A DNA stretch of 64,000 nucleotides from Minisyncoccota bacterium. Its GTDB lineage: Bacteria; Patescibacteriota; Minisyncoccia; Phycocordibacterales; DSPV01. Shown piece by piece: positions 1 through 64,000 of this stretch (the first letter of the stretch is position 1; each line of letters opens with the position of its first letter). Location of the stretch: NCBI GenBank assembly GCA_041662545.1, contig JBAZSH010000003.1:1250-65249 (forward strand), written 5' to 3'. The notes beneath the pieces were generated by a model. That model was given only the letters and a program-made list of their open reading frames with translations. It was not told the DNA's origin and ran no database searches. Made by a program: the position numbers and the translations under genes.

Positions 1-778
1 CGAACGCACTCCGGGTTTTTCCGGTGCCGATTTGTATTCGTTGATGAATGAAGGAGCAATTTTGGCGGCGCGGGAAAATCGCAAAAAGATTTCCCAATTT
101 GACCTGATTCGGTCTATTGAAAAAGTGATGTTAGGCCCGGAGCGCAAGAGTCATTTACTTTCCAAAAAAGAAAAAGAAATTACTGCTTATCACGAAGCTG
201 GTCACGCTTTGGTTGCTTCTGTTTTATCTTTCTCTGATCCGGTTCATAAAATTTCCATTATCTCGCGCGGTCGGGCGGCTGGTTATACTTTGAAGTTGCC
301 GATTGAAGATCGGAAGCTTCAATCTCGTCGAGAATTTTTGGATGACATTGCTGTTTCTCTGGCCGGTTACGCTACAGAGAAAATGATTTTCGGTGATTTG
401 ACCACTGGTTCTTCCAATGATTTGCAAGTGGCGACTGGTTTGGCGCGCGATATGGTGGCGAAATATGGTATGTCGGAAAAACTTGGACCAATGGCTTTTG
501 AAGGCCAATTGGGCCGGCCGATTATCGGTTATGGTTTTGAAGGAGAAGCAGATTATTCCGAAAGATTTGGTGCTGTAATTGATGACGAAGTAGCGCGGAT
601 TTTATCCGAGGCGGAGAAAAAGGCGGAGGAAATTTTGATTAAACACCGGCCGGCGCTCAATGCCATCGCCGTCCGACTTATTGAAACGGAAACTATAGAG
701 CGCGAGGAATTTGAAAAACTGCTTATCGCCAACGGTATTACCCCAAAGAAAAAACAGGACATTGAGCATCAAGTGTAA
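1..778 (+). CDS. ftsH: ATP-dependent zinc metalloprotease FtsH, C-terminal portion (5' end lies upstream of window)
   Basis: ORF open to window start; HEAGHALVA zinc-binding HExxH motif, M41 peptidase-like C-terminus (GSSNDLQVATGLARDMVAKYGMS). Confidence 0.85.
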   Translation, partial: ERTPGFSGADLYSLMNEGAILAARENRKKISQFDLIRSIEKVMLGPERKSHLLSKKEKEITAYHEAGHALVASVLSFSDPVHKISIISRGRAAGYTLKLPIEDRKLQSRREFLDDIAVSLAGYATEKMIFGDLTTGSSNDLQVATGLARDMVAKYGMSEKLGPMAFEGQLGRPIIGYGFEGEADYSERFGAVIDDEVARILSEAEKKAEEILIKHRPALNAIAVRLIETETIEREEFEKLLIANGITPKKKQDIEHQV

Positions 779-784
779 TTTTAT

Positions 785-858
785 TCCGCCCTCTTGGACT
801 CGAACCAAGGACCTACGAGGTATAAGCTCGTTGCTCTAACCAGCTGAGCTAAGGGCGG
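785..858 (-). tRNA. tRNA-Ile, anticodon UAU (AUA-decoding), no encoded CCA
   Basis: Reverse complement folds as cloverleaf: acceptor CCGCCCT/AGGGCGG, D-arm GCTC-AGCTGGTTA-GAGC, anticodon stem ACGAG/CTCGT with loop CTTATAC (U33, anticodon TAT, A37), T-arm CTTGG-TTCGAGT-CCAAG, discriminator A. Confidence 0.75.
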
Positions 859-864
859 GGAAAC

Positions 865-893
865 TTGTGTTTTACTAACACTGTTAATATAAT
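865..893 (+). promoter_or_regulatory. sigma70-like promoter candidate (-35 TTGTGT, 17 nt spacer, -10 TATAAT) upstream of the 931 gene
   Basis: TTGTGT at 865-870 and TATAAT at 888-893 read directly; about 38 nt upstream of ATG 931. Confidence 0.35.
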
Positions 894-930
894 ACAGCTT
901 ATAATTATAAGGTAAATACTCATAAGTTTT

Positions 931-3375
931 ATGGAAGAAGGAGAAAAGATTAAAGTTAAGTCGGTGGTGCCATTTGGCAACGCGGCTTTTTTTGAAAAGA
1001 TTGGTTTTTCGTTGGTTTTAATTGGCATGTTTCTAGTGCCGATTTTCTTTATTCCCAGTATCAGTTTTCCTTTTCAATTCAGTAAGGTCTTATTGTTTAC
1101 TCTAACAACATTGTTGGCCCTCGTTTGTTTTATTCTCGCTCGGCTTAAAGAAGGAGCAATTCAATTGCCGGAAAAATTTTTCTTGGCGGGCGCGTTTTTA
1201 TTGGTTTTGACGAATTTTTTAGTGGCTATTTTTTCTGGTAATGTTGCTCAATCAATGGCAGGACAAGGTTTTGAAGTGGCGACCGCCGTTTCTATTTTTA
1301 CTATGGTAGCTTTATTGGTTGTTACTGCTGCCTTGTTCCAGTCGCGGGAGAAAATTTTTCTAAGTTATAGTGCTTTTTTTCTAGGCGCGTTGATTCTATT
1401 TGTCTTCCAGTTGATCCATTTTATTTTTCCAAATTGGTTAACTTTTGGAGGAATTTTTTCCGGCAATACCGCTAGTTTAATAGGCCGCTTTAATGATTTA
1501 GGCATAATCTTTGGTGCAGTAGCGCTTTTGTCTTTGGCAACCACCGAACTCTTGGTAATTAGTAAGTTTTTTAGAATCTGCCTTTATGCTGTTTCGGTAT
1601 TAGCGATGGTTGTTTTGATGGCAGTTAATTTTTCTGTTGTTTGGTGGGCAGTTGCCTCGTTCACCCTTATTCTTTTTGTTTATCTTTGGGCGGTTAGGCG
1701 GACAGCGATAGCGAGTCCAATTGAGGATCAATTAGCCGAAAACGCATCCTTGCCCAAGCACCAAATTTCCTACGCCGCTTTAGTGGTTTTGATTGTTGCC
1801 TCGATTTTTATTGCCGACAGTTTTATACAAAGTAAACCGATCGGCTCAAGAATTGCCAATACTCTGAATATTACTCAATTTGAAGTGCGGCCATCCTGGA
1901 GTGCCACTGCTGACATTTCTTTAAAAAGTTTGGCAAGTAATCCAGTATTTGGTGTCGGTCAAAATCGATTTACTTACGAATGGTTGAAACACAAACCATC
2001 GTCTATCAACAGTACGATTTTTTGGAATACCGATTTTAATTTCGGTATTGGTTTAATTCCTTCAATGGCTGTGACGACTGGTGCCTTGGGCTTGCTGTCC
2101 TGGTTGGTCTTTTTAGGGTTATTTCTTTTTGTCGGTTTTCGGGCAATTTTCTTTACCAACGGCGATGTCTTTAATCGTTATCTGACGGTCTCGTCTTTTG
2201 CGGTAGCAGCTTATTTGTGGGTGTTCAGTATCTTCTACATTCCCAGCGCTGTGGTATTTGCCTTGACCTTTTTCTTTAGCGGTTTGTTTTTGGCTTCGCT
2301 CTATCAGGATAAAAATTTCAAGAGTCGAGGTTGGGAATTTGTTTTTTCTGATAGTCCTAAGAAAAGTTTTATTGCCACTTTGGTTTTGGTAATTCTTTTG
2401 GTTGTAGCTGTAACAATTGGTGCTGTGCTGGTACGGAAATTTACCGCTTTCACTAACCTTCAAAAAGCGTTGATCGCTTTCAATACTAAGGGTGATATTG
2501 CCGCTACCGAAGCGGGTTTGAAGAGAGCCATTAGTTTAAGTGAAATGGATATTTACAATCGTTTTCTTGCTGAACTTTATTTGGTGAAGATAAATAATTT
2601 GTTTTCTCGCAGTGCCGCTGATTTGAATACTGATGAAGCTAAGGCCGAATTTCAAACATCTTTTGGTGAGGCGATAAAATACTCCAAGCGGGCAATTGAA
2701 CTCAATAATGGTGATTACCAAAATTGGATGGAGGCTGGTCAAGTTTATACCACAGTGGTGTCGTCTAAAATCGCTGGTGCTTACGAAAACGCTTTGTTAA
2801 ATTACAACAAGGCATTGGAATTAAATCCTCAAAGTCCATTAATCCACCTAACTTTGGCTCGATTGGATTTGGCTAACAGTGATAATAAAAAGGCCAGAGA
2901 ATCTATTGAGAAAGCTCTCGAAATGAAACCGGATTATACCGACGCGATTTTTCTGCTAGCCCAAATTGATGCTGCCGAAGGTAATTTAACGGAAGCGATT
3001 AAATCAGTGGAAAAAATTGCCCAAATCGCCCCCGATGATCCAACGGTTTTTTTCCAACTTGGTCTGCTCCAATACAATAATAAAAATTACAATAAAACTG
3101 TCGAAGCTTTGGAGCGTGCTGTGACTCTGTCGCCTGATTATGCCAATGCTCGCTATTTTCTTGGTTTGAGTTATTATCAAATTGGCAAGAATGATGAAGC
3201 CGTTCAACAGTTTGTGGAAATTCAGAAGACCAATTCGGACAATGAAGAAGTGGCTTTGATTTTGAAAAACTTAAAAGCTGGCAAGTCGCCGTTTACCGAT
3301 GCCCAGCCACCAGTAGACAACAAACCGGAGAGTCGGTCTAAACCACCAATTGAAGAACCAACGCCGGCGGAGTAA
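931..3375 (+). CDS. Polytopic membrane protein, O-antigen ligase-like (Wzy_C/PglL-type) N-terminal domain with C-terminal TPR repeats
   Basis: About 12 predicted TM helices in first 480 aa with FGVGQNRFTYEW-type ligase loop; C-terminal half has repeated TPR-like A/Y/L periodicity (YNKALELNPQSP, LERAVTLSPDYANARYFLGLSYYQIG); paralog of 49806..51977. Confidence 0.6.
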   Translation: MEEGEKIKVKSVVPFGNAAFFEKIGFSLVLIGMFLVPIFFIPSISFPFQFSKVLLFTLTTLLALVCFILARLKEGAIQLPEKFFLAGAFLLVLTNFLVAIFSGNVAQSMAGQGFEVATAVSIFTMVALLVVTAALFQSREKIFLSYSAFFLGALILFVFQLIHFIFPNWLTFGGIFSGNTASLIGRFNDLGIIFGAVALLSLATTELLVISKFFRICLYAVSVLAMVVLMAVNFSVVWWAVASFTLILFVYLWAVRRTAIASPIEDQLAENASLPKHQISYAALVVLIVASIFIADSFIQSKPIGSRIANTLNITQFEVRPSWSATADISLKSLASNPVFGVGQNRFTYEWLKHKPSSINSTIFWNTDFNFGIGLIPSMAVTTGALGLLSWLVFLGLFLFVGFRAIFFTNGDVFNRYLTVSSFAVAAYLWVFSIFYIPSAVVFALTFFFSGLFLASLYQDKNFKSRGWEFVFSDSPKKSFIATLVLVILLVVAVTIGAVLVRKFTAFTNLQKALIAFNTKGDIAATEAGLKRAISLSEMDIYNRFLAELYLVKINNLFSRSAADLNTDEAKAEFQTSFGEAIKYSKRAIELNNGDYQNWMEAGQVYTTVVSSKIAGAYENALLNYNKALELNPQSPLIHLTLARLDLANSDNKKARESIEKALEMKPDYTDAIFLLAQIDAAEGNLTEAIKSVEKIAQIAPDDPTVFFQLGLLQYNNKNYNKTVEALERAVTLSPDYANARYFLGLSYYQIGKNDEAVQQFVEIQKTNSDNEEVALILKNLKAGKSPFTDAQPPVDNKPESRSKPPIEEPTPAE

Positions 3376-3381
3376 AATTAA

Positions 3382-5055
3382 ATGGTTAAAAAATTTTTCA
3401 ATTTGCTTGGCAAAGAATTTGTCGGCCTTCACGAAGCGGCTTATCTTTTGGCATTTTTCACTCTTCTTTCCCAGATACTTGGTTTGGTCCGAGACCGGTT
3501 GTTAGCTAGCACTTTTGGCGCTTCGGCGGCGTTAGATTCATATTACGCCGCCTTCCGGATACCAGATTTAATTTTTGTAGCCATTGCCTCTATAGTTTCC
3601 GTTTCAATTTTGGTGCCGTTTATCATTGAACGACTCCGAAGAAGTGAGACCGAGACGCGAGAATTCCTAGACGCGATTTTTTCTTTTTTCGCAGTTTTGA
3701 TGGTAATTGTTAGCGCGTCATTTTTTCTGCTAACCCCTAAATTACTGACTATGATTTTTCCGAAAATAATCGCCGGCCAATACAGCGCTGAACTTATTAT
3801 GATGACCCGCTGGATGTTACTTTCACCGATTTTGCTCGGTTTGTCCAATCTTTTGGCTTCGGTTACTCAAGCCAAACATCGTTTTTTTTCTTATGCCATT
3901 AGTCCAGTTTTTTACAATGCCGGAATAATTTTTGGTTTGTTGGTTTTTTATCCATTGTTTGGCTTGGTTGGTCTGGCTTTGGGTGTGGTGTTGGGTGCAG
4001 CCCTTCACTTAATCGTTCAAATAATTTCCGTCGGCAAATTATTCCCGCGTTTTCGTTTACCGTTCAATTTTCAAATTATCAAACAAGTGGTGGCTTTGTC
4101 TTTTTCCCGAACTCTAGCTCTTTCGGCTAGTCAGATTGCTTTGTTGGCGCTTGTCGCTTTTGCTGCTTATCTAGCGGTTGGTTCGGTTTCAGTTTTTAAT
4201 TTTTCCTGGAATTTACAGTCAGTGCCACTGGCCATCGTCGGCGCTAGTTATACGGTGGCGCTTTTTCCAACCATCAGTCGTTTATTTGGCGCCGGTGAAA
4301 AAGAAAAGTTTTTTCAAGAAATGCTTACTGCTGCCCGCCACATTACTTTTTGGTCGGTGCCAATAATTATTTTATTTATCGTTTTGCGTGCCCAAATTGT
4401 TCGGACAGTTTTGGGTTCTGGTAATTTTGATTGGGCCGACACCCGTTTAACCGCTGCCGCTTTGGCACTTTTTTCAATTTCCATCCTTTCCCAGTCACTG
4501 ATTTTGCTTTTTGTCCGCGGCTATTATGCTGGTGGCAACACCAAAAAACCACTGATTATAAATTTATTTTCGGCGGCACTGATTGTAATTTTAGCTTTCA
4601 GTTTTCTTTGGTTGTTCAAACGGTGGGAATTTTTCCGTTATTTTACAGAGAGTTTGTTGAGAGTAGACAGTGTTGCTGGCGCTGAAGTGCTGATGTTACC
4701 GTTGGGTTTTTCGGTGGCGCAGATTATCAATGCTTCAATTTTCTGGTTTTATTTCGCCCGCCGTTTTCCTACTTTTTCACCGATTGTCAGCCGGACTTTT
4801 TTCGAAATTTTTTCTACCTCGGTCATTATGGGCTTTGTCGCTTATCGGGCGCTCAATGTTTTTGATAAAATTTTTAATCTTGAAACTTTGCTCGGGGTTT
4901 TTCTGCAGGGTTTTTTCTCCGGTCTTATGGGTATTGCGGTTGGCGTTTTTGTCTTAGTGTTGCTGAAAAATAGAGAACTTAAAGAAGTTTGGATTACTCT
5001 TCATCACAAAATCTGGAAAGCCAAACCCATTGCTCCCGAGCCGGAGAGTTTGTAA
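3382..5055 (+). CDS. murJ: Lipid II flippase MurJ (MviN family)
   Basis: N-terminal LLASTFGASAALDSYYAAFRIPDLIF signature of MurJ; 14-TM MOP-superfamily architecture. Confidence 0.8.
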   Translation: MVKKFFNLLGKEFVGLHEAAYLLAFFTLLSQILGLVRDRLLASTFGASAALDSYYAAFRIPDLIFVAIASIVSVSILVPFIIERLRRSETETREFLDAIFSFFAVLMVIVSASFFLLTPKLLTMIFPKIIAGQYSAELIMMTRWMLLSPILLGLSNLLASVTQAKHRFFSYAISPVFYNAGIIFGLLVFYPLFGLVGLALGVVLGAALHLIVQIISVGKLFPRFRLPFNFQIIKQVVALSFSRTLALSASQIALLALVAFAAYLAVGSVSVFNFSWNLQSVPLAIVGASYTVALFPTISRLFGAGEKEKFFQEMLTAARHITFWSVPIIILFIVLRAQIVRTVLGSGNFDWADTRLTAAALALFSISILSQSLILLFVRGYYAGGNTKKPLIINLFSAALIVILAFSFLWLFKRWEFFRYFTESLLRVDSVAGAEVLMLPLGFSVAQIINASIFWFYFARRFPTFSPIVSRTFFEIFSTSVIMGFVAYRALNVFDKIFNLETLLGVFLQGFFSGLMGIAVGVFVLVLLKNRELKEVWITLHHKIWKAKPIAPEPESL

Positions 5056-5068
5056 ATATATTTTAAAT

Positions 5069-5797
5069 ATGGAATCAGAATTGTATAAAGTAAAAACACC
5101 AATTTTTGAAGGATCGTTAGAGCTTTTGCTTAATTTGATTGAGAAGCGCAAACTTTTAATTAACGAAATCTCTTTGGCTGAGGTGGCAGATGATTTTATT
5201 GCGCACGCTAAAGGTTTAGATAAATTTCCGGTGGCAGAAAGTGCAAATTTTATTTTAGTCGCTTCTACTCTGGTGTTAATAAAATCTCGCTCTTTATTGC
5301 CCGTATTAACTTTGACTGAAGAAGAGGAGAGTAGTGTGGCTGATTTGGAAAGACGGCTAAAAATTTATCAGCGGACGCGCGAGCTTAGCCGAGGGGTTGG
5401 CGCTTTATTCGGAAAACGACCGATTTTTTTACCAAGACCGCCTGAACGAGCACCGGTTTTTTCGCCGGACAGCCGTTTGTCCGTTGTTTTTGTTGCCGGA
5501 CTTATCAGAGAAATTTTGAAAAATTTACCTAAAACAGAAAAGTTGACACGGGCAGTGGTGGAAAAGGTGGTGAGTTTGGAAGAGATGATCGAGAACCTAA
5601 CCCAGCGGGTAAACACTTGTTTAAAAATGAATTTTCGCGATTTTGCTAAAATTGGTAAAGAGAAAAAAGTGAATGTTGTCGTTAGTTTTTTGGCGATGCT
5701 GGAATTGGTGAAGCAGGGGGTGATTGCGGTTACCCAAAATGAAAACTTTGGCGACATTGAGATGGAAACGGAAAATCTCGGTGTGCCGAAGTATTAA
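5069..5797 (+). CDS. scpA: Segregation and condensation protein A (ScpA)
   Basis: FEGSLELLLNLIEKRKLLINEISLAEVADDF N-terminal ScpA motif; start moved to ATG 5069 immediately after the murJ stop. Confidence 0.75.
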   Translation: MESELYKVKTPIFEGSLELLLNLIEKRKLLINEISLAEVADDFIAHAKGLDKFPVAESANFILVASTLVLIKSRSLLPVLTLTEEEESSVADLERRLKIYQRTRELSRGVGALFGKRPIFLPRPPERAPVFSPDSRLSVVFVAGLIREILKNLPKTEKLTRAVVEKVVSLEEMIENLTQRVNTCLKMNFRDFAKIGKEKKVNVVVSFLAMLELVKQGVIAVTQNENFGDIEMETENLGVPKY

Positions 5798-5829
5798 GAT
5801 TTACAAAAATTATTTATCCGCTTATACTT

Positions 5830-6303
5830 TTGTTTATGAAAAAAACTTGGACAAAGCCGAGAAGTGACACGATTTCATGGGACGAGTGTTTTATGCGCAT
5901 AGCAAAAGTTATCGCCCTGCGTTCCAAAGACCCCTCAACTCAGACCGGAGCGGTGGTGGTAAATGAAAAAAATATAGTGGTTGGTCTGGGTTATAATGGT
6001 TTTCCCCGAGGAATTGATAGTAAGGATTTGCCTTGGGATAGAGAAGGTGATTTTGAGAAAACCAAATATGCTTATGTTTGTCATTCCGAAGAAAATGCCA
6101 TCTACAACTCCAATGCTTCCACCGAGGGTTGCAAAATCTATTGCACTTTGTTTCCTTGCAACGAATGTGCTAAAACGATTATTCAAAATGGCATAATTGA
6201 AGTAATTTATGAAAGTGACAAATACGCTGGGACATCGATTACTAGGGCGTCAAAAAGATTATTTAAACTCGCTGGAATTAAAATGAGACAATGGCGAAAA
6301 TAA
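5830..6303 (+). CDS. dCMP deaminase (cytidine/deoxycytidylate deaminase family)
   Basis: Zinc ligand motifs HSEENAI (HxE) and PCNECAKTI (PCxxC). Confidence 0.75.
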   Translation: MFMKKTWTKPRSDTISWDECFMRIAKVIALRSKDPSTQTGAVVVNEKNIVVGLGYNGFPRGIDSKDLPWDREGDFEKTKYAYVCHSEENAIYNSNASTEGCKIYCTLFPCNECAKTIIQNGIIEVIYESDKYAGTSITRASKRLFKLAGIKMRQWRK

Positions 6304-6839
6304 TTTTAGGATTGGTGGGACCGATTGCTAGCGGCAAAGACACGGTCAAAAAATATTTGGAGAAAAAATACGGCGCTACTGGTTGCCGTTTTTCTACTAT
6401 TTTGCGGGATATTTTGGCGAGAGTTGATTTGCCCAATAGCCGAGAAAATATGCAGGGGCTTTCCACTATTTTGCGGCAAAGGTTTGGCGAAGATATTTTG
6501 GCGAAAGCCATAGCTACTGATGCGGTTAAATTAAAAAGTAATATCGTGGTGGTGGATGGCGTCCGGCGGTTGGCGGATATAAAATTTTTGCAACGGGCGG
6601 CTGGTTTCGTTTTGGTGGCGATTGATGCCGATTCAAAAATTCGCTATCAACGCTTGGTAAAACGAAATGAAAATGCCGGCGACGGCAAAAAAACTTATAC
6701 TCAATTTCTCAAAGATCACCAATACGAAACCGAATTGGACATTCCTAAATTAATGAAAAAAGCCAAGCGTAAATTAGACAATGGTGGTGAATTAGTTGAT
6801 TTGCAAAAGCAAATTGATGAACTGGTAGAAAAATTCTAA
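6291..6839 (+). CDS. P-loop nucleotide kinase, deoxynucleoside-monophosphate-kinase-like
   Basis: Walker A LVGPIASGKDT (SGKDT as in phage-type dNMP kinases); embedded in dTMP-synthesis gene cluster; 13 nt overlap with upstream gene. Confidence 0.4.
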   Translation: MAKIILGLVGPIASGKDTVKKYLEKKYGATGCRFSTILRDILARVDLPNSRENMQGLSTILRQRFGEDILAKAIATDAVKLKSNIVVVDGVRRLADIKFLQRAAGFVLVAIDADSKIRYQRLVKRNENAGDGKKTYTQFLKDHQYETELDIPKLMKKAKRKLDNGGELVDLQKQIDELVEKF

Positions 6840-7351
6840 GCCGAGGGCTGGTAGATTTTGAAATTGTAATCGTAATCGTTTTTGTCGTCTTTGAGGTGCG
6901 GTTCTTCTTTTTCCAAAGCCCATTGGTTTTGGTCAATGGCGGGGAAATAAGCGTCGCCGGGGCCATCATAATTTACTTCGGTGATATAAAGTTTATTAGC
7001 CAACGGCAACATTTGTCGATAGACGCTGGCGCCACCGATGACGAAAACTTCCTCGTCGCCGATTATTTTCATCGCTTCTTCTGTACTATTGACCGTTTCC
7101 GCTCCGGCAAATTTTTTATCTTTTTTGTCGGTTAAGACAATATTTCGTCGGCCGGGTAGGGGTCTGCCGATTTTTTCCAAAATAGAAATAAAAGTGTTTT
7201 CACCCATCAAGACCGTTTTGCCTTTTGTAGTTTGAGCGAAATATTTCAAATCGGCAGATAAATTCCAAGGCAGAGCATTTTTTATGCCAATAACATTGTT
7301 TTTGCCGACGGCAGCGATGATGTTGATTGGTGGTTTTTTCATATCAGACAA
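6836..7351 (-). CDS. folA: Dihydrofolate reductase
   Basis: IIAAVGKNNVIGIKNALPWNLSADLKYFAQTTKGKTVLMGENTF: classic DHFR N-terminus; about 170 aa. Confidence 0.8.
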   Translation of the reverse strand: MSDMKKPPINIIAAVGKNNVIGIKNALPWNLSADLKYFAQTTKGKTVLMGENTFISILEKIGRPLPGRRNIVLTDKKDKKFAGAETVNSTEEAMKIIGDEEVFVIGGASVYRQMLPLANKLYITEVNYDGPGDAYFPAIDQNQWALEKEEPHLKDDKNDYDYNFKIYQPSA

Positions 7352-8198
7352 TCATTTTCGCCTTGATGGGCGGATGATGCTTATAATTTTCTAGCTTGAT
7401 ATCGTCCATGGTGAATTTTTCCAGTTCTTTAATTTTTGGATTAAGCCAGAGTTTTGGCAAGCGCATTGGTTTGCGTTTTAATTGTTCCTTAACCGCTTCA
7501 AAATGGGTGCGGTAAATGTGAGCATCGTTTAGAGTTAGCACGCATTCTTGGGGTTTCATCTTGACTACTTGTGCCACCATTGAGAGCAGGAGAGCGTAAG
7601 AGGCGATATTAAATGGTACACCGAGAAACATATCACAACTGCGCTGAGTCATATGGAGCGACAATTTGCCCTTGGCGGCAAAAAACTGAAAAATCATATG
7701 ACAAGGTGGCAAAGCCATTTCTTCCAATTCGCCTGGATTCCAAGCGGTTACCACCAGACGGCGATCGTGAGGGTCGGTCCGTAATTTTTTGATTAAGTCG
7801 GCGATTTGATCAATGGTACCACCTTTTGGTTTTCGCCAACTGCGCCATTGGGCACCGTAGATGCGGCCAAGGTCGCCAGCAGATTTCGCTTTGGGTTTCC
7901 AATAAGGCGCTTCGGCATTGTCGGTCCAAATGGTTCGATCTTTGCCAGCAATTTCTTTTAAGCGATTGTCATTTAAACGGCCATTTTTGCCACCTTCCAA
8001 AAACCAAAGTAATTCGCTTTTGACCAAACTGAAAGCTAATTGTTTGGTGGTGACGGCGGGGAACCCTTTTTCCAAATTAAAACGCATTTGAATAGCAAAC
8101 AAACCTCGCGTCCAATCGTTGCGACCACGGCGATCTGTGCCTTCTCGTATTATTTTTTTGAGAACTTCATTGTAAGTTTTCATAATTAAATAAATCAT
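7344..8198 (-). CDS. thyA: Thymidylate synthase (ThyA type)
   Basis: RRLVVTAWNPGELEEMALPPCHMIFQFF active-site Cys region; 284 aa. Confidence 0.9.
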   Translation of the reverse strand: MIYLIMKTYNEVLKKIIREGTDRRGRNDWTRGLFAIQMRFNLEKGFPAVTTKQLAFSLVKSELLWFLEGGKNGRLNDNRLKEIAGKDRTIWTDNAEAPYWKPKAKSAGDLGRIYGAQWRSWRKPKGGTIDQIADLIKKLRTDPHDRRLVVTAWNPGELEEMALPPCHMIFQFFAAKGKLSLHMTQRSCDMFLGVPFNIASYALLLSMVAQVVKMKPQECVLTLNDAHIYRTHFEAVKEQLKRKPMRLPKLWLNPKIKELEKFTMDDIKLENYKHHPPIKAKMIV

Positions 8199-8269
8199 AC
8201 CTTTTGTCTGTCAAAAAACACAATCTTTACTTTTTAACATTCATTGGTATGATTTGGTTATAAATTGAT

Positions 8270-9451
8270 ATGAAAGATAGCCAAATTAAAAAACTGATTG
8301 AAACCGAAAAAAAGAGGCAGAAGAAGGTTATAAATCTTATCGCTTCGGAAAATTATGTTTCCAAAGGTGTTTTGGAGGCGTTAGGCAGTGAATTGACCAA
8401 TAAGTATGCCGAGGGTTATCCGGGAGCGCGCTATTACGGTGGCAGTGAGGTGATGGACAAAATTGAACGATTGGCGCAGGAACGGGCGCTAAAACTTTTT
8501 ATCTGCCAGCCGGCGGATCGTCAGAAGTGGAGTGTAAATGTTCAACCACTTTCCGGTTCTCCTGCCAATCTTGCTGTTTATACAGCTTTAGTACCACAAG
8601 GAGGAAAAATTATGGGAATGACCCTAGCTCACGGTGGGCATTTGACTCACGGTCATAAAGTTTCAGCAACAGGAAAATTCTGGACGCAGGTGCCCTATGG
8701 GGTGAATCAAAAAACTGAATTGTTGGATTATGATGAAATAAAACAAATCGCGACGAGAGAGAAACCGCAGATTATTGTTACTGGTTATACTGCTTATCCG
8801 CGGATTATTGATTTTAAAAAATTTAGAGAAATTGCTGATAGTTGCGGAGCGTATTTTATGGTGGATATGTCGCATTTTGCTGGTTTGGTGGCGGGTGGAG
8901 TTTATCTGTCTCCATTTGACTATGCCGATGTGGTGACGACAACAACCCATAAAACACTTCGGGGGCCTAGAGCTGCAATGATTTTTTCCCGTAAGGACGA
9001 TAGGGAATTATCAAAAAAGATCGATAAGGCGGTTTTTCCGGGTTTGCAAGGCGGTCCGCATTTGAATCAAATTGCTGCGGTGGCCGTGGCGCTCAAAGAA
9101 TCTGATACGCCAGCTTTCAAAAAATACGCTCAGCAAGTGGTGAAAAATGCTAAGGCCTTAGCTGACGAGCTGGCTCGTTTGGGTTGGCGAATTGTTTCTA
9201 ATGGCACTGATACGCATTTGCTTTTGGTTGACACTTGGATGAATGGTGAGGGAATTGGCGGAAAAGAGGCCAGCGACCGATTGGAAAAAGAGGGGATTAT
9301 TGTTAATAAAAACACTATCCCCTTTGACTCTCGTAGCCCCGTTGACCCTTCCGGAATTCGTCTTGGTAGCGCGGCGGAGACCACCCGCGGCAAGAAAGAA
9401 AAGGATTTTGTGGAAATTGCCGAAAAAATTAATGAGGTTTTGCGAAAATGA
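8270..9451 (+). CDS. glyA: Serine hydroxymethyltransferase
   Basis: LIASENYVSKGVLEALGSELTNKYAEGYPGARYYGG and PLP-lysine motif TTTTHKTLRGPR. Confidence 0.9.
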   Translation: MKDSQIKKLIETEKKRQKKVINLIASENYVSKGVLEALGSELTNKYAEGYPGARYYGGSEVMDKIERLAQERALKLFICQPADRQKWSVNVQPLSGSPANLAVYTALVPQGGKIMGMTLAHGGHLTHGHKVSATGKFWTQVPYGVNQKTELLDYDEIKQIATREKPQIIVTGYTAYPRIIDFKKFREIADSCGAYFMVDMSHFAGLVAGGVYLSPFDYADVVTTTTHKTLRGPRAAMIFSRKDDRELSKKIDKAVFPGLQGGPHLNQIAAVAVALKESDTPAFKKYAQQVVKNAKALADELARLGWRIVSNGTDTHLLLVDTWMNGEGIGGKEASDRLEKEGIIVNKNTIPFDSRSPVDPSGIRLGSAAETTRGKKEKDFVEIAEKINEVLRK

Positions 9452-10065
9452 AGCGAGGGAAATTTATTGTTGTTGATGGTGGCGAAGGGGCAGGGAAGAC
9501 CGCGGTTTTGAAATGGTTTGCTAAAATGTCGCTCGGTAAAAAATGTTTACTGACTCATGAGCCAGGCGGAACGCCGTTTGCTGATAAAATTCGCGAATTG
9601 GCGTTATCCAAAGAGGCGGGGATGGCTGGTGCTGAAACCCAATTTGGATTGATGTGGGCGGCTAGAGCCGAACATTTGCAGCATAAAATTTCGCCAGCAC
9701 TTAAAAAAGGAGTGAATGTTGTTTGTGATCGATTTGATTCAGCTACCTATGCTTACCAAATTCGCGCTCAAGGGGCGGGGTACTTGGAAAAATTGTTTTG
9801 GCAAACACGCAATGCTTTTTTGAACGACATCAAGCCAGATTTATATATTTTTTTTGATGTTGAGCCTGCGGCGGGTTTGCGACGGGTGGCGAATCGCAAA
9901 GCAAAGAAAACACATTTTGATAAAAGGAAATTAGATTTTCATAAAGAAGTTCATGCTGGCTTTCTGGATTTTTTTAAAAAAGTGCCGCATAAGATAATTG
10001 ATGCCAATCAATCACTGGAAACAGTCAAAACTGATTTTCTGGAATGTGTTAAAATGGTTTTATGA
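9448..10065 (+). CDS. tmk: Thymidylate kinase
   Basis: FIVVDGGEGAGKT P-loop typical of dTMP kinase; ATGA overlap with glyA. Confidence 0.8.
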   Translation: MKRGKFIVVDGGEGAGKTAVLKWFAKMSLGKKCLLTHEPGGTPFADKIRELALSKEAGMAGAETQFGLMWAARAEHLQHKISPALKKGVNVVCDRFDSATYAYQIRAQGAGYLEKLFWQTRNAFLNDIKPDLYIFFDVEPAAGLRRVANRKAKKTHFDKRKLDFHKEVHAGFLDFFKKVPHKIIDANQSLETVKTDFLECVKMVL

Positions 10066-11759
10066 TTGTGGAAAAAATCAAGGAGGTATTGGCGGTAGCG
10101 CTGAAAAATCTCGGGATTGAAGCCGGTGAGATTATTTTGGAGCATCCTGCTGATTTGGCAAATGGGGATTATTCTACGAATATCGCCTTGGTTTTGGCCA
10201 AGAAATTGGGGCAGAAACCGTGGGATATTGCGGAGAAGATTGTTGCAGAGGTTAAAAAAGGTCAGACCTTAAAATCAGAGAAAGGTCTGACCTTTCAAGA
10301 AATTAAGATAGCGGGGGCGGGGTTTATAAATTTTTATTTATCGCCGAAATTTTTTGCGGAAAGTATTGAAGAAATTTTGAAAGCCGGTGATGATTTTGGC
10401 AGAAACAAAAAACTAGCGGGGAAAAAAGTGATGGTGGAATACACCGACCCGAATCCATTCAAGGAATTTCACATTGGCCATTTGATGAGCAACGCTATTG
10501 GTGAATCAATCGCTCGTCTGTATGAAGCGAGCGACGCTAAAGTGGTGCGGGCTTGTTGGCAAGGTGATGTTGGACTTCATGTGGCCAAAGCAATTTGGGG
10601 TAAATTAAAAAATCCTGACGCGACTTGGGGCGAGGCTTATGTTTTCGGCACGCAAAATTATGACGACAATAAAACAGAAATTGATGCGTTCAACAAGAAA
10701 ATTTTTGAAAAATCCGATCCAGCAATCAATAAAATTTATGATGAGGGTAGGCAATGGAGTTTGGATCACTTTGAAGAAATTTATAAAAAACTTAGCACTA
10801 AATTTGACCATTACTTTTTTGAAAGCAAAGAAGGGCGAGAGGGCGAAAAGATTGTAGCTGAATTTCTGAAAAAGGGTGTGTTTGAAGAAAGCGAGGGTGC
10901 GGTGGTGTTTCGGGGAGAAAAATTTGGTTTGCACACTAGGGTTTTTATTACTTCCCAAGGATTGCCGACCTATGAAGCCAAAGAATTTGGCTTGAATAAA
11001 GCAAAGTTTGAAGTCGAGCCGGATTTATCCCAGTCAATTATTGTTACTGCCAATGAGCAGGATGATTATTTTAAAGTTGTTTTAAAAGCCATTGAGCAAA
11101 TTTATCCAAAGATTGCCGAAAAGACTAAACATATTTCTCATGGTATGTTGCGTTTTGCTTCCGGCAAAATGTCGTCGCGAACGGGTAATGTGATTACTGG
11201 TGAGTCGCTCATTACAACGACGGAAACTTTAGTAATTGAAAAAGTAAAAGAGCGGGATTTGCCAATGGCGGAAAAACAAAAAATTGCCGAGCAAGTTGGC
11301 GTTGGTGCGATTAAATATTCCATTTTGAAACAGGCGATTGGTGCAAATATTATTTATGATTTTGAAAAATCAATTTCTTTTGAAGGTGATTCTGGCCCGT
11401 ATTTACAATACGCTTATGCTCGGGCGAAGTCGGTGCTAACTAAGGCAGAAGTGATCACAGGTCAGACCTGTAAATCACAGGTCAGACCTGAAAAAACTGA
11501 AAAAAATAAGGCCGATGTTTTGGAACGCTTACTTTACCGTTTCCCGGAAGTGGTGGAGCGGGCAACGGCGGAATTTGAGCCGCACTATATCGCTACTTTT
11601 TTAATTGAATTAGCCAGCGCTTTTAATAATTTTTACGCCCATAATAAAATTATCGGTTCCGAAGAAGAAAATTATCGCTTAGTATTAACTCGTGCAGTCT
11701 CTATTGTTCTAAAAAATGGCTTATGGTTACTGGGCATCCAAGCGCCAGAAAGAATGTAA
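10062..11759 (+). CDS. argS: Arginine--tRNA ligase
   Basis: HIGH motif (FHIGHLMSN), MSSRTG (KMSKS-like), C-terminal DALR anticodon-binding region; carries two in-frame palindromic repeat insertions. Confidence 0.85.
   Translation: MIVEKIKEVLAVALKNLGIEAGEIILEHPADLANGDYSTNIALVLAKKLGQKPWDIAEKIVAEVKKGQTLKSEKGLTFQEIKIAGAGFINFYLSPKFFAESIEEILKAGDDFGRNKKLAGKKVMVEYTDPNPFKEFHIGHLMSNAIGESIARLYEASDAKVVRACWQGDVGLHVAKAIWGKLKNPDATWGEAYVFGTQNYDDNKTEIDAFNKKIFEKSDPAINKIYDEGRQWSLDHFEEIYKKLSTKFDHYFFESKEGREGEKIVAEFLKKGVFEESEGAVVFRGEKFGLHTRVFITSQGLPTYEAKEFGLNKAKFEVEPDLSQSIIVTANEQDDYFKVVLKAIEQIYPKIAEKTKHISHGMLRFASGKMSSRTGNVITGESLITTTETLVIEKVKERDLPMAEKQKIAEQVGVGAIKYSILKQAIGANIIYDFEKSISFEGDSGPYLQYAYARAKSVLTKAEVITGQTCKSQVRPEKTEKNKADVLERLLYRFPEVVERATAEFEPHYIATFLIELASAFNNFYAHNKIIGSEEENYRLVLTRAVSIVLKNGLWLLGIQAPERM
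10256..10298. repeat. About 43 bp palindromic element (arms AAAGGTCAGACCTT / AAGGTCTGACCTTT around an 11 nt spacer) in-frame inside argS
   Basis: Perfect reverse-complement arms read directly; same element family as 62454..62494. Confidence 0.6.
11454..11493. repeat. Tandem duplication (2 x 20 bp, ATCACAGGTCAGACCTG core) in-frame inside argS, sharing the GGTCAGACC palindromic core
   Basis: atcacaggtcagacctgtaa / atcacaggtcagacctgaaa direct repeat read directly. Confidence 0.6.
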
Positions 11760-11783
11760 AAAGTGTGCTAGCATATTGATTGA

Positions 11784-12791
11784 ATGAAAATCGTTATTGC
11801 TACGGGCATATACCCGCCAGAAATTGGGGGACCAGCTCAATACGCCAAGAATCTAAAGGCGGAATTTGAGGCGCAAGGCCATAGTGTTGGGGTTTTGACT
11901 TACCGATTGGAAAAAAAGTTGCCGACAGGCGTTCGCCACCTCTGGTTTTTTTTGCGGTGTCTTTGGTCTTTGCCGACAGCTGATTTTGCTGTGGCACTGG
12001 ATACTTTTAGCGCTGGTTGGCCGGCGGTGATGGCGGCAAAAATTTTAGGTAAAAAAATCGTCATCCGAACCGGCGGTGATTTTTTGTGGGAATGGTATGT
12101 GGAGCGGACAGGGGATTTGGTTTTGCTTAAGGATTTTTACCGGACTCGATTTGAAAAGTTGAATCTCAAAGAAAAAATTGTTTTTAAGCTTTCCTGTTGG
12201 ACGGTTCGCAATGCCAGCCACTTGATTTTTAGCACCGATTGGCAAAGAAAAATTTGGTTGCCAATTTACGGTTTTGACGAGACAAAAACGACGATTGTGG
12301 AAAATCATTATGGGCCGAAAGAATTATCTCTTCCGCCCACAGAGAAAAATTTTCTTGCTGGCACTCGGCCGCTTAAATGGAAAAATGCCAAGCGTTTAGC
12401 GGTGGCATTTGCCAAGGATCACATTAAAAGCGCCCAGATTGTTTATGACGATACCACCAAACCGTTTGAAAAGTTTATGGACAAGGTTGCCCATTGTTAC
12501 GCTGTGATTTTAGTGTCACTTGGTGATGTCAGTCCCAATTTAATTTTAGACGCCATTCGCCACAACAAGCCGTTTATTTTAACCAAAGAAACCGGTTTTT
12601 ATGATAAGCTGAAAGATGTGGGACTTTTTGTTGACCCGGAAAATATTGATGATATTGCCGAAAAGATTTTATATTTGGCTGATGAGAAAAATTATGTGCA
12701 ATGTCGGAAAAAGATTGAAAATTTTAATTTTACTCACACTTGGCGTCAAATTACCGACGAATTTTTAGCAGTTTACAAAAATCTCCGATGA
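11784..12791 (+). CDS. Glycosyltransferase, GT-B fold (GT4-like)
   Basis: N-terminus MKIVIATGIYPPEIGGPAQYAKNL typical of Glyco_trans_4 N-domain. Confidence 0.55.
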   Translation: MKIVIATGIYPPEIGGPAQYAKNLKAEFEAQGHSVGVLTYRLEKKLPTGVRHLWFFLRCLWSLPTADFAVALDTFSAGWPAVMAAKILGKKIVIRTGGDFLWEWYVERTGDLVLLKDFYRTRFEKLNLKEKIVFKLSCWTVRNASHLIFSTDWQRKIWLPIYGFDETKTTIVENHYGPKELSLPPTEKNFLAGTRPLKWKNAKRLAVAFAKDHIKSAQIVYDDTTKPFEKFMDKVAHCYAVILVSLGDVSPNLILDAIRHNKPFILTKETGFYDKLKDVGLFVDPENIDDIAEKILYLADEKNYVQCRKKIENFNFTHTWRQITDEFLAVYKNLR

Positions 12792-13786
12792 AAGTTTTAA
12801 TGATTTCCACCGATCGGAATATTTTTAAAGAAGATAGTGCTGTTCGAGCACGGATGATTGAGTATGGTAAAAATTATGATGAGTTGCACATTATAATTTT
12901 TAGCAAAAAAATAACATCAGAAACCAAAATTGCCGAAAATGTTTTTATCTACCCGACCAATTCATCATCAAAGTTTTTCTACATTTCAGATGCGATAAAA
13001 ATTGGCAAAAAGATTTTGCGCTCAGGAGGTTTCCAGTTGACTTGCCAAGATCCATTTGAGTGTGGGTTTGTTGGTTGGAAGCTATCTAGGAAATTGAAAA
13101 TTCCATTGGAACTGCAAATCCATACCGATATTGGTAGTCCTTATTTTACAAGCTTAAAATTGGGCTGGAGCTTGGCTTTTTTGAATTTTACGCGTTTCCA
13201 AATAGCGAAATTTTTATTACCCAAAGCTGATAAAATTAGGGTGGTTTCTGTAAGAATCAAAAATTTTCTTTTAACCCGAGAAATTGCTACAAACAAAATT
13301 GAAGTTAGGCCGATAAAAATTAATCTAAAAACAGATGGTTTACCAAAACAATATCCCCAATTTGATTTTATCGCCCTAGCTGTTGGCCGATTGGAACCGG
13401 AGAAAAATATAAGTTTGGCGATTGATGCTTGGCAAGAAGTTGTTAAAAAATTTCCCCGCGCCGGATTAATAATCGTCGGTTCCGGCTCAGAGTTAAAGTT
13501 TTTAAAGTCTAAAGTCCAAAGTTTAAAGTTGGGTAATAATATAGCGTTTGAGAGTTGGACGGAAAATCTAGCTGTTTATTACAAAACTGCCGATGTTTTT
13601 CTCAATACTTCTTTTTATGAGGGCTATGGGATGGCTTTGGCCGAAGCAACTACCGCCGATTGCCCGATTGTTTCTTCTGATGTTGGAGCGGTGAATGAAA
13701 TTTTGCAGAGCAATCGAAGGTTAGCTGTTTGTCCAATTGGGGATAAAAATTGTTTTGTTGCTAAAATAACTGAACTATTCAAATAA
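12788..13786 (+). CDS. Glycosyltransferase, GT4 family
   Basis: MKVLMISTDRNIF start (ATGA overlap with upstream GT); C-terminal EGYGMALAEA(T) GT4 sugar-donor motif. Confidence 0.55.
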   Translation: MKVLMISTDRNIFKEDSAVRARMIEYGKNYDELHIIIFSKKITSETKIAENVFIYPTNSSSKFFYISDAIKIGKKILRSGGFQLTCQDPFECGFVGWKLSRKLKIPLELQIHTDIGSPYFTSLKLGWSLAFLNFTRFQIAKFLLPKADKIRVVSVRIKNFLLTREIATNKIEVRPIKINLKTDGLPKQYPQFDFIALAVGRLEPEKNISLAIDAWQEVVKKFPRAGLIIVGSGSELKFLKSKVQSLKLGNNIAFESWTENLAVYYKTADVFLNTSFYEGYGMALAEATTADCPIVSSDVGAVNEILQSNRRLAVCPIGDKNCFVAKITELFK

Positions 13787-13812
13787 ATTTTTTCGTGTAG
13801 AATGTTGTCATT

Positions 13813-14682
13813 ATGAATAATAAGCCTTTAATTGGTTTTATTGGTCAGGGTTTTGTGGGTAAAAGCTATGCCGACGATTTCGAAAAACGGGGTTTTTCGG
13901 TAGTTCGCTATGCCAGGGAAAAATCTTTTGTGATCAATAACGAAAAAATAAAAAAATGCGATATGGTTTTTGTCGCTGTGCCAACCCCCACAACACCAAA
14001 AGGTTTTGACGTTAGCATTGTTCAAGATGTGATTAAACTTGTCGGTGTCGGAAAAATTGTTATTATTAAGTCAACAATTTTGCCGGGAACTACTAAAACA
14101 CTTCAAAAAAAATATCCTAGTAGGATAATTTTACACTCACCGGAATTTCTTAGTGAATTGACTGCGGCTAAGGAAGCAGCCAATCCTTTTTCAAATATTA
14201 TCGGTATGGCCAAAAATTCCGTTCGCCATAAAAAAGCGGCCAAACAAGTGATGTCGGTTTTGCCGAAATCGCCGTTCAATCTGATTTGCATTGCCGAAGA
14301 GGCCGAATTGTTCAAATATATTCACAATGCCAGTGGCTATACCCAAATTATTTTCTTCAATTTAATGTATGATTTAGCTAAAGCCGTTGGTGCTGATTGG
14401 CAGGTGATTGAATCGGCGGTTAAAGCTGATCCTTACATTCCCAATCGTTATGCCAGACCTGTCCACAAAAGTGGCCGAGGTGCCGGCGGGCATTGTTTTA
14501 TTAAGGACTTCGCAGCACTTTCAGCTCTTTATTGCCGATTATTCACTAATTCTAAAGGCTGTACCCTTTTTGGGGTGACCGCGGCGAAGAATATAGAATT
14601 GCTTATTGAAAGCGGTAAGGATTTAGATATTTTGAAGAATACTTATGGCAATGAAATTATTGATTCTTACTCAAAAAATTAA
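13813..14682 (+). CDS. Nucleotide-sugar (UDP-glucose/GDP-mannose) dehydrogenase family protein, short form lacking C-terminal domain
   Basis: GFIGQGFVGKS Rossmann motif, VFVAVPTP, SPEFLSE, catalytic GRGAGGHCFIKD (GGxCxxKD); only 289 aa. Confidence 0.5.
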   Translation: MNNKPLIGFIGQGFVGKSYADDFEKRGFSVVRYAREKSFVINNEKIKKCDMVFVAVPTPTTPKGFDVSIVQDVIKLVGVGKIVIIKSTILPGTTKTLQKKYPSRIILHSPEFLSELTAAKEAANPFSNIIGMAKNSVRHKKAAKQVMSVLPKSPFNLICIAEEAELFKYIHNASGYTQIIFFNLMYDLAKAVGADWQVIESAVKADPYIPNRYARPVHKSGRGAGGHCFIKDFAALSALYCRLFTNSKGCTLFGVTAAKNIELLIESGKDLDILKNTYGNEIIDSYSKN

Positions 14683-15700
14683 TAAAGCCGATCCGGTACT
14701 TGGTTTTTTCCACCGCTGGCTTTTGGCATTTGCCACGAATTTTGAAAAAATCACCGTGATTTGCCTTGAGCTTGGCGAATATGATTTGCCAGCTAATGTT
14801 CAAGTTCTTTCTCTTGGAAAAGAACAAGGAAAATCTCGCGTGAAATATCTGAGAAATTTCTACAAATACATTTGGCAAACAAGGCATGACTACGATGTTG
14901 TGTTTGTTCATATGAATCAAGAATATATTCTACTGGGCGCGCTGATTTGGAAAATTTTGGGTAAGAAAACAGCTTTTTGGTATAATCATACTTGCGGTAA
15001 TTTTTTGACCAAAATCGCAATGTTTATGGCGGACATTGTTTGTCACACTTCGCCTTTCGCCTATACCGCTGGTACAAAAAAATCTAGACGAATGCCAGCT
15101 GGTATTGATATGACATTTTTTAAGCCAGACGAAAAAATAAGTCAAAAGTCAAAAAACATAATGTATATTGGTCGGATTGCGCCGTTAAAAAAAGTAGATG
15201 TCTTGATTGAAGCGGCAAGAATTTTGGATAGAGAGGAAATAGATTTTGTTTTGGATATTTACGGCGCCGCGCTTGACAAGGATAGCGATTATTTTGATCA
15301 ACTTAAAAAGAGTTCGGCGGAACTTCAAGCCAAAGGCAAACTTTTCTTCCGCGGCGCCGTCTCAAACCAATTAACACCAGAAATTTTTAACTCTCACTTG
15401 ATCTCTGTGAATCTAACTCCAAGAGGTAATTACGACAAAACGGTTTTGGAAGGTATGGCCTGTGGCACTTTGCCTTTGGTGTCCAGCCCGGCTTTTAATG
15501 ATATTATTCCAGTGGAATTTCGGTTCAAAGAAAACGAGGCTGATGATTTGGTGGAAAAAATTGAGTCTGTTTTTTCTCTTTCAGAAACAGCAGTGACCCA
15601 ACATGGTAGTAATTGCCGACAGGCAGTAGGGCAGAATCACGATTTAGTTTTGTTAGCCACTAATTTGGCAACACTTTTCAATAGTCCACAAGCGTGTTAA
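14645..15700 (+). CDS. Glycosyltransferase, GT4 family
   Basis: EGMACGTLPLVSS motif (E-x7-E region of GT4). Confidence 0.6.
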   Translation: MAMKLLILTQKINKADPVLGFFHRWLLAFATNFEKITVICLELGEYDLPANVQVLSLGKEQGKSRVKYLRNFYKYIWQTRHDYDVVFVHMNQEYILLGALIWKILGKKTAFWYNHTCGNFLTKIAMFMADIVCHTSPFAYTAGTKKSRRMPAGIDMTFFKPDEKISQKSKNIMYIGRIAPLKKVDVLIEAARILDREEIDFVLDIYGAALDKDSDYFDQLKKSSAELQAKGKLFFRGAVSNQLTPEIFNSHLISVNLTPRGNYDKTVLEGMACGTLPLVSSPAFNDIIPVEFRFKENEADDLVEKIESVFSLSETAVTQHGSNCRQAVGQNHDLVLLATNLATLFNSPQAC

Positions 15701-15710
15701 AGTTTTTGTT

Positions 15711-16841
15711 ATGAAAATTTATTATGTTGCTAATGTCAGATGGCCAACTTCTAGGGCACACGGCATTCAGCTTGCCAAGATGAGCGAGGCGCTGATGGAA
15801 GAGGGCGTCGATTTAACACTAATTGTGCCCAATCGAGGCGAAGGTGACCCACAAACTTTCTACGGTTTGCGTCAACCGATTCCGGTGATCAGAATTCCTA
15901 ATTTAAACCTTGGCAACAGCGCCCTCGGTTTTAATCTCTCAGCGTTTTTTTTCGCTGTCAACTCTTTTTTGTTTTTACTATTCCGTCGTTTGGAAAAAGA
16001 CACAATACTTTATACCATTGATTTGGATAATCTCTCTTTTTTTCTTCTGCCGTTTTTGGGCCGGCCGGTTTTTGCCGAAGTTCACGGTTCCAAGAAATTA
16101 AGTTTTTTTTCCAAAATCTTCTTTAGCAAGATCTCTGGAGTTTTTGCGGTTAGTGAGGGAGTAAAATCAAGCTTAATCAAAAGTTTCAATTTATCGCTGG
16201 AAAAGATTATCGTTTGTCCCAACGGTATTGATTTTCAAATGTTTGAAAACTTGCCGGCGGCTGAAACCATTAGGCAAAAATTAAATTTTCCCAAAGGGCC
16301 AGTATTTTTATATGTTGGCCGATTTTATAACTGGAAAGGTCTTGAAGTTTTGCCAGCTGCTGCTGAAAAAGTCGGCGAGAAGGCTTCAATTGTTTTGGTT
16401 GGCGGCAGCGCCACTGAATTTAGTCGGATTACTGGAGAAAAAAAATTGCCAGCCAACCTGATTTTTGCGGGTATTCAGCCATTTTCCGAAATTCCTCTTT
16501 GGCTGAATGCCGCTGATTTTCTGTTAGTGACAGCAACGAAAAAAGACGAATATTCTTATCACGAAACTTCGCCGATGAAATTGTTTGAATATTTGGCGAC
16601 AGGCAAGCCGATTATTGCCGCCAAGACTCCCGCCATAGGTAATGTGGTATCGGCAGAGGAAGTTATCTTTTATGAGCCGGATGATGTGGCTGATTTAATT
16701 AAACAAATGAATTTTGTTCTTGATAATCAAAATGTTTGTGATGCTAAAGCTCAGCGAGCTTTAGCAAAAGCCAAAGAATTTTCTTGGCAAAAGCGGGCAG
16801 AAAGAGTTTTGGCGTTAATGAATAAGAAAATAAAAAAATGA
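15711..16841 (+). CDS. Glycosyltransferase, GT4 family
   Basis: FEYLATGKPIIAAKTPAIGNVV GT4 C-domain motif. Confidence 0.6.
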   Translation: MKIYYVANVRWPTSRAHGIQLAKMSEALMEEGVDLTLIVPNRGEGDPQTFYGLRQPIPVIRIPNLNLGNSALGFNLSAFFFAVNSFLFLLFRRLEKDTILYTIDLDNLSFFLLPFLGRPVFAEVHGSKKLSFFSKIFFSKISGVFAVSEGVKSSLIKSFNLSLEKIIVCPNGIDFQMFENLPAAETIRQKLNFPKGPVFLYVGRFYNWKGLEVLPAAAEKVGEKASIVLVGGSATEFSRITGEKKLPANLIFAGIQPFSEIPLWLNAADFLLVTATKKDEYSYHETSPMKLFEYLATGKPIIAAKTPAIGNVVSAEEVIFYEPDDVADLIKQMNFVLDNQNVCDAKAQRALAKAKEFSWQKRAERVLALMNKKIKK

Positions 16842-19027
16842 AAATAGGCATTATTTTATATCCGTATGAGGAAGAAAAACCAGGTGGTTTGGCCAGGACT
16901 ATTTACGAATGGGCGCAAGCTCTTGTTAAAATTGATTCAAAAAACGAATATATAATTTATTTCAAGAACAAACCTAAGATTTTTCCGGCTTTTATTAATG
17001 GCAAAAATTGTCGGGTTGTTGTAGTCGGGGGTGGGTTTTTTTGGCATGAAATGCTGCGATTTAAAGAGCATTCGGATATCTACATTTTTCAAACGCCGAT
17101 TTTGCCGATTACATTTACGCCGCATTCAGTTGTAATTATTCAGGATTTTCCATATTTACATTTAAAAACATCATCGTTGTTTAAAAAAATATTTTTTAAA
17201 TTTATTTTTTATTATCATCGTTATTCTATAAAGAAATCAGAAGTACTAATCGCTGTGTCTGACAACACAAAAAAAGAACTGGTCAGTTTGTTCAAAGTTT
17301 CACCGAAGAAAATTACGCGGGTGTATATGGGTTTTAAAAAAATGTCTGAAGTTACAGAAGAGCCCATAATGCTTCCCGGCGCTTTTTTCTTTTTCGCTGG
17401 TGTAATAAAAGAACGAAAGAATGTTAAACGAGCAATTGAAGCTTTCGCTATTTTTCTAAAAAATCATAAAGAAAGCGAATTAAATTTTGTGTTGGCAGGA
17501 AGAGCTGAGGGGCGATATTTCGAAGAAATTAAAGAATTTATCGATAGGGAAAAAATTACCGAGAAAATCCATTTTGTAGGACATCTCACCGATGGCCAAC
17601 TTTCTTATGTTTATCGGCGAGCGACCGCCTTTGTTTTTCCAAGCATCGTAGAGAGTTTCGGTTTTCCGGTGCTTGAAGCGATGAGTTGCGGTGTGCCGGT
17701 TATTACCTCAAATATTTTTGGGCCAGCCGAATTAGGCGCTAATGGTGCGGCAGTTTTGATAAATCCTTATGAGCCAAAGGAGATGGCCGAAGCCATGGAA
17801 AAAATTGTTTTTTCAGATGCGTTTCGTAGAGAGTTAATTGAAAAATCTCGCGAGCAGTTGAAACTTTTTTCTTGGGAAAATACTGGCCGAGAGACTTTGG
17901 TTTTGCTTGAAAAAATAGCTAAGCCGAAATCGCCAAAAATTTGTTTTGTCACCCACAATGTAAGTTTTTACAATGGCGGCGGAGTTTTAGCTCGAAACAT
18001 AATTTCGCGGCTGAAAATCGCTTTGTCCGCTAGCGCTCAAGTGTTAACGGCCGAGAACAGTGGTTTTCCGGATGAGTTACCACTTTTGTCCAGACATTGG
18101 TTTTTATCACCGTTCAAAATTTTCTCTATCTTGAAAGCGATTCGCTCTGCCGACTTCATCCACGCTTTTGATGTTTTTCCTTACGGATTTATCGCGGCAT
18201 TGTTTTCTTTGGGTAGCAATGCCCGATTAATTATTACTGTCGCCGGCACCGGCGCGATTCGGTATTTGTATCTTCCTCTTATTTATCCTTTGGCTAAGTT
18301 TGCTTATTGTCGGGCAGATAAAATTATTGCCATTAGTCAATTTACCAAAGATGAGATTTTGAATCGAATTCCTGGGTTGGCCATCTCGGTTATTAATCCG
18401 GGAATAGATTTATCGGTTTTTGGCAAAATACCAGACGAAAAATTCTTAGCCAAAACGAAAAAGTTTCAACCCTTCATTCTAAGTGTTGGTTCAATTCGTT
18501 TTCGCAAAGGTTATAAGCGAAGTATCCAAGCTTTCAAGAAGGTTTCAGAGATTTTCCCCGATCTTCATTATGTCATCATTGGAAAAAAATATACCGATAA
18601 AGAATATAATCGGCTGAAAAAATTAATCGATGAGCTTGATTTAAAAGAAAAAGTTTTCTTTGTTGAGGATATTGAGACCGATGAAGAATTAGCGGCGTTT
18701 TATCATGGGGCGAAATTATTTGGTTTGATGTCTCTGAATGTTGGTCACGATGTTGAAGGTTTTGGCATTGTTTTCACCGAAGCAGCGGCAGCCGGTTTGC
18801 CGGTGGTCGGCAGTAAAGATTGTGGTGTTGAAGATAGCGTGAAAGATGGTGCTAATGGATTTTTGGTGGCTGAAGATGATGTGGAAGGTTTTGCTGACGC
18901 AGTTATAAAAATTTTAAAAGACGAAGAACTTTACGCAAAAATGTCAGTTTGTTCAAAAAATTTCGCCAATCAATTTTCTTGGGAGAAAAAAATTGCTAAA
19001 TATATTAAATTGTGTTATATTGCGTAA
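16838..19027 (+). CDS. Tandem double-domain GT4 glycosyltransferase (two complete GT-B modules fused)
   Basis: Two separate GT4 C-domain motifs: [19 protein letters not shown] (first half) and [20 protein letters not shown] (second half); 729 aa. Confidence 0.6.
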
Positions 19028-19031
19028 CATT

Positions 19032-20036
19032 ATGAAAAAACACAAAAAGGCTTTAATTACAGGGATTACTGGCCAAGATGGTTCATATTTGGCTGAATTT
19101 TTGCTTAAGAAAGGTTATGAAGTGCATGGTATTGTCCGGCGTTCTTCCAGTTTTCACACTGAAAGAATTGGCCACATTCATCCCCAAACGCAAGCTCGTG
19201 AGCACCTATTTCTCCATTATGGTGATTTGACTGACACCTCAAATTTGGCTCGATTGATAGAGAGAATTGTTCCCGATGAAATTTACAATCTCGGTGCTCA
19301 AAGTCATGTTCGTATTAGTTTTGATGTGCCTCTTTATACTGCTGATGTGGTTGGTCTCGGCACTCTTCGGCTTTTGGAAGCAATTCGTGAGTCACGGGTT
19401 AAAACCAAATTTTATCAAGCATCTTCTTCCGAAATGTTTGGCAAGGTGAAAGAAAAGCCACAAAAAGAAACAACGCCATTTTATCCGAGAAGCCCCTACG
19501 GCGTCGCTAAAGTTTTTGCCTATTGGATTACTAGAAATTACCGTGAGGCCTACGGGATTTTTGCTTGCAATGGAATTCTTTTTAATCATGAATCACCACG
19601 ACGCGGTGAAAACTTTGTGACCAGAAAAATCGCCATTAGCGTTGCTGAAATTTTAGCGGGGAAAAGAGACAAAATATATCTTGGCAATCTTGATGCTTGT
19701 CGCGATTGGGGTTATGCGCCGGAATATGTGGAAGCGATGTGGTTAATGCTTCAACAACCAAAACCTGATGATTATGTTTTGGCCACTGGCGAGACCCACA
19801 CTATTGGTGAGTTTGTGAAGGAGGCATTCCGTTTGGCTGGCATTAAGGACTGGAAGAAATATATCGCCATTGATAAACGATATTTTCGGCCGACGGAAGT
19901 GGATTATTTGGTTGGTGACGCTTCCAAAGCTCGTAAAAAACTTGGTTGGCGGCCGAAAACCACTTTCAAAAAGCTGGTAAAAATTATGTTGGAGTCGGAG
20001 TGTAAAAAATTGGGCGTAAGTTTGCCGAAGAAATGA
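19032..20036 (+). CDS. gmd: GDP-mannose 4,6-dehydratase
   Basis: [36 protein letters not shown]-terminus, YxxxK SDR motifs; start trimmed to ATG 19032 after upstream stop. Confidence 0.85.
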
Positions 20037-21196
20037 TTAAACTTGTTAAATCAACTTTTTACGATGAAAAAAATACCAAAAAGAAATTGGTTGATTTTAT
20101 CTTGCGGACCGATATTTTGAGTATGGGCGAAGAGACACGGAAATTTGAAAAAAACTTTGCCAAGAAACAAGGTAAAAAACACGCTGTTTTTGTGAATAGT
20201 GGCAGTACCGCCAACTTGGTTTTGCTTCAAGCCCTTTTGAATCTTGGTCGGTTAAAAGCAGGAGCTCGAGTTGGTATTTCGGCAGTTACTTGGTCTACCA
20301 ATGTGATGCCAATTATTCAATTGGGTCTTCGGCCAATTGCCATTGATTGTGAATTGGAAACGCTCAATGTATCGCCGCGGACTTTGAAAAAACATCTCGG
20401 GAAACTTGACGCACTTTTTCTTACTAATGTTCTTGGGTTGGCTGATGACATTGGCGTGATAGAAAAACTTTGTAAAAAACACAACATCCTTTTTCTAGAG
20501 GACAATTGTGAGTCGCTCGGTTCTAAGACCGCCGGCAAATTGTTAGGTAATTTTGGTTTGGCTGCCACTTTTTCTTTTTTCGTTGGCCACCATCTTTCTA
20601 CTATTGAGGGTGGAATGATTGTAACCGATGATGAAGAGCTGTATCACCAATTAATGATGGTTCGGGCGCATGGTTGGAGTCGGAATCTGCCGATTAGTCA
20701 AAGGGTGAATTTGAAAAAGAAACACCAGGTGGAAGATTTTTTTGATTGGTACACTTTTTATGATTTAGCCTACAATGTTCGACCGACCGACATTCATGGT
20801 TTTGTTGGTAATGTCCAATTGCCATATTTGGACCAAATAGTTCGTCGGCGGGAGAAAAATTTTTACGCCCTGAAACCGGTTTTGGATAAAAACCCATACA
20901 TTTTAGATTTGCGCGTTAAACATATGAATATTTTTTCTAACTTTGCCGTACCGCTGATTTTTAAAAATCGCGAAATGTTTGAGAAGTATCGATTGGCTTT
21001 TGAAAAGGCCGGAGTGGAAATTCGGCCGATTATTGCTGGCAATATGTTACGCCAGCCGTTCTACAAAAAGTATGTTAAGAATAGGGAAGATTGTCCTAAT
21101 GCCGATTATATTCACAACCACGGTTTCTATTTCGGCAACAATCCGGAACTGACCTCCGGTGAAATTACTTTGCTCAAAAAGCTGCTAGTGGGGTAG
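20033..21196 (+). CDS. DegT/DnrJ/EryC1-family PLP enzyme of ColD type (putative GDP-4-keto-6-deoxy-D-mannose 3-dehydratase)
   Basis: [11 protein letters not shown]...[15 protein letters not shown]: His-His where aminotransferases of this fold carry the PLP lysine (SFxxxK), as in ColD; directly downstream of gmd with ATGA overlap. Confidence 0.55.
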
Positions 21197-21199
21197 AAT

Positions 21200-21625
21200 A
21201 TGGGGATGAATTTAATTAAACGGTTTATCGTGCCTCGTTATTTAATTGGCGGCGCCTGCGGCGCCGCCACCAATGTTTTTTTTCTTTTTCTACTCGTTGA
21301 TGTTTTCGGTGTTTGGTATCTTCAGGCAGCGGTTTGGTCTTTTTTAATTTCTTGGCTAGTGAGTTTTTTGCTACAGAAGTATTGGACTTTTCAGAATTAT
21401 TCAACCGAAAATGGCGTGTTACAAAAACAGGCAACACTCTTTTTTGCTGTTTCCTTTTTAAATTTAGGAATTAATACTCTCTTGATGTATATCTTTGTGG
21501 ACTTTTTCCAGCTGTGGTATTTATTGGCTCAGGTGTTTTCCTCGGCATTAATCGCTATCAGCAGTTTCTTTATCTACAAACATTTTGTATTTAAAGAGAA
21601 AACTATTGCCCCCCAATCTCTATGA
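21200..21625 (+). CDS. GtrA-family small membrane protein (polyprenyl-phosphate-sugar flippase-like)
   Basis: 141 aa, 4 TM, FIVPRYLIGGACGAATNVFFLFLLVDVFGVWYLQA GtrA-like N-terminus. Confidence 0.6.
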   Translation: MGMNLIKRFIVPRYLIGGACGAATNVFFLFLLVDVFGVWYLQAAVWSFLISWLVSFLLQKYWTFQNYSTENGVLQKQATLFFAVSFLNLGINTLLMYIFVDFFQLWYLLAQVFSSALIAISSFFIYKHFVFKEKTIAPQSL

Positions 21626-23093
21626 TATATTCTTTTTGGTCGTAAATGCCGAGTAGATAATAATTTTTAACTTTGAAGTAGTGGAAGTTGCCAAGTAATA
21701 AAATTATAGCGGCAACGCAGATTATTGGGTAAAACCAACGCAATAGTTTTTCTCGTTCTCCTAGCATTTTCTCCGTCAACATTGCCAGCAATGGCGGTAG
21801 AAGAATCAAAGCTGGCAAAAGGAAACGAGTTTGATGAGAAGTAAAAAATAACACTAGTAAATAAGTTTCAAGGGTTAAAAATAAGATGATTTCTGTCGGT
21901 GAAAATTTTCGTCGGAAAATTATCGCCGAAGCAATTAATCCATAGAGAGCAATAAGATAACCTAGAATTACCAAATCACTGGACGATTGATTTTCTTGGG
22001 TGAACCATTGACCAAATTTGTAAACCGGAAAGATAAAGGCATTCGGCAAGGTTCGATCAATAACCATAAACATTCCCACCGCTTCGGTGAATTGTTGATT
22101 TTCCAGCATCGGATAAACTGGATTACCAAAGACAACAGTGTTTTTTACATACCACGGGCTCATTACCGCGCCAGCGACCAGTAGATAAATAATTAACTCT
22201 TTACGCCACGCCCAAAGAAGAATAATGCTTTCTATGCCAACAAAAAACAATGAAGTGTATTTGATGCTGGCGGCAAAACCGGCCAGTAGAGCAGCAAAAA
22301 TAATTTGTCGGCGGTTGAATTTTCCGCCGAAGACATTGTTAATTACCAAAAACAAACTGCCGATGGAGAAAATAAAACCAAGGACATCAATATAACCGCC
22401 GTGAAGCACCTCTCGTTCTAATGGCATTATGGCTAGTAGGGCAATCGCGGTTGCGGCTGGTAGCCAGTTTATTTGCGTTCGGCGTTTAACAAAAGCAAAG
22501 GTAATCGCCGCGAATAAAATTAAAACATTGAATTGGATAATTTGAAAAACATACGGCGCGTTGGTCTCGCCGAAAGCAACCGTGGGTAGGGCGTAAATAA
22601 TTTCTCCCAAGACTGGTAAATAAGCGTAGGGGCTGATTTCTTGATTAAAGGTTAGTTGTTTGGAAGAAATAATGTCCTGGATTATTGGCAAATGATAATC
22701 TAGCGTGTCGTGGCCGGTGAGAGGTACGAAAACGATTAACAAATTAGCTGTAAGCCAAATAACGATAATAATTTTCAAAAAAGTCGCGCTAGCGAAAATC
22801 TTTTTTATTTCTATGTTTTTAATTGCCGCGATATCAGCGGCGATTGTTTTTGAAGCCAACAAAGCAAGGACAATGAATACAGACCAAATTGCCGGCGCGG
22901 TAAAAATACCGAAGGTCGCCAAGACTAAACCAATAACACCCATTGTTCCCAAGCCAGCAATAATTGAATAGGCAGTTCGCTCTGTGGTTGTTTCGAGATT
23001 TGTTTTAAGAAATTTGAAAATAATCCCACCAATTAAACGGCAGAGGTAAATAAAAATTAGTGCTTCCAGAAAAATTTGAAAACTGTGAATCAT
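21603..23093 (-). CDS. Polytopic membrane glycosyltransferase, GT-C fold (ArnT/PMT/GtrC-like)
   Basis: 496 aa, >=11 TM helices, Asp/His-containing first periplasmic loop ([11 protein letters not shown]); context next to GT2 and GtrA. Confidence 0.4.
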
Positions 23094-24490
23094 TTTATTA
23101 TTTTCTTAGCAATGACGACGGTAGATAGGCCAGACATTGGTAGAATATAATCTAGTAAGCGGAAAATTGGTGTTAGAATATTATAAATTTTTAACTGACG
23201 GGAAGTAATTGAGCGTTGACCCAAAAGTTTGTTGCCGAGCCACCAAGCAATTACACCAACTTTGTTAAAATAGAATTGTTTTTCTACGACGAAAACAGCT
23301 TCAGTCATCTTTTTTTCCAATTCGCCCTTGCTATAACGACGATAGTGGCCAATGCGGCGGTCAAAATCACTGAATAATTTTTGATTATAAGGAACGAGAA
23401 AAATCAGTCGGCAATTATTTGGCAGAATTTCTTTGAGCCAGTTCAATACTTCCAAATCGTTTTTGATATGCTCTAACACATTAAGACAAACAACGCTGTC
23501 TGGTTGAAATTTCGCTAAAACAACATAATCTTCTTTTATTGTTAGATCTAATTTGCCGACGGTTAAATTGGTTGAGTCAAAACGTTCTCGTAATTTTTCT
23601 AGATAATCATCTCGATAATCAGTGAGCAAAAGTTTGCGATTATCGGTGGCAAACCAACGACTCATATTGCCGTGCCCCGAACCTAATTCGGCCAAACATT
23701 TACCAAGGTAGGGTTTGACGGCGCTATACATCCAACGATTAAAACGAGGCGCTTGTTCCATAGCATCCAGAGCTACTTTGCCGGCATCGGCGTAATTGGA
23801 ACTGAAACGATATTTAATGATAAACCAAATTGCCGCCAAGCCATCGCGCCAGCCGATTTTTTTACCCTCATCATAAGTGCGTCCTCTATAATTAATTGGT
23901 ACTTCAAAAAGTCGAAGGCGACTCAGTGCCACCTTAGCGGTGATTTCTGGTTCAATGCCGAAACGATTTGATTCCAACGGAATAGCCTTTAGACAATCTG
24001 TCCTGAAAGCCTTGTAACAAGTTTCCATATCGGTAAGGTTGATATTGTTTAGCATATTGGAGAAAAGCGTTAGCAGTTTATTGCCAATCTCGTGCCAAAA
24101 ATAAAGCACTCGGCGTTCTTCACCACGGAAGCGCGAGCCGTAGACAACATCTGCTTGACCCCCCAAAATTGGCCGAAGTATTTTTTTGTAATCGTTCGGG
24201 TCGTATTCCAAGTCGGCGTCTTGAAAAATCACGATGTCACCGGTGACTTCGGCAATGCCACGACGAAGCGCAGCGCCCTTGCCTTGATTTTTCGGTTGGT
24301 AAAAAATCTTGTATTTACCAGCTGATTCCAGTTTTTTTAAAATTTTCCCCGTGCCATCGGTGGAGCAATCATCAACGATAACAATTTCTTTTTTGATTTC
24401 GCCGATGTCGCTTTTTTCCACCGCCTCAAGAATTTTTAAAATGGTCGCTTTTTCATTGAAGACCGGAATAATAATAGAGAGGATTTTCAT
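23090..24490 (-). CDS. Fusion protein: GT2 polyprenyl-phosphate glycosyltransferase (GtrB/DPM-synthase-like) + class I SAM methyltransferase domain
   Basis: N-term [11 protein letters not shown]...VDDCSTDGT...DADLEYDP (GT2 DxD); C-term [14 protein letters not shown]xGxG SAM motif and LNVLEHI. Confidence 0.6.
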
Positions 24491-24521
24491 GATTTTTGTG
24501 AATATTCATCATAAAACAAAT

Positions 24522-24551
24522 AACAAAAAAGGCAACCTTGGGGGTTGCCTT
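24522..24551 (-). terminator. Rho-independent terminator candidate for minus-strand NUDIX gene
   Basis: On minus strand: stem CAAAGGCAACC / GGTTGCCTTT with loop CCCAA followed by TTTTTGTTATTTG. Confidence 0.45.
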
Positions 24552-24568
24552 TGAAATCTTCCGTCATA

Positions 24569-25129
24569 CTACCCTAGAAGAAGAGGATGCCTTATGGCTA
24601 AGGAGGTGATCCACCCAATGTAGGGGTGAAATTTTCCCTCCAGTGTCATAATTCCAGCTTTGTCGAAAGGAATGACACACCAGTCTTCAGGTCTGAATTC
24701 TTGCGGGTCAAATTTCAACTTGCCAACTTCTTCGTTGGACAGCTTAAGAAGATGGACATAAACATCTTGATGAGTGCCGGCATCTTGGGGTTTTTGTTGA
24801 CGGCTGTTCCAGCGACAGTCGGCAATGCCCATAAGAGTAAATCGTTCCAGAGATACTTCCAGTCCGGTTTCCCTTTTGAAACACCGTGCCGCCGCTTCAG
24901 ATTTAGTTTCTCCCATTTCGCGCCGTCCACCGGTAACCCACCATTGTCCAGTGGCCGGTTTCGCTTTTCGCTTGACGAGTAAAAAACCAACATCCGTGAC
25001 TATCAAGGTGTCGCAACACCCGAAAGAGATGGTTGAGAGCATTTGCGAATACTGTCCGTCGGTTAAGAATTCAGGGGTGGGTTTTTCAAATCCCGGGTCG
25101 GTATATTCAAAGTGCGCGATTGTTTGCAC
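24569..25129 (-). CDS. NUDIX hydrolase (possibly GDP-sugar hydrolase)
   Basis: Nudix box GGRREMGETKSEAAARCFKRETGLE (Gx5Ex7REUxEExGU). Confidence 0.65.
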   Translation of the reverse strand: MQTIAHFEYTDPGFEKPTPEFLTDGQYSQMLSTISFGCCDTLIVTDVGFLLVKRKAKPATGQWWVTGGRREMGETKSEAAARCFKRETGLEVSLERFTLMGIADCRWNSRQQKPQDAGTHQDVYVHLLKLSNEEVGKLKFDPQEFRPEDWCVIPFDKAGIMTLEGKFHPYIGWITSLAIRHPLLLG

Positions 25130-25235
25130 GAGTAATCCTTTCTTTTGTTGTTGAAAACTTCTACCAATATCTTAGCACATCATTATTTTTATGTCAAGGT
25201 TAGCAATTGTTTTCATTTTAAGCGATGATAGAAGG

Positions 25236-26117
25236 ATGAAAATTTTGGTGACTGGGGCAGAGGGATTGTTGGGCAAAGAAATTGTCGCGATGAAGCGAGA
25301 CGGTTTTGAAGTCGTTGGTACGGATCACTCGGAACTGGATGTGACTGATTTGGCAAGTATCAAAAAGGCTTTTTTGAAAGAACAGCCGGAAGTAGTGGTG
25401 AATTGCGCTGTAATTCTAAATGTGGATCTTTGTCAAGAAAATCCCAACCTTTGTTTTGGGGTGAATCGGGACGGAGTATCAAATATTTTGGAAGTGATAA
25501 AAGAATTGGGCAAGCCAGTGATTTTTTTTCAAATTAGCTCCTCGGAAGTTTTTGGCAGGGTGAAAGAAGGCGAGTATCAAATAAACGGTTACACCGAGGC
25601 AGACGCTCCTTTGCCGGTTTCAAATTATCAGAAATCCAAAACGGAGGCGGAAAAAATTGTTACTGATTTTGCGCGGCAAAATCCGGAGATTTTGCCGCGC
25701 TTCTACATTTTGCGGGCGGCTTGGCTTTACGGAAAAGGGCGGCGGACTTTCGTGGAAAATTTTTTGGCGGATTTACAACAGCCGAAAGAATTATCGGTGA
25801 TTGCCGACCAATGGCGCTCGCCGACTTGGGCGAAGCATTTTGTGGATCAACTGTTTTTGCTTTTAGAAAAAAATTATCCAAATGGAACTTACCATGGCGT
25901 CGCTGAAGTTTTATCAGGCGAAGCCACCACACCCCAAGTTATTGAAGAAATTTCAAAATTTTTAGGGCCGAATAAAGTTAAGGCGATAATTAAAAAAGTT
26001 AAGCGCGACGACTTTTTCAAAGTTCCTCGTGCTCCATCCAATGTTTTGAAAAATACTAAATTACCGAAGCTACCGTATTGGCGAGAAACACTAAGAGAAT
26101 TTCTTCATTATCTCTAA
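25236..26117 (+). CDS. NAD(P)-dependent sugar epimerase/reductase, RmlD-like (dTDP-4-dehydrorhamnose reductase family)
   Basis: MKILVTGAEGLLGKEIV Rossmann start, DHSELDVTDLASIKKAF...VVVNCAV pattern of RmlD-type 4-reductases. Confidence 0.55.
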   Translation: MKILVTGAEGLLGKEIVAMKRDGFEVVGTDHSELDVTDLASIKKAFLKEQPEVVVNCAVILNVDLCQENPNLCFGVNRDGVSNILEVIKELGKPVIFFQISSSEVFGRVKEGEYQINGYTEADAPLPVSNYQKSKTEAEKIVTDFARQNPEILPRFYILRAAWLYGKGRRTFVENFLADLQQPKELSVIADQWRSPTWAKHFVDQLFLLLEKNYPNGTYHGVAEVLSGEATTPQVIEEISKFLGPNKVKAIIKKVKRDDFFKVPRAPSNVLKNTKLPKLPYWRETLREFLHYL

Positions 26118-27314
26118 AATCCCATCGGCATATTTTTGCCAAGAGAAATGACCGCGGACGAAAGCATTACTATTTTTTGCGATTTTGGCATAGAGAACAC
26201 TGTCGGTTAAAAGTAGAGAAATTTTTTCAGCAATGTCCTCTGGATTTTTAGGATTGATAAGTAGGGCATTTTCTTTGTCGGTCAATACCTCGTGACAGCC
26301 GGCTGTCTTAGAAACGATAAGCGGGCAACCACAGGCAGCCGCTTCAAACGGCGACAAGCCGTCGCTTTGTAAATGGTGCTGAAAAATATAAGTATCATTT
26401 TCGTGATAAGCAGCGATGAGTTCTTCGTCGGTCACTTTGCCTCTAAAAATAACTTGTTTTTCCAATCCTAGTTTTGAGACCAAATCACGGAGTCGGGAGT
26501 AATATTTTTTATCATTGTCGGTGTCGCCGATGATAGTTAAAGTTGGCTGGAAACCTCTGGCATTTAAAATTGACAGAGCTTTAATAGTGTCTTCAAAACG
26601 TCGATGGGGCATTAGGATGCCGCTGGTCAGAATTTTGATGGAATTTTTCGGCGGTGTTTTTTCTTTGAAATTGAAATATTCAAAGTCAGGTCCGCTGCGG
26701 ACGGTGAAGGCGTTTAGGTTCAAATATTTTTTTACTAACTCTTTGTTGAAATGGTCTACCACTACGATGGCGTCTTGTTTTTTAATGAAAGCATGTTTGT
26801 CATAAAAATCAAAAATCCAGTAGATGATATGTTTATACCAAGGTTGGTGGAAATTATCGTCACAGCCGTGAGCGCGATCAAAACCCCAACGCTTCAGTGG
26901 CAAATCATTCATATTCCAGACCGAGGGAATATTTTTTTTGAGTTTTTTATAATAAACGGCGACTTTGTAAGCCACTTGGTCGTGGGGATTTAAGGCGTCA
27001 AAATCATCGTCCATTATCATTGCCATTTTTTTTGCTTGTCGATTTTCATTCAACACTTCTGGAATACCGGTCTTTTCAAGGATAGGGTAATAAGGAGCTT
27101 TCTTGTTTTGTTCGCGATCTTCGCTTTTTAAAGTTTCTACTCGAAAATTTTTGAGTAGGTGAGGATAACAATTTTCTGGCGAATAATGGAGCGTATAAAT
27201 CACAACTTCATGACCGCGCCGGCGTAGTTCATTGGCAAGCGACAACCCTTGGCGTTGAGTGCCACCTTTAACATTGAGTTTTCTAAAAATCATTCCAATT
27301 TTCATGATATCCAT
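26091..27314 (-). CDS. Glycosyltransferase, GT4 family
   Basis: SPFEAAACGCPLIVSKTAGCHEVL GT4 C-domain motif. Confidence 0.6.
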   Translation of the reverse strand: MDIMKIGMIFRKLNVKGGTQRQGLSLANELRRRGHEVVIYTLHYSPENCYPHLLKNFRVETLKSEDREQNKKAPYYPILEKTGIPEVLNENRQAKKMAMIMDDDFDALNPHDQVAYKVAVYYKKLKKNIPSVWNMNDLPLKRWGFDRAHGCDDNFHQPWYKHIIYWIFDFYDKHAFIKKQDAIVVVDHFNKELVKKYLNLNAFTVRSGPDFEYFNFKEKTPPKNSIKILTSGILMPHRRFEDTIKALSILNARGFQPTLTIIGDTDNDKKYYSRLRDLVSKLGLEKQVIFRGKVTDEELIAAYHENDTYIFQHHLQSDGLSPFEAAACGCPLIVSKTAGCHEVLTDKENALLINPKNPEDIAEKISLLLTDSVLYAKIAKNSNAFVRGHFSWQKYADGILEIMKKFS

Positions 27315-27375
27315 TCTAGCGAGAATTCAAAATTTATCAAGGCGGTTAAAATGTGCTATTGTCTAGATTCTGGAG

Positions 27376-28083
27376 ATGAAGTATATCCAGTCGGAAAAAA
27401 TCAAAGAAGAAAAAATTGAAAGCCGGGCGATTGAAAAAATGGCGCCTTGGACTGTTTGTGATGGTAGTTTTGAAAAAATTCTGAATAATTACAAAACAAA
27501 AAATAATCAAGGTGCGATTTTAGATATTGGTGTTGGTAGCGGAGCAACCTTGAAACTCGCCGAACCATACTTTTCAAAACTTTATGGTGTGGATTTAGTT
27601 TCCTATTTGGCGTCGGAGATGAAGTCAAAGGTTGATTTTTCAACGGTAGATTTGAATTTTGAAAAATTACCATACGAGGATAACTTTTTTGAATTTATTA
27701 CTGCCTTTCAAGTAATCGAACATTTGGAGAATCCATTTTTTGTAATGCGTGAGTCGGCTAGAGTATTAAAGAAGGGAGGTTTTTTTGTTTTATCCGTGCC
27801 CAATCCTTACCATCTCTCATTCAAAATCAAATATTTGTTTACAAACAATATGCCGCCTTGGACGCGCGACAACAATCATTTACTTTTTTTGACCAAAGAT
27901 GTTTTTGCTAAGACCTATCTAGAGAATTTTGATTTACTGGAAACAATTTACCAAAGAGGAGCGATTCCTTTTTGGGGACGGTTGAGGATGATTTTTGGAA
28001 AGATTATCAAAAAACACGCTATGATTTTGCCGAGATGGGAAATTTTTGGGCGAAGAGTTTGTTATGTTTTGAAGAAAAAATAA
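27376..28083 (+). CDS. Class I SAM-dependent methyltransferase
   Basis: ILDIGVGSGATLKLAE motif I; paralog of 31673..32371 and 33099..33860 (shared C-terminal NNHLxxFxxxxF...YxLKKK tail). Confidence 0.6.
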   Translation: MKYIQSEKIKEEKIESRAIEKMAPWTVCDGSFEKILNNYKTKNNQGAILDIGVGSGATLKLAEPYFSKLYGVDLVSYLASEMKSKVDFSTVDLNFEKLPYEDNFFEFITAFQVIEHLENPFFVMRESARVLKKGGFFVLSVPNPYHLSFKIKYLFTNNMPPWTRDNNHLLFLTKDVFAKTYLENFDLLETIYQRGAIPFWGRLRMIFGKIIKKHAMILPRWEIFGRRVCYVLKKK

Positions 28084-28084
28084 A

Positions 28085-29473
28085 ATGGCTGCCGAAAAAA
28101 CAATTTTTATAAACCTATTTTCCATTTTAGCAATGGACAATTTTACGGTTCCAGATGGTGTGATTGAAGAGTTAATTCGGAACAAAGGCCAGGATGTTCG
28201 TTTGGTATTGCTAACGGGCAAAAAGCTTTTGTCGCGGTTGGCGTCCTATGCCGATGGCCAAACGATAATTGTTGAAGTTATCCAATCATTTCCGCCGAGG
28301 GGGTTTATCCAAAAGCTTTTTCATTTTTTCTACGCTTTTCTGATTTTTACTGGCAGTACCAAAGTGCTGGCGACTTTTGGCGCCCGGGCCGATATTCCAC
28401 CAGCCGGTGGCAATCGGCATATGTGGTTTTTCAAATCTTTAATTGCTGGGACTTTTGGTCAGTCGCTTTTTGTGAAGCGGCGTTTAACGCCATGGCTTTT
28501 TAAAATAATTTTTCGTGCTCGGCCCTATAGACAGCTTTTTGAAAGATATCAACCAGATTTAGTGATGGCGCCTGCCATTGCTTTTTTCCCGGATGTTGAA
28601 TTAGTTTCGGAAGCTCAGCGGCGAGGAGTAAAAACTATTGGAATGGCGATGAATTGGGACCATCTTAATAAATATTATATTCCCGTTCACGCCGACTGGC
28701 TTTTGGTTCAAAATGAGCAGATGCGTCGCGAGGCGATAAATTGGCACGCCTATTATTCGGAACAAATTGCTCTTGTTGGTTTCCCGCAATTTGATATGTA
28801 TGCTCATCCGGAAAAATATTTGATAGCCAAAGATCAGTTTAAAAAAGATTTTGGTTTGGAGGGAGTTGATAAAATAATTTTGTTTATTTCCGGCGCTGCT
28901 TATTCGCTGGATGAACCGGATGTTATCAGGGAAATTTCCAAATGGATTAGCGAAGGGAAATTTGGCTCCAAGACCAAACTTTTTGTTCGCCCTTACGCTA
29001 TTGCTCGGGATATAGAAAGGGAACACGAAAAATATAAATCTTTGGAAGACGACCCGAACATAGTTTTTAATTGGCAAAAGAGAAGCGATTCTTTGGAAAG
29101 CAAGAAAAATTTTATGAGTATGCTGGCCTATTCCAATGTGATTATTTCAATTTTTTCCACCACCGCCATCGAGTCGGCGATTTTTGATAAGCCGACTATT
29201 ACCGTTGGTTTTGATGGTTACAAAAAACGACCCTATTATCAGTCAATTGTTCGGCTGGAAGACATGTCTCATTTCCGAAATGTTTTGGAAACAGGGAGTG
29301 TAAAAGTGGTTCGCAGTTTTCTCGATCTGGAAAAATCTTTGGTTCTTTATTTAGAGAATCCGGCGATTGATATGATGGCGAGGAAAGTTCTGGTGGCCAA
29401 GATGTGTTATAAAAATGACGGGGGTGCTTCCAAGAGAATTACCGATTTTATTTTATCCAAAATCAATGCTTAA
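28085..29473 (+). CDS. TagF/CDP-glycerol glycerophosphotransferase-like GT-B protein (paralog 1 of 4)
   Basis: Shares family-specific blocks with 33868, 41166, 42476 ORFs: DLVMAPAIAFFPDVELVSEAQRRGVKTIGMAMNWDHL, ILF-type (I/V)L(Y/F)AP motif, C-terminal STTAIESAIFDKPTITVGF. Confidence 0.4.
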   Translation: MAAEKTIFINLFSILAMDNFTVPDGVIEELIRNKGQDVRLVLLTGKKLLSRLASYADGQTIIVEVIQSFPPRGFIQKLFHFFYAFLIFTGSTKVLATFGARADIPPAGGNRHMWFFKSLIAGTFGQSLFVKRRLTPWLFKIIFRARPYRQLFERYQPDLVMAPAIAFFPDVELVSEAQRRGVKTIGMAMNWDHLNKYYIPVHADWLLVQNEQMRREAINWHAYYSEQIALVGFPQFDMYAHPEKYLIAKDQFKKDFGLEGVDKIILFISGAAYSLDEPDVIREISKWISEGKFGSKTKLFVRPYAIARDIEREHEKYKSLEDDPNIVFNWQKRSDSLESKKNFMSMLAYSNVIISIFSTTAIESAIFDKPTITVGFDGYKKRPYYQSIVRLEDMSHFRNVLETGSVKVVRSFLDLEKSLVLYLENPAIDMMARKVLVAKMCYKNDGGASKRITDFILSKINA

Positions 29474-30839
29474 ACCGAATTTTTCATTTTCAAAAAAGTT
29501 TCTAAGCGGCGAAGCCCACTTCGGTTTTTGGGCTGTTATTTCTAAACTGATTGGTTTGATCACTACTTTTTTTCTTATCTCGGCGCTTTCAGTGTATCAA
29601 TACGGGGTGTTTCAGCTCCTACTTTCTATTTTCAGCATTCTATCAAGTGTTGTGGCGATAGGAGCTGGAGTGGTTTCAAATGATATCAATCGTTTCATTG
29701 GACTTGGCAAAGAAGCCGAGGCGAAAAAACTTTTCTTTCAATATAATGGCGTGCGATTGGCTGTCGGCTTAATTCTTTCCGCCGGTTTATTTTTTGGTCC
29801 GGCGTTTTTGGGCGATACTTATAAGCCAGATTTTATTTTATTGCTTAAGCTGGTTTCCATTATCGTCTTTTTGGAAACAATTTACACTTTACCTAAATCG
29901 CTTTTGGGTATGAGGTTAATGTTTAATTATTCTGCTAGCCGCTCCAGTATGTATAAGTTTTTTCAAGCTGGTTTTTTGGCGTATTTCTTTTTCTTTTCCT
30001 CCTTAACTGTTAAAGAGGCATTACTATCGCTTATTGTTGGGTCGGTTAGCTCGCTAATTTTTTTGATTTCCCCAACACTTAAAGCTTATAGACCATGGCA
30101 GGGAGTGATTATGGCCAAAGAAAATATTCTGGTCAAAATCTTCAGGGCCCATGGCAAATGGGATGTGGTCAATCAGTTCGTTTCTAAGTTCGTTTCTAAT
30201 GCCCAGATTTGGCTCATCAAGATATTTATAAGCACCGAAGCGGTGGCAATTTATTCAGTGGCGCAAACGATGATTGGAACGATAGTGGGTTTTTTCCCAA
30301 CAAAAACATTGGGGACTTTAATACCTCAAGCGATAGGAGATAAAGCTAAGCTTCAGCGGATTTTTGAATACGGCAATAAATATTTGGTAATACTCTCAAT
30401 AATTATGGGTGTTGGCGCGGCTATTACTGGGCCAATTGCCATTCACTTAATTTTTCCTAAATATATACCATCACTCCCGTATTTCTTGGTGTTGTTATTT
30501 GGTTTACCAATTACCGCGATCGGTTCCGTTATTACGGTTTTTATAATTGCAATGCGTCGCCAAAAATATCTGGTGTATCAAAAGGTACTAAAGGCGATTA
30601 CCGCCCTGCCCATGATTCTTTTAATGATTTTTTTCGGTCTATGGGGATTGGTTGCTTATCAACTGGTGTTTTCTTTTCTTCTCTGCCTTTCTATTTATCG
30701 TTTTGTCCGTCCAATACCACCCGGTTTTCGTTTGGAATGGCACAACTTTTTCCGGTTTGGCGCTGAGGATAAGGTTTTTATCAAGAGATTTTGGGTTCAG
30801 GTTTTGTCATTTATAAAGAGTAAGATGCCCTTAACATAA
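29466..30839 (+). CDS. Polysaccharide/oligosaccharide flippase (Wzx-like, MOP superfamily)
   Basis: About 12-14 TM helices, polysaccharide-biosynthesis-protein-like organisation; glycan island context. Confidence 0.45.
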   Translation: MLKPNFSFSKKFLSGEAHFGFWAVISKLIGLITTFFLISALSVYQYGVFQLLLSIFSILSSVVAIGAGVVSNDINRFIGLGKEAEAKKLFFQYNGVRLAVGLILSAGLFFGPAFLGDTYKPDFILLLKLVSIIVFLETIYTLPKSLLGMRLMFNYSASRSSMYKFFQAGFLAYFFFFSSLTVKEALLSLIVGSVSSLIFLISPTLKAYRPWQGVIMAKENILVKIFRAHGKWDVVNQFVSKFVSNAQIWLIKIFISTEAVAIYSVAQTMIGTIVGFFPTKTLGTLIPQAIGDKAKLQRIFEYGNKYLVILSIIMGVGAAITGPIAIHLIFPKYIPSLPYFLVLLFGLPITAIGSVITVFIIAMRRQKYLVYQKVLKAITALPMILLMIFFGLWGLVAYQLVFSFLLCLSIYRFVRPIPPGFRLEWHNFFRFGAEDKVFIKRFWVQVLSFIKSKMPLT

Positions 30840-30841
30840 AA

Positions 30842-31663
30842 ATGAATCGTTTTTATCCCATTAAAATATATTTCAATATCGTTAAGATGTTTTTGGTTCG
30901 GACATTTCTCCGACGGGGTATTACTAATCGTGACCAGCCCCTCGTCATTAATGATTATAGAAAATCTTGGGGTGAAGGTTACCGGAGCGTGATTTGGGGC
31001 AGGAAACTTAGGGTATTAAGGGTTAATGGGCGTTTAACAATTGGTAGGGCCATTGATTCTAGAAAATTTTTTATTGCCCATATCAATAAATTTATTCGTT
31101 CTGTTGGTCCTAAACAAGTGTTAGAACTTGGCAGTGGCATTGGTATAAATATTTTAGCGTTGGCAGTTTTGAACCCAAACATCAAAAGTTTTAAAGGCAT
31201 TGAACTTACTGCGGAAGGAGTAGAGCAAGCTCGTTCAGCGCTCAAAGATATACCCGTCAAAGAACTTATGTATTTGACGGAAGAAGATGAAGCTACGATC
31301 CGGCAAAGACTCGCCAATCGAGACATAGAGTTTATTCAGGGGGATATTCTTCATTTACCGTGGCACGACAAAAGTTTTGATTTTGTTTTTTCCTGTTGGG
31401 TGATTGAGCAATTACCCCGTCAATATCGAGAAGCTTTTTTGGAGGCCAAAAGGGTTTTAAAAGGGCACGCGTTGTTCATCGAAGAATTTAAAGAAGCGCA
31501 GGAAAATATTTTCCAACTGCTTCATTTGAATAATGTTGATTATTTTCATGCCAGTTTTGCCGAGGTTGGGAAACTTGGTTTTAAAATTCTCGGATTTGAG
31601 CCGATGGCGATGTCAAAAATAAAATTTACCTACGGTTCGCTTTTTTGCTCAGCTAACCTTTAG
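30842..31663 (+). CDS. Class I SAM-dependent methyltransferase
   Basis: VLELGSGIGINILAL motif I, DILHLPWHDKSFDFVFSCWVIEQL motif II/III. Confidence 0.55.
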   Translation: MNRFYPIKIYFNIVKMFLVRTFLRRGITNRDQPLVINDYRKSWGEGYRSVIWGRKLRVLRVNGRLTIGRAIDSRKFFIAHINKFIRSVGPKQVLELGSGIGINILALAVLNPNIKSFKGIELTAEGVEQARSALKDIPVKELMYLTEEDEATIRQRLANRDIEFIQGDILHLPWHDKSFDFVFSCWVIEQLPRQYREAFLEAKRVLKGHALFIEEFKEAQENIFQLLHLNNVDYFHASFAEVGKLGFKILGFEPMAMSKIKFTYGSLFCSANL

Positions 31664-31672
31664 AGCCATCTA

Positions 31673-32371
31673 TTATTTTTTTCGCAGTAGGTAAAAAACC
31701 CAATTGCCGAACCACTGATTCTCCGGCAAAAATTTAATATGTTTCAAGAGCGGTAAGTTAATTTGGCTAAAAAAATATTTTTCTTCAACCAAATCAAAAT
31801 ATTTTAGGAAGGTTTTCTCAAAAATCCCGCGTGGGAAAACGGCAATGTGGTTATTGGTTTTGTTCCAGCGTGGGAATAACCCGCGCTTAAGGAAAATTAG
31901 TCGGGAAACAATGTGAAAAATATTGGGCACCGACATAAAAAGCAGTCCGTCTTTTTTAAGAACACGATAAATTTCCCGCATTGCGCGATGTGGGTTTTCT
32001 AGATGTTCAAAAATTTCCCAAGCAGTGACAACATCAAATCGTTCATTTGACCAAGGGAATGGTTCATTTGACGCGTCAAATGTTTTGAATTCCTCGGTCA
32101 TTTTTTTTACATCGGGTCGTCGGTAATCGTCAATATCGGCAGCGCAGACATGAATAAAACCGTTATCGTGGATTTGCTTAATAAACATTCCGCCACCGGC
32201 GCCGAAATCCAGAATCTCAGCTGATTTATTTGGCACTTGATGGATAAATTCTGCCAACGATGATTTTCCCAAATAAACCAAAGCCTTTTCTTTTGAGACA
32301 TTGTCGCCCTTGAATTTTTCGGTGATTGTTTTTTGTTCGGCCTTTATTTCTTCAGCGGTAGAATATTTCAT
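31673..32371 (-). CDS. Class I SAM-dependent methyltransferase
   Basis: ILDFGAGGGMFIKQIHDNGF motif I; paralog of 27376 and 33099 genes. Confidence 0.6.
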   Translation of the reverse strand: MKYSTAEEIKAEQKTITEKFKGDNVSKEKALVYLGKSSLAEFIHQVPNKSAEILDFGAGGGMFIKQIHDNGFIHVCAADIDDYRRPDVKKMTEEFKTFDASNEPFPWSNERFDVVTAWEIFEHLENPHRAMREIYRVLKKDGLLFMSVPNIFHIVSRLIFLKRGLFPRWNKTNNHIAVFPRGIFEKTFLKYFDLVEEKYFFSQINLPLLKHIKFLPENQWFGNWVFYLLRKK

Positions 32372-32431
32372 TGGTAGATTATATCACATTACCTTTTCTT
32401 TTCCAGATTGTCGCGTTATAATTAATTTTCA

Positions 32432-33097
32432 ATGTTTAGAAAAATTATTTCAAAAATTTCCAGCAGGTTGGTTCAACACCCCTCTCTAAGGGATGAAATT
32501 TTGGACAGAACAATGCGGCTGATTTCCCGCTTTGGCTTGGAAGGCGGCGATTATCTTGAATTTGGAGTGGATCAAGGCAAATCTTTTGCGTCAGCTTACA
32601 GTATCGCCCAAAGACACAATCTGACGGCTATGCGTTTCTATGCCTTCGATTCTTTCAAAGGTCTACCACCAATCGAGGGTGTTGATCAGGAGGTGGGGCA
32701 GTTCAAAGAAGGTGAATATTCCTGCAGTGAGCCACAATTTCTTGGAAATATAAAAAATAAAGGAGTGGACTTAAGTAAAGTTATTACCGTACCCGGTTGG
32801 TATCACGAATCTTTAAATAAAGCGACCAAGAAAAAACTGAAAATCAAATCGGCGGCGGTGATTTGGATTGATTGCGACCTTTATGAGTCAACTGTTCCGG
32901 TTTTGGATTTTATTACTGATTATGTAGTTGATGGAACCATTATTATTTTTGACGATTGGTTTTGTTTCCGTGGCAGTCCTAAAAGAGGGGAACAAAGGGC
33001 TTTTCGGGAATGGTTAAGCAGGAATCCTGTTATTACTGCTTCCGAATATTACAAACACGGCTTTTACGGTAACTCTTTTATTTTGCACCGAGATTGA
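32432..33097 (+). CDS. TylF/MycF-family (macrocin-type) sugar O-methyltransferase
   Basis: AVIWIDCDLYESTVPVLDFITDYVVDGTIIIFDDW matches the DxDLYES block of TylF-type O-methyltransferases. Confidence 0.55.
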   Translation: MFRKIISKISSRLVQHPSLRDEILDRTMRLISRFGLEGGDYLEFGVDQGKSFASAYSIAQRHNLTAMRFYAFDSFKGLPPIEGVDQEVGQFKEGEYSCSEPQFLGNIKNKGVDLSKVITVPGWYHESLNKATKKKLKIKSAAVIWIDCDLYESTVPVLDFITDYVVDGTIIIFDDWFCFRGSPKRGEQRAFREWLSRNPVITASEYYKHGFYGNSFILHRD

Positions 33098-33098
33098 T

Positions 33099-33860
33099 TT
33101 ATTTTTTTTTGAGAATATAGAAAATATCGTTGCCAAACCATGACTGGAAGCGTTTTTGTCCAAACCATTTTTTTTCTGTACCTAAAAGTTTGAAGAAGCC
33201 TAGTCGGCTGTGGCGCAATTTTTTCCGTTCTATGTAATATTCTGTTCCCAAAATTTCAAAATGATTGGCTACCATTTTTTTGACTATCGCTTCTGGGAAT
33301 GCGACGAGATGATTGTTTTGTTCTCCGTACCTTTCAACTTCACCAGTTTTAAGGAATCTTTTTCGTGCCATAAGCGAGCTGATATGCGGAGCGGAAAAGA
33401 AAAACAAGCCATTAGAAGTCAGAGCTCGCCTCACTTCACGGAAGAAATGAAAAGGATTTTCCAAATGCGGCAGGACGCACCAAGCCGTAATAATATCAAA
33501 AGAATCATCAGGCCACGGCAAAGGTTCGGTGGATAAATCCCCGGTTTTGAAATTTTCTATTGAATTTTCCTGCTTGCTTTCCGGACTTCGGTAATCGTCA
33601 AAATCAACAGCGGAAATGTTTTCGAACCCTAAATTTTTTAGCTCTAAAGTAAATTGCCCACTTGCTGTGCCACAGTCAAGAATTCTTAGATTTTCTTTTT
33701 TATTAGGCCAGTAATCTTTGTATTTCTCCAAAATTTCAAGACCTTTTATTGAACCTTGTCCAATATGCTCGGTCAGGGCACTATGAGCTTCCGCCCTAGC
33801 AGAAGTTTTTAATTCCTGCGGAGTAAAATATTTTAACCTCTTTGGCGACGCTTTTCTCAT
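33099..33860 (-). CDS. Class I SAM-dependent methyltransferase
   Basis: ILDCGTASGQFTLELKNLGF motif I; paralog of 27376 and 31673 genes. Confidence 0.6.
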   Translation of the reverse strand: MRKASPKRLKYFTPQELKTSARAEAHSALTEHIGQGSIKGLEILEKYKDYWPNKKENLRILDCGTASGQFTLELKNLGFENISAVDFDDYRSPESKQENSIENFKTGDLSTEPLPWPDDSFDIITAWCVLPHLENPFHFFREVRRALTSNGLFFFSAPHISSLMARKRFLKTGEVERYGEQNNHLVAFPEAIVKKMVANHFEILGTEYYIERKKLRHSRLGFFKLLGTEKKWFGQKRFQSWFGNDIFYILKKK

Positions 33861-33867
33861 TTATTTA

Positions 33868-35220
33868 TTATTTCAACTTTTCTAAAAGCTCTTGCGCCAC
33901 CCGTTCACTTGCTTTAGCATCCGATTTACCACCGCATTGTTCTTTTACGATTCGAGTCCGGCCTTCTTTATCAAGAGATGGGTCGGTCAGATAGCGATTT
34001 ATCCAATTTGTAAAATCGTCAACCTCGTCGACTTTACGGACACCACCGCTTCTTAGAATGTAACCTAAATGGTCGTAGCCGTATGAATAGACACCCAATA
34101 ATCCGTCTTTTGGTTTTCGGTGTAAGTTCACCATAATGATTGGTTTATCAAAAAGAGCGGCTTCGATGGCGATGGTTGAAGGTCCGGTAATGATTAAGTT
34201 GCTCCAGTAGAGTCCATTTATAAGCATGTCGTCATCTTCTCTGGTTACATCACGGTTGCCAGTTATCTTTTTGTCATATGCCATTCCCGGTCGGTCCAAA
34301 AACATTAGGGGTGGTGGGGAAAAGTTATCAAGACAACTTACTCTATCATTTGGCGGAAACCTGACAAAAATATTTTCGTCTCTCTTCGCTAGCATTTCAA
34401 TTACCAGTTGATCAGTGTCATTTTCATGTTGATACATATCGCCGATGGGTGCGTAAAAAATTAATTTTTTATCTGGGTTGGCGCCAATTTTTTTGAAAAA
34501 TTCATTGCGGGGTATTTTTTTTGATTTGATATAACGGTCATAGTGAGGAATGCCGACTATGAAGATTTTGTTTTCGGGCACTCCGCTGTAGCGGATAGCT
34601 TCATTCTTTAAGACACTGTTCCAAACCAAGAGCCGGTCAGGTATGACTTGAAGGATGCTATGAATGGTCAGATTGTCCCAGGAACGGATCATGCCAACAA
34701 CAGGAATCTTTCTCTCCTTGGCTTCTCGGACAAAGCAGATATCGTTTTCGTTTTGAACATCGGTGGCAAAAATCAAGGCGGGTTGATATTTGTTAAACAC
34801 CTCGTTAAAAAAGTAGTGAGGGGTGAGATGATAGTCAAGCCAGCGGAAAAAAGGCAGGGCAAATTTCAACCTCCCAATGTTTTGAGTGATATAGACAAAT
34901 AATACAGTGCGCCAGTTTTTTCTCATAGACCAGATCTGGTAGCGTTCACGAATTATAATACTTTCAGTTCGGAGCATAAGCCGAAACAATCTTTTGAAAA
35001 ACAGACCGAAGAATGTCTTACTCGGTTTTCCAGTGGTGACTCCTTCAATGATGACCCCTGGTTTACCAAAAGTTTTTTCGTAGTAATCTTTTTTGAAATC
35101 GGGCATAGCGATAACCACCTGGATTTTGTTGGCGACGAGAATATCCAGAATTTCTGTGGAAAGAATATTTCGAGAGATGATTGGTTGGAAGCTAGTTATG
35201 ATAATTGTTTTTTTCATCAT
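33868..35220 (-). CDS. TagF/CDP-glycerol glycerophosphotransferase-like GT-B protein (paralog 2 of 4)
   Basis: ALIFATDVQNENDICFVREAKERKIPVVGMIRSWDNLT, KKLIFYAPIGD, GPSTIAIEAALFDKPIIMV blocks shared with paralogs. Confidence 0.4.
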   Translation of the reverse strand: MMKKTIIITSFQPIISRNILSTEILDILVANKIQVVIAMPDFKKDYYEKTFGKPGVIIEGVTTGKPSKTFFGLFFKRLFRLMLRTESIIIRERYQIWSMRKNWRTVLFVYITQNIGRLKFALPFFRWLDYHLTPHYFFNEVFNKYQPALIFATDVQNENDICFVREAKERKIPVVGMIRSWDNLTIHSILQVIPDRLLVWNSVLKNEAIRYSGVPENKIFIVGIPHYDRYIKSKKIPRNEFFKKIGANPDKKLIFYAPIGDMYQHENDTDQLVIEMLAKRDENIFVRFPPNDRVSCLDNFSPPPLMFLDRPGMAYDKKITGNRDVTREDDDMLINGLYWSNLIITGPSTIAIEAALFDKPIIMVNLHRKPKDGLLGVYSYGYDHLGYILRSGGVRKVDEVDDFTNWINRYLTDPSLDKEGRTRIVKEQCGGKSDAKASERVAQELLEKLK

Positions 35221-35277
35221 TTTGAAATGATTCTAATCTAAATTTCCCGATTTGCCCAGAGTGGAGTGTTTGGCTAA

Positions 35278-36492
35278 ATGATTGGACTCATGTTATTCTC
35301 AAATTGCTTTTTAAAATCAAAAATTGTGAAGAATAATAAAATTAGGAAAATTTGTGTTTTTTCCGGTAAACGGGGCGGTTTTGGCGCCTATATCCCCTTA
35401 ATGCGACTTATTGAAAAAGACCCGGTGTTTCAGCTCCAAATAATTTTGGGGGACATGCACGGTTCCAACACTTTCGGTGATACAGCAAAAGAAGCCAAAA
35501 GGTTTTTTCCAAAGAGCAAAATTGTCATTATCAAGATGGGTGCCGGCCGTGGCGACTCACCGGTTATTAGAACGGAGAATCTTGGCACTTGCTTACACAA
35601 AGCCGCCGGTTTTTTGAGCAAACTTAATCCTGACATTTTAATGGTTCACGGCGACCGAGGGGAGCATTTAGTTATGGCTTTGGTTGCCCTTAATCTTGGG
35701 ATTCCGGTTTTTCACACTCAAGGCGGCGAAGTGTCCGGTAACATTGATGATGTTCAAAGACATGCCATTACCAAATTGGCCCACCTTCATTTTCCGGAAA
35801 CCGAAACTGCGAAGAAACGAATTGAGGTTTTAGGTGAAGAGTCGTGGCGGATTTGTGTGGCCGGCTCCCTTTATGTTGATAGAATTGTTCGAAGAATGTT
35901 TACCAATCCAGTAGAAGTACGAAAAAAATATGGCTTGAAACCCGAAGAAAAGTATTTTATTATCATTTATCACCCTGATACTTACTTGTCTCAAAAGGAA
36001 AATTATCGGGTAATGAAAAATGTTCTAACAGCAGTGGAGAGTTTTGGTTTGAGGAGCATTGTTATCTACCCCTGTTCTGACCCGGGTTATCAAGGGGTGA
36101 TTGACGCTATAGATGAAGTTAAAGAAAACTCCGATTTTTTAATTTACAAAAATATTGAGAATCTTGATTTTCTAGGATTACTCACCGACGCTGAAGCTTT
36201 AATTGGAAACTCTTCAACAGCTTTGGTGGAGGCGCCTTATTTGAAATTACCGGCTGTCAATGTTGGCAATCGACAGCTTGGTCGAGATCGGGAAGAAAAT
36301 GTTGCAGATGTTGAAACTAGTGTAATAAAAATCAAAAATAGGTTATTATATGTGACAAGCGATAAGCTTTTCAGAGAACAACTTAAAAAATGCGGTTATC
36401 GTTTGGGGAACGGTCGTGCTTCGGAGCAAATTTTAAAAGTTATCAGAGGCGTTTCCTTAGACGAAAAACTCTTGCGAAAAAAGTTAATATAA
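35278..36492 (+). CDS. UDP-N-acetylglucosamine 2-epimerase, NeuC-like (hydrolysing type)
   Basis: MVHGDRGEHLVMALVALNLGIPVFHTQGGEVSGNIDDVQRHAITKLAHLHFPETETAKKRI matches NeuC-type epimerase core. Confidence 0.7.
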   Translation: MIGLMLFSNCFLKSKIVKNNKIRKICVFSGKRGGFGAYIPLMRLIEKDPVFQLQIILGDMHGSNTFGDTAKEAKRFFPKSKIVIIKMGAGRGDSPVIRTENLGTCLHKAAGFLSKLNPDILMVHGDRGEHLVMALVALNLGIPVFHTQGGEVSGNIDDVQRHAITKLAHLHFPETETAKKRIEVLGEESWRICVAGSLYVDRIVRRMFTNPVEVRKKYGLKPEEKYFIIIYHPDTYLSQKENYRVMKNVLTAVESFGLRSIVIYPCSDPGYQGVIDAIDEVKENSDFLIYKNIENLDFLGLLTDAEALIGNSSTALVEAPYLKLPAVNVGNRQLGRDREENVADVETSVIKIKNRLLYVTSDKLFREQLKKCGYRLGNGRASEQILKVIRGVSLDEKLLRKKLI

Positions 36493-36509
36493 TTTAGTAT
36501 ATTTTATTT

Positions 36510-37190
36510 ATGAACCTGAAAGAAAAAGCCGACATCTCTAAGAATATTATTAAACTAGCCACCGAAGCTTACCCGAAAATTTTTGTGGCTTGCTCATTTG
36601 GTAAGGATTCACGAGTCCTTCTTGATTTGGCCATGCAAGTCAGGTCGGATATTACCGTTGCCGCTATTGATACCGGTTATGAATTTGAGGAGACAATTGA
36701 ATTTGGTAATTCTCTTAGCAAAGAATTGGGTTTTAAATTAATTTGGCTTAAACCATCAATCAAGGATGTGAAACGCATTGATAAAGAATATGGCGACAGT
36801 TTTATCAAGAACGACCAATACAAATGTTGCGAAATGAAAATCCCGGCAATTGAGCGATTTGTAACGAAACATCACGCTTGGATTACTGGTTTGCGTCGTG
36901 ACGAGACCGAATATAGGAAAGATACGATGATTGTTGAAACGGGAAAAGTGGCAAAAATTAACCCTCTGGCCTTTTGGAATAACGATGATATTTGGAACTA
37001 TATTCGCGAAAACAAACTTCGCTACCATCCACTTTATGACAAAGGTTATCCTTCTTTGGGTTGCAAGCCCTGTACTACTTCTGGAAAGGTAAGAGATGGT
37101 GGCGGTCGGCAAGGGCAGTTTGAAAGAGCGGGACGATTTGCCGGTACTAAAAATACTGGCGGTGAGTGTGGACTACATCTTAAAATCTAA
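36510..37190 (+). CDS. Phosphoadenosine-phosphosulfate (PAPS/APS) reductase family protein, CysH-like
   Basis: PP-loop CSFGKDS, conserved GCKPCT and C-terminal ECGLH motif characteristic of CysH-type sulfonucleotide reductases. Confidence 0.7.
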   Translation: MNLKEKADISKNIIKLATEAYPKIFVACSFGKDSRVLLDLAMQVRSDITVAAIDTGYEFEETIEFGNSLSKELGFKLIWLKPSIKDVKRIDKEYGDSFIKNDQYKCCEMKIPAIERFVTKHHAWITGLRRDETEYRKDTMIVETGKVAKINPLAFWNNDDIWNYIRENKLRYHPLYDKGYPSLGCKPCTTSGKVRDGGGRQGQFERAGRFAGTKNTGGECGLHLKI

Positions 37191-37192
37191 TT

Positions 37193-38395
37193 ATGAAAAC
37201 GGTGCGGTTAAAAAATAAATTGACGCCCGGGAAGAAGCGAAAAATTCTTATTTTGGGAGGTGACGGCTATTTAGGCTGGCCTACGGCCATGCATTTTTCA
37301 GCTTTGGGTTATGAAGTGGCAATTGCTGATAATCTTTCCAAGCGACTTTGGGAAGCCGAGTATGACGCCCAACCACTTTGGCAAATTCCCTCAATCAGAA
37401 GGCGAGGGCAATTATGGAAGAAAATATCAGGAAAAGATATAAAAATTTACATTGGCGATATTGCCAACAATCATCGTTTTGTTTACGAAATGTTTCGTGA
37501 ATTTCAACCGGATTCAATCATTCATTATGCTGAACAACCGTCAGCGCCTTTTTCTATGCACAGCCGAGAAAAGGCGGTTTTTACGCAGCACAACAATATT
37601 ATCGGCAATCTCAATGTACTTTTTGCTATGCAAAAATATTGTCCCGACGCCCATCTCGTTAAACTTGGTACTATGGGGGAATACGGCACACCGAACATTA
37701 CAATTGAAGAAGGTTGGCTTGAAGTTAAACATGGCGGTAGGAAAGACAGGATGCTTTATCCTAAACGGGCTGGTTCGTTTTATCACTTAACCAAAGTCCA
37801 CGATAGCAACAACATTGAATTTGCCGTTAGGATTTGGAAATTAAGGGCAACGGATCTTAATCAGGGTGTTGTGTATGGTATTGATACACCAGAAACTCTT
37901 CTTGATACGGAGCTTATGACCAGCTTCCATTACGATGAAGTTTTTGGGACGGTTTTGAATCGGTTTATCGCTCAAGCGGTAGTCGGCTTTCCTCTGACTG
38001 TTTATGGTAAAGGGGGACAGAAGCGAGGCTTTTTGAATATTAAAGACACTATTCAGTGTGTTGAATTAGCGATTAAAAATCCAGCCTTACCCGGCGATTT
38101 TAGAGTTTTCAACCAGTTCACCGAGTTGTTTACAGTTAATGATTTGGCGCAAAAAGTTTGCCAGGCAAGCAAGAAGCTTGGTTTGAATGTGAAAATTCAT
38201 GCTATTGATAATCCCCGAATAGAACAGGAGGATCATTTTTATAAAGCAAAAAACTCCGCCCTTTTATCACTAGGTCTTAAACCAAACTTTTTGACGGAAG
38301 CAACACTTATCGTAATGTTGCAGAAGGTCATTGCGATGAAAGATCATATTAACAAAAGTGTCATCAAACCCTCCATAAGATGGAAGATTCGGTAA
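37193..38395 (+). CDS. sqdB: UDP-sulfoquinovose synthase (SQD1/SqdB/Agl3 family)
   Basis: GGDGYLGWPTAMHFS, FQPDSIIHYAEQPSAPFSM, FTQHNNIIGNLNVLFAM, HLVKLGTMGEYGTPNITIEEG, SFYHLTKVHDS, ATDLNQGVVYG: consecutive blocks recognisable as SQD1 signature segments. Confidence 0.7.
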   Translation: MKTVRLKNKLTPGKKRKILILGGDGYLGWPTAMHFSALGYEVAIADNLSKRLWEAEYDAQPLWQIPSIRRRGQLWKKISGKDIKIYIGDIANNHRFVYEMFREFQPDSIIHYAEQPSAPFSMHSREKAVFTQHNNIIGNLNVLFAMQKYCPDAHLVKLGTMGEYGTPNITIEEGWLEVKHGGRKDRMLYPKRAGSFYHLTKVHDSNNIEFAVRIWKLRATDLNQGVVYGIDTPETLLDTELMTSFHYDEVFGTVLNRFIAQAVVGFPLTVYGKGGQKRGFLNIKDTIQCVELAIKNPALPGDFRVFNQFTELFTVNDLAQKVCQASKKLGLNVKIHAIDNPRIEQEDHFYKAKNSALLSLGLKPNFLTEATLIVMLQKVIAMKDHINKSVIKPSIRWKIR

Positions 38396-38402
38396 TAATT
38401 AT

Positions 38403-39116
38403 ATGAACAAGAAAGTTCTCGGTTTTATTCCGGCTCGTGGTGGGTCAAAAAGTATTCCGCGGAAAAATATTTTTCCTTTGGTGGGAAAACCTTTGATTGC
38501 TTACGCAATTGAAGCCCTCAAACACTCCCAGTTTGTCAACAGAATTGTAGTAAGTACTGATGATGAAGAAATTGCCGCCATTGCGAAAAAATTTGGGGCA
38601 GAAGTTCCATTTTTTCGCCCAAAAGAATTAGCTAAAGATACCAGCCGGGTTTTTGCCGCAATTAAATATACAATTAACAGATTAAAAAAAGAAGAGAAAT
38701 ATTATCCTGATTATGTTGTGACAATTCAACCGACCTCGCCCCTGGTTCAAACTAGTCAAATTGATGCCGCTCTCAAGTTGGTCTTTAAAAAGAAAGCCGA
38801 GTCGGTGGTGACAGTAAAAACTTTACCTCACCACTATCACCCTCATAACATCAGGAAAGTTAAAGAAGGAAAAACCAGTTTTTGGATGGAGCGGGAACAT
38901 TACAAATCCATCAACCGCCAACAGCGACCGGTCTTTTATGCTTTCGGTAATTTGTATGTTTCGCGGGTAGATTTAATAGAGCGGGAAGGCCACCTTGAAG
39001 GAAAAAATAATTATCAAATAGTAATTGACCATTTGAGCGCTCTTGATATTGACGATATTGATGATTTTAAAATTGTCGAGGCGTTGATTAAGGCGGGGAT
39101 TGTAAAAACTTCTTGA
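38403..39116 (+). CDS. Acylneuraminate (nonulosonate) cytidylyltransferase, NeuA-like
   Basis: LGFIPARGGSKSIPRKNIFPLVGKPLIAYAIEAL CMP-sugar synthetase N-terminal motif; 237 aa. Confidence 0.7.
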   Translation: MNKKVLGFIPARGGSKSIPRKNIFPLVGKPLIAYAIEALKHSQFVNRIVVSTDDEEIAAIAKKFGAEVPFFRPKELAKDTSRVFAAIKYTINRLKKEEKYYPDYVVTIQPTSPLVQTSQIDAALKLVFKKKAESVVTVKTLPHHYHPHNIRKVKEGKTSFWMEREHYKSINRQQRPVFYAFGNLYVSRVDLIEREGHLEGKNNYQIVIDHLSALDIDDIDDFKIVEALIKAGIVKTS

Positions 39117-40078
39117 TTTTAATGAAACTTTTGTATTACAAATGTCTTAAATTTCAACCAAAATCATTAGCTTTGCTTAAACGAAATTTTGAGATTATCT
39201 CGCTTAATAATCCGGGCAAAGACACCAAAAAACTTCTAGAATCGATCGAGATTTCTTTTGCGCCACTAGGTTTCTTTTTCAACCGGGAGAAAATTGACTC
39301 AATGCCTAAACTTAAAATCATTGCTTCCAATACTACTGGCTACCCGCACATTGATGTTGACTACGCCAAAACCAAAGGGATAAAAGTAATAACTCTTAAA
39401 GGAGAAAATAAATTTTTGGATACTATTACACCGACCGCTGAACTAACCTGGGGTTTGATCATTGCTTTGACTAGACACCTAATTCCAGCCAGTCGTTTCG
39501 TTCTTGGCGGTAAATGGGATCGACGGCCATTTGGCGGTCAAACGATGCTTTCTCGCCTAACACTTGGAGTTGTTGGTTTGGGGCGATTGGGAAAAATGGT
39601 GGCTGAATACGGCAAGGCCTTTAGAATGAAAGTTATTTATTACGATCCCTTTGTCAAAAGTGCTGACCCGGAGTTATTGAAAATGTCTAATCTTAAGTCG
39701 TTGGCGTCCAAAGCGGATATTATTACAGTTCATGTGCCGGCAGAAAAAGAAAACACCGGACTGGTCGGTAAATATGTTTTTGATAAAATGAAAAAGGGTT
39801 CATATTTCGTAAATACTTCACGAGCTGAACTCGTTGATCATCGAGCATTACTCCAAGCTCTTCGGTCCGGTCATTTAGCCGGTGCCGCCTTAGATGTTTT
39901 CACTGGTGAATTTGAAAGAGATATCAATCAAAAACTCAAAAAACATCCGTTATTAGATTACGCCAAGAGGCACAGCAATCTTCTCATTACCCCCCACATA
40001 GGTGGTTCTACACAAGACGCTTGGTTGGAGACAGAGCTTTTTACCATTAAGCGGATTATGGAATCTTTTAAAAAATAA
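39113..40078 (+). CDS. D-isomer-specific 2-hydroxyacid dehydrogenase family, NAD-binding
   Basis: GVVGLGRLGKMVAEYG Rossmann motif, catalytic-domain RxE/H pattern; paralog of 48844..49788. Confidence 0.65.
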   Translation: MILMKLLYYKCLKFQPKSLALLKRNFEIISLNNPGKDTKKLLESIEISFAPLGFFFNREKIDSMPKLKIIASNTTGYPHIDVDYAKTKGIKVITLKGENKFLDTITPTAELTWGLIIALTRHLIPASRFVLGGKWDRRPFGGQTMLSRLTLGVVGLGRLGKMVAEYGKAFRMKVIYYDPFVKSADPELLKMSNLKSLASKADIITVHVPAEKENTGLVGKYVFDKMKKGSYFVNTSRAELVDHRALLQALRSGHLAGAALDVFTGEFERDINQKLKKHPLLDYAKRHSNLLITPHIGGSTQDAWLETELFTIKRIMESFKK

Positions 40079-40079
40079 A

Positions 40080-41162
40080 ATGGCCAAGGATATTATTTTA
40101 GGAAAAGTCGGCAATAAAAAAATTATTATTGGGCCGGGGCGTGAACCGTTATTAATTGCTGAAGCTGGTGTGCTTACTTGGGGAGAAGTAAAGCGCGGTT
40201 ATATTTTTGTTGACGAGGCAAAAAAGGCGGGTCTCAAGCTTATTAAGTTCCAAGCTTTCAATGCCGACCATGTGGTTTCAAAGAGCGATTCGTTTTGGCA
40301 TAATCGTTTGAAGCAGAGGGAACTTAGTAAGGAAAATTTTTTTAAAATTAAGAACTATGCCGAATCGAAAGGTCTTCTAGCTTTTGCCACCACGCACAAT
40401 GAATATGATTTGGTGAATTTTGCTAAGGATGGAATGGCAGTGCTCAAGATTGGTTCGGGGGACAGCAATAATTTTAGGATGATTGATTTGGCCCTTGAAA
40501 CTGGAAAGCCGGTTATTGTGTCGCTGGGTTTAATGGATGAGAAAGAAACCGAAATTGTTTTGAAAAAGTACAGGAAGCATGCGGATAAAATAGTTTTTAT
40601 GTATTGCGTTACGCTTTATCCGACGCCACCGGAAGCGGTTGATTTGTCAATCTTGGGAAGATGGAGAAAAAAGTATCCAGAATATAATTTTGGTTATTCC
40701 GACCATGTTTTGGGAAAAGAAGTTGCAGTTGCCGCCGTGATGAATGGCGCTTCCATTATTGAAAAACATCTTTGTTTGCCGGCTGATAGGGTTAAGCCAA
40801 AACACAAGAGTTATGATATTATTGTCGCCCTTATCCCAGATGAGATGAAAAAGTTAAACGAGGACATCAAGAATGTCAACACAACTGGCGGGCAGTCTTT
40901 TGTTAGAGTTCATCGAGTTCCATCAAAACTCGTTAAGAAAAATATTTTATGGGCACGCAAATCAATCACGGCTTTTTCGGCCATTAAGAAAGGTACCAAG
41001 ATTAAAGCTAAACAACTGGTTTCGTGTCGGCCATTTGACTCTCGAAAAGGTCATATTTCTATTGAATTTTTTGACGATTTAGTTGGCACTACAGCCGTTC
41101 ATGATATAGTTGCTGGGTCTTTCATTACCAAAGATGACATTTTTGGTTTTTCAAAAAAATAA
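40080..41162 (+). CDS. Nonulosonic (sialic-acid-like) acid synthase, NeuB family with C-terminal SAF domain
   Basis: LLIAEAGVLTWGEV...AKKAGLKLIKFQAF TIM-barrel N-terminus resembling NeuB IIAEIG...A(G)ADA(V)KFQ; start trimmed to ATG 40080 after upstream stop. Confidence 0.6.
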   Translation: MAKDIILGKVGNKKIIIGPGREPLLIAEAGVLTWGEVKRGYIFVDEAKKAGLKLIKFQAFNADHVVSKSDSFWHNRLKQRELSKENFFKIKNYAESKGLLAFATTHNEYDLVNFAKDGMAVLKIGSGDSNNFRMIDLALETGKPVIVSLGLMDEKETEIVLKKYRKHADKIVFMYCVTLYPTPPEAVDLSILGRWRKKYPEYNFGYSDHVLGKEVAVAAVMNGASIIEKHLCLPADRVKPKHKSYDIIVALIPDEMKKLNEDIKNVNTTGGQSFVRVHRVPSKLVKKNILWARKSITAFSAIKKGTKIKAKQLVSCRPFDSRKGHISIEFFDDLVGTTAVHDIVAGSFITKDDIFGFSKK

Positions 41163-41165
41163 ATC

Positions 41166-42479
41166 ATGAAGACGATTTTTATTACCAGCTTTCATATCTT
41201 GATATCGCGCAACATTCTGGCGACGGGTATTTTGCCTTTGCTTGCTAATGGGGGTAGGCGAGTAGTTATTCTTTGCCCAAAAAAGAAGGAGGAATTTTTT
41301 CGGAAAGAGTTTGAAAAAGATGGAGTAATAGTTGAACCAATAGCGGCAAAATTAAATTGGCGGGATTTTATCTGCCGTTTTTTGTCATTGGCGTCTTTGC
41401 GGACAAAAACTCTCTGGCTTAAACGGCGGACAGAAATGAAGGGTGTTGGCGCAGTTTTCTCAGAAATTATGCCAGTTTCTTTGATGGGTTGGCTGACACG
41501 CCGATTAAGTCCGATTCTTACACCTAAGAATCGTTTTCAATCGCTTCTGGAAAAATATAAGCCGGAACTGATTTTTGCCACCGATGTTCAAAATGAATTT
41601 GATGTATCTTTGATGGAGGCCGCCAGAAAGCGAAGCATAAAAATTGTTGGTATGGCTCGGTCTTGGGATAATTTAACAGCGAAAGGTTTGTTGCGAATTA
41701 TTCCTGATGTCTTGTTGGTTAACAACGAAATTGTGAAGAGGGAAGCGATGGAGCTTCACGGTGTTCCAGCTGAAAAAATTCAGGTTGTCGGTTTGCCACA
41801 CTATGATAATTATTTTCAGACGCCAAAACTTTCTCGTTCGGAATTAACCGAAAAACTTGGCTTGAGCGCCGAGAAAAAATTTGTTTTATTCGCGCCGGTT
41901 GGCGATCGCTATCTTGCTAATAATTTCGTTGATAAAAATGTTTTAACTTTACTTGATAAAATTTTACCGGCCGATTGGGAAATTTTGGTTCGTTTGCCGC
42001 CGGCCGATTCGGTGAAAGATTTTGAGTCGGGAAATTTATCAGGGCGGGTAAAAGTCTATCGACCTGGTAGACATCTTGGTAATATTAAAAATACAGAACT
42101 TTCTGTTGTCGACGATGAGATTTTAATCGCCAGCATCAAATACACCGATTTACTTGTCGTTGGGCCATCTACGATGGTTATTGATGCGGCAATTTTTGAT
42201 AAGCCGGTGATTTTGATTGGTTTTGACGGGAGGGAAAATCGGCCGTATCTTGAAAGTATCCGTCGCTATTATGATTACAATCATTTCCAGCCGATTATTG
42301 AAAGTGGCGGCGCCCCGCTAGCCCGAAGCGAGGAGGAGTTTAGAAAATTTGTTGGGGCGTATCTTGCTAATCCAGCCATTGATCGAGCGGGGCGCCGCAA
42401 GATTGTTGAGTCAGAATGTCAGTTTACCGATGGTCAATCTAGCCAACGAGTAGTTAAAGAATTGGAAAAATTTCTATGA
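41166..42479 (+). CDS. TagF/CDP-glycerol glycerophosphotransferase-like GT-B protein (paralog 3 of 4)
   Basis: ELIFATDVQNEFDVSLMEAARKRSIKIVGMARSWDNLT, KKFVLFAPVGD, GPSTMVIDAAIFDKPVILIGF. Confidence 0.4.
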   Translation: MKTIFITSFHILISRNILATGILPLLANGGRRVVILCPKKKEEFFRKEFEKDGVIVEPIAAKLNWRDFICRFLSLASLRTKTLWLKRRTEMKGVGAVFSEIMPVSLMGWLTRRLSPILTPKNRFQSLLEKYKPELIFATDVQNEFDVSLMEAARKRSIKIVGMARSWDNLTAKGLLRIIPDVLLVNNEIVKREAMELHGVPAEKIQVVGLPHYDNYFQTPKLSRSELTEKLGLSAEKKFVLFAPVGDRYLANNFVDKNVLTLLDKILPADWEILVRLPPADSVKDFESGNLSGRVKVYRPGRHLGNIKNTELSVVDDEILIASIKYTDLLVVGPSTMVIDAAIFDKPVILIGFDGRENRPYLESIRRYYDYNHFQPIIESGGAPLARSEEEFRKFVGAYLANPAIDRAGRRKIVESECQFTDGQSSQRVVKELEKFL

Positions 42480-43846
42480 GCAAAAAAATCAAAACAATTT
42501 TCCTGACGATTTTTGAAGGAGTGGAAGCAAAAAATTTGTTGCGCACTTCTGTTTTACCAACCTTGCTCGCTGATCCAGCGGTACGGATTATTTTATTCAC
42601 AAAAAGCGAGGAAAAAGTCGCATATTACAAAAAAGAATTTTCTGACTCGCGATTGATTTATGAAGTAGCGCCCCGCCAGCCGATTCGCGGTTGGGATGCG
42701 ATTTTCGCCCAATTAAAATTTACTTTGCTTCGAACCGCGACCACCGATTTGAAACGGTTGTTGAATTACAAGCGAGAGAAAAACTTTTTTCGCTACTATG
42801 GCGGTGTGTTTGCCAATCGGCTTTTAGCTTGGTCCATTGTCAGGAAAATTGTTCGCTGGTTGGATTTTGTCTTGGTTCGCCAAGATTTTTACGCGCCGGT
42901 TTTTGAAAAATATCAGCCCGATTTGGTTTTTCTTGCCCATCTTTTTGATGAACCGGAAATTGCTTTGTTGCGGGAAGCGAAAAAACAAAAGGTAAAAACT
43001 GTTGGACTGGTCAATTCTTGGGACAAAACAACTGCCCGCTGTATTTGGCGACTGTTGCCCGATAAAGCTATTGTTTTCAATAATATCGTCAAACGGGAAC
43101 TTGTGGTGCACGATGAAGTTAAAGTAGAAAACATTTTTGTTTCTGGTCTGCCTCAATACGATATTTACTGGAACGCCAAACCAAGTCCGCGTGAAGAATT
43201 TTTTAATGCCATCGGTATTAGCTCCGATAAAAAACTTATCGTCTACGCGCCAATAGGTCAGGCTTTTGGCGGTTGCGATTTTGAAATGATTGATTTGTTA
43301 AGAAAACTTTTGGCTGAAGGAAAATTTGGCAATGACGCTGAACTTTTTGTTCGTTTCCAGCCCAATGATTTTTTTGAAAAATCAGAAATTGAGAAAAGAC
43401 CTGACCTAAAGTTTGATTACCCGGGCCGGCGTTTTGGCACGAAACGCGGTGTTGATTGGGATATGGACGAAAGAGACATCAACCAGTTAGTGGATACTTT
43501 GGCTCACGCTTCAATCTTTATTTCCTACGCTTCCAGTATTGTTATTGATGCGGCGGTTTTCGGAAAACCGGTAATTAATATTGGTTTTGAAATTAGTGAA
43601 AACTTGAGGCCAGAAAACAAACCGACTCAATATTATCAAACTGATCACTATAAAAATGTCTTAGCGACAGGCGCGGTCAGATTGGTCAAAAATGTTTCTG
43701 AACTCGTTGAATGGACAAAAAAATATTTGGCGGGCAATTTTTCTGATAGGGGAACTCGGGAGCGATTGATAAAAGAACAGTGCCAATTTACCGACGGCAA
43801 ATCTGGTGAGCGAATTGGCAGGTTTATTCTTGAATTAATTAAATGA
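42476..43846 (+). CDS. TagF/CDP-glycerol glycerophosphotransferase-like GT-B protein (paralog 4 of 4)
   Basis: DLVFLAHLFDEPEIALLREAKKQKVKTVGLVNSWDKTT, KKLIVYAPIGQ, YASSIVIDAAVFGKPVINIGF; ATGA overlap with paralog 3. Confidence 0.4.
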   Translation: MSKKIKTIFLTIFEGVEAKNLLRTSVLPTLLADPAVRIILFTKSEEKVAYYKKEFSDSRLIYEVAPRQPIRGWDAIFAQLKFTLLRTATTDLKRLLNYKREKNFFRYYGGVFANRLLAWSIVRKIVRWLDFVLVRQDFYAPVFEKYQPDLVFLAHLFDEPEIALLREAKKQKVKTVGLVNSWDKTTARCIWRLLPDKAIVFNNIVKRELVVHDEVKVENIFVSGLPQYDIYWNAKPSPREEFFNAIGISSDKKLIVYAPIGQAFGGCDFEMIDLLRKLLAEGKFGNDAELFVRFQPNDFFEKSEIEKRPDLKFDYPGRRFGTKRGVDWDMDERDINQLVDTLAHASIFISYASSIVIDAAVFGKPVINIGFEISENLRPENKPTQYYQTDHYKNVLATGAVRLVKNVSELVEWTKKYLAGNFSDRGTRERLIKEQCQFTDGKSGERIGRFILELIK

Positions 43847-44859
43847 CCAAAAGAATTTTTATTACCGGCATCGCTGGTCAAGATGGATCTTATTTATCGG
43901 AATTTTTGGCCAAAAAGAAATGCCAAATTTTTGGTTTGACTAATCAAAAATATTCCGATAACGCGGTTTCAATGGAGGCGATAAAAAAGCTTGGTGACCA
44001 GGTTGTTTTAATTGATGGTGATATTGTTGATACTGGTTTACTAACGAAAATTTTTAAGGATATAAAACCGCACGAAATTTATAATTTGGCAGCAATTTCC
44101 AGTGTGGGTGAGTCCTTCAAGATTCCCGAAAAAGTGATGGAGATTAATTTTTACGCTTTTAAAAGATTGGTTGATGAGGCAATAGCTGTTGTGCCGAAGG
44201 TTAGAATTTATCAAGCGTCGTCGAGTGAAATGTTTGGTAAAGTCCCAGCGCCGCAGAATGAAAAAACAGATTTTAGGCCAGTTAGTCCTTACGGTGAATC
44301 AAAACTTCGTGCTCACAGGGAAGTTGTCTTGGAATATCGTAATAAAAAAGGTATTCATATTTGTTCTGGAATTATGTTTAATCACGAATCGCCACGGCGA
44401 GGTGAAAACTTTGTTACTCAAAAAATTGTTACCGATTTATCTAAAGTAAAACTTGGTTTGCTTGACCATATTGAATTGGGAAATTTGGATGTGGAAAGGG
44501 ATTGGGGTTTTGCCGGTGATTATGTAAAAGCAATGTATTTGATTTTAAACCACAGTAAACCCGATGATTATGTGATTGCTACTGGCAAAAGTCATACCGT
44601 ACGGGATTTCGTGAAGGAAGCCGCGAAAAATCTTGGTTTGAAAATAAAATGGCGCGGGCAGGGCGAGCGGGAGGAAGCAGTTGATAACAATGGAAAAATT
44701 TTGGTAAAAGTTAATCCGATTTTTTATCGTCCAAAAGAACTCGGCTCAACCTTTGGCGACAGCGCCAAAGCGCGGAAAATTTTGGGCTGGAAACCCGAAG
44801 TAAATTTTGTGGGATTGGTAAAAATGATGACGGCGGCAGCTCTAAAGCGCCATGTTTGA
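43843..44859 (+). CDS. gmd: GDP-mannose 4,6-dehydratase (second copy)
   Basis: [40 protein letters not shown]; paralog of 19032..20036. Confidence 0.8.
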   Translation: MTKRIFITGIAGQDGSYLSEFLAKKKCQIFGLTNQKYSDNAVSMEAIKKLGDQVVLIDGDIVDTGLLTKIFKDIKPHEIYNLAAISSVGESFKIPEKVMEINFYAFKRLVDEAIAVVPKVRIYQASSSEMFGKVPAPQNEKTDFRPVSPYGESKLRAHREVVLEYRNKKGIHICSGIMFNHESPRRGENFVTQKIVTDLSKVKLGLLDHIELGNLDVERDWGFAGDYVKAMYLILNHSKPDDYVIATGKSHTVRDFVKEAAKNLGLKIKWRGQGEREEAVDNNGKILVKVNPIFYRPKELGSTFGDSAKARKILGWKPEVNFVGLVKMMTAAALKRHV

Positions 44860-45835
44860 TTACTCAAAAACAAAAAAAGAAGAAATTAGTTGTAACCTTT
44901 GCGGTAGGAATGATTTTTCTGTTATCGCCAGAAAATCAAAAAATAATTTACCGGTGGTGACGGTAATGTGCCGAAAGTGTTCTTTAATCTATATTAATCC
45001 GCGAATGGTCAGTGAAGAATATGACAATTATTACAAATATTTTTACCGAGTAGACAGAAATACAATTAAAGGCACGACAGCTGATACTGAATTGGAAAAG
45101 AATTTTGAAAATGCCAGAAAATTTGGTCTAGCGCTTGGTCGGCGGTATCAAGAGTTTTTTAAACCCGGTTTGACGATTGACGTTGGTTCTTCCACCGGCG
45201 GCGTGCTCTATGGTTTGCGAGAGGCGATGCCGACTTTAAAAATCTTGGGTATTGAGCCGTCGGTAGCGGAATCAGAATTGGCAAGGAATCATGGAGTGCC
45301 AACCAAAACCATTTTATTTGAAAATTTTCGTGATAACTTACCCGAAGCGCCGGCCAACATTTTTTGCGTTCAGAGTTTGAATCATCTTTTGGATCCCAAG
45401 GGTTTTATGACTTGGGCTTACCAAACTTTGATTGACGGCGGTTCGCTGTTTTTGGCGGTGAAAAATTTTCGGTATCAAGCGCGCCGCGCCGGTTCAATAT
45501 CGGCTGGAGTTCAGATTGACCACCCTTATATGTTTACACCCGAAACCCTACGAGCAATGGTTGAGTCCGTTGGTTTTAGAATAGCAGTTTTTGAAGTTGA
45601 TGAAGGTAAAAGTCAGAATGAATTGTTAGAACAAAGAGCCGAGGGTTTGCCAAGACATCATATTCGCGTGGTGGCGGTGAAAGACAATAATTCAAATAAA
45701 GTCCAAATAGTTTTGCCCAATTTTTGGGCTCGGTTTAAACTTCGGTTGGCGCTTAGTTGGCCGATTTTGAAGTTGGTTTATCTAGCCAAGTATTCCCATT
45801 GGGGGGCTTGGCAAAAATCAAAGATTGTAGTATAG
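44852..45835 (+). CDS. SAM-dependent methyltransferase with N-terminal zinc-ribbon
   Basis: CNLCGRN...CRKCS Cys4 ribbon followed by TIDVGSSTGGVLYGL motif I. Confidence 0.5.
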   Translation: MFDYSKTKKEEISCNLCGRNDFSVIARKSKNNLPVVTVMCRKCSLIYINPRMVSEEYDNYYKYFYRVDRNTIKGTTADTELEKNFENARKFGLALGRRYQEFFKPGLTIDVGSSTGGVLYGLREAMPTLKILGIEPSVAESELARNHGVPTKTILFENFRDNLPEAPANIFCVQSLNHLLDPKGFMTWAYQTLIDGGSLFLAVKNFRYQARRAGSISAGVQIDHPYMFTPETLRAMVESVGFRIAVFEVDEGKSQNELLEQRAEGLPRHHIRVVAVKDNNSNKVQIVLPNFWARFKLRLALSWPILKLVYLAKYSHWGAWQKSKIVV

Positions 45836-45843
45836 TGTTGGCA

Positions 45844-46962
45844 ATGACAAAAAGACGGCCCAAAACAATAATAATTCCGGGTACAGACAAAATTCTCGGT
45901 GGCGAGGAAGTTTTTTTTGTGGCGGAAATTGGCAAGGGCTTCATTCAGACAGAAGTCGATCGACCGGCGAAAGAATATCTCGCCAATGCTAAACGGTTGA
46001 TTGATGAGGCGATTATCGCCGGCGCCGACGCGGTAAAGTTCCAAACCCACGAGGTTGATGATGAGCAGGCCAACATCCCAATTGTTTCGCCTCATTTTAA
46101 AGGTGCCGAGCGCTACGCTTGGGTGAAAAGAAACACTGAAGCGACGCCGCTTTCTTTTTGGCGGGCATTAAAAAATTACGCTGACAAAAAAGGTATTATT
46201 TTTTTCTCAACGGCGATGAGTCGATTGGCGGCAGAAAAACTGACTAAGGTCGGTGTGCCACTTTGGAAAGTTGGTTCTGGTGATGTGGAAGATTTCTCAA
46301 TGCTTGATTGTATGATTAAAACTGGTTTGCCGGTTATTATTTCCACCGGTATGGTGAGTTTTGCCGAGTTGGATGAAATCGTCGCTCATTTTAGAAAGCA
46401 TCAAACGCCACTTGCCATTTTGTATTGTGTTAGCGAGTATCCTTGTCCGCCGGAAAAATTTAATTTGGCTACTATTGAAAAAATAAAAGAAAAATATCCG
46501 GAAGTTGTTGTGGGCTTTTCTGACCACTCGGTGGGAAATTTAGAGCCAGTTTTGGCCGCTGTCAAATTGGGCGCTCGCATTGTGGAAAAACATTTTTCGC
46601 TCTCGCGGAATTTGTGGGGTTCGGACCATAAGGTTTCTATGACCCCACTGGAGTTTGCTGAAATGGTGCGCGCGGTGCGTGCCGGCGAATACAAAGAAGT
46701 TGCTCACCAAAAATTCTATGGTAGCAAAAATCGCGAGTTGGACGGTGCCAAAAATCGCTTTCGCCCCTACTTCAAGAAATCATTGGTGGCGGCGCGAGTT
46801 ATCAATAAAGGCGAAAAAATTTCCACTGAGATGATTCAGGCTTTGCGTCCAGCGAAACATCTTAAGGGTTTGCCATCGCGTGATTTTCATAAAGTGGTTG
46901 GTCGTGAGATGATTCGCCAAATTAAAAAAGGTCAGTCGTTAACCAAGCAAAATGTCCGATAA
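45844..46962 (+). CDS. Nonulosonic acid synthase, NeuB family with SAF domain (second copy)
   Basis: VFFVAEIGKGF...AIIAGADAVKFQTHE NeuB-type TIM-barrel N-terminus; start trimmed to ATG 45844. Confidence 0.65.
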   Translation: MTKRRPKTIIIPGTDKILGGEEVFFVAEIGKGFIQTEVDRPAKEYLANAKRLIDEAIIAGADAVKFQTHEVDDEQANIPIVSPHFKGAERYAWVKRNTEATPLSFWRALKNYADKKGIIFFSTAMSRLAAEKLTKVGVPLWKVGSGDVEDFSMLDCMIKTGLPVIISTGMVSFAELDEIVAHFRKHQTPLAILYCVSEYPCPPEKFNLATIEKIKEKYPEVVVGFSDHSVGNLEPVLAAVKLGARIVEKHFSLSRNLWGSDHKVSMTPLEFAEMVRAVRAGEYKEVAHQKFYGSKNRELDGAKNRFRPYFKKSLVAARVINKGEKISTEMIQALRPAKHLKGLPSRDFHKVVGREMIRQIKKGQSLTKQNVR

Positions 46963-48127
46963 ACCCAAACAAAAAAGAAAAGTTTGTTTCGTCATCACGA
47001 GTTTTATTCATTACTCGCGTGGTCTTTTCATTTTGGAAGAATTGAAAAATTGTTCGGATGTGGAGCTTCATATTGTCATCAGCGGTACCGCTTTGCTTGC
47101 CAAGTATTCTTCAAAGTTTTCCTATGTGAAAGATATTTTGGAGCGCGAAGGTTACAAAAATTTTCATGAGCTTTATTTCAATTTGGAAGGCGATAGCCAC
47201 ATCACTAAAGCAAAAACTACTGGTGTTGGTATTATAGAATTTTCCACTTTTTTCAATCATCTTAAACCGGATGTGGTAGTTTTGCGTGGCGATCGATTTG
47301 AAGTGTTGTCCGCTGCTGTGGCAGCCGCTTATTTACAAATTCCCATTGCTCATATTGAGGGGGGGGATGTTACCGGTTCCATTGATGAAAGCGTTCGCCA
47401 CGCCATTACTAAGCTCTCGCATTTACACTTTGCCACCAATGAAGACGCCAAAAAGAGAATTTTGCGAATGGGCGAAAATCCCAAATATGTTTTCAATTTT
47501 GGCAGTCCGGAAATTGAAGTGGTTCATCGGATAATCAACGGCAAACATCATATTGATTTTAGTCAGACCGGTTCTGGTGCGCCATTTGATATTAAGCAAG
47601 ATTTTTTGATGGTGATGTATCAGCCGTTAACCACCGAGACCGAGCGCTTGGCCGAATACACTAAGACCATTTTGTCGGCAGTTCACGAGACAGCGATTCC
47701 AACGCTTTGGTTCTGGCCTAATTTTGACACTGGGGCTGAAGAAATTTCTCGCACCTTGCGGGAGTTTCGTGATCAAACCAAAGACCACAAGATTCGTTTT
47801 ATGCGCTATTTACCACCGCGCGATTTTATCTGGCTTTTGAAACATACTCGGGCGCTTATTGGTAATTCTTCCTCTGGCATTAAAGAGTCATCCTATCTTG
47901 GTGTGCCGGTGGTTAATATTGGCGAGCGGCAGGGCGGGCGTTTACGGGCTAAAAATGTTTTGGATGTGTCGCACAAAAAAGAATATATTAAAAAAGCGAT
48001 TGAAAAACAAATCAGTAAAAATCGTTATCAGCCGTCCAAAATTTATTTCGCTAAGGATACGGCTCGCAAAATTGCCAAAACCTTGGCCACCACCAATCTT
48101 TATGTCCAAAAAAAATTCCACAACTAA
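46952..48127 (+). CDS. UDP-N-acetylglucosamine 2-epimerase, NeuC-like (hydrolysing type), second copy
   Basis: VVLRGDRFEVLSAAVAAAYLQIPIAHIEGGDVTGSIDESVRHAITKLSHLHFATNEDAKKRI, near-identical to NeuC consensus block. Confidence 0.75.
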   Translation: MSDKPKQKRKVCFVITSFIHYSRGLFILEELKNCSDVELHIVISGTALLAKYSSKFSYVKDILEREGYKNFHELYFNLEGDSHITKAKTTGVGIIEFSTFFNHLKPDVVVLRGDRFEVLSAAVAAAYLQIPIAHIEGGDVTGSIDESVRHAITKLSHLHFATNEDAKKRILRMGENPKYVFNFGSPEIEVVHRIINGKHHIDFSQTGSGAPFDIKQDFLMVMYQPLTTETERLAEYTKTILSAVHETAIPTLWFWPNFDTGAEEISRTLREFRDQTKDHKIRFMRYLPPRDFIWLLKHTRALIGNSSSGIKESSYLGVPVVNIGERQGGRLRAKNVLDVSHKKEYIKKAIEKQISKNRYQPSKIYFAKDTARKIAKTLATTNLYVQKKFHN

Positions 48128-48839
48128 ACCGAAAATTCTGGCGGTGATTACTGCCCGAGGTGGTTCTAAAGGTATACCGGGGAAAAACATTAAACCCTTG
48201 GGTGGCAAACCGTTGATTGCTTATTCCATTGATGCGGCAAAAAAGAGTAAGTTGATCACTCACCTTATTGTTTCTACCGATGATAAAAAAATCGCGCGGA
48301 TTGCTATAAAATATGGCGCCGAAGTACCGTTTTTGCGTCCGAAAAAATTAGCCCAAGATAAAACACCCCATGTGCCAGTGATGTGTCACGCCATAGAATT
48401 TGTGGAGAAAAAACTCGGCATTATTTTTGATTACGCCGTAATTCTACAGCCGACCTCTCCGTTTCGTTTGCCGGAAGATATTGATAACACCTTGGAGAAA
48501 CTTATTAAAAATAGCGCTGATAGTGCGGTGTCGTTGGTTGATGTTGATAATTATCATCCGGTGAAAGCTAAAAAATTAGCGGGTGATAAAGTGTTGCCAT
48601 ATATGACACCTGAACCCGAAGGCACTCGTCGGCAAGATTTTCCGCCGGCTTATCGTCGGAGTGGGGCAATTTACGCTATGCGTCGGGATTTATTGATAAA
48701 AGACAACCGACTTTATGGTGATTATATTGTTGGTCACATTGTGCCAGCCGAGCGCTCGGTGGATATTGATACGCCGTTTGAATGGTTTCGGGCCGAGTGG
48801 ATGTTGGAGGATTTAAAACGCAAAGGATATGAATTTTAA
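48102..48839 (+). CDS. Acylneuraminate (nonulosonate) cytidylyltransferase, NeuA-like (second copy); start uncertain
   Basis: KPKILAVITARGGSKGIPGKNIKPLGGKPLIAYSIDAA; first in-frame ATG (48102) lies 26 nt inside the neuC-like gene in another frame; the long upstream ORF extension is implausible. Confidence 0.6.
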   Translation: MSKKNSTTKPKILAVITARGGSKGIPGKNIKPLGGKPLIAYSIDAAKKSKLITHLIVSTDDKKIARIAIKYGAEVPFLRPKKLAQDKTPHVPVMCHAIEFVEKKLGIIFDYAVILQPTSPFRLPEDIDNTLEKLIKNSADSAVSLVDVDNYHPVKAKKLAGDKVLPYMTPEPEGTRRQDFPPAYRRSGAIYAMRRDLLIKDNRLYGDYIVGHIVPAERSVDIDTPFEWFRAEWMLEDLKRKGYEF

Positions 48840-48843
48840 TTAT

Positions 48844-49788
48844 ATGAAAATTTTAAATACTATCGGCGAAAATTTTGCGTTGGAAGCTAAAAAAATACTG
48901 GTTGGCTTGGGCAAAGTTGATTATAAAATTCCAACCCAGAAAGAGCTGGCGGAAATAATTGGTGATTATGACGCGGTAATCGTTGGTCTCGGTTTAAATT
49001 TCCATAAAGAAATTTTGTCACGAGCGAAAAAACTAAAAGTAATTGCTACGGCGACTACGGGTCTTGACCACATTGATGTCGCTTGGGCGAAAAAGCGGGG
49101 GATTAAGGTTTTAAGTTTACGGGGCGAGGAAAAGTTTTTAAACACCATTACTGGCACGGCCGAATTGGCTTTCGGTTTACTCATTGATTTGTCGCGCTTC
49201 ACACCTTGGGCTTTTGAAGATGTGAAAAATTATCGTTGGCGGCGCGAGGATTGGAAAGGCGCGAGTTTATACGGTAAAACTTTGGGTATTATTGGTTTGG
49301 GGCGATTAGGAAAAATGACGGCGCGTTTTGGCCAAGCGTTTGGTATGAAAGTTTTGTTTACCGACCCGAATGTTTCGCCAAAAGATTTTCCTCAATACAA
49401 AAAGGTTTCTTTAAAAAAATTGCTCAAAGAAAGTAGTGCGGTTTCCATCCATCTTCATCTAGGCAAAGATACGGAAAATCTTTTGGCTAGAAAAGAATTT
49501 ACCCTAATGAAAAAAAGCGCGATTTTAGTGAACACCTCACGCGGTAAAATCGTCAACGAAAAAGATTTACTGGTTGCTTTGAAAAGTGGTCAATTGGGTG
49601 GTTATGCGACTGATGTTTTGGCTGACGAACTTTCTTTTAAAACTGTTGGTTTCAAAAAACACCCACTGGTTGAATATTCTAAAACCCACCAAAATCTTAT
49701 TATCGCCCCACATATTGGCGGTATGACCACCGACTCCCGCCTCGCCACTGACCTATTCATGGTGGAGAAATTGAATAAATTCTTGTAA
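48844..49788 (+). CDS. D-isomer-specific 2-hydroxyacid dehydrogenase family (second copy)
   Basis: LGIIGLGRLGKMTARFG Rossmann motif; paralog of 39113..40078; alternative ATG at 48829 overlaps the upstream stop. Confidence 0.65.
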   Translation: MKILNTIGENFALEAKKILVGLGKVDYKIPTQKELAEIIGDYDAVIVGLGLNFHKEILSRAKKLKVIATATTGLDHIDVAWAKKRGIKVLSLRGEEKFLNTITGTAELAFGLLIDLSRFTPWAFEDVKNYRWRREDWKGASLYGKTLGIIGLGRLGKMTARFGQAFGMKVLFTDPNVSPKDFPQYKKVSLKKLLKESSAVSIHLHLGKDTENLLARKEFTLMKKSAILVNTSRGKIVNEKDLLVALKSGQLGGYATDVLADELSFKTVGFKKHPLVEYSKTHQNLIIAPHIGGMTTDSRLATDLFMVEKLNKFL

Positions 49789-49805
49789 GCTGGTATATTG
49801 GTGGG

Positions 49806-51977
49806 ATGAAATTAAATAAGATTTTGCGTTGGGTGGCGTTGGGGGGAATTTTTCTGGTGCCGTTTGTACCACTAGTAATCGCAAATAATCTGTTCTTCCC
49901 GTTCATTACTGGCAAGGCCTTTGTTTTCAGAATTTTGGTAATGATTGCCGCCGGTGCTTGGCTGATTTTGGCTTTGCGGGACGAGGACTATCGGCCGAAA
50001 AATTCTTGGATTTTAAAAGCGCTGGTAGTTTTTTTTGTTATTGTCAGTTTGGCCGATATTTTTGGCGCCAACCCCTTCAAAAGTTTTTGGAGTAATTTTG
50101 AGCGAATGGAGGGTTGGGTTGGGATTTTCCATCTATTTCTCTATTTCTTGACGGCCAGCTCAATGCTTAATGACTGGAAACTTTGGAAAAAATTTTTCCA
50201 AACCTCAATTGTCGCCAGTGTGATAATGAGTGGTTACGGTATCCTTCAATTGACAGGTGCGATGACAATTTTTCAAGGTGGTACGCGGTTGGATGGAACT
50301 TTTGGCAATGCCACTTACTTAGCGGTCTATATGCTTTTCCATATTTTTCTGACTTTTTTTCTTTTATTGCGCGAGCGCTTTAGCAAGACCTTACAATGGA
50401 CCTACGGCATTATTATCGCTTTGCAATTATTTACTCTGTATCATACCGCCACTCGCGGTGTGTCACTTGGTTTACTCGGTGGTATTTTAGTAACGGCAAT
50501 TTTAATCGCTTTATTTGAAAAAGAAAGATTATTTCTGAAAAAAGGTGCTCGAATTGCCCTAATCTCTATTGTGATTTTGGTTGGCGGTTTTATTGCTATA
50601 AAAAATACCAGTTTTGTTCAGAATAGTGGCTCGTTGTCGCGACTGGCTTCAATTTCTTTAAACGAAGCCGCGCCGCGTTTTATGGTTTGGAATATGGGCT
50701 GGCAGGGTTTTCTGGAACGGCCGATTTTGGGTTGGGGGCAAGAAAGTTTTAATTTTGTTTTCAATAAATATTATGACCCAAAAATGTATACCCAAGAGCA
50801 ATGGTTTGATCGTTCGCATAATATAATTTTTGATTGGCTAATTGCTGCCGGCATCCTCGGGCTTTTAAGTTATTTGTCAATTTTCGTTGCGCTTCTTTTT
50901 TATCTTTGGCGCGGCAAGAGCGAAGAATTTTCTTTTTCCGAGAAAGCTATTTTTACCGGTTTGCTAGCCGCTTACTTTTTCCAAAACATTTTTGTTTTTG
51001 ACAATATCGGCAGTTACATAATGTTTTTCTCCATTTTGGCTTTCTTCCACCTTAGCTTTGGCAAGTCTTTTTCTGATAAGTGGCAGAAGAAATTAGTTTT
51101 TGACGAAATGACGACCAATAAAATTGTCACGCCCATGATTGTGGTGATAGCACTTTTCGCTCTTTATTTTTTCAATACCAAACCCTATCTAACCGGCACG
51201 ACCTTGATTGGTGCTTTACAGGAGAGGGTGGTGGAACAGAAATTTGTTTTGTTTGAAAAAGCTCTGTCTTATAATTCTCTTGGTGGCGCTGAAATTCGCG
51301 AGCAACTTTCCCAGACGGCCTTAGGGGTCGGCGCATCGCAAGCTCCGGTAGAATGGAAACAAAAATATTTTGACTTGGCGCGTTCTGAACTCTTGAAACA
51401 GATTGAAGTGCCGAAAATCGGCGATGCTCGCTATGAACTTTTTCTCGGCTCATATCTGACTCGGTTCCAACGATATGATGAAGCGTTAATTCATTTGAAA
51501 AAAGCACAGGAACTTTCGCCCAAAAAACAAATAATTATGTTTGAAATCGGTTTGGTTTATATCAGCAATAAAAAATATGACCAGGCCTTAGAGGTTTTCC
51601 GTCAGGCTTATGAATTAGAAAAGAATTATCCCGACGCCCGTGATTATTATGCCGTTGCCGCCATTTACGCTGGCCAGGATAATCTGGTAAAATCTATTTT
51701 GGAGCCGGTTTATGGCACGACCATTGTTGATGGTGATAATTTCGTTAAGGCCTACGCTGACACCAATCAGTATCAAAAGGTTTTGGCAATTTGGCAATTA
51801 CGAGTGGAGCAAAATCCAGTGGCGAAAAATTACATTGGTCTCGGCGCTACCTATTTAAATCTGGGGCAAAGAACGAAATCCATTGAGGCCATTCAAAAAG
51901 CTATTGATTTGGACGCCAGTTTTAAAGATCAGGGCGAGTACTATATTAAAGAAATTCGGGCTGGTCGTAATCCTTAG
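49806..51977 (+). CDS. O-antigen ligase-like (Wzy_C/PglL-type) polytopic membrane protein with C-terminal TPR repeats (paralog of 931..3375)
   Basis: GWGQESFNFVF and RSHNIIFDWLIAAGILG Wzy_C-type loop/helix motifs; C-terminal TPR-like repeats (YDEALIHLKKAQELSPK, YDQALEVFRQAYELEKNYPDA). Confidence 0.6.
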   Translation: MKLNKILRWVALGGIFLVPFVPLVIANNLFFPFITGKAFVFRILVMIAAGAWLILALRDEDYRPKNSWILKALVVFFVIVSLADIFGANPFKSFWSNFERMEGWVGIFHLFLYFLTASSMLNDWKLWKKFFQTSIVASVIMSGYGILQLTGAMTIFQGGTRLDGTFGNATYLAVYMLFHIFLTFFLLLRERFSKTLQWTYGIIIALQLFTLYHTATRGVSLGLLGGILVTAILIALFEKERLFLKKGARIALISIVILVGGFIAIKNTSFVQNSGSLSRLASISLNEAAPRFMVWNMGWQGFLERPILGWGQESFNFVFNKYYDPKMYTQEQWFDRSHNIIFDWLIAAGILGLLSYLSIFVALLFYLWRGKSEEFSFSEKAIFTGLLAAYFFQNIFVFDNIGSYIMFFSILAFFHLSFGKSFSDKWQKKLVFDEMTTNKIVTPMIVVIALFALYFFNTKPYLTGTTLIGALQERVVEQKFVLFEKALSYNSLGGAEIREQLSQTALGVGASQAPVEWKQKYFDLARSELLKQIEVPKIGDARYELFLGSYLTRFQRYDEALIHLKKAQELSPKKQIIMFEIGLVYISNKKYDQALEVFRQAYELEKNYPDARDYYAVAAIYAGQDNLVKSILEPVYGTTIVDGDNFVKAYADTNQYQKVLAIWQLRVEQNPVAKNYIGLGATYLNLGQRTKSIEAIQKAIDLDASFKDQGEYYIKEIRAGRNP

Positions 51978-52003
51978 GTAGAATTATCAGTTTTAGATAA
52001 TAT

Positions 52004-52372
52004 ATGAAAATCAACATCAAAGGGACTAATCTTACAGTTTCTCCCGATATCAATGCTTATTTAGACGAGAAGCTGAAAAGTGTAATTAAATTAGTTGATC
52101 AAAATGATGAGACGGTAATCTTTGACATTGAATTGGGACGAACTACTCGACATCATCAAACCGGCGATATTTTTCGCGCTGAAATTAATCTTTATCGCCG
52201 TGATGGTAACTATCGGGCGGTGTCGGAGGCCAGCGATATTTTTTCAGCAATTGATTTAGTTAAGGATCAAATGCTTGACGAATTGCGTGACGCTAAGGGT
52301 AAGCGATTACACTTTATCCGAAAAAGCGGCCGGCAAGTCAAGGAGTGGTTGCGTCGATTTTATAAGCATTAA
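52004..52372 (+). CDS. hpf: Ribosome hibernation promoting factor (HPF/RaiA family)
   Basis: MKINIKGTNLTVSPDINAYLDEKL N-terminus typical of HPF; 122 aa. Confidence 0.75.
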   Translation: MKINIKGTNLTVSPDINAYLDEKLKSVIKLVDQNDETVIFDIELGRTTRHHQTGDIFRAEINLYRRDGNYRAVSEASDIFSAIDLVKDQMLDELRDAKGKRLHFIRKSGRQVKEWLRRFYKH

Positions 52373-52387
52373 TTTAAAAAATAAAAA

Positions 52388-53023
52388 ATGTTTTTAAGCA
52401 AAAGGTTTTCACCACTTACTTCCTCTATTTTTTTATTGCTTCTTTCTGGGGTAACGGCGATCCTGTATTTTACTGTTGCCAAAGCGGAAAAAATTGCTGA
52501 TCAATGGTCGGCGATAAGTCCAGCGGCAGTGAGTCAATCTTCTGTTAACGAGGCCTTGATCAGGACTTCGCTGGGCGATATCAGAATTAAATTATTGGAA
52601 GATAAGGCGCCCAAGACCGTAGAAAATTTTGTTAAATTGGTGAAGGACAATTTTTATGACAACACTAAATTTCATCGGATAATTCCTGATTTTATGATTC
52701 AAGGAGGCGATCCACTGACAAAAGACGACACAGCAAAAGAGCGATGGGGAACTGGTGGGCCGGGTTATAATTTTGCCGATGAACCGAATAATGTAAAAAT
52801 GGTTCGGGGCGTTTTGGCAATGGCCAATTCTGGTCCTGATACCAACGGCAGTCAATTTTTCATTATTACCACCGCCGAAACCCCATGGCTTCAAGGCAAG
52901 CACACAGTTTTCGGTCAAGTGATTGCTGGGATGGATATTGTTGATAAAATTTCTGCCTTGCCCACCGATGATCGCGACGTGTCACTTCAGCCGGTGGTTG
53001 TTCAAGAAATTATTTTAAGATAA
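52388..53023 (+). CDS. Peptidyl-prolyl cis-trans isomerase, cyclophilin type, with N-terminal signal/anchor
   Basis: FHRIIPDFMIQGGDP and SQFFIIT cyclophilin motifs; hydrophobic N-terminus. Confidence 0.8.
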   Translation: MFLSKRFSPLTSSIFLLLLSGVTAILYFTVAKAEKIADQWSAISPAAVSQSSVNEALIRTSLGDIRIKLLEDKAPKTVENFVKLVKDNFYDNTKFHRIIPDFMIQGGDPLTKDDTAKERWGTGGPGYNFADEPNNVKMVRGVLAMANSGPDTNGSQFFIITTAETPWLQGKHTVFGQVIAGMDIVDKISALPTDDRDVSLQPVVVQEIILR

Positions 53024-53861
53024 ATTGAGCAAAAGCAATTTCCTTTTTGCCCTCGGGAATCACCGATTCTATTTTTAGTTGGTCATTAGCGAAAGAAGCT
53101 TTCGTAATTTTCATTCTTATCTTTTTTCCATTTTGTTCGGCGAAAAAGTAAGCGCCGGGCCAACCGGCAAAGGCCTGAATTTTTAGAAAATTCTGGCGTG
53201 GATCGCCGTTTAAATCAATCAATCCATCTTCTTTAGTGATTTTTTTGCAAAAAGTTGTTTGGCTATCATCTTGGGGAATCGGCGTGATTTTGTCCCCGAG
53301 CCACTTTGGGAGTGTTTCTACTAAAAGTTTTCCACCTTCTTTTGCTAATTTTTCTGATAATTCTTTGGCCGTCGGCACTTTGGTTGGAGTAGCCAGTTCT
53401 CGCAAAACGAGAACTTGCCCATGATCCATTTTTTCATCCATCAGCATTATCGTTACCCCAACATTTTTTTCATCATTTAAAATTTGGGCTTGAATCGGTG
53501 AGGCACCGCGATACTTTGGCAGTAGGGAAGGATGGACATTAAGAATACCTCGCTCGGGAATTTCTAAAATATTTTTTGGGATTATTTTGCCATAGGAAGC
53601 AACCACACCAATTTTTAATTTATAATTTTTAATTTTCAAACACAAGTCGTCGTCTAATTTTTCCGGTTGGAGAAAATTAATTTTATTTTTAATAGCCCAA
53701 AGTTTGACTGGTGGCGGGGTAAGTTTTAGACCACGACCCTTTGGCCTATCGGGTGAAGTGACAATCAAGGTCGGCAAAAAGCCGGCGCTTTTTAGCTCAT
53801 CCAACACACCTACCGAAAAATCATCCGTTCCAAAAAAAGCAAAATTAGTTTTGTTTTTCAT
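53010..53861 (-). CDS. fmt: Methionyl-tRNA formyltransferase
   Basis: FFGTDDFSVGVLDELKSAGFLPTLIVTSPDRPKGRGLKLTPPPVK; formyltransferase N-domain HPSLLPKYRGASPIQ. Confidence 0.8.
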   Translation of the reverse strand: MKNKTNFAFFGTDDFSVGVLDELKSAGFLPTLIVTSPDRPKGRGLKLTPPPVKLWAIKNKINFLQPEKLDDDLCLKIKNYKLKIGVVASYGKIIPKNILEIPERGILNVHPSLLPKYRGASPIQAQILNDEKNVGVTIMLMDEKMDHGQVLVLRELATPTKVPTAKELSEKLAKEGGKLLVETLPKWLGDKITPIPQDDSQTTFCKKITKEDGLIDLNGDPRQNFLKIQAFAGWPGAYFFAEQNGKKIRMKITKASFANDQLKIESVIPEGKKEIAFAQFILK

Positions 53862-54366
53862 ATTTTTCTAATTCCTCTGGCGTTACTTCCACCACTTCTT
53901 TGGCTTTGTCGGTAAATAAAATACCCTCCAAGTGATCCAGTTCGTGTTGAAAAATTTGCGCCAGAATCCCACCGGCACCGCGAGTAAATTCTTCACCATT
54001 TTCATCAACAGCGCGGATAGTGACATTGCGAGCTCGATTGACTTTGCCGTAAAGCCAACGAACCGACAGGCAACCTTCTTCAGATTCCTTTTTCTTTTTA
54101 GACATACTTAAGAGCACTGGATTGATACAGATTAAGTCTTCTTTTCCTTCACCAAGCCACTTGCCGGCGACAATGAAAATCCGAAGCGCCTCACCAACTT
54201 GCGGAGCGGCAATGGCCACACCATCAGCCTCGCCAGCCAACGAGGCTTTCATTTTTTTCATTAGCCGGCGGATTTTGGTTGATTTGATCTCTTTTAACGG
54301 TACCGGCTGGGCAATTTGCCTCAAAACCGGCTCGTCGGCTTGATAAACCTCCTTAATTTTTGTCAT
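53845..54366 (-). CDS. def: Peptide deformylase
   Basis: GVAIAAPQVG, EGCLSV, QHELDHLEG metal-binding motifs. Confidence 0.85.
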   Translation of the reverse strand: MTKIKEVYQADEPVLRQIAQPVPLKEIKSTKIRRLMKKMKASLAGEADGVAIAAPQVGEALRIFIVAGKWLGEGKEDLICINPVLLSMSKKKKESEEGCLSVRWLYGKVNRARNVTIRAVDENGEEFTRGAGGILAQIFQHELDHLEGILFTDKAKEVVEVTPEELEKYEKQN

Positions 54367-54396
54367 TCTCCAATTATATTGATTTTACCGAATATT

Positions 54397-54678
54397 TCAA
54401 ATATTATTTTTTACCCGAGAATTTTTGAGTATACCGAAGAATTTTTTGCTGAAAGAGTCACCCTGATCGCATTCCTTAAAAAACCAATAAAGATCTCTGA
54501 TTTTAACATGAGCAACCAGTCCGTTTATTTGTCTCCAGGTAACAGGTTTAAATTTAGTGCCAATTCGTTCCAGATTAATTTTGTCCACGAAACGCTGGAC
54601 ACATTCTTGCCGCTCGCTGGTGATTTTGAGCGGTTGCTTACTTTTTAGTTTCTCTAGATAATTTTTAGGGATATCCAT
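54397..54678 (-). CDS. Hypothetical small protein (93 aa) in def-fmt operon
   Basis: ORF tightly packed between udg (14 nt gap) and def (30 nt gap) on same strand; no recognisable motif. Confidence 0.3.
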   Translation of the reverse strand: MDIPKNYLEKLKSKQPLKITSERQECVQRFVDKINLERIGTKFKPVTWRQINGLVAHVKIRDLYWFFKECDQGDSFSKKFFGILKNSRVKNNI

Positions 54679-54692
54679 AATTTCAAAAAATA

Positions 54693-55259
54693 TTAAAATT
54701 CAAATGTAATTTTTTCAGAAACTATTTTGGGGAGTTTTTTGAAGTCAGCGCGCAAGTCATTTAAGACGGCGGTGGCACGAAGGGCGGCGGCTGGATGATA
54801 GAGTGGCACGATTATTTGTTCATCCAAATCAAACAATTTGCCATGAGCATTGGAAATTTTGGCGAAGGGTAAAAAATAATTCATAGAAAATCTGCCTAAA
54901 GGAGCGACAATTTTTGGTTTAATAATTTCGATTTGTCGTGCCAGATAGGGTTTATAGGCCTCAATTTCTTCTGGCAACGGGTCGCGGTTTTCCGGTGGTC
55001 GGCGTTTGACGATATTAGTAATGTAAACATCTTTTCTTTGCCAGCCGATTTCTTCTAACATTTTGTCCAAAAGTTTCCCAGCTCGGCCGACGAATGGCCG
55101 ACGCAATTCGTTTTCGGTTTGGCCCGGCGCTTCACCGATGAACATTACTTGGCAATCGGCATCACCTTCACCGAAAACTAGGTTTGATTCTCGCAATGGC
55201 AGAGTTGTGTCGCTGGCGATTTCTTCTTCCAGTTTTTTGAGTTGCTTTAGTTTGTCCAT
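54693..55259 (-). CDS. Uracil-DNA glycosylase, family 4/5 type
   Basis: VMFIGEAPGQTENELRRPFVGRAGKLL (GEAPG motif) and LYHPAAALR. Confidence 0.7.
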   Translation of the reverse strand: MDKLKQLKKLEEEIASDTTLPLRESNLVFGEGDADCQVMFIGEAPGQTENELRRPFVGRAGKLLDKMLEEIGWQRKDVYITNIVKRRPPENRDPLPEEIEAYKPYLARQIEIIKPKIVAPLGRFSMNYFLPFAKISNAHGKLFDLDEQIIVPLYHPAAALRATAVLNDLRADFKKLPKIVSEKITFEF

Positions 55260-55335
55260 AAATTTATCTTATCATATTCGCAAATTCCAGAAGATAAAAT
55301 TTTGTGTTATATTGTCGTGGGAATGTGCGATTAGG

Positions 55336-55409
55336 GGGCGATTAGCTCAGCTGGTTAGAGCGTGCGATTCACATTCGCAAGGCCACAGGTTCGATTCCTG
55401 TATCGCCCA
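55336..55409 (+). tRNA. tRNA-Val, anticodon CAC, no encoded CCA
   Basis: Acceptor GGGCGAT/ATCGCCC, D-arm GCTC-AGCTGGTTA-GAGC, anticodon stem TGCGA/TCGCA loop TTCACAT, T-arm ACAGG-TTCGATT-CCTGT, discriminator A. Confidence 0.8.
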
Positions 55410-55413
55410 TTGT

Positions 55414-55447
55414 CGGGGTATAGTATAACGGCAGTATACACGCTTCG
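55414..55447 (+). other. Duplicate 5' half (acceptor to anticodon loop) of tRNA-Pro, followed by 21 nt element X (CCTGCCCGCCATTGCCAGAGC)
   Basis: 34 nt identical to positions 1-34 of the complete tRNA-Pro at 55469..55539. Confidence 0.6.
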
Positions 55448-55468
55448 CCTGCCCGCCATTGCCAGAGC

Positions 55469-55539
55469 CGGGGTATAGTATAACGGCAGTATACACGCTT
55501 CGGGTGCGTGAGGTCTGGGTTCAATTCCCAGTACCCCGA
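55469..55539 (+). tRNA. tRNA-Pro, anticodon CGG (complete copy), no encoded CCA
   Basis: C1-G70 acceptor CGGGGTA/TACCCCG, anticodon stem CACGC/GCGTG with loop TTCGGGT (anticodon CGG, G37), T-arm CTGGG-TTCAATT-CCCAG; 71 nt with atypical D-arm. Confidence 0.7.
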
Positions 55540-55561
55540 AGGCAAAGGCTATGGCAGGCGG

Positions 55562-55599
55562 GGGTGCGTGAGGTCTGGGTTCAATTCCCAGTACCCCGA
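55562..55599 (+). other. Duplicate 3' half (anticodon loop to 3' end) of tRNA-Pro, preceded by 22 nt element Y (AGGCAAAGGCTATGGCAGGCGG)
   Basis: 38 nt identical to positions 34-71 of the complete tRNA-Pro; Y is an imperfect reverse complement of X. Confidence 0.6.
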
Positions 55600-55601
55600 G
55601 A

Positions 55602-55672
55602 GGGCTCATAGTAAAGTGGTATTACGCGGCATTCGCATTGCCGAGGCCCGGGTCCGATTCCCGGTGAGTCCA
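55602..55672 (+). tRNA. tRNA-Ala, anticodon CGC, no encoded CCA
   Basis: Acceptor GGGCTCA/TGAGTCC with G3-U70 Ala identity pair, anticodon stem CGGCA/TGCCG loop TTCGCAT, T-arm CCGGG-TCCGATT-CCCGG. Confidence 0.8.
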
Positions 55673-55678
55673 AATTTT

Positions 55679-56155
55679 ATGAAAAAAGTTCGTAAGGTAC
55701 GCAAAAAAATAGTTGCTGTCTCTGGTGGTTTTGATCCGGCGCATGTTGGTCATGTGCGGATGTTTAATGAGGCAAAAAAACTTGGTGATGAACTTGTGGT
55801 AATTCTTAACAACGACAATTGGCTCCGAAAAAAGAAGGACTTTGTTTTTATGGACGAGCAAGAGCGAAAAGAGCTGATTGAAGCCTTTGAAGTCGTGGAT
55901 CGGGTGATTGTTAGCCAGCATAAACCAAATGATTTAGACTGCAGCGTTTGTCGTGAATTAACAGAGCTTCGCCCCCACATTTTTGCCAATGGTGGTGATC
56001 GTAAGCCCGACGGCGATCCTGTGCCCGAAGTCGCTTTGTGTGAAGAATTGGGTATTAAAATGGTCTATAATATTGGTGAGGGCGGCAAAGTTCAGTCCAG
56101 TTCGTGGTTGATTGAAAAAGCAGCGAAGTTGGCGAAGAAAAAGAAAAAAAGTTAA
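55679..56155 (+). CDS. Nucleotidyltransferase of the cytidylyltransferase superfamily (TagD / HldE-domain-II-like)
   Basis: IVAVSGGFDPAHVGHVRMF (GxFDxxHxGH) motif, about 158 aa; start set to ATG 55679 because the longer ORF from 55508 runs through the tRNA genes. Confidence 0.6.
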   Translation: MKKVRKVRKKIVAVSGGFDPAHVGHVRMFNEAKKLGDELVVILNNDNWLRKKKDFVFMDEQERKELIEAFEVVDRVIVSQHKPNDLDCSVCRELTELRPHIFANGGDRKPDGDPVPEVALCEELGIKMVYNIGEGGKVQSSSWLIEKAAKLAKKKKKS

Positions 56156-56164
56156 AATTATATC

Positions 56165-56737
56165 GTGCCGGAATATTTTATTGTTACCTACGGTTATTAC
56201 GCGCTTTTCGTCGGTTCTCTTTTGGAAGGAGAGCTGATGCTTATTATTGCTGGTTTTTTGGCCCATCTTGGTTTATTTAATTTGCCTTGGGTGATGGCCA
56301 TTGCTCTTTCCGGTACGATTATTGCCGATCAATTTTATTTTTATCTTGGTCGTCGACACGGTCGGGAATTTTTAGAAAAGCGACCAAAATGGCAACGACG
56401 CTTAGAAAAAGTGCGAACGCTTTTGGATAAACACCAGAATTTGATTTTGATTGGTTTTCGTTTTCTCTACCAACTTCGGGCGATTATTCCCATTGCTTTC
56501 GGTTTAAGTCCCATGAGAGCAGAAAAGTTTTTAATTTGGAATGTTGCTGGCGCGCTTGTTTGGACCACGATTTTCAGCGCCGGCGGCTATTTTTTCGGCA
56601 ATACTCTAGCCCTTATTTTTACCGATATCAAGCATTATGAAAAAGAGTTAATTTACGCTATCATAGTAGTGGCGGTTTTGTTTTGGGTTGGTTCTTATAT
56701 TTGGAGAAAAATTAAAAACGGTGAAAAAAATCTTTAA
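56165..56737 (+). CDS. DedA/TVP38 family membrane protein
   Basis: LLEGELMLIIAGFLAH... and LGRRHGREFLEK DedA-type motifs, 4-5 TM. Confidence 0.65.
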   Translation: MPEYFIVTYGYYALFVGSLLEGELMLIIAGFLAHLGLFNLPWVMAIALSGTIIADQFYFYLGRRHGREFLEKRPKWQRRLEKVRTLLDKHQNLILIGFRFLYQLRAIIPIAFGLSPMRAEKFLIWNVAGALVWTTIFSAGGYFFGNTLALIFTDIKHYEKELIYAIIVVAVLFWVGSYIWRKIKNGEKNL

Positions 56738-57113
56738 TTATTTTGACAAGTTGGAAGATCGAGTGCGCGCCAAACTTTCTCATCACCCGATCATTTACAG
56801 TTTTATTGGTGGTGTCGCCATCGTGCTCTTTTGGCGTGGCGTTTGGATGACTGCTGACCAGTATGAATTTTTAACTGGGCCGGTATCAATTTTGATTAGC
56901 GTTGTTGTGTTGCTTTTAACTGGACTTTTCGCTTCGTTTTTCATTGGCGACCGAATTTTCTTGTCGGGCTTAAGAAGGGAGAAAAAGATTTTTGAACAAA
57001 CCGAAGCGGAAGTCCAGAAAGAGTCAGAAACTTTGTCTGAAGTCAAAAGTGAATTGAAAGAAATCAAAAAGACCCTGGAAGATATTAAAGAAGAAGAAAC
57101 TAAACATCATTAA
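56721..57113 (+). CDS. Hypothetical membrane protein with C-terminal charged coiled-coil
   Basis: Two TM helices then EQTEAEVQKESETLSEVKSELKEIKKTLEDIKEEE; start ambiguous (GTG 56721 or overlapping ATG 56688). Confidence 0.3.
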   Translation: MKKIFNYFDKLEDRVRAKLSHHPIIYSFIGGVAIVLFWRGVWMTADQYEFLTGPVSILISVVVLLLTGLFASFFIGDRIFLSGLRREKKIFEQTEAEVQKESETLSEVKSELKEIKKTLEDIKEEETKHH

Positions 57114-57673
57114 ACCTCGTATTCAAAATAGCTATCGTAGGGGATTGTCCAATAACAGGTTTCTTCAACCGAAGCATTTTCCATAATTTTACGGAATAGT
57201 CGAATGGAGTTGCCGTGGGCGGAGATGGCGACATTTTTATTTTCCTGGCGAATTTTTACCAACAGGTCGTCAATGAATGATTGGACGCGAGTTTCTACCA
57301 TAGCGAAACTTTCACCGTTTGGCGGCGCCTCAAAAAAACCGCGATGGATCAAGTCAAATTTTTCTTGGCTATTTTGGGCAATGAAATCGGCATGTGTTGT
57401 GCCGTTCAGCGAGCCGTAATTTCTTTCAAGCATTCTATTGTCCTCAATGATTTCTTTGCAATCGGGATGGTATTTTAGCACCGCTTTTAAGGTGTCTCTG
57501 GAGCGTTGGAGTGAAGTTTGGTAGGCGATTTCAAAATTTTTGTCTTTGAGTTTTTCGGCAATAATTTCCGCTTGTTTCAAACCAAGTTCGGTCAATGGCG
57601 GGTCGTCAAAACCGGTGAATCGTCGGTCGCGATTGTAGATTGTCTGTCCGTGTCTAAAAATGTAGATTTTCAT
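57110..57673 (-). CDS. Histidine phosphatase family protein (phosphoglycerate mutase-like)
   Basis: [34 protein letters not shown] catalytic motif. Confidence 0.7.
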
Positions 57674-58935
57674 ATACCTTCGCTTTCTATTTTTAAAAGT
57701 TCGTTATATTTCGCTAGCCGTTCGCCTCGGGCCGGCGCGCCGGCCTTAATAAACGGCGCCCCTAGACCGACCGCCAAGTGAGCGATGGAAGTGTCTAAAG
57801 TTTCGCCGGAGCGGTGGGAGACGATAATTTTAAAGCCGGCGCGTTCGGCCATTTTCGCCGTTTCAATAGTTTCCGTAACAGTGCCGATTTGATTTGGTTT
57901 GATAATAATGGCATTGGCGAGTTTTTGTTCAATGCCGATTTTTAGCCGTTTGGGATTGGTGGCGAATAAATCGTCGCCAACCAGCATTATTTTTTCACCA
58001 AGTTTTTCAGTAATAATTTTCCAGTTTTCCACATCATCTTCGGCTAGTGGATCTTCCAGCGATATAATCGGATATTTTGTCAGCCAGTTTTCATAAAGCG
58101 CGATTAGTTCCGAGGCCGACAATTTTTTATCATCTCTTTTCAAAAAATATTTTCCATCAGCAAAAAATTCGCCAGCCGCCGCGTCCAAAGCAATTTTTGT
58201 TTCATCATCTTTTCCAATTGCTTCCACAATTATTTCCAACGCCGCTTCATTTGAAGGTAATGGGGGAGCAAAACCGCCTTCGTCGCCGACGGTTGTCGGT
58301 AGATTTTTTTCTTCCAGATTTTTTTTAAGGGCGTGATAAATTTCTGTGCCTCGGCGCATTTTCTCGGCAAAATTTTCGCCACTTGGCACTATCATAAATT
58401 CCTGAATATCAGTGGAATTGTTCGCGTGTCGGCCGCCGTTTAAAATATTGAACATTGGCGTTGGTAGGGTGGGCCCGCCCGCCATCGCTACGCTCAGGCG
58501 TTGGCCGGCGGGTTTTTCTGTGCCAGCGATTTTAGCGAAATACTGCCAGAGTTTTTGCTGGCGACTGGCGGCATTGGCTTTGGCAAAAGCCAACGAGGTG
58601 GCAAGAATAGCGTTAGCGCCGAGTCGACTTTTATTTTCCGTGCCGTCTTCCTCAATTAGCAGCCGGTCAAAATCTTTTTGTTCTAATTCTAATCCAACAA
58701 TAATTTTCGCAATTTTTTCATTAATATTTGCCACCGCCTTCAGAACGCCTTTGCCGTCGTAACAGGCTGGGTCGCCATCGCGCAGTTCCAACGCTTCAAA
58801 TTTTCCGGTGGAAGCGCCACTGGGCACAGCCGCGATACCAACAGCATCATCGGAAAGCAAAATTTCCGCCTCTACCGTCGGCTCGTCGCGTGAGTCCAAA
58901 ATTTCTCGAGCTTTAATTCTCTCAATTGTCGCCAT
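57670..58935 (-). CDS. eno: Enolase (phosphopyruvate hydratase)
   Basis: [23 protein letters not shown]-terminus, [18 protein letters not shown] active-site block. Confidence 0.9.
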
Positions 58936-58977
58936 ATTGCTATTATAACTCGTTTTTGTAATAATTATTAGTACTTT

Positions 58978-60000
58978 ATGCCCCGTCGCATTTCCATAAC
59001 TTTCTTTTTGATTTTGCTGGCCATTGCGTTGGTGTTATCTTTTTTCGTCCTGCGACCTTATCTTGGAGCTTTGTTTATGGCCTTGGTTTTTTATATTTCC
59101 CTTAAACCGGTCTACGAATTTTTGCTGAAAATTTTCGGCGGCCGGGCGGGTCTAACTTCGCTGGTGGTGGTGGCGGCAACGGTTTTGGTAATTCTCGCGC
59201 CGCTGGTGATTTTTGGCTTCACTTTGTTTGATGATGCTTCCAACCTTTATTTAAAAATCGCCGATAATGCCGAACGGATTGGTTATACCGCCAAAATCAA
59301 CACCTTTATTGAAAAATACATTGGAACTTTCGCGCCTGAAGCGGTATTGGATTTGGAAGGTTATATCAAAAATTTTCTGGCTTTGGTGGTTAGCCACCTT
59401 GGTTTGGTTTTTTCCAGTTTGGCGGAATTGGCGGTTAACGCGGTCATTATGCTGTTCGCTTTATTTTTCTTATTTCGTGATGGTCCAAAATTTAAGAAAG
59501 AACTTTTTGGTTGGAGTCCTTTGGCGGATAATTACGACCAAGATATTTTTGATTTTACCCAGGAAGCGGTTAACGCTGTAGTGTACGGTTCGCTGCTGGT
59601 CGGCATTGTCCAGGGAATTCTGGTCGGTGTCGGCTTCGCGGTTTTTGGCGTGCCCAGCGCCGTTTTGTGGGGCGCTTTGGCGGCCATCGCTTCGCTTATT
59701 CCTACCATTGGCACGGCGGTTATTGTGATTCCCGCCGTTGCTTATTTAATTATTGTTTCTAGTCCGGTGTTGGCGATTGGCTTGGCGGTCTGGGGCTTTT
59801 TCGTCGTTGGTTTGTCTGATAATTTTCTCAAGCCGATTTTGATGAATCGCGGAGCTCGTTTACAACCACTAATCGTGTTGTTGTCGGTTTTGGGCGGCAT
59901 TGCTTTTTTTGGTCCCATCGGTTTTATCGCCGGTCCGGTTATCGTTAGTTTTGGTTTATCGCTGTTTCGGCTTTATCCGTTGATTTTGAAAAATTCCTGA
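58978..60000 (+). CDS. AI-2E family (UPF0118/PerM-like) transporter
   Basis: 340 aa, about 8 TM helices with the long cytoplasmic loop and Gly-rich C-terminal helices typical of the family. Confidence 0.45.
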
Positions 60001-60003
60001 TTT

Positions 60004-60900
60004 ATGAAAATTATTACTCACAACGGCAACTTTCACGCTGACGATGTTTTTGGTGTGGCTACTTTGCTAATTAATTTTGCTGGCGAATCAAAAGAACCGA
60101 AAATTATTCGCACTCGCGATCCGGAGACAATTAAGACCGGCGACATTGTTTTGGATGTCGGTGGTGAATATGATGAAGCGCACAATCGTTTTGACCATCA
60201 CCAAATTGGTGGAGCGGGTGAACGGGCCAACGGTGTGCCTTATGCTTCCTTCGGTTTAATTTGGAAAAAATTTGGCGTCGCCATCGCCGGAGGTAGTGAA
60301 ATTTTTGAACTGGTGGATAAAAATTTAGTTCAATTTATTGACGCTGCCGACAATGGAGTTGGTCAGCTAAAACCTTTTGTTGCTGAAACTCTTCCTTATA
60401 CCATTGATAAAGCGGTTGATATTTTTAATCCCAGCTGGCGCGACGAAAAACGCGATTTTGATGGCTGGTTTTTGCAAGCGGTCGCTTTTGCCGCCGGTGT
60501 TTTAAAAAGAGAGATTCAATTAGCTAAAGAAATTTTGGAAAGTGAAGCAATGGTTGAGCAAGCTTATAATAATGCCACCGACAAAAGAATTGTTGTTTTA
60601 GATAAACAGTATCATTGGGAGGAAATTATCAGAAAACATTCAGAACCGCTTTTTGTCATTGAACCTAAATTAGGAGAGGGTGATGCTGTTGTCTGGCGGG
60701 TCGGTGCTGTTAGAGACACTAAACAAGCCTTTATTAATCGCCGAGATTTGCCGATAGAGTGGGCAGGAAAAAGAGATGAAGAATTGGTGAAAGTTACCGG
60801 CGTAGCCGATGCGCTTTTTTGCCACAATAAACTTTTCGTTACCTATGCCAAATCCAAAGAAGGAGCAATTGAGTTAGCCAAGCGAGCGCTAGAAAATTGA
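60004..60900 (+). CDS. MYG1/UPF0160 family metal-dependent hydrolase
   Basis: MKIITHNGNFHADDVFGVATLL N-terminal His-rich metal-binding signature of MYG1 proteins. Confidence 0.65.
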   Translation: MKIITHNGNFHADDVFGVATLLINFAGESKEPKIIRTRDPETIKTGDIVLDVGGEYDEAHNRFDHHQIGGAGERANGVPYASFGLIWKKFGVAIAGGSEIFELVDKNLVQFIDAADNGVGQLKPFVAETLPYTIDKAVDIFNPSWRDEKRDFDGWFLQAVAFAAGVLKREIQLAKEILESEAMVEQAYNNATDKRIVVLDKQYHWEEIIRKHSEPLFVIEPKLGEGDAVVWRVGAVRDTKQAFINRRDLPIEWAGKRDEELVKVTGVADALFCHNKLFVTYAKSKEGAIELAKRALEN

Positions 60901-60901
60901 T

Positions 60902-61870
60902 ATGCTTATCGACGAATTAAAAATTCATTTGAGAGCCGGTAATGGCGGTACTGGCGTGGTGCGTTGGCGTCACGAAAAAGGCAAAGAATTTGCCGGACCG
61001 GGTGGTGGCAATGGCGGCAAAGGCGGTGATGTTTTCGCAAAAGCGATTCGCGATGTCGGTGGCTTGTTGCGCTACCGTCATGTTAAAGAACTCTCGGCGG
61101 GTAAAGGCGGTGATGGCGAAAATTTTGGCCGACACGGCAAAAATGGCGACGATCTAGTTTTGGAATTGCCCATTGGTTCGGTTTTGATAAATGCCGAAAC
61201 TCGCGAGCAGTTTGAATTATTGAACGAAGGCGAAACAATAAAAATTTTACAAGGCGGTCGCGGCGGTTTGGGCAATGAACATTTCAAAACATCTCTTAAC
61301 ACTTCACCGCGCGAAAGCACCTCTGGTAATGCCGCCGAGGTAGCTGATTTTTCTATTGAATTGCGTTTATTTGCCGATGTCGGAATTATTGGCTTGCCCA
61401 ATGCCGGTAAATCGTCGTTGCTGAATGCTTTGTCGGCGGCGCATGCTAGAGTTGGCGATTATCCGTTTACCACTTTGGAACCCAATCTCGGCACTCTTTA
61501 TGATTTTGTTTTGGCTGACATTCCCGGTTTGATTGAAGGCGCGGCGGAAGGTAAGGGTTTAGGTCATAAATTTTTGCGCCACATTCGCCGGACGAAAATC
61601 TTACTTCACTGTATTTCTTTGGAAAATCCCGATGTGGCCGTCGTTTGGCAGACAGTTAGAGAGGAATTAAAAAAATACGACCCGGAGCTGTTAGACAAAA
61701 AAGAAATAGTAGTTTTGACCAAGTCGGACTTGGTTGATAAAGCAACGCTCAAAAAAACCGAAAAAGCGTCAAAAAAACTTTGTCCCACTACCCTCACCAT
61801 TTCTACTTTAGACGATCAGTCAATTAAAAATTTCTCCGATTCACTTGTGAAAATTTTACGAGAGTTGTAA
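60902..61870 (+). CDS. obg: GTPase Obg
   Basis: N-terminal glycine-rich Obg fold (GGNGGKGGDV), G1 ADVGIIGLPNAGKSSLL, G3 DIPGLIEGA. Confidence 0.85.
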   Translation: MLIDELKIHLRAGNGGTGVVRWRHEKGKEFAGPGGGNGGKGGDVFAKAIRDVGGLLRYRHVKELSAGKGGDGENFGRHGKNGDDLVLELPIGSVLINAETREQFELLNEGETIKILQGGRGGLGNEHFKTSLNTSPRESTSGNAAEVADFSIELRLFADVGIIGLPNAGKSSLLNALSAAHARVGDYPFTTLEPNLGTLYDFVLADIPGLIEGAAEGKGLGHKFLRHIRRTKILLHCISLENPDVAVVWQTVREELKKYDPELLDKKEIVVLTKSDLVDKATLKKTEKASKKLCPTTLTISTLDDQSIKNFSDSLVKILREL

Positions 61871-61874
61871 GCTA

Positions 61875-63308
61875 TTGTTAATGAAATATACTCCGACGAT
61901 TGGTTTAGAAATTCATGCGGAATTGAAAACGCAGACGAAGATGTTTTGCAATTCCAAAAATGACCCCGATGAATCGCGGGCCAATGTTAATGTTTGCCCA
62001 GTTTGTATGGGGCATCCGGGCACTTTGCCAGTGGTTAATAAGGAGGCGGTTAAAAGTGTTTTGAAAGTTGGACTAGCGCTTGGTGGTAAATTAGCCGATT
62101 TTACCGAATTTGATAGAAAAAATTATTTTTATCCCGACATTCCAAAAGGTTATCAAATCAGTCAGTATAAATATCCACTTGTTTCTGGCGGAGAATTAAA
62201 TGGCGTAAAAATAACTCGGGTACATCTTGAAGAAGATACGGGCACATCTTTACATGAAGAGGGGGGTTATTCGCTTGTTGATTACAATCGCGCTGGTGTG
62301 CCACTAATGGAATTGGTTACCGAGCCGGTACTTCATTCGGCGAAAGAAGCAGCGGATTTTGCTCGCGAGCTTCAATTGTTATTGCGTTATCTACGAGTAG
62401 CTGAAGCCAATATGGAAAAGGGAGAAATGCGGGTAGAGGCAAATATCTCAGTTAAAAGGTCAGACCTTTCTCCAGATTTAAGGTCTGACCTTAAACTAGG
62501 AACAAAAGTGGAGGTGAAAAATCTAAACAGTTTCAAGGCGGTGGAGAAAGCGATTGAATATGAAATAGAAAGACAGGCAGAAGTTTTGGAAAGGGGAGAA
62601 TCGGTGGTACAAGAAACTCGCGGTTGGGATGATAAAAAAGGCGAAACCTTTTCCCAGCGGCAAAAAGAAGAGTCGCATGATTACCGATATTTTCCCGAAC
62701 CCGATATTCTAAAACTGAAATTAAGTGAGCTGTCCGAGTTTGCCGAAGAAACTCTCGAAAAAGAATTACCAGAATTACCTTGGGCAAAAAGGCAACGATA
62801 TGCCAAAGATTTTGATATCAAGGCAAGCGACATAGAAATTTTTGTTCAAGACCAGAGATTAGCAGAATTTTTTGAATCAGTTGCAAGGTTGAACCTTGAA
62901 TCGGAAAAAAGGTTCAACCTTAATTTCTTAAAATTGGCGGCTAATTATATTATCAATGACGGTGTAGACGCGAAGATTACATCGGAGAATTTTGCTGAGT
63001 TAATCACAATGGTAAATAAGGGTGAACTTTCTTCTCGTGGTGCCAAAGATGTCTTGGCGGCGATGGTTCAAAAAGGCAACTCAAAACCAATCGAGATTGC
63101 TCAAAAACTTGGTTTGCTCCAAAAAAATGATGAGGTAGTATTAGAAAAAATTGTTAAAAAAGCCATTGACGACAATCCAAAAGTTGTTTCCGAGTATAAA
63201 GCTGGCAAAATTACTTCTCTGGAGTATTTGGTGGGGCAGGGGATGAAAATCTCTAAGGGTTCGGCCAATCCCGCTGTCTTACGCCAATTGCTTATGAAAC
63301 ACCTCTAA
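61875..63308 (+). CDS. gatB: Asp-tRNA(Asn)/Glu-tRNA(Gln) amidotransferase subunit B
   Basis: PTIGLEIHAELKT, VCPVCMGHPGTLPV, ANISV...GTKVEVKNLNSF blocks; contains an in-frame palindromic insertion. Confidence 0.85.
   Translation: MLMKYTPTIGLEIHAELKTQTKMFCNSKNDPDESRANVNVCPVCMGHPGTLPVVNKEAVKSVLKVGLALGGKLADFTEFDRKNYFYPDIPKGYQISQYKYPLVSGGELNGVKITRVHLEEDTGTSLHEEGGYSLVDYNRAGVPLMELVTEPVLHSAKEAADFARELQLLLRYLRVAEANMEKGEMRVEANISVKRSDLSPDLRSDLKLGTKVEVKNLNSFKAVEKAIEYEIERQAEVLERGESVVQETRGWDDKKGETFSQRQKEESHDYRYFPEPDILKLKLSELSEFAEETLEKELPELPWAKRQRYAKDFDIKASDIEIFVQDQRLAEFFESVARLNLESEKRFNLNFLKLAANYIINDGVDAKITSENFAELITMVNKGELSSRGAKDVLAAMVQKGNSKPIEIAQKLGLLQKNDEVVLEKIVKKAIDDNPKVVSEYKAGKITSLEYLVGQGMKISKGSANPAVLRQLLMKHL
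62454..62494. repeat. About 41 bp palindromic element (AAAGGTCAGACCTTT ... TAAGGTCTGACCTTA, 11 nt spacer) in-frame inside gatB; same family as argS element at 10256
   Basis: Arms are exact reverse complements; spacer is approximately the reverse complement of the argS spacer. Confidence 0.6.
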
Positions 63309-63364
63309 TTTTTTTTGAAAAGGGTGTGAAACGCGAGAAAAGCTAAAATTTAAGCCAAATAATT

Positions 63365-63392
63365 CATCTCGGCTAGCCGAGATGTTGTTTTG
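63365..63392 (+). terminator. Rho-independent terminator candidate downstream of gatB
   Basis: Hairpin CATCTCGG-ctag-CCGAGATG followed by TTGTTTTGT. Confidence 0.45.
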
Positions 63393-63678
63393 TAACAAAA
63401 TTTCCGTTGCGTTTGCCAAATTCTTTCTCGGCACAGGTTTGTCGGGGCACGGATAAATTTCTACTGAAATTTTCCTCGTGTTCGCGCCAGTCGCGCTCGC
63501 AAGCCCCCGCCAAACCTATGCCTTCAATGAATTTGGCTGATTTATCATTTCCGAAGCCGCAGTATTAAAATTTTTATACGCGTCGGAGCCCACCCCGTCT
63601 TCGGGGAAGGGTGAAGCGGAAAAAATTTTGATATTGCGGTGGAGGAATTTCTAAACGAAAAAGAGTTTTGCGACTAAT
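63393..63678 (+). ncRNA. Candidate structured non-coding RNA or long 5' leader (unclassified)
   Basis: About 286 nt without ORF, locally GC-richer than flanks (CGCGCCAGTCGCGCTCGCAAGCCCCCGCC; GGAGCCCACCCCGTCTTCGGGGAAGGGTGAAGCGG with UUCG-type hairpin), bracketed by two near-identical terminator-like hairpins. Confidence 0.25.
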
Positions 63679-63710
63679 CATCTCGGATAACCGAGATGAC
63701 TTTATTTATC
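63679..63710 (+). terminator. Second terminator/attenuator-like hairpin, near-duplicate of 63365..63392
   Basis: CATCTCGG-ataa-CCGAGATG followed by ACTTTATTTAT; 55 nt upstream of next start codon. Confidence 0.4.
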
Positions 63711-63743
63711 CACAGTTTTATTGACCTTCTCGGATGAAAAATT

Positions 63744-63752
63744 TGGTATAAT
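63744..63752 (+). promoter_or_regulatory. Extended -10 promoter element candidate (TGGTATAAT)
   Basis: TGn-TATAAT read directly, 14 nt upstream of ATG 63766. Confidence 0.25.
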
Positions 63753-63765
63753 TTTGATTATAAAA

Positions 63766-64000
63766 ATGCCAAAAAACGAGTTCATCCTAGCAGGTAAAAA
63801 ATTCATCACTTCCAAAAAAGCGGCGGCGCTTTTTGGCTACACTCAGGACTATGTAGGTCAGCTTTGTCGTGGCGAAAAAGTTGATGCCCGGCGCGTCGGT
63901 AGAACTTGGTATGTTAGTGAAAAGTCCATTTTAGAACACAAAAGACTTTTCAACGGTGCGACGGTTTTGAAAAAAGAAGAGATTGCCCCAAAAGATGCCA
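63766..64000 (+). CDS. Hypothetical protein, N-terminal part (3' end beyond window)
   Basis: Open frame from ATG 63766 to window end (MPKNEFILAGKKFITSKKAAALFGYTQDYVGQLCRGEKVDARRVGRTWYVSEKSILEHKR); not in supplied ORF track because it is truncated. Confidence 0.4.
   Translation, partial: MPKNEFILAGKKFITSKKAAALFGYTQDYVGQLCRGEKVDARRVGRTWYVSEKSILEHKRLFNGATVLKKEEIAPKDA

What the first reader, a model, noticed from the sequence alone, without database searches (positions are those of the whole stretch)
36510..38395. PAPS/APS reductase (CysH-like) gene immediately upstream of UDP-sulfoquinovose synthase: a self-contained sulfite-to-sulfosugar pair
SQD1-family enzymes condense sulfite with UDP-glucose to make UDP-6-sulfoquinovose. 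The ORF at 37193..38395 carries consecutive SQD1-signature blocks (GGDGYxGW, HLVKLGTMGEYGTPNI, SFYHLTKVHDS, ATDLNQGVVYG). The ORF at 36510..37190, 2 nt upstream, has the PP-loop, GCxPCT and C-terminal ECGLH motifs of CysH-type sulfonucleotide reductases, whose product is sulfite. The pairing suggests sulfite is generated specifically for sulfoquinovose synthesis within a glycan locus, not for sulfur assimilation. That would imply a sulfoquinovose-containing surface glycan, known from Sulfolobus N-glycans (Agl3) and SQDG lipids but not from CPR-type bacteria. No ATP sulfurylase or APS kinase is visible in this window.
Basis: partly seen in the sequence, partly recalled or inferred. Interest (0 to 1): 0.8.

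Follow-up and report, generated by a model that had tools for sequence, protein, structure and literature searches.

The report
Sulfite-fed sulfosugar genes inside sialic-acid-like operon
A tiny-genome (CPR) bacterium carries a sulfite-making enzyme fused into an operon with a sulfosugar synthase and a sialic-acid-like sugar pathway; this gene set recurs across many bacteria, points to an undescribed sulfonated cell-surface sugar, and has one relative whose operon encodes the whole route from sulfate.

Summary
ORF 36510-37190 is a CysH-type sulfonucleotide reductase with the Fe-S cysteines of APS reductases. ORF 37193-38395, 2 nt downstream, is a full-length SQD1-family enzyme (E 1e-147 to Arabidopsis SQD1) with the catalytic signature intact. 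The window is from a Candidatus Paceibacterota (CPR) MAG and holds no sat, cysDN, cysC or sulfate transporter.

The pairing is not chance. All 13 untruncated CPR species-representative loci with a close CysH relative have an SQD1 homolog nearby (directly downstream in 12). One Falkowbacteria operon reads NeuC-MT-NeuA-CysH-CysD-CysN-SQD1-NeuB, a full sulfate-to-sulfosugar route without an APS kinase.

The pair is not self-contained. It sits inside a nonulosonic-acid (NeuC/NeuA/NeuB) gene set that travels with this SQD1 clade in CPR, Alphaproteobacteria and unassigned higher-GC metagenome contigs. Classical sulfolipid-type SQD1/SqdB genes never show this. No conventional glycosyltransferase co-travels, only TagB/BFO_1060-like putative nonulosonic-acid transferases.

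The clade also lacks Arg101, which is essential in Agl3, and has never been characterised. Whether the sulfosugar is used as sulfoquinovose or converted into a 9-sulfo nonulosonic acid is unresolved. I found no description of either arrangement in the searchable literature.

The parts
36510..37190 (+). CysH-type sulfonucleotide reductase, 226 aa (MFA6273122.1). Predicted [4Fe-4S] APS reductase and the sulfite source.
   Evidence: PF01507 E 8e-45. NF002537 183.5 bits against a 154 cutoff, TIGR00434 165.4 against 165.1. Best PDB matches are Mtb CysH 7lhr and P. aeruginosa APS reductase 2goy. Cys106/107, Cys185/188 and the ECGLH Cys220 are present, and 108 of 120 homologs keep all motifs.
37193..38395 (+). 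SQD1-family sulfosugar-nucleotide synthase, 400 aa (MFA6273123.1). Belongs to the 'P/TSxH' clade (Pro116, Ser244, His246 in place of SQD1 Arg101, Arg229, Asp231).
   Evidence: E 1e-147 to 1qrr over the full length. NF041015 E 5e-135, 450 bits, but below its 575 cutoff. Thr160, Met161, Gly162, Glu163, Tyr164, Tyr197, His198 and Lys201 are conserved. Clade-specific substitutions are shown.
35278..36492 (+). NeuC_A, a hydrolysing UDP-HexNAc 2-epimerase of the SQD1-linked nonulosonic-acid set A.
   Evidence: TIGR03568 316.5 bits against a 235.9 cutoff. Best PDB match is LegG 5xvs, E 7e-56. Orthologs lie next to SQD1 in 19 of 24 loci and form a clade of their own.
38403..39116 (+). NeuA_A, a CMP-nonulosonate synthetase-like cytidylyltransferase of set A.
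   Evidence: PF02348 E 6e-29. Best NCBIfam match is PseF at 168.7 bits, below its 205.7 cutoff. Best PDB matches are NeuA 9ftb and 6ifd, about 1e-28. Co-occurs with SQD1 in 21 of 24 loci.
39122..40078 (+). HADH_A, a D-2-hydroxyacid dehydrogenase (PGDH-like) of unknown role. The ORF tool also gives a TTG start at 39113.
   Evidence: PF02826 E 1e-49. Present in 8 of 24 SQD1-linked loci. A paralog accompanies set B at 48844-49788.
40080..41162 (+). NeuB_A, a divergent nonulosonate synthase (PEP-condensing) of set A.
   Evidence: PF03102 E 7e-47. TIGR03569 188 bits, below its 399.65 cutoff. Best PDB match is N. meningitidis NeuB 1xuu, 1.5e-33. NeuB-family genes occur near SQD1 in 20 of 24 loci.
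41166..42479 (+). TagF/TagB-like GT-B protein, a candidate CMP-nonulosonate transferase.
   Evidence: PF04464 E 6e-15. NF046086 BFO_1060 family E 4e-13, below cutoff. BFO_1060 orthologs are required for Pse/Leg transfer in Tannerella (PMC5420450).
42476..43846 (+). Second TagF/TagB-like candidate nonulosonate transferase.
   Evidence: PF04464 E 1e-11. NF046086 E 3e-15.
33868..35220 (-). Third TagF/TagB-like candidate transferase, divergently transcribed from NeuC_A across a 57-nt spacer.
   Evidence: PF04464 E 6e-6. NF046086 E 1e-16. Spacing.
43843..49788 (+). Context in the same gene array: a Gmd-like SDR, a methyltransferase, and a second paralogous nonulosonic-acid set B (NeuB_B 45844-46962, NeuC_B 46952-48127, NeuA_B 48102-48839, HADH_B 48844-49788).
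   Evidence: Sets A and B are 30-34% identical and fall in separate tree clades.

Best explanation
CysH (36510-37190) and the SQD1-family enzyme (37193-38395) form a dedicated sulfonation step inside a nonulosonic-acid (NulO) operon of a surface-glycan island of about 40 kb.

Proposed mechanism:
1. APS is reduced by the Fe-S-type CysH to sulfite.
2. The SQD1-type SDR oxidises C4 of a UDP-hexose, eliminates water to the 4-keto-5,6-ene, adds sulfite at C6 and reduces C4 back. This gives a UDP-6-deoxy-6-sulfo-hexose.
3. The sulfosugar ends up in a glycan built with the co-inherited NeuC_A/NeuB_A/NeuA_A enzymes and the TagB/BFO_1060-like transferases.

The APS comes from elsewhere in this genome. 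In a Falkowbacteria relative, CysD and CysN are encoded in the same operon.

Shown here: the family assignments, the catalytic motifs, the conserved gene linkage across lineages, and a complete cysDN-cysH-SQD1 operon in a relative.

Inferred: that sulfite is the nucleophile for this uncharacterised clade, which UDP-sugar it uses, and the fate of the product.

Two fates are about equally likely on present evidence:
(a) UDP-sulfoquinovose is used directly as a glycosyl donor.
(b) A UDP-6-sulfo-HexNAc is hydrolysed and 2-epimerised by NeuC_A, condensed with PEP by NeuB_A and CMP-activated by NeuA_A, giving a 9-deoxy-9-sulfo nonulosonic acid.
For: Identities. The catalytic signature [ST]MG...Yx3K, specific to sulfoquinovose synthases, is retained.

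CysH has the CC...CxxC and ECGLH motifs.

Operon: gaps of -4 to 17 nt within set A, -26 to 17 nt over the whole array to 51977, and no convincing intergenic terminator.

CysH-SQD1 linkage: all 13 untruncated non-Acidobacteriota species-representative loci have both genes, directly adjacent in 12. Two more end at a contig edge just after CysH. The 5 Acidobacteriota loci have CysH alone. L038 and L047 add two metagenome cases.

Falkowbacteria L118: NeuC-MT-NeuA-CysH-CysD-CysN-SQD1-NeuB. CysD TIGR02039 442 bits against 396.6, CysN TIGR02034 494 against 336.1, and no APS-kinase domain.

No sulfite reductase appears in the loci that carry gene-level Pfam annotation.

NulO linkage: 16 of 28 P/SH-type metagenome loci have a NulO gene within 5 kb, against 0 of 29 Arg-type or P/RD-type loci (Fisher p 5e-7). 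The linkage is also seen in Alphaproteobacteria L030 and L031.

Unbiased clustering finds NeuA, NeuB, NeuC, CysH, methyltransferases and TagF-like as the co-travelling families.

SQD1-linked NeuC/NeuB/NeuA copies mostly form their own clades, apart from second copies in the same loci.
Against: No APS source (sat, cysDN) and no sulfate transporter is in the 64-kb window, and the rest of the genome could not be searched.

The enzyme scores below the NCBIfam equivalog cutoff (450 against 575). It has Pro at the position of Arg101, whose alanine mutant is inactive in Agl3 (PMC4388408). No member of this clade has been characterised.

More distant CPR CysH relatives sit in glycan loci without SQD1: L115 in a pseudaminic-acid cluster, and L117 beside an APS kinase and sulfotransferases. 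CysH in CPR glycan loci is therefore not exclusively an SQD1 partner.

The trees are neighbour-joining without support values, and the loci are not phylogenetically independent.
Confidence: 0.75

Rival explanations
1. Plain sulfoquinovose glycan. SQD1 makes UDP-sulfoquinovose from UDP-glucose, a transferase in the island adds sulfoquinovose as an ordinary residue, and the NulO genes make a separate sugar of the same glycan. The linkage reflects a conserved SQ-plus-NulO glycan motif.
For: - The protein is 55% identical to Arabidopsis SQD1, which uses UDP-glucose.
- All characterised family members use UDP-Glc (PMC4388408, PMC8987622).
- Sister subclades of the same P/TSxH clade sit beside GT21/GT2 glycosyltransferases or Wzx/Wzz genes, which implies direct use of a UDP-sugar donor.
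- Only one residue (Arg95) distinguishes NulO-linked from GT-linked enzymes, and I infer it lies outside the sugar pocket.
- NeuC-type enzymes are only known to act on 2-acetamido sugars (established knowledge).
- The window has many GT4/GT2 genes at 11.8-27 kb.
Against: - No conventional GT family co-travels with SQD1 in more than 2 of 24 loci.
- SQD1 lies directly beside or between NeuC/NeuA/NeuB in many gene orders and in several phyla.
- Compact locus L046 has only BFO_1060/TIGR04396-like transferases nearby.
- No SqdD homolog lies near any P/SH-type SQD1. SqdX was not used as a query.
Confidence: 0.38
2. Sulfonated nonulosonic acid pathway. The SQD1-type enzyme sulfonates C6 of UDP-GlcNAc. 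NeuC_A releases 6-deoxy-6-sulfo-ManNAc, NeuB_A condenses it with PEP to 9-deoxy-9-sulfo-Neu5Ac, NeuA_A makes the CMP-sugar, and TagB/BFO_1060-like enzymes transfer it.
For: - Tight, permuted interleaving of SQD1 with NeuC/NeuA/NeuB across CPR, Alphaproteobacteria and higher-GC metagenome contigs.
- In L118 the genes cysH-cysD-cysN-SQD1 lie between NeuA and NeuB.
- Set-A NulO enzymes mostly form orthologous clades co-inherited with SQD1, distinct from set B in the same genomes.
- Set A has no other sugar-modifying enzyme that recurs across loci, apart from methyltransferases and the HADH of unknown role. Without SQD1 it would look redundant with set B.
- Only NulO-type transferases co-travel.
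- The whole clade has lost Arg101, Arg229 and Asp231, which are conserved in UDP-Glc-using enzymes.
- By analogy (established knowledge), the legionaminic-acid pathway feeds a C6-modified nucleotide-HexNAc through NeuC-, NeuB- and NeuA-like enzymes, and animal NANS accepts ManNAc-6-phosphate.
Against: - No such sugar is reported in the searched literature.
- There is no evidence that any SQD1 enzyme accepts UDP-GlcNAc.
- The R101P, R229S and D231H changes are shared with GT-linked sister enzymes.
- NeuC_A's similarity to LegG is matched by NeuC_B, so it is not diagnostic.
- Loci L003, L007 and L010 show no NeuB within the available flanks (7-10 kb).
Confidence: 0.37
3. The SQD1-like enzyme is not a sulfonating enzyme here. 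It acts as a 4,6- or 5,6-dehydratase that supplies a deoxy-sugar precursor for the NulO pathway, and CysH is an unrelated assimilatory gene.
For: - Agl3 makes UDP-glucose-5,6-ene without sulfite (PMC4388408).
- The clade lacks Arg101, which is essential in Agl3.
- The NCBIfam score is below cutoff.
- Alphaproteobacterial and higher-GC metagenome loci have no adjacent CysH.
Against: - CysH adjacency is conserved in CPR, and CysD/CysN are inserted directly between CysH and SQD1 in L118.
- The sulfoquinovose-synthase-specific TMG motif is retained, not the D/E acid-base pair of dehydratases.
- No sulfite reductase lies nearby to make assimilation sensible.
- Proteobacteria normally have housekeeping sulfite, so they would not need a dedicated CysH (established knowledge).
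Confidence: 0.08

Closest known systems
SQD1/SqdB UDP-sulfoquinovose synthase with SQD2/SqdX or SqdD (sulfolipid SQDG pathway of plants, cyanobacteria, Rhodobacter and Sinorhizobium)
   Same: Same fold and full-length homology (55% identity to Arabidopsis SQD1). Same NAD-binding GxxGxxG motif, catalytic Thr/Tyr/Lys, His183 and TMG signature. The presumed chemistry is also the same: sulfite addition to a 4-keto-5,6-ene.
   Different: Arg101, Arg229 and Asp231 are replaced by Pro, Ser and His. There is no SqdD next door, whereas L032 and L034 have SqdD and L080 and L109 have an apparent SqdX-type GT4. The partners here are NeuC/NeuA/NeuB and CysH. The gene sits in a glycan island and not a lipid operon. 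The sulfite source is encoded alongside, which is not seen in any Arg-type locus sampled.
Agl3 of Sulfolobus acidocaldarius (sulfoquinovose for the archaeal N-glycan)
   Same: An SQD1-family enzyme that supplies a sulfosugar for a surface glycan and not a lipid.
   Different: Agl3 has the essential Arg101 (R101A is inactive) and uses UDP-Glc (PMC4388408). I did not examine its gene neighbourhood here, and I know of no cysH or NulO genes linked to it. It is archaeal, and this one is bacterial (CPR).
Legionaminic-acid pathway (LegB/PglF dehydratase, then LegG hydrolysing 2-epimerase, LegI synthase, LegF CMP-synthetase)
   Same: The architecture is an SDR acting at C4/C6 of a nucleotide-HexNAc, followed by NeuC-, NeuB- and NeuA-like enzymes. 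NeuC_A's best solved relative is LegG.
   Different: Set A has no aminotransferase or acetyltransferase. The SDR is SQD1-type and not a 4,6-dehydratase. The product would carry a C9 sulfonate instead of being 9-deoxy. This comparison is an analogy only and was not tested.
Assimilatory [4Fe-4S] APS reductase CysH (M. tuberculosis, P. aeruginosa, B. subtilis)
   Same: Same domain, the CC...CxxC cluster ligands and the C-terminal ECGLH nucleophile. It scores above the NF002537 cutoff.
   Different: It is not in a cys regulon with sulfite reductase. Here it is embedded in a glycan operon next to SQD1. It scores below the TIGR02055 APS-reductase subfamily cutoff (155.7 against 235.3).
Tannerella forsythia Tanf_01245 / TFUB4_00887 / BFO_1060 nonulosonic-acid transferases
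   Same: A TagB-like GT-B domain, encoded beside NulO biosynthesis genes.
   Different: The match is weak and partial (E 1e-13 to 1e-17, well below the 200-bit cutoff). There are four paralogs in the window. The donor and acceptor are unknown.

Membership tests
UDP-sulfoquinovose synthase (SQD1/SqdB/Agl3) | Full-length homology to the SQD1 structure and an extended SDR with a GxxGxxG NAD site | tested here: met
   E 1e-147, residues 16-398 aligned to 2-383 of 1qrr. GGDGYLG at residues 22-28.
UDP-sulfoquinovose synthase (SQD1/SqdB/Agl3) | Catalytic Thr145, Tyr182, Lys186, His183 and the [ST]MG...Yx3K signature, plus Glu148/Tyr149 | tested here: met
   Thr160, Met161, Gly162, Glu163, Tyr164, Tyr197, His198 and Lys201 are conserved. 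The signature is as given in PMC8987622.
UDP-sulfoquinovose synthase (SQD1/SqdB/Agl3) | Arg101 in the EQRSAP motif (the Agl3 R101A mutant is inactive) | tested here: not met
   Pro116 (AEQPSAP). All 120 closest homologs have Pro, while all 32 Arg-type sequences aligned, including Arabidopsis SQD1 and the Sinorhizobium and Marinovum SqdB, have Arg.
UDP-sulfoquinovose synthase (SQD1/SqdB/Agl3) | Score at or above the curated NCBIfam equivalog cutoff (NF041015) | tested here: not met
   450.4 bits against a cutoff of 575.
UDP-sulfoquinovose synthase (SQD1/SqdB/Agl3) | Genomic pairing with a sulfoquinovosyl transferase (SqdX/SQD2, SqdD or Agl-type) | tested here: not met
   No SqdD homolog lies near any P/SH-type SQD1. 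SqdX itself was not used as a query. No conventional GT family recurs. Arg-type controls do show the pairing.
UDP-sulfoquinovose synthase (SQD1/SqdB/Agl3) | Catalyses UDP-Glc + sulfite to UDP-sulfoquinovose | not testable with these tools
   This needs an enzyme assay. The SQD1 structure paper was not available, and no coordinates could be inspected to place Pro116, Ser244 and His246.
Sulfonucleotide reductase CysH, APS-reductase subtype | PAPS_reduct domain and a score above the CysH equivalog cutoff | tested here: met
   PF01507 E 8e-45. NF002537 183.5 bits against 154, TIGR00434 165.4 against 165.1.
Sulfonucleotide reductase CysH, APS-reductase subtype | C-terminal ECGLH catalytic cysteine | tested here: met
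   ECGLH at residues 219-223.
Sulfonucleotide reductase CysH, APS-reductase subtype | Four Fe-S ligand cysteines (CC...CxxC) that distinguish APS from PAPS reductases | tested here: met
   Cys106/107 and Cys185/188. Best PDB relatives are the Fe-S enzymes 7lhr and 2goy. The L118 operon has CysDN but no APS kinase.
Sulfonucleotide reductase CysH, APS-reductase subtype | Score above the TIGR02055 APS-reductase subfamily cutoff | tested here: not met
   155.7 bits against 235.3.
Sulfonucleotide reductase CysH, APS-reductase subtype | Assimilatory context (sulfite reductase, cysteine synthesis) | tested here: not met
   None in the window. None in the loci that carry gene-level Pfam annotation.
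Nonulosonic-acid biosynthesis (NeuC/NeuB/NeuA) | Hydrolysing 2-epimerase, PEP-condensing synthase and CMP-synthetase encoded together | tested here: met
   NeuC_A TIGR03568 316.5 bits against 235.9. NeuB PF03102 E 7e-47. CTP_transf_3 E 6e-29. PDB relatives are LegG, NmNeuB and NeuA.
Nonulosonic-acid biosynthesis (NeuC/NeuB/NeuA) | NeuB and NeuA score above the equivalog cutoffs for a known NulO (Neu5Ac, Pse) | tested here: not met
   NeuB_A 188 bits against 399.65. NeuA_A 168.7 against 205.7. The NulO made is therefore undefined.

The most novel reading that the evidence does not exclude
The SQD1-type enzyme is the first step of a previously unknown nonulosonic-acid pathway. UDP-GlcNAc plus sulfite gives UDP-6-deoxy-6-sulfo-GlcNAc. 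NeuC_A converts this to 6-sulfo-ManNAc, NeuB_A (with PEP) to 9-deoxy-9-sulfo-N-acetylneuraminic-type acid, and NeuA_A to the CMP-sugar. My calculation puts the free acid at about 373.07 Da, which is Neu5Ac plus SO2.

This C-sulfonated 'sialic acid' would be displayed on the surface of CPR bacteria, some Alphaproteobacteria and the organisms behind the higher-GC metagenome contigs. CPR genomes encode their own APS-to-sulfite supply, and in one case the sulfate-to-APS step as well, within the operon.
Probability: 0.37. Interest if true: 0.9.

Novelty: new variant of a known kind. Interest (0 to 1): 0.7.

Why it matters
Known C-sulfonated sugars are essentially limited to sulfoquinovose, in photosynthetic membrane lipids and a few archaeal N-glycans.

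This work points to a widespread, conserved bacterial module in which an SQD1-type enzyme is wired into a sialic-acid-like pathway. Genome-reduced CPR bacteria spend scarce coding capacity on a private sulfite supply for it. That makes three things directly testable:
1. Whether CPR cell surfaces carry sulfonated sugars. This bears on how these episymbionts attach to hosts and evade phages.
2. What the uncharacterised Arg101-less SQD1 clade actually makes.
3. The old open question of how sulfite is delivered to SQD1-type enzymes in vivo. A translationally coupled APS reductase offers a natural model for this.

If the product is a sulfonated nonulosonic acid, it would be a new class of microbial sialic-acid mimic and a new organosulfonate source in groundwater and other environments.

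It also has practical value for annotation. NCBI labels these proteins only as 'NAD-dependent epimerase/dehydratase family protein'.

Tried and rejected
1. I suspected that Pro-for-Arg101 marks NulO-linked enzymes and signals a switch to UDP-GlcNAc. I rejected it as a specific marker. All P/TSxH-clade enzymes share it, including those beside GT21/GT2/HlyD or Wzx genes. Only Arg95 is specific to the NulO-linked set.

2. NeuC_A's best PDB match to LegG looked like support for a C6-modified substrate. The control shows NeuC_B matches LegG equally well, so it is not discriminating.

3. Motif scans for Sat, APS kinase and CysN found none in the window or in loci L001-L029. The APS source was found only later, in L118 (CysDN), and an APS kinase in L117.

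4. The SQD1 structure paper (PNAS 1999, PMC23906) is not held. I therefore could not establish what Arg101, Arg229 and Asp231 do in the active site.

5. The TauE/SafE permease inside the module (L116) turned out to be a single genome, identical to L011. It is not a general feature.

6. The 369-aa protein without a Pfam hit next to CysH in L115 is not a novel sulfonating enzyme. It is a distant TagF/BFO_1060-like protein.

7. Viral auxiliary cysH genes are common (PMC11310336). Nothing suggests prophage context here, because the gene is in a conserved chromosomal operon. I did not pursue this further.

8. Literature searches for sulfoquinovose with Patescibacteria, cysH with UDP-sulfoquinovose synthase, nonulosonic with sulfoquinovose, sqdB with neuB, and nonulosonic acid with Patescibacteria returned nothing relevant.

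9. The Rfam scan found only four tRNAs and no riboswitch near the operon.

10. I did not run structure prediction. At 55% identity to a solved structure it would add nothing, and model coordinates cannot be inspected.


Full report
OBSERVATION

They are separated by 2 nt, reading TAA-tt-ATG.

The 400-aa protein aligns end to end with the crystal-structure sequences of Arabidopsis SQD1 (1qrr and 1i24, E about 1e-147). It also matches the NCBIfam UDP-sulfoquinovose synthase model at E 5e-135, although its 450 bits fall below the curated cutoff of 575. GalE- and RmlB-type models score only 20-40 bits.

The 226-aa protein is a CysH:
- PF01507 at E 8e-45.
- NF002537 at 183.5 bits, above its 154 cutoff.
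- Best solved relatives are M. tuberculosis CysH and P. aeruginosa APS reductase.
- It has the four Fe-S ligand cysteines (Cys106/107, Cys185/188) and the C-terminal ECGLH nucleophile.

By established knowledge, those features mark APS-preferring reductases and not PAPS-preferring ones.

The proteins are MFA6273122.1 and MFA6273123.1 of a 'Candidatus Paceibacterota bacterium' MAG, which is CPR/Patescibacteria.

WINDOW CONTEXT

I annotated the large ORFs of the window.
- Positions 1-11.7 kb and 52-64 kb hold housekeeping genes: FtsH, MurJ, ThyA, DHFR, SHMT, ArgRS, then Fmt, Def, enolase and GatB.
- Positions 11.8-52 kb form a glycan island. It holds GT4 and GT2 genes, Gmd, an aminotransferase, several methyltransferases, a Wzx-like and a Wzy-like protein, and four TagF-like proteins.

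There is no ATP sulfurylase, APS kinase, CysDN, sulfate permease or sulfite reductase. A motif scan agrees.

The finding lies in a tightly packed co-directional array running from 35278 to 51977. Gaps are -4 to 17 nt within set A and -26 to 17 nt over the whole array, and no convincing intergenic terminator is seen. The gene order is NeuC_A, CysH, SQD1, NeuA_A, a 2-hydroxyacid dehydrogenase, NeuB_A, two TagF-like genes, a Gmd-like SDR and a methyltransferase. A second, paralogous set follows: NeuB_B, NeuC_B, NeuA_B and another 2-hydroxyacid dehydrogenase.

So the pair is embedded in a nonulosonic-acid (NulO, sialic-acid-like) operon.

IS THE CYSH-SQD1 PAIRING REAL?

A scan of one genome per GTDB species with CysH returned 20 loci at 63-73% identity.
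- All 13 non-Acidobacteriota loci that were not cut by a contig end have an SQD1 homolog in the same module. In 12 it is directly downstream of CysH, and in L010 NeuC lies between them.
- Two more loci end immediately after CysH.
- The five Acidobacteriota loci have CysH alone.

Two metagenome contigs add further cases.

The decisive locus came from a reciprocal search with NeuC_A. In Candidatus Falkowbacteria (PFAR01000027.1, locus L118) the array reads TagF-like, NeuC, methyltransferase, NeuA, CysH, CysD, CysN, SQD1, NeuB.
- CysD scores 442 bits on TIGR02039 against a cutoff of 396.6.
- CysN scores 494 bits on TIGR02034 against a cutoff of 336.1.
- There is no APS-kinase domain.
- The SQD1 gene had gone uncalled only because of a 72-N masked stretch.

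That single operon encodes sulfate to APS to sulfite to sulfosugar. It confirms both the dedicated role of CysH and its predicted APS specificity. No sulfite reductase appears in the loci that carry gene-level Pfam annotation.

WHICH SQD1?

Agl3 mutagenesis shows that Arg101 (motif EQRSAP) is essential (PMC4388408). The window protein has Pro at this position (AEQPSAP), as do all 120 closest homologs.

To place this in context I used reference sequences from classical sulfolipid operons (Sinorhizobium and Marinovum sqdB-sqdD(-sqdC)), apparent cyanobacterial-type sqdB-sqdX loci (L080 and L109) and 80 metagenome loci. The family divides as follows:
- Arg-type enzymes with EQRSAP and NRxDYD.
- A P/TRxD clade.
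- A P/TSxH clade, with R101P, R229S and D231H. The window enzyme belongs here.

The sulfoquinovose-synthase signature [ST]MG...Yx3K (PMC8987622), together with His183 and Glu148/Tyr149, is retained throughout. No P/TSxH member appears to have been characterised. This enzyme works like an SQD1, but it fails two membership criteria: Arg101 and the curated cutoff.

THE NULO LINKAGE

Among metagenome loci with at least 3 kb of flank, 16 of 28 P/SH-type genes have a NeuA, NeuB or NeuC gene within 5 kb. The figure for Arg-type and P/RD-type genes is 0 of 29 (Fisher p 5e-7, not corrected for relatedness).

The linkage holds in several groups:
- CPR.
- Alphaproteobacteria MAGs from Hyphomicrobiales and Rhodospirillales, where SQD1 is followed directly by NeuB.
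- Unassigned metagenome contigs of higher G+C (57-58%) with a compact NeuB-NeuC-HADH-NeuA-SQD1 array.

Gene order is permuted between lineages. Examples are NeuC|SQD1|NeuA, CysH|SQD1|NeuB and NeuA|HADH|SQD1|NeuB|NeuC. The membership stays the same.

I also clustered all ORFs within 8 kb of SQD1 in 24 non-redundant loci, without any prior labels. The co-travelling families are NeuA (21 loci), NeuB (20), NeuC (19), CysH (14), SAM methyltransferases (13), TagF-like (12) and the 2-hydroxyacid dehydrogenase (8). No conventional GT2 or GT4 family recurs in more than two loci.

The TagF-like proteins, and three proteins of about 470 aa in L046, hit the BFO_1060 and TIGR04396 families. BFO_1060 orthologs are TagB-domain proteins that are genetically required to add pseudaminic- and legionaminic-acid derivatives in Tannerella (PMC5420450).

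Neighbour-joining trees of NeuC, NeuB and NeuA place most SQD1-proximal copies from all lineages together. They fall apart from the second copies found in the same loci. Sets A and B in the window are only 30-34% identical. SQD1 therefore travels with its own orthologous NulO gene set.

EXCEPTIONS AND LIMITS

An embedded subclade of P/TSxH genes (L052, L053, L077 and others), plus L048, L058 and L070, has no NulO genes. These sit beside GT21 or GT2 glycosyltransferases, HlyD-type proteins or Wzx/Wzz genes. In those lineages the product is evidently used as a UDP-sugar donor.

Only one residue (window Arg95) separates NulO-linked from GT-linked enzymes, and I infer from its position after the NAD-binding strand that it lies outside the sugar pocket. 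Sequence therefore gives no sign of a different sugar substrate in the NulO-linked set.

More distant CPR CysH relatives occur without SQD1:
- In L115 (Microgenomates), inside a pseudaminic-acid cluster.
- In L117 (Magasanikbacteria), as a 209-aa form lacking the ECGLH tail, next to a CysQ-like phosphatase, an APS kinase and three sulfotransferases.

These show that CPR glycan islands use activated sulfate in more than one way. CysH there is not exclusively an SQD1 partner.

I could not search the rest of this MAG, could not inspect structure coordinates and could not read the SQD1 structure paper.

MECHANISM

The best-supported model has a confidence of about 0.75. APS is made elsewhere in this genome, or by CysDN in cis in Falkowbacteria. 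The Fe-S CysH reduces it to sulfite. The SQD1-type SDR adds the sulfite to C6 of a UDP-hexose through the 4-keto-5,6-ene intermediate. The sulfosugar is then destined for a NulO-containing surface glycan.

Two fates remain about equally likely.

(a) UDP-sulfoquinovose is transferred as such. In favour: the enzyme is 55% identical to UDP-Glc-using SQD1, sister enzymes feed glycosyltransferases, and NeuC-type enzymes are only known to work on 2-acetamido sugars.

(b) The enzyme acts on UDP-GlcNAc, and NeuC_A, NeuB_A and NeuA_A convert the product to a CMP-9-deoxy-9-sulfo nonulosonic acid. In favour: the tight and permuted interleaving of genes, the co-inherited set-A orthologs, the absence of any co-travelling conventional glycosyltransferase, the placement of cysH-cysD-cysN-SQD1 between NeuA and NeuB in L118, and the apparent redundancy of set A with set B otherwise. 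By analogy, the legionaminic-acid pathway passes a C6-modified nucleotide-HexNAc through the same three enzyme types, and animal NANS accepts ManNAc-6-phosphate (established knowledge, not tested here).

A third reading has the enzyme acting as a mere dehydratase with CysH unrelated. It is unlikely, at about 0.08, given the cysH and cysDN linkage and the retained TMG signature.

One speculative point: the 2-nt coupling of CysH and SQD1 might reflect sulfite channelling, or direct transfer from the CysH thiosulfonate intermediate. That would bear on the unresolved question of the in vivo sulfur donor of SQD1-type enzymes, which PMC4388408 notes as open. Nothing here tests it.

NOVELTY

Both gene families are well known, and JGI already labels these two proteins correctly. 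The following appear to be undescribed in the searchable literature:
1. A dedicated APS reductase, and in one case CysDN as well, coupled to an SQD1-type enzyme in CPR glycan operons.
2. The cross-phylum association of an Arg101-less SQD1 clade with its own NeuC/NeuB/NeuA set.

I rate this a new variant of a known kind, with interest 0.7. If the sulfonated nonulosonic acid reading is correct (probability about 0.37), it would be a new class of sugar.

Noticed in passing
window 39122-40078 and 48844-49788: Each of the two nonulosonic-acid gene sets carries its own PGDH-like D-2-hydroxyacid dehydrogenase. The same family recurs in 8 of 24 SQD1-linked loci, including Alphaproteobacteria and higher-GC metagenome contigs. 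I know of no role for such an enzyme in NulO biosynthesis.
   Followed up: partly
window 28085-29473, 33868-35220 (-), 41166-42479, 42476-43846: Four paralogous TagF/TagB-like proteins with weak matches to the BFO_1060 family and TIGR04396. Together with two NulO pathways, this suggests a NulO-rich or poly-NulO surface polymer. L046 has three such genes beside the same module.
   Followed up: partly
window 43843-44859: A Gmd-like SDR (TIGR01472 341 bits, below its 415 cutoff) and a methyltransferase precede NulO set B. This mirrors the SQD1-type SDR in set A, so each NulO set may have its own C6-modifying SDR.
   Followed up: no
L118 12927-17019 (Candidatus Falkowbacteria PFAR01000027.1): CysH-CysD-CysN-SQD1 lie contiguously between NeuA and NeuB. 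The SQD1 gene is not called in the public annotation because of a 72-N stretch at 16055-16126.
   Followed up: yes
L115 7247-11848 (Microgenomates MHDF01000007.1): CysH is embedded in a pseudaminic-acid cluster (a PseB equivalog, DegT, NeuB, NeuA-like, TagF-like) with no SQD1. An adjacent 299-aa protein has a sulfotransferase-like RSGST P-loop but no family hit. The sulfite acceptor here is unknown.
   Followed up: partly
L117 5012-10630 (Magasanikbacteria WJJZ01000006.1): A CysQ-like phosphatase, an APS kinase and a 209-aa CysH-like protein lacking the C-terminal ECGLH tail sit beside three Sulfotransfer_1 genes. This looks like a PAPS-based O-sulfation glycan locus in a CPR genome. Nine of the 120 CysH homologs lack the ECG[LI]H tail, and most of them are this 209-aa form.
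   Followed up: partly
L116 13005-13751 (Uhrbacteria JACOZF010000008.1, identical to L011): A TauE/SafE-family (TSUP) anion permease lies between SQD1/methyltransferase and NeuA inside the module. It was seen in only one genome. L011, the same sequence, is labelled 'uncultured Gammaproteobacteria', so MAG taxon labels in this set are unreliable.
   Followed up: partly
L030 5801-7881 and L031 3795-5960: The alphaproteobacterial versions of the SQD1-NulO module also carry a Sulfotransfer_1 gene and a radical-SAM/SPASM enzyme (L030) or a B12-binding radical-SAM enzyme (L031).
   Followed up: no
L053 11276-12463; L048, L058 and L070 downstream of SQD1: A sister subclade of the Arg101-less SQD1 enzymes is paired with GT21-type (ceramide-glucosyltransferase-like) or GT2 enzymes and HlyD-type proteins. 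This suggests uncharacterised bacterial sulfoglycolipids or exported sulfo-polymers.
   Followed up: partly
window 55336-55672: Three tRNA genes lie at 55336-55409, 55469-55539 and 55602-55672. The mechanical ORF 55508-56155 overlaps two of them, so its N-terminal part is probably not coding.
   Followed up: no
window 13813-14682 and 23090-24490 (-): A short (289-aa) UDP-glucose/GDP-mannose dehydrogenase-like ORF lacks the C-terminal domain and may be a fragment. Separately, there is a GT2-methyltransferase fusion protein.
   Followed up: no

What the first reader, a model, noticed from the sequence alone, without database searches (positions are those of the whole stretch)
55414..55599. tRNA-Pro(CGG) nested inside a split second copy of itself, flanked by inverted repeats
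The sequence reads 5'half(34 nt)-X(21 nt)-complete tRNA-Pro(71 nt)-Y(22 nt)-3'half(38 nt). The outer halves are identical to the inner gene and break within the anticodon loop. X (CCTGCCCGCCATTGCCAGAGC) and Y (AGGCAAAGGCTATGGCAGGCGG) are imperfect reverse complements of each other, so the X-tRNA-Y unit can form a stem-closed insertion that would bring the outer halves together. This looks like either a tRNA gene carried on a tiny inverted-repeat element that inserted into the anticodon loop of an identical tRNA, or an intron-like or permuted tRNA arrangement. Bacteria lack the bulge-helix-bulge splicing endonuclease, and the break is not at the canonical 37/38 position. It is the only tRNA-Pro seen in the window.
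Basis: seen in the sequence. Interest (0 to 1): 0.7.

Follow-up and report, generated by a model that had tools for sequence, protein, structure and literature searches.

The report
tRNA-Pro gene nested inside tRNA-Pro
In a Patescibacteria (CPR) genome, a complete proline-tRNA gene closed by a long stem sits in the anticodon loop of a second, split copy of the same gene; a second case in another lineage suggests a small tRNA cassette that inserts into its own cognate gene, which I found no report of.

Summary
Window 55414-55599 reads 5' half (34 nt), X (21), complete tRNA-Pro(CGG) (71), Y (22), 3' half (38). Both halves are identical to the inner gene. X and Y form a roughly 19-bp interrupted helix (p=0.004). 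A second assembly, one mismatch in 4.5 kb, carries the same structure.

The nearest available relatives (~84% DNA identity in the neighbouring gene) have a plain Val-Pro-Ala cluster. The 115-nt block is therefore a derived insertion at anticodon position 35/36 (or 34/35).

A second nested case exists in another CPR lineage (L009). The 5' junction is the same. The flanks are unrelated in sequence but again complementary. The inner tRNA is the window type, while the outer halves are that lineage's own, now decayed, tRNA-Pro. An empty copy of the same stem sits in the outer gene's D-loop.

No bulge-helix-bulge motif, group I intron or other Rfam family fits. No recombinase gene lies nearby.

Best reading: a stem-bracketed tRNA-Pro cassette inserted at the DNA level into the resident gene. 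The inner gene works and the outer halves are relics. The insertion enzyme is unknown.

This is not an intron, not a permuted gene and not an assembly artefact. Interest is fairly high, but rests on only two cases.

The parts
55336..55409 (+). tRNA-Val(CAC), the first gene of the Val-Pro-Ala cluster. It is separated from the outer tRNA-Pro 5' half by TTGT, as in relatives.
   Evidence: ARAGORN; Rfam 71.6 bits; the same arrangement in L012, L018, L019 and L020.
55414..55447 (+). Outer 5' half of tRNA-Pro(CGG): acceptor 5' strand, D arm, anticodon-stem 5' strand and loop up to C34 G35. It is 34 nt and identical to 55469-55502. I read it as a relic of the resident gene.
   Evidence: (D1).
55448..55468 (+). 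X, the 5' arm of the stem that brackets the inner gene. The last 5 nt (AGAGC) are unpaired and lie next to the tRNA 5' end.
   Evidence: unique in the window.
55469..55539 (+). Inner, complete tRNA-Pro(CGG), 71 nt with no encoded CCA. It is presumably the functional gene. It is 71/71 identical to the tRNA-Pro of relatives L012, L018 and L019.
55540..55561 (+). Y, the 3' arm of the bracketing stem. It pairs with X and with the last bases of the outer 5' half.
   Evidence: unique in the window.
55562..55599 (+). Outer 3' half of tRNA-Pro(CGG), 38 nt and identical to 55502-55539. Its first G duplicates G35 of the 5' half.
   Evidence: (D3).
55443..55563 (+). The stem-closed unit as predicted to fold: 55443-55453 pairs with 55553-55563, 55455-55457 with 55547-55549, and 55459-55463 with 55541-55545. 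The inner tRNA sits at the tip.
   Evidence: MFE and centroid agree on this helix.
55602..55672 (+). tRNA-Ala(CGC), the last gene of the cluster. Only GA separates it from the outer 3' half. Relatives have a 23-nt spacer here with the hairpin CCGCCTG-T-CAGGCGG.

Best explanation
A 114-115-nt DNA cassette has been inserted into the resident tRNA-Pro(CGG) gene. The cassette is a complete tRNA-Pro(CGG) gene closed by a roughly 19-bp imperfect stem (X:Y). It sits at the part of the gene that encodes the anticodon, between G35 and G36; the junction is ambiguous by one G.

The cluster Val-[5' half-X-Pro-Y-3' half]-Ala is transcribed as one precursor. RNase P and the 3'-end nucleases release the inner tRNA, which is the working tRNA-Pro(CGG). 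The outer halves have no anticodon loop and no known way of being joined, so they are dead relics that will decay or be lost.

Because the cassette brings its own copy of the gene it disrupts, the insertion is neutral. It also recreates an intact target, so the process can repeat.

What is shown:
- the nested anatomy;
- its derived state relative to the available relatives;
- the same 5' junction and the same geometry in a second lineage with a foreign inner gene and a decayed outer gene;
- an empty copy of the stem.

What is inferred:
- that insertion happened at the DNA level and was directed to the site, by structure or by a few bases of homology;
- that only the inner gene is functional.

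The enzyme is unknown.
For: (1) The structure is real. Two assemblies carry it, and X and Y are unique sequences that an assembler cannot invent.

(2) It is derived. L012, L018 (Giovannonibacteria GW2011_GWC2_44_8), L019 and L020 have UDG / Val-TTGT-Pro-spacer-Ala with an uninterrupted tRNA-Pro that is 71/71 identical. L006 has Val-Pro uninterrupted as far as its contig end.

(3) The outer halves have 0 differences in 72 nt, while the flanking gene is only about 84% identical to the nearest relatives. The event is therefore much younger than that split.

(4) A second case exists at L009 1831-2031.
- The outer 5' part ends in the same ...CACGCTTCG.
- Then come X' (1898-1917), the inner tRNA-Pro (1918-1988) and Y' (1989-2005).
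- X':Y' is unrelated in sequence to X:Y but complementary: -15.9 against -5.6 +/- 2.1, with 0 of 1000 shuffles as good.
- The geometry is the same: 5 unpaired nt before the tRNA and 0-1 after it.

(5) In L009 the inner gene is the window/L010 type. The outer halves carry the D-loop (AGTGGTA) and T arm (GAGTTCGATTCTC) of that lineage's own tRNA-Pro, as seen intact in relatives L055-L059. This is a heterologous insertion, not a self-duplication. The outer gene lacks the 3' strand of its anticodon stem.

(6) A 32-nt hairpin in the D-loop of the L009 outer gene (1851-1882) aligns with X'+Y' once the tRNA is removed: 27 of 32 identical with one 6-nt gap. It is an empty copy of the same stem.

(7) In the window's relatives a small palindrome, CCGCCTG-T-CAGGCGG, lies directly after tRNA-Pro. 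It matches the base of the X:Y stem (9 of 10 on the Y side). The window lacks it at that place.

(8) tRNA-Pro(CGG) genes have the strongest leader/trailer complementarity of the 29 tRNA contexts examined.

(9) No RNA family other than tRNA is found.
Against: - There are only two nested cases, and L009 rests on one assembly.
- No other copies of X/Y or X'/Y' were found in the window or in the 64 loci held. There is no sign of a proliferating repeat family.
- The two pairs of flanks share no sequence. A transposase with fixed terminal repeats is therefore unlikely.
- No recombinase, transposase or endonuclease gene lies within about 8 kb.
- No donor locus with X-Pro-Y standing alone was found.
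- The similarity of the X:Y base to the relatives' spacer hairpin is not significant as a blind search (p=0.13). It is suggestive only because of where it lies.
- The 3' junction in L009 is ambiguous.
- Nothing here shows which RNAs are actually made.
Confidence: 0.55

Rival explanations
1. A one-off local replication error. Serial template switching at the tRNA cluster copied tRNA-Pro with some flanking sequence into itself. There is no cassette and no mobility, and the L009 case is an unrelated accident of the same kind at a fragile site.
For: - The outer and inner halves are identical.
- X has weak similarity to local sequence. CATTGCCAGAG resembles CATTGCC-GAG of tRNA-Ala. By eye, CCTGCC-CGCC-ATTG resembles the tRNA-Val 3' end plus spacer, CCTGTATCGCCCATTG.
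- The base of the stem resembles the spacer hairpin of relatives, which the window has lost.
- An 11-nt partial duplication of tRNA-Val lies just upstream.
- No other copies of X or Y exist.
Against: - The local similarities are not significant (p=0.08-0.13).
- The model does not explain why X and Y pair over about 19 bp (p=0.004).
- It does not explain why L009 has the same 5' junction and geometry with a foreign inner tRNA.
- It does not explain the empty copy of the stem in L009.
Confidence: 0.2
2. Remnant of a site-specific integration. An integrative element or plasmid that targets the anticodon loop of tRNA-Pro(CGG) and carries its own tRNA-Pro integrated here. It was later reduced to its ends and the tRNA, or it was always a minimal integrative cassette served in trans by a recombinase encoded elsewhere.
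For: - The anticodon stem-loop is a classical attachment site for tyrosine-recombinase elements, and such elements carry a replacement part of the tRNA (established knowledge: Williams 2002; archaeal examples in PMC8371274 and PMC4090602, seen).
- The element ends next to the junctions are inverted repeats, as recombinase core sites are (I4).
- The 5' junction is the same in two lineages.
Against: - Integration by such recombinases gives a direct repeat of part of the tRNA flanking the element (A-B...B), not a nested A-X-AB-Y-B.
- The 6-8-bp overlap that should be identical at both junctions is absent; only one G is shared.
- No integrase lies within about 8 kb.
- The tRNA was not found on any IMG/VR contig.
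- The flanks differ completely between the two cases.
Confidence: 0.12
3. A functional interrupted gene. The X-tRNA-Y block is an intron-like insert. After the inner tRNA is released, the outer halves are held together by the X:Y helix, then trimmed and ligated, or used as a two-piece tRNA, giving a second tRNA-Pro.
For: - The architecture mimics Nanoarchaeum split tRNAs, where complementary sequences follow the 5' half and precede the 3' half.
- The outer halves are intact in the window.
- Position 35/36 is the favoured site of self-splicing introns in Patescibacteria tRNAs (PMC13011429).
Against: - No bulge-helix-bulge can be formed at either possible junction pair (hand test; definition).
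- There is no group I or II intron signature. The 5' exon ends in G or C rather than U, the insert is 115 nt, and Rfam finds nothing.
- Bacteria are not known to have a tRNA splicing endonuclease.
- The L009 outer gene has lost its anticodon-stem 3' strand and carries a D-loop insert, so it cannot be functional.
- A second identical tRNA would add nothing.
Confidence: 0.05
4. Assembly or library artefact: collapse or chimera of a tandem duplication, or of co-occurring strains.
For: - Short-read k=31 contigs of the same organism (Logan SRR18595301) break at 55368 and 55643, on either side of the structure.
- Many relatives' contigs end near this tRNA cluster.
Against: - Two assemblies by different pipelines give the same sequence and differ by one base elsewhere.
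- X and Y are unique, mutually complementary sequences.
- An analogous structure occurs in another organism.
- The Logan breaks lie in tRNA-Val and tRNA-Ala, where co-occurring relatives share k-mers, not at the repeat.
Confidence: 0.04

Closest known systems
[quoted passage not shown]
   Same: The target is the anticodon stem-loop of a tRNA gene. The incoming DNA carries tRNA sequence that keeps a functional gene after insertion. A displaced, non-functional tRNA fragment is left behind. The element ends next to the junction are inverted repeats.
   Different: This insert is only 115 nt and encodes no integrase. It carries the whole tRNA gene rather than the part distal to the crossover. The result is nested (A-X-AB-Y-B), not a direct repeat flanking the element. 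There is no shared overlap sequence at the two junctions.
Small palindromic insertion elements and MITEs of bacteria, such as Rickettsia palindromic elements and Correia/REP-type elements (recalled from memory, not tested)
   Same: It is a short, non-coding insertion with complementary ends that folds into a long hairpin. It can sit inside genes, including RNA genes. Empty and loaded versions of the same stem exist.
   Different: No dispersed copies were seen in 64 kb or in related loci. The stem sequences are lineage-specific. The insert carries a complete tRNA gene in its loop. All known sites are in or beside tRNA-Pro(CGG).
Archaeal disrupted tRNA genes: non-canonical and multiple introns, and the split tRNAs of Nanoarchaeum and Caldivirga (PMC4033280, PMC3218864, PMC4090602)
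   Same: The tRNA halves are separated by sequence whose ends pair and would bring the halves together. In L009 there are insertions in both the D-loop and the anticodon loop, as in multi-intron archaeal tRNAs. Archaeal tRNA-Trp introns also nest another RNA (a C/D box sRNA).
   Different: The organism is bacterial. No bulge-helix-bulge motif is present. The nested RNA is a copy of the host tRNA itself. The outer gene decays, so it is not maintained by splicing.
Group I introns at position 35/36 of Patescibacteria tRNA-Asn and tRNA-Asp (PMC13011429)
   Same: Same phylum and the same unusual position within the anticodon (35/36). These also escape standard tRNA annotation.
   Different: There is no group I fold or Rfam hit. 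The insert is 115 nt, against roughly 200 nt or more (recalled from memory). The 5' exon does not end in U. The content is a tRNA gene. That survey reported only group I introns in Patescibacteria (group II only in other phyla), and its main text holds no 'nested' or 'pseudogene'.

Membership tests
Archaeal-type (protein-spliced) tRNA intron or split tRNA | Bulge-helix-bulge at the splice sites: a 4-bp helix flanked by two 3-nt bulges that contain the cleavage sites (PMC4090602). | tested here: not met
   Hand test on the sequence for both possible junction pairs. For 35/36, the exon bases GCUU would have to pair with the intron bases GGCG. For 34/35, CGCU would have to pair with AGGC. Both fail at the first pair. 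The predicted structure is instead a continuous helix.
Archaeal-type (protein-spliced) tRNA intron or split tRNA | The host encodes a tRNA splicing endonuclease (EndA) and a ligase. | not testable with these tools
   Only 64 kb of the genome is available. The genes in the window are bacterial housekeeping genes: def, fmt, obg, gatB, eno.
Archaeal-type (protein-spliced) tRNA intron or split tRNA | The exons are maintained under selection, because the spliced product is the functional tRNA. | tested here: not met
   The L009 outer gene has lost the 3' strand of its anticodon stem and carries a 32-nt D-loop insert. In the window the halves are intact, which recency alone would explain.
Group I intron in a bacterial tRNA | Group I catalytic core detectable by covariance model. 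| tested here: not met
   Rfam finds no group I match at gathering threshold in the window, nor at E<=1 in 55300-55720 or in L009 1740-2160.
Group I intron in a bacterial tRNA | The 5' exon ends in U (a U.G pair in P1), and the intron ends in G. | tested here: not met
   The 5' exon ends ...CUUCG or ...CUUC. The insert does end in G, but that is trivial within a run of G.
MITE or small palindromic mobile element | Terminal inverted repeats. | tested here: met
   X:Y p=0.004; X':Y' 0 of 1000 shuffles as good; 8-bp exact core.
MITE or small palindromic mobile element | Multiple dispersed copies in the genome. | tested here: not met
   No other copy lies within 3 mismatches in 64 kb. None is present in the 64 held loci beyond the tRNA-Pro-linked sites. 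The whole genome was not available. Two paralogous copies do lie within about 100 nt in L009.
MITE or small palindromic mobile element | Target-site duplication of fixed length. | tested here: inconclusive
   One G is duplicated in the window. The L009 junctions can be read with G, with GTA/GGTA, or with none.
tRNA-targeted integrative element (tyrosine recombinase) | An identical overlap or core sequence at both junctions, and a direct repeat of the tRNA portion distal to the crossover. | tested here: not met
   Only 1 nt is shared at the junctions. Both a 5' and a 3' portion are repeated, in nested order.
tRNA-targeted integrative element (tyrosine recombinase) | An integrase gene within the element or next to it. 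| tested here: not met
   The insert is 115 nt. The neighbours are UDG, a 93-aa protein conserved in relatives, def and fmt on one side, and a cytidylyltransferase-like protein, DedA/VTT, a His_Phos_1-family phosphatase and enolase on the other.
Simple tandem duplication | Head-to-tail repeat of one contiguous segment. | tested here: not met
   The order is A-X-A-B-Y-B. It would need two separate duplications meeting at the same nucleotide, and in L009 the inner and outer genes are of different types.

The most novel reading that the evidence does not exclude
tRNA-Pro(CGG) in these Patescibacteria is carried on a self-targeting cassette. A stem-closed tRNA gene inserts, by a structure-directed or homing-like mechanism, into the anticodon position of whatever tRNA-Pro(CGG) gene it meets, including across lineages. 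It replaces that gene's function and recreates its own target, so insertions can stack like Russian dolls. The complementary leader/trailer sequences around 'ordinary' tRNA-Pro genes, and the further inverted repeat around the L009 outer gene, would then be scars of earlier rounds. This would be a new kind of selfish element whose only cargo is the gene it destroys.
Probability: 0.3. Interest if true: 0.9.

Novelty: new variant of a known kind. Interest (0 to 1): 0.68.

Why it matters
If this is a recurrent, site-directed process, it is a minimal form of a gene-replacing mobile element. It has no protein and no catalytic RNA; its only cargo is the tRNA it disrupts. It targets the same 35/36 site where Patescibacteria accumulate self-splicing introns. 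That would point to an unknown activity acting on the anticodon region of tRNA genes in these reduced genomes. It would also give a route for horizontal replacement of tRNA genes.

There is a practical side. Standard tRNA finders report only the inner gene. Such loci are therefore invisible in annotations, and the repeated halves sit in a cluster where many assemblies break.

Even under the most ordinary reading, a rare replication accident, the two cases show how a split tRNA with complementary junction sequences can arise in one step. [quoted passage not shown]

Tried and rejected
- ARAGORN in intron mode (0-300 nt) on the window and on L009 reports only the inner genes.
- Rfam at gathering threshold and at E<=1 finds only tRNAs, plus meaningless weak hits such as Plastid-ycf2 antisense and SpF41.
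- A hand test for a bulge-helix-bulge motif fails.
- A search for a donor or further nested copies gave the following.
  - An exact 33-mer of the 5' half against GTDB genomes found 2 loci. Both are plain, and both sit at contig ends.
  - An exact 29-mer against JGI metagenomes found 6 loci. Five are plain and one is nested, L009.
  - IMG/VR: a 14-mer 'interrupted' pattern gave 34 chance hits with no tRNA context. The exact 5' and 3' half patterns gave nothing.
- Local alignment of X and Y against the neighbouring sequence and against the relatives' cluster gave no significant match (p=0.08-0.99). A global alignment of the relatives' spacer to X+Y was uninformative.
- The downstream neighbour's closest homologue, on L002, has no tRNA cluster, so it gave no synteny.
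- Contigs of the relatives closest in gene order (P0127, P0133, P0135) all end before the tRNA-Pro gene.
- I tried to derive the structure from the relatives' arrangement by circle excision and re-insertion, fold-back priming, conservative site-specific recombination with a CG, GG or CGG core, or a single tandem duplication. None reproduces the observed junctions without extra steps.
- The promoter scan found no canonical sigma-70 site. A conserved TTGTGTTATATT upstream of tRNA-Val is visible by eye only.
- Five full-text literature searches found no report of a tRNA gene nested in a tRNA gene in bacteria.
Full report
**Observation.**
The parts are:
- a 34-nt 5' half of tRNA-Pro(CGG), 55414-55447;
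- X, 21 nt, 55448-55468;
- a complete 71-nt tRNA-Pro(CGG), 55469-55539;
- Y, 22 nt, 55540-55561;
- a 38-nt 3' half, 55562-55599.

The repeat finder gives 100% identity for both halves and an exact 8-bp inverted repeat, CGCCTGCC/GGCAGGCG, across the junctions. ARAGORN and Rfam call only the inner gene, at 60.3 bits. ARAGORN's intron mode adds nothing. The two outer halves overlap by one G. The inserted block is therefore 115 nt, lying between canonical positions 35/36 or 34/35, that is, inside the anticodon.

The whole unit folds with the outer anticodon stem continued by an 11+3+5-bp helix formed by X and Y, with the inner tRNA at its tip. The fold has dG -85.1 kcal/mol and z=-4.05. X:Y alone is better than 99.6% of shuffles. 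X and Y occur nowhere else in the window.

**Is it real?**
- A MEGAHIT contig from an ENA assembly (L003) covers window 55066-59557 with a single mismatch and has the identical nested structure.
- Logan k=31 contigs of the same organism stop at 55368 and 55643, inside tRNA-Val and tRNA-Ala. These are places where co-occurring relatives share k-mers, so the breaks say nothing about the structure.
- An assembler cannot create two unique, mutually complementary spacers.

I put an artefact at about 4%. Whether L003 derives from reads independent of the window's contig is not known.

**Organism and surroundings.**
The window is bacterial. It encodes def, fmt, HPF, PPIase, UDG, enolase, Obg and GatB. 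The UDG is named by NCBI as from a Candidatus Paceibacterota MAG and is 88% identical to that of Candidatus Giovannonibacteria GW2011_GWC2_44_8. The tRNAs form a Val-Pro-Ala cluster downstream of a conserved AT-rich stretch. No recombinase, transposase or endonuclease gene is nearby.

**The insertion is derived.**
Four relatives have the same UDG / Val-TTGT-Pro ... Ala arrangement: L012, L018 (the Giovannonibacteria genome), L019 and L020. Their uninterrupted tRNA-Pro is 71/71 identical to the window's. L006 has Val-Pro uninterrupted as far as its contig runs.

These relatives are only about 84% identical in the adjacent UDG gene. Yet the window's outer halves show no difference from the inner gene in 72 nt. 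The insertion is therefore much younger than that split, or the copies are homogenised by conversion.

In the relatives, Pro and Ala are separated by TTTGTCCGCCTGTCAGGCGGAAC, a small palindrome. The window has only GA there. The palindrome's arms (CCGCCTG/CAGGCGG) match the base of the X:Y stem, including 9 of 10 on the Y side. As a blind search this is not significant (p=0.13). It is suggestive only because both lie directly against tRNA-Pro.

**A second, independent case.**
The metagenome scan for the 5' half returned L009 (Ga0209541_10056440), from a different Patescibacteria lineage with different neighbours: PH-domain proteins and D-Ala-D-Ala ligase. L009 has the same Pro-Ala(CGC) pairing. 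It reads as follows:
- outer 5' part, 1831-1850;
- a 32-nt hairpin, 1851-1882;
- CATATACACGCTTCG, 1883-1897;
- X', CCCAAGCACTTTTTATAGTT, 1898-1917;
- a complete tRNA-Pro(CGG), 1918-1988;
- Y', TAAAAAGTGAATGGGTA, 1989-2005;
- an outer 3' remnant ending ...GAGTTCGATTCTCGACACTCCGA, to 2031.

The break follows the same CACGCTTCG. X' and Y' share nothing with X and Y but are again complementary, with 0 of 1000 shuffles as good. The geometry is also the same: five unpaired bases between the stem and the tRNA 5' end, and none or one at the 3' end.

Relatives of L009 were reached through the neighbouring protein (L055-L059). They have a plain tRNA-Pro(CGG) of a different sequence type. Alignment shows that the L009 outer halves carry that resident type: G7, D-loop AGTGGTA and T arm GAGTTCGATTCTC. 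The inner gene is the window/L010 type. L009 is therefore not a self-duplication. A foreign tRNA-Pro gene with its stem has been placed into the resident gene.

The resident copy has since decayed. The 3' strand of its anticodon stem is gone, about 7 nt are missing before the T arm, and its D-loop holds the 32-nt hairpin. That hairpin aligns with X'+Y' once the tRNA is removed (27 of 32 identical, one 6-nt gap). It is an empty copy of the same stem.

The outer gene is itself bracketed by another inverted repeat: AGTCGTTCCCAGTG at 1816-1829 and CCATGGGAATGACT at 2032-2045 (p=0.001).

**A wider pattern.**
I examined 29 distinct tRNA contexts in the window and the held loci. The five strongest leader/trailer complementarities all belong to tRNA-Pro(CGG) genes:
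- the two nested inner genes (window z=-4.7, L009 z=-3.9);
- the plain genes of L058 (z=-3.6), L055 (z=-2.7) and L010 (z=-2.2).

The Giovannonibacteria-type plain gene, wedged between Val and the palindrome, shows none. The sample is small, but it fits tRNA-Pro(CGG) often travelling as a stem-closed unit.

**What it is not.**
- Not an archaeal-type intron or split gene. With the motif defined as a 4-bp helix flanked by two 3-nt bulges (PMC4090602), neither possible junction pair can form it. The organism is bacterial, and the outer gene decays.
- Not a group I or II intron. Rfam finds nothing, the 5' exon does not end in U, and the insert is only 115 nt.
  - That survey of 4,934 complete genomes reported group I introns, and six group II introns outside Patescibacteria.
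  - It used intron models that would not see this insert.
- Not permuted. The order of the halves is normal.
- Not a simple tandem duplication. The order is nested, and in L009 the two genes differ.
- Not a classical integration scar. There is no shared overlap at the junctions, the repeats are nested rather than flanking, and there is no integrase.
- Not a demonstrable MITE family. No dispersed copies were found.

**Most likely mechanism.**
Shown:
- A stem-closed tRNA-Pro(CGG) unit lies inside the anticodon position of a resident tRNA-Pro(CGG) gene in two lineages.
- The 5' junction and the geometry are the same in both.
- The flanks are lineage-specific.
- In one case the inner gene is foreign.
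- Empty versions of the stem lie beside or inside the same genes.

Inferred:
- The unit was inserted as DNA.
- The insertion is tolerated because the unit supplies the function it destroys.
- RNase P and the 3' nucleases free the inner tRNA from the polycistronic precursor.
- The outer halves are relics. They either decay, as in L009, or can be removed by slippage between the 34-38-nt direct repeats.

What directs the insertion is unknown. The flanks differ, so a transposase reading fixed ends is unlikely. The constant features are the tRNA itself, a closing stem, and single-stranded loops (anticodon, D) of a tRNA gene as targets. That points to a structure-directed or homology-assisted process acting on folded single-stranded DNA. 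The alternative is homing-type repair after a break at the anticodon position, followed by spread through homologous recombination that uses the outer halves as arms. I could not discriminate between these.

The main rival is a pair of unrelated template-switching accidents at a fragile, highly structured locus. It explains the window alone reasonably well. It does not explain the foreign inner gene, the shared 5' junction, the shared geometry, or the empty stem copy in L009.

**Novelty and score.**
Five full-text searches found no description of a tRNA gene nested within a tRNA gene in bacteria. The nearest known kinds are tRNA-targeted integrative elements that restore their target, and small palindromic insertion elements. 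I class this as a new variant of a known kind, with a 0.3 chance that it is a self-targeting tRNA cassette of a kind not yet described. Interest is 0.68. The structure is real, odd, recurrent and invisible to standard annotation. The evidence is two loci, and no expression or population data could be examined.

Noticed in passing
L009 1816-1829 and 2032-2045; also 1790-1815: The outer (decayed) tRNA-Pro of L009 is itself bracketed by an 11-14-bp inverted repeat, AGTCGTTCCCAGTG / CCATGGGAATGACT (p=0.001). The sequence upstream of it (…GGTAGTGGAAGAGCATGC) faintly resembles a tRNA D arm plus anticodon-stem strand. This may be a third, older layer of nesting.
   Followed up: partly
L055 2073-2143, L058 1431-1501 and L010 7439-7509, with 22-nt flanks: Plain tRNA-Pro(CGG) genes in other Patescibacteria lineages also have complementary leader and trailer sequences, for example GTCTCC / GGAGAC. 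The trailer differs between the otherwise identical loci L055 and L058, but both versions still pair with the leader.
   Followed up: partly
window 55325-55335: The window has 11 extra bases (GTGCGATTAGG) just upstream of tRNA-Val compared with relatives. They repeat two pieces of tRNA-Val itself: GTGCGATT at 55362-55369 and GCGATTAG at 55338-55345. This looks like a small local duplication in the same cluster.
   Followed up: no
L061 (ERZ27254763 k141_2363008), about 90-125 nt after the PH-domain gene: This contig joins the first 20 nt of tRNA-Pro directly to the middle of tRNA-Ala(CGC), across the shared TAGTATAGTGGTA. It is either a real deletion variant or an assembly jump.
   Followed up: no
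L013-L017 and L063 (contig starts); L005 and L006 (contig ends): Eleven contigs from several samples that carry the UDG P0127, and one MAG contig (L063), all begin inside the UDG gene. Two GTDB genomes' contigs end inside tRNA-Pro. Assemblies break repeatedly around this tRNA cluster, which could hide more nested or variable structures.
   Followed up: no
window 55469-55539 compared with L012, L018 and L019: tRNA-Pro(CGG) is 71/71 identical between organisms whose adjacent UDG gene DNA is only about 84% identical. The L009 inner gene and the genes of L007, L008, L010 and L011 differ from it only by one compensated acceptor pair (G4:C to A4:T).
   Followed up: partly
window 55355-55609 (-) and 55508-56155 (+): The mechanical ORF list contains an 84-aa and a 215-aa ORF that run through the tRNA genes. 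The real downstream gene starts at 55679 (cytidylyltransferase-like, 158 aa). JGI called a 163-aa version.
   Followed up: yes
window 55602-55672 and 55469-55539: Both tRNA-Pro and tRNA-Ala(CGC) are 71 nt long with a short 7-nt D-loop (anticodon at position 33) and no encoded CCA.
   Followed up: no
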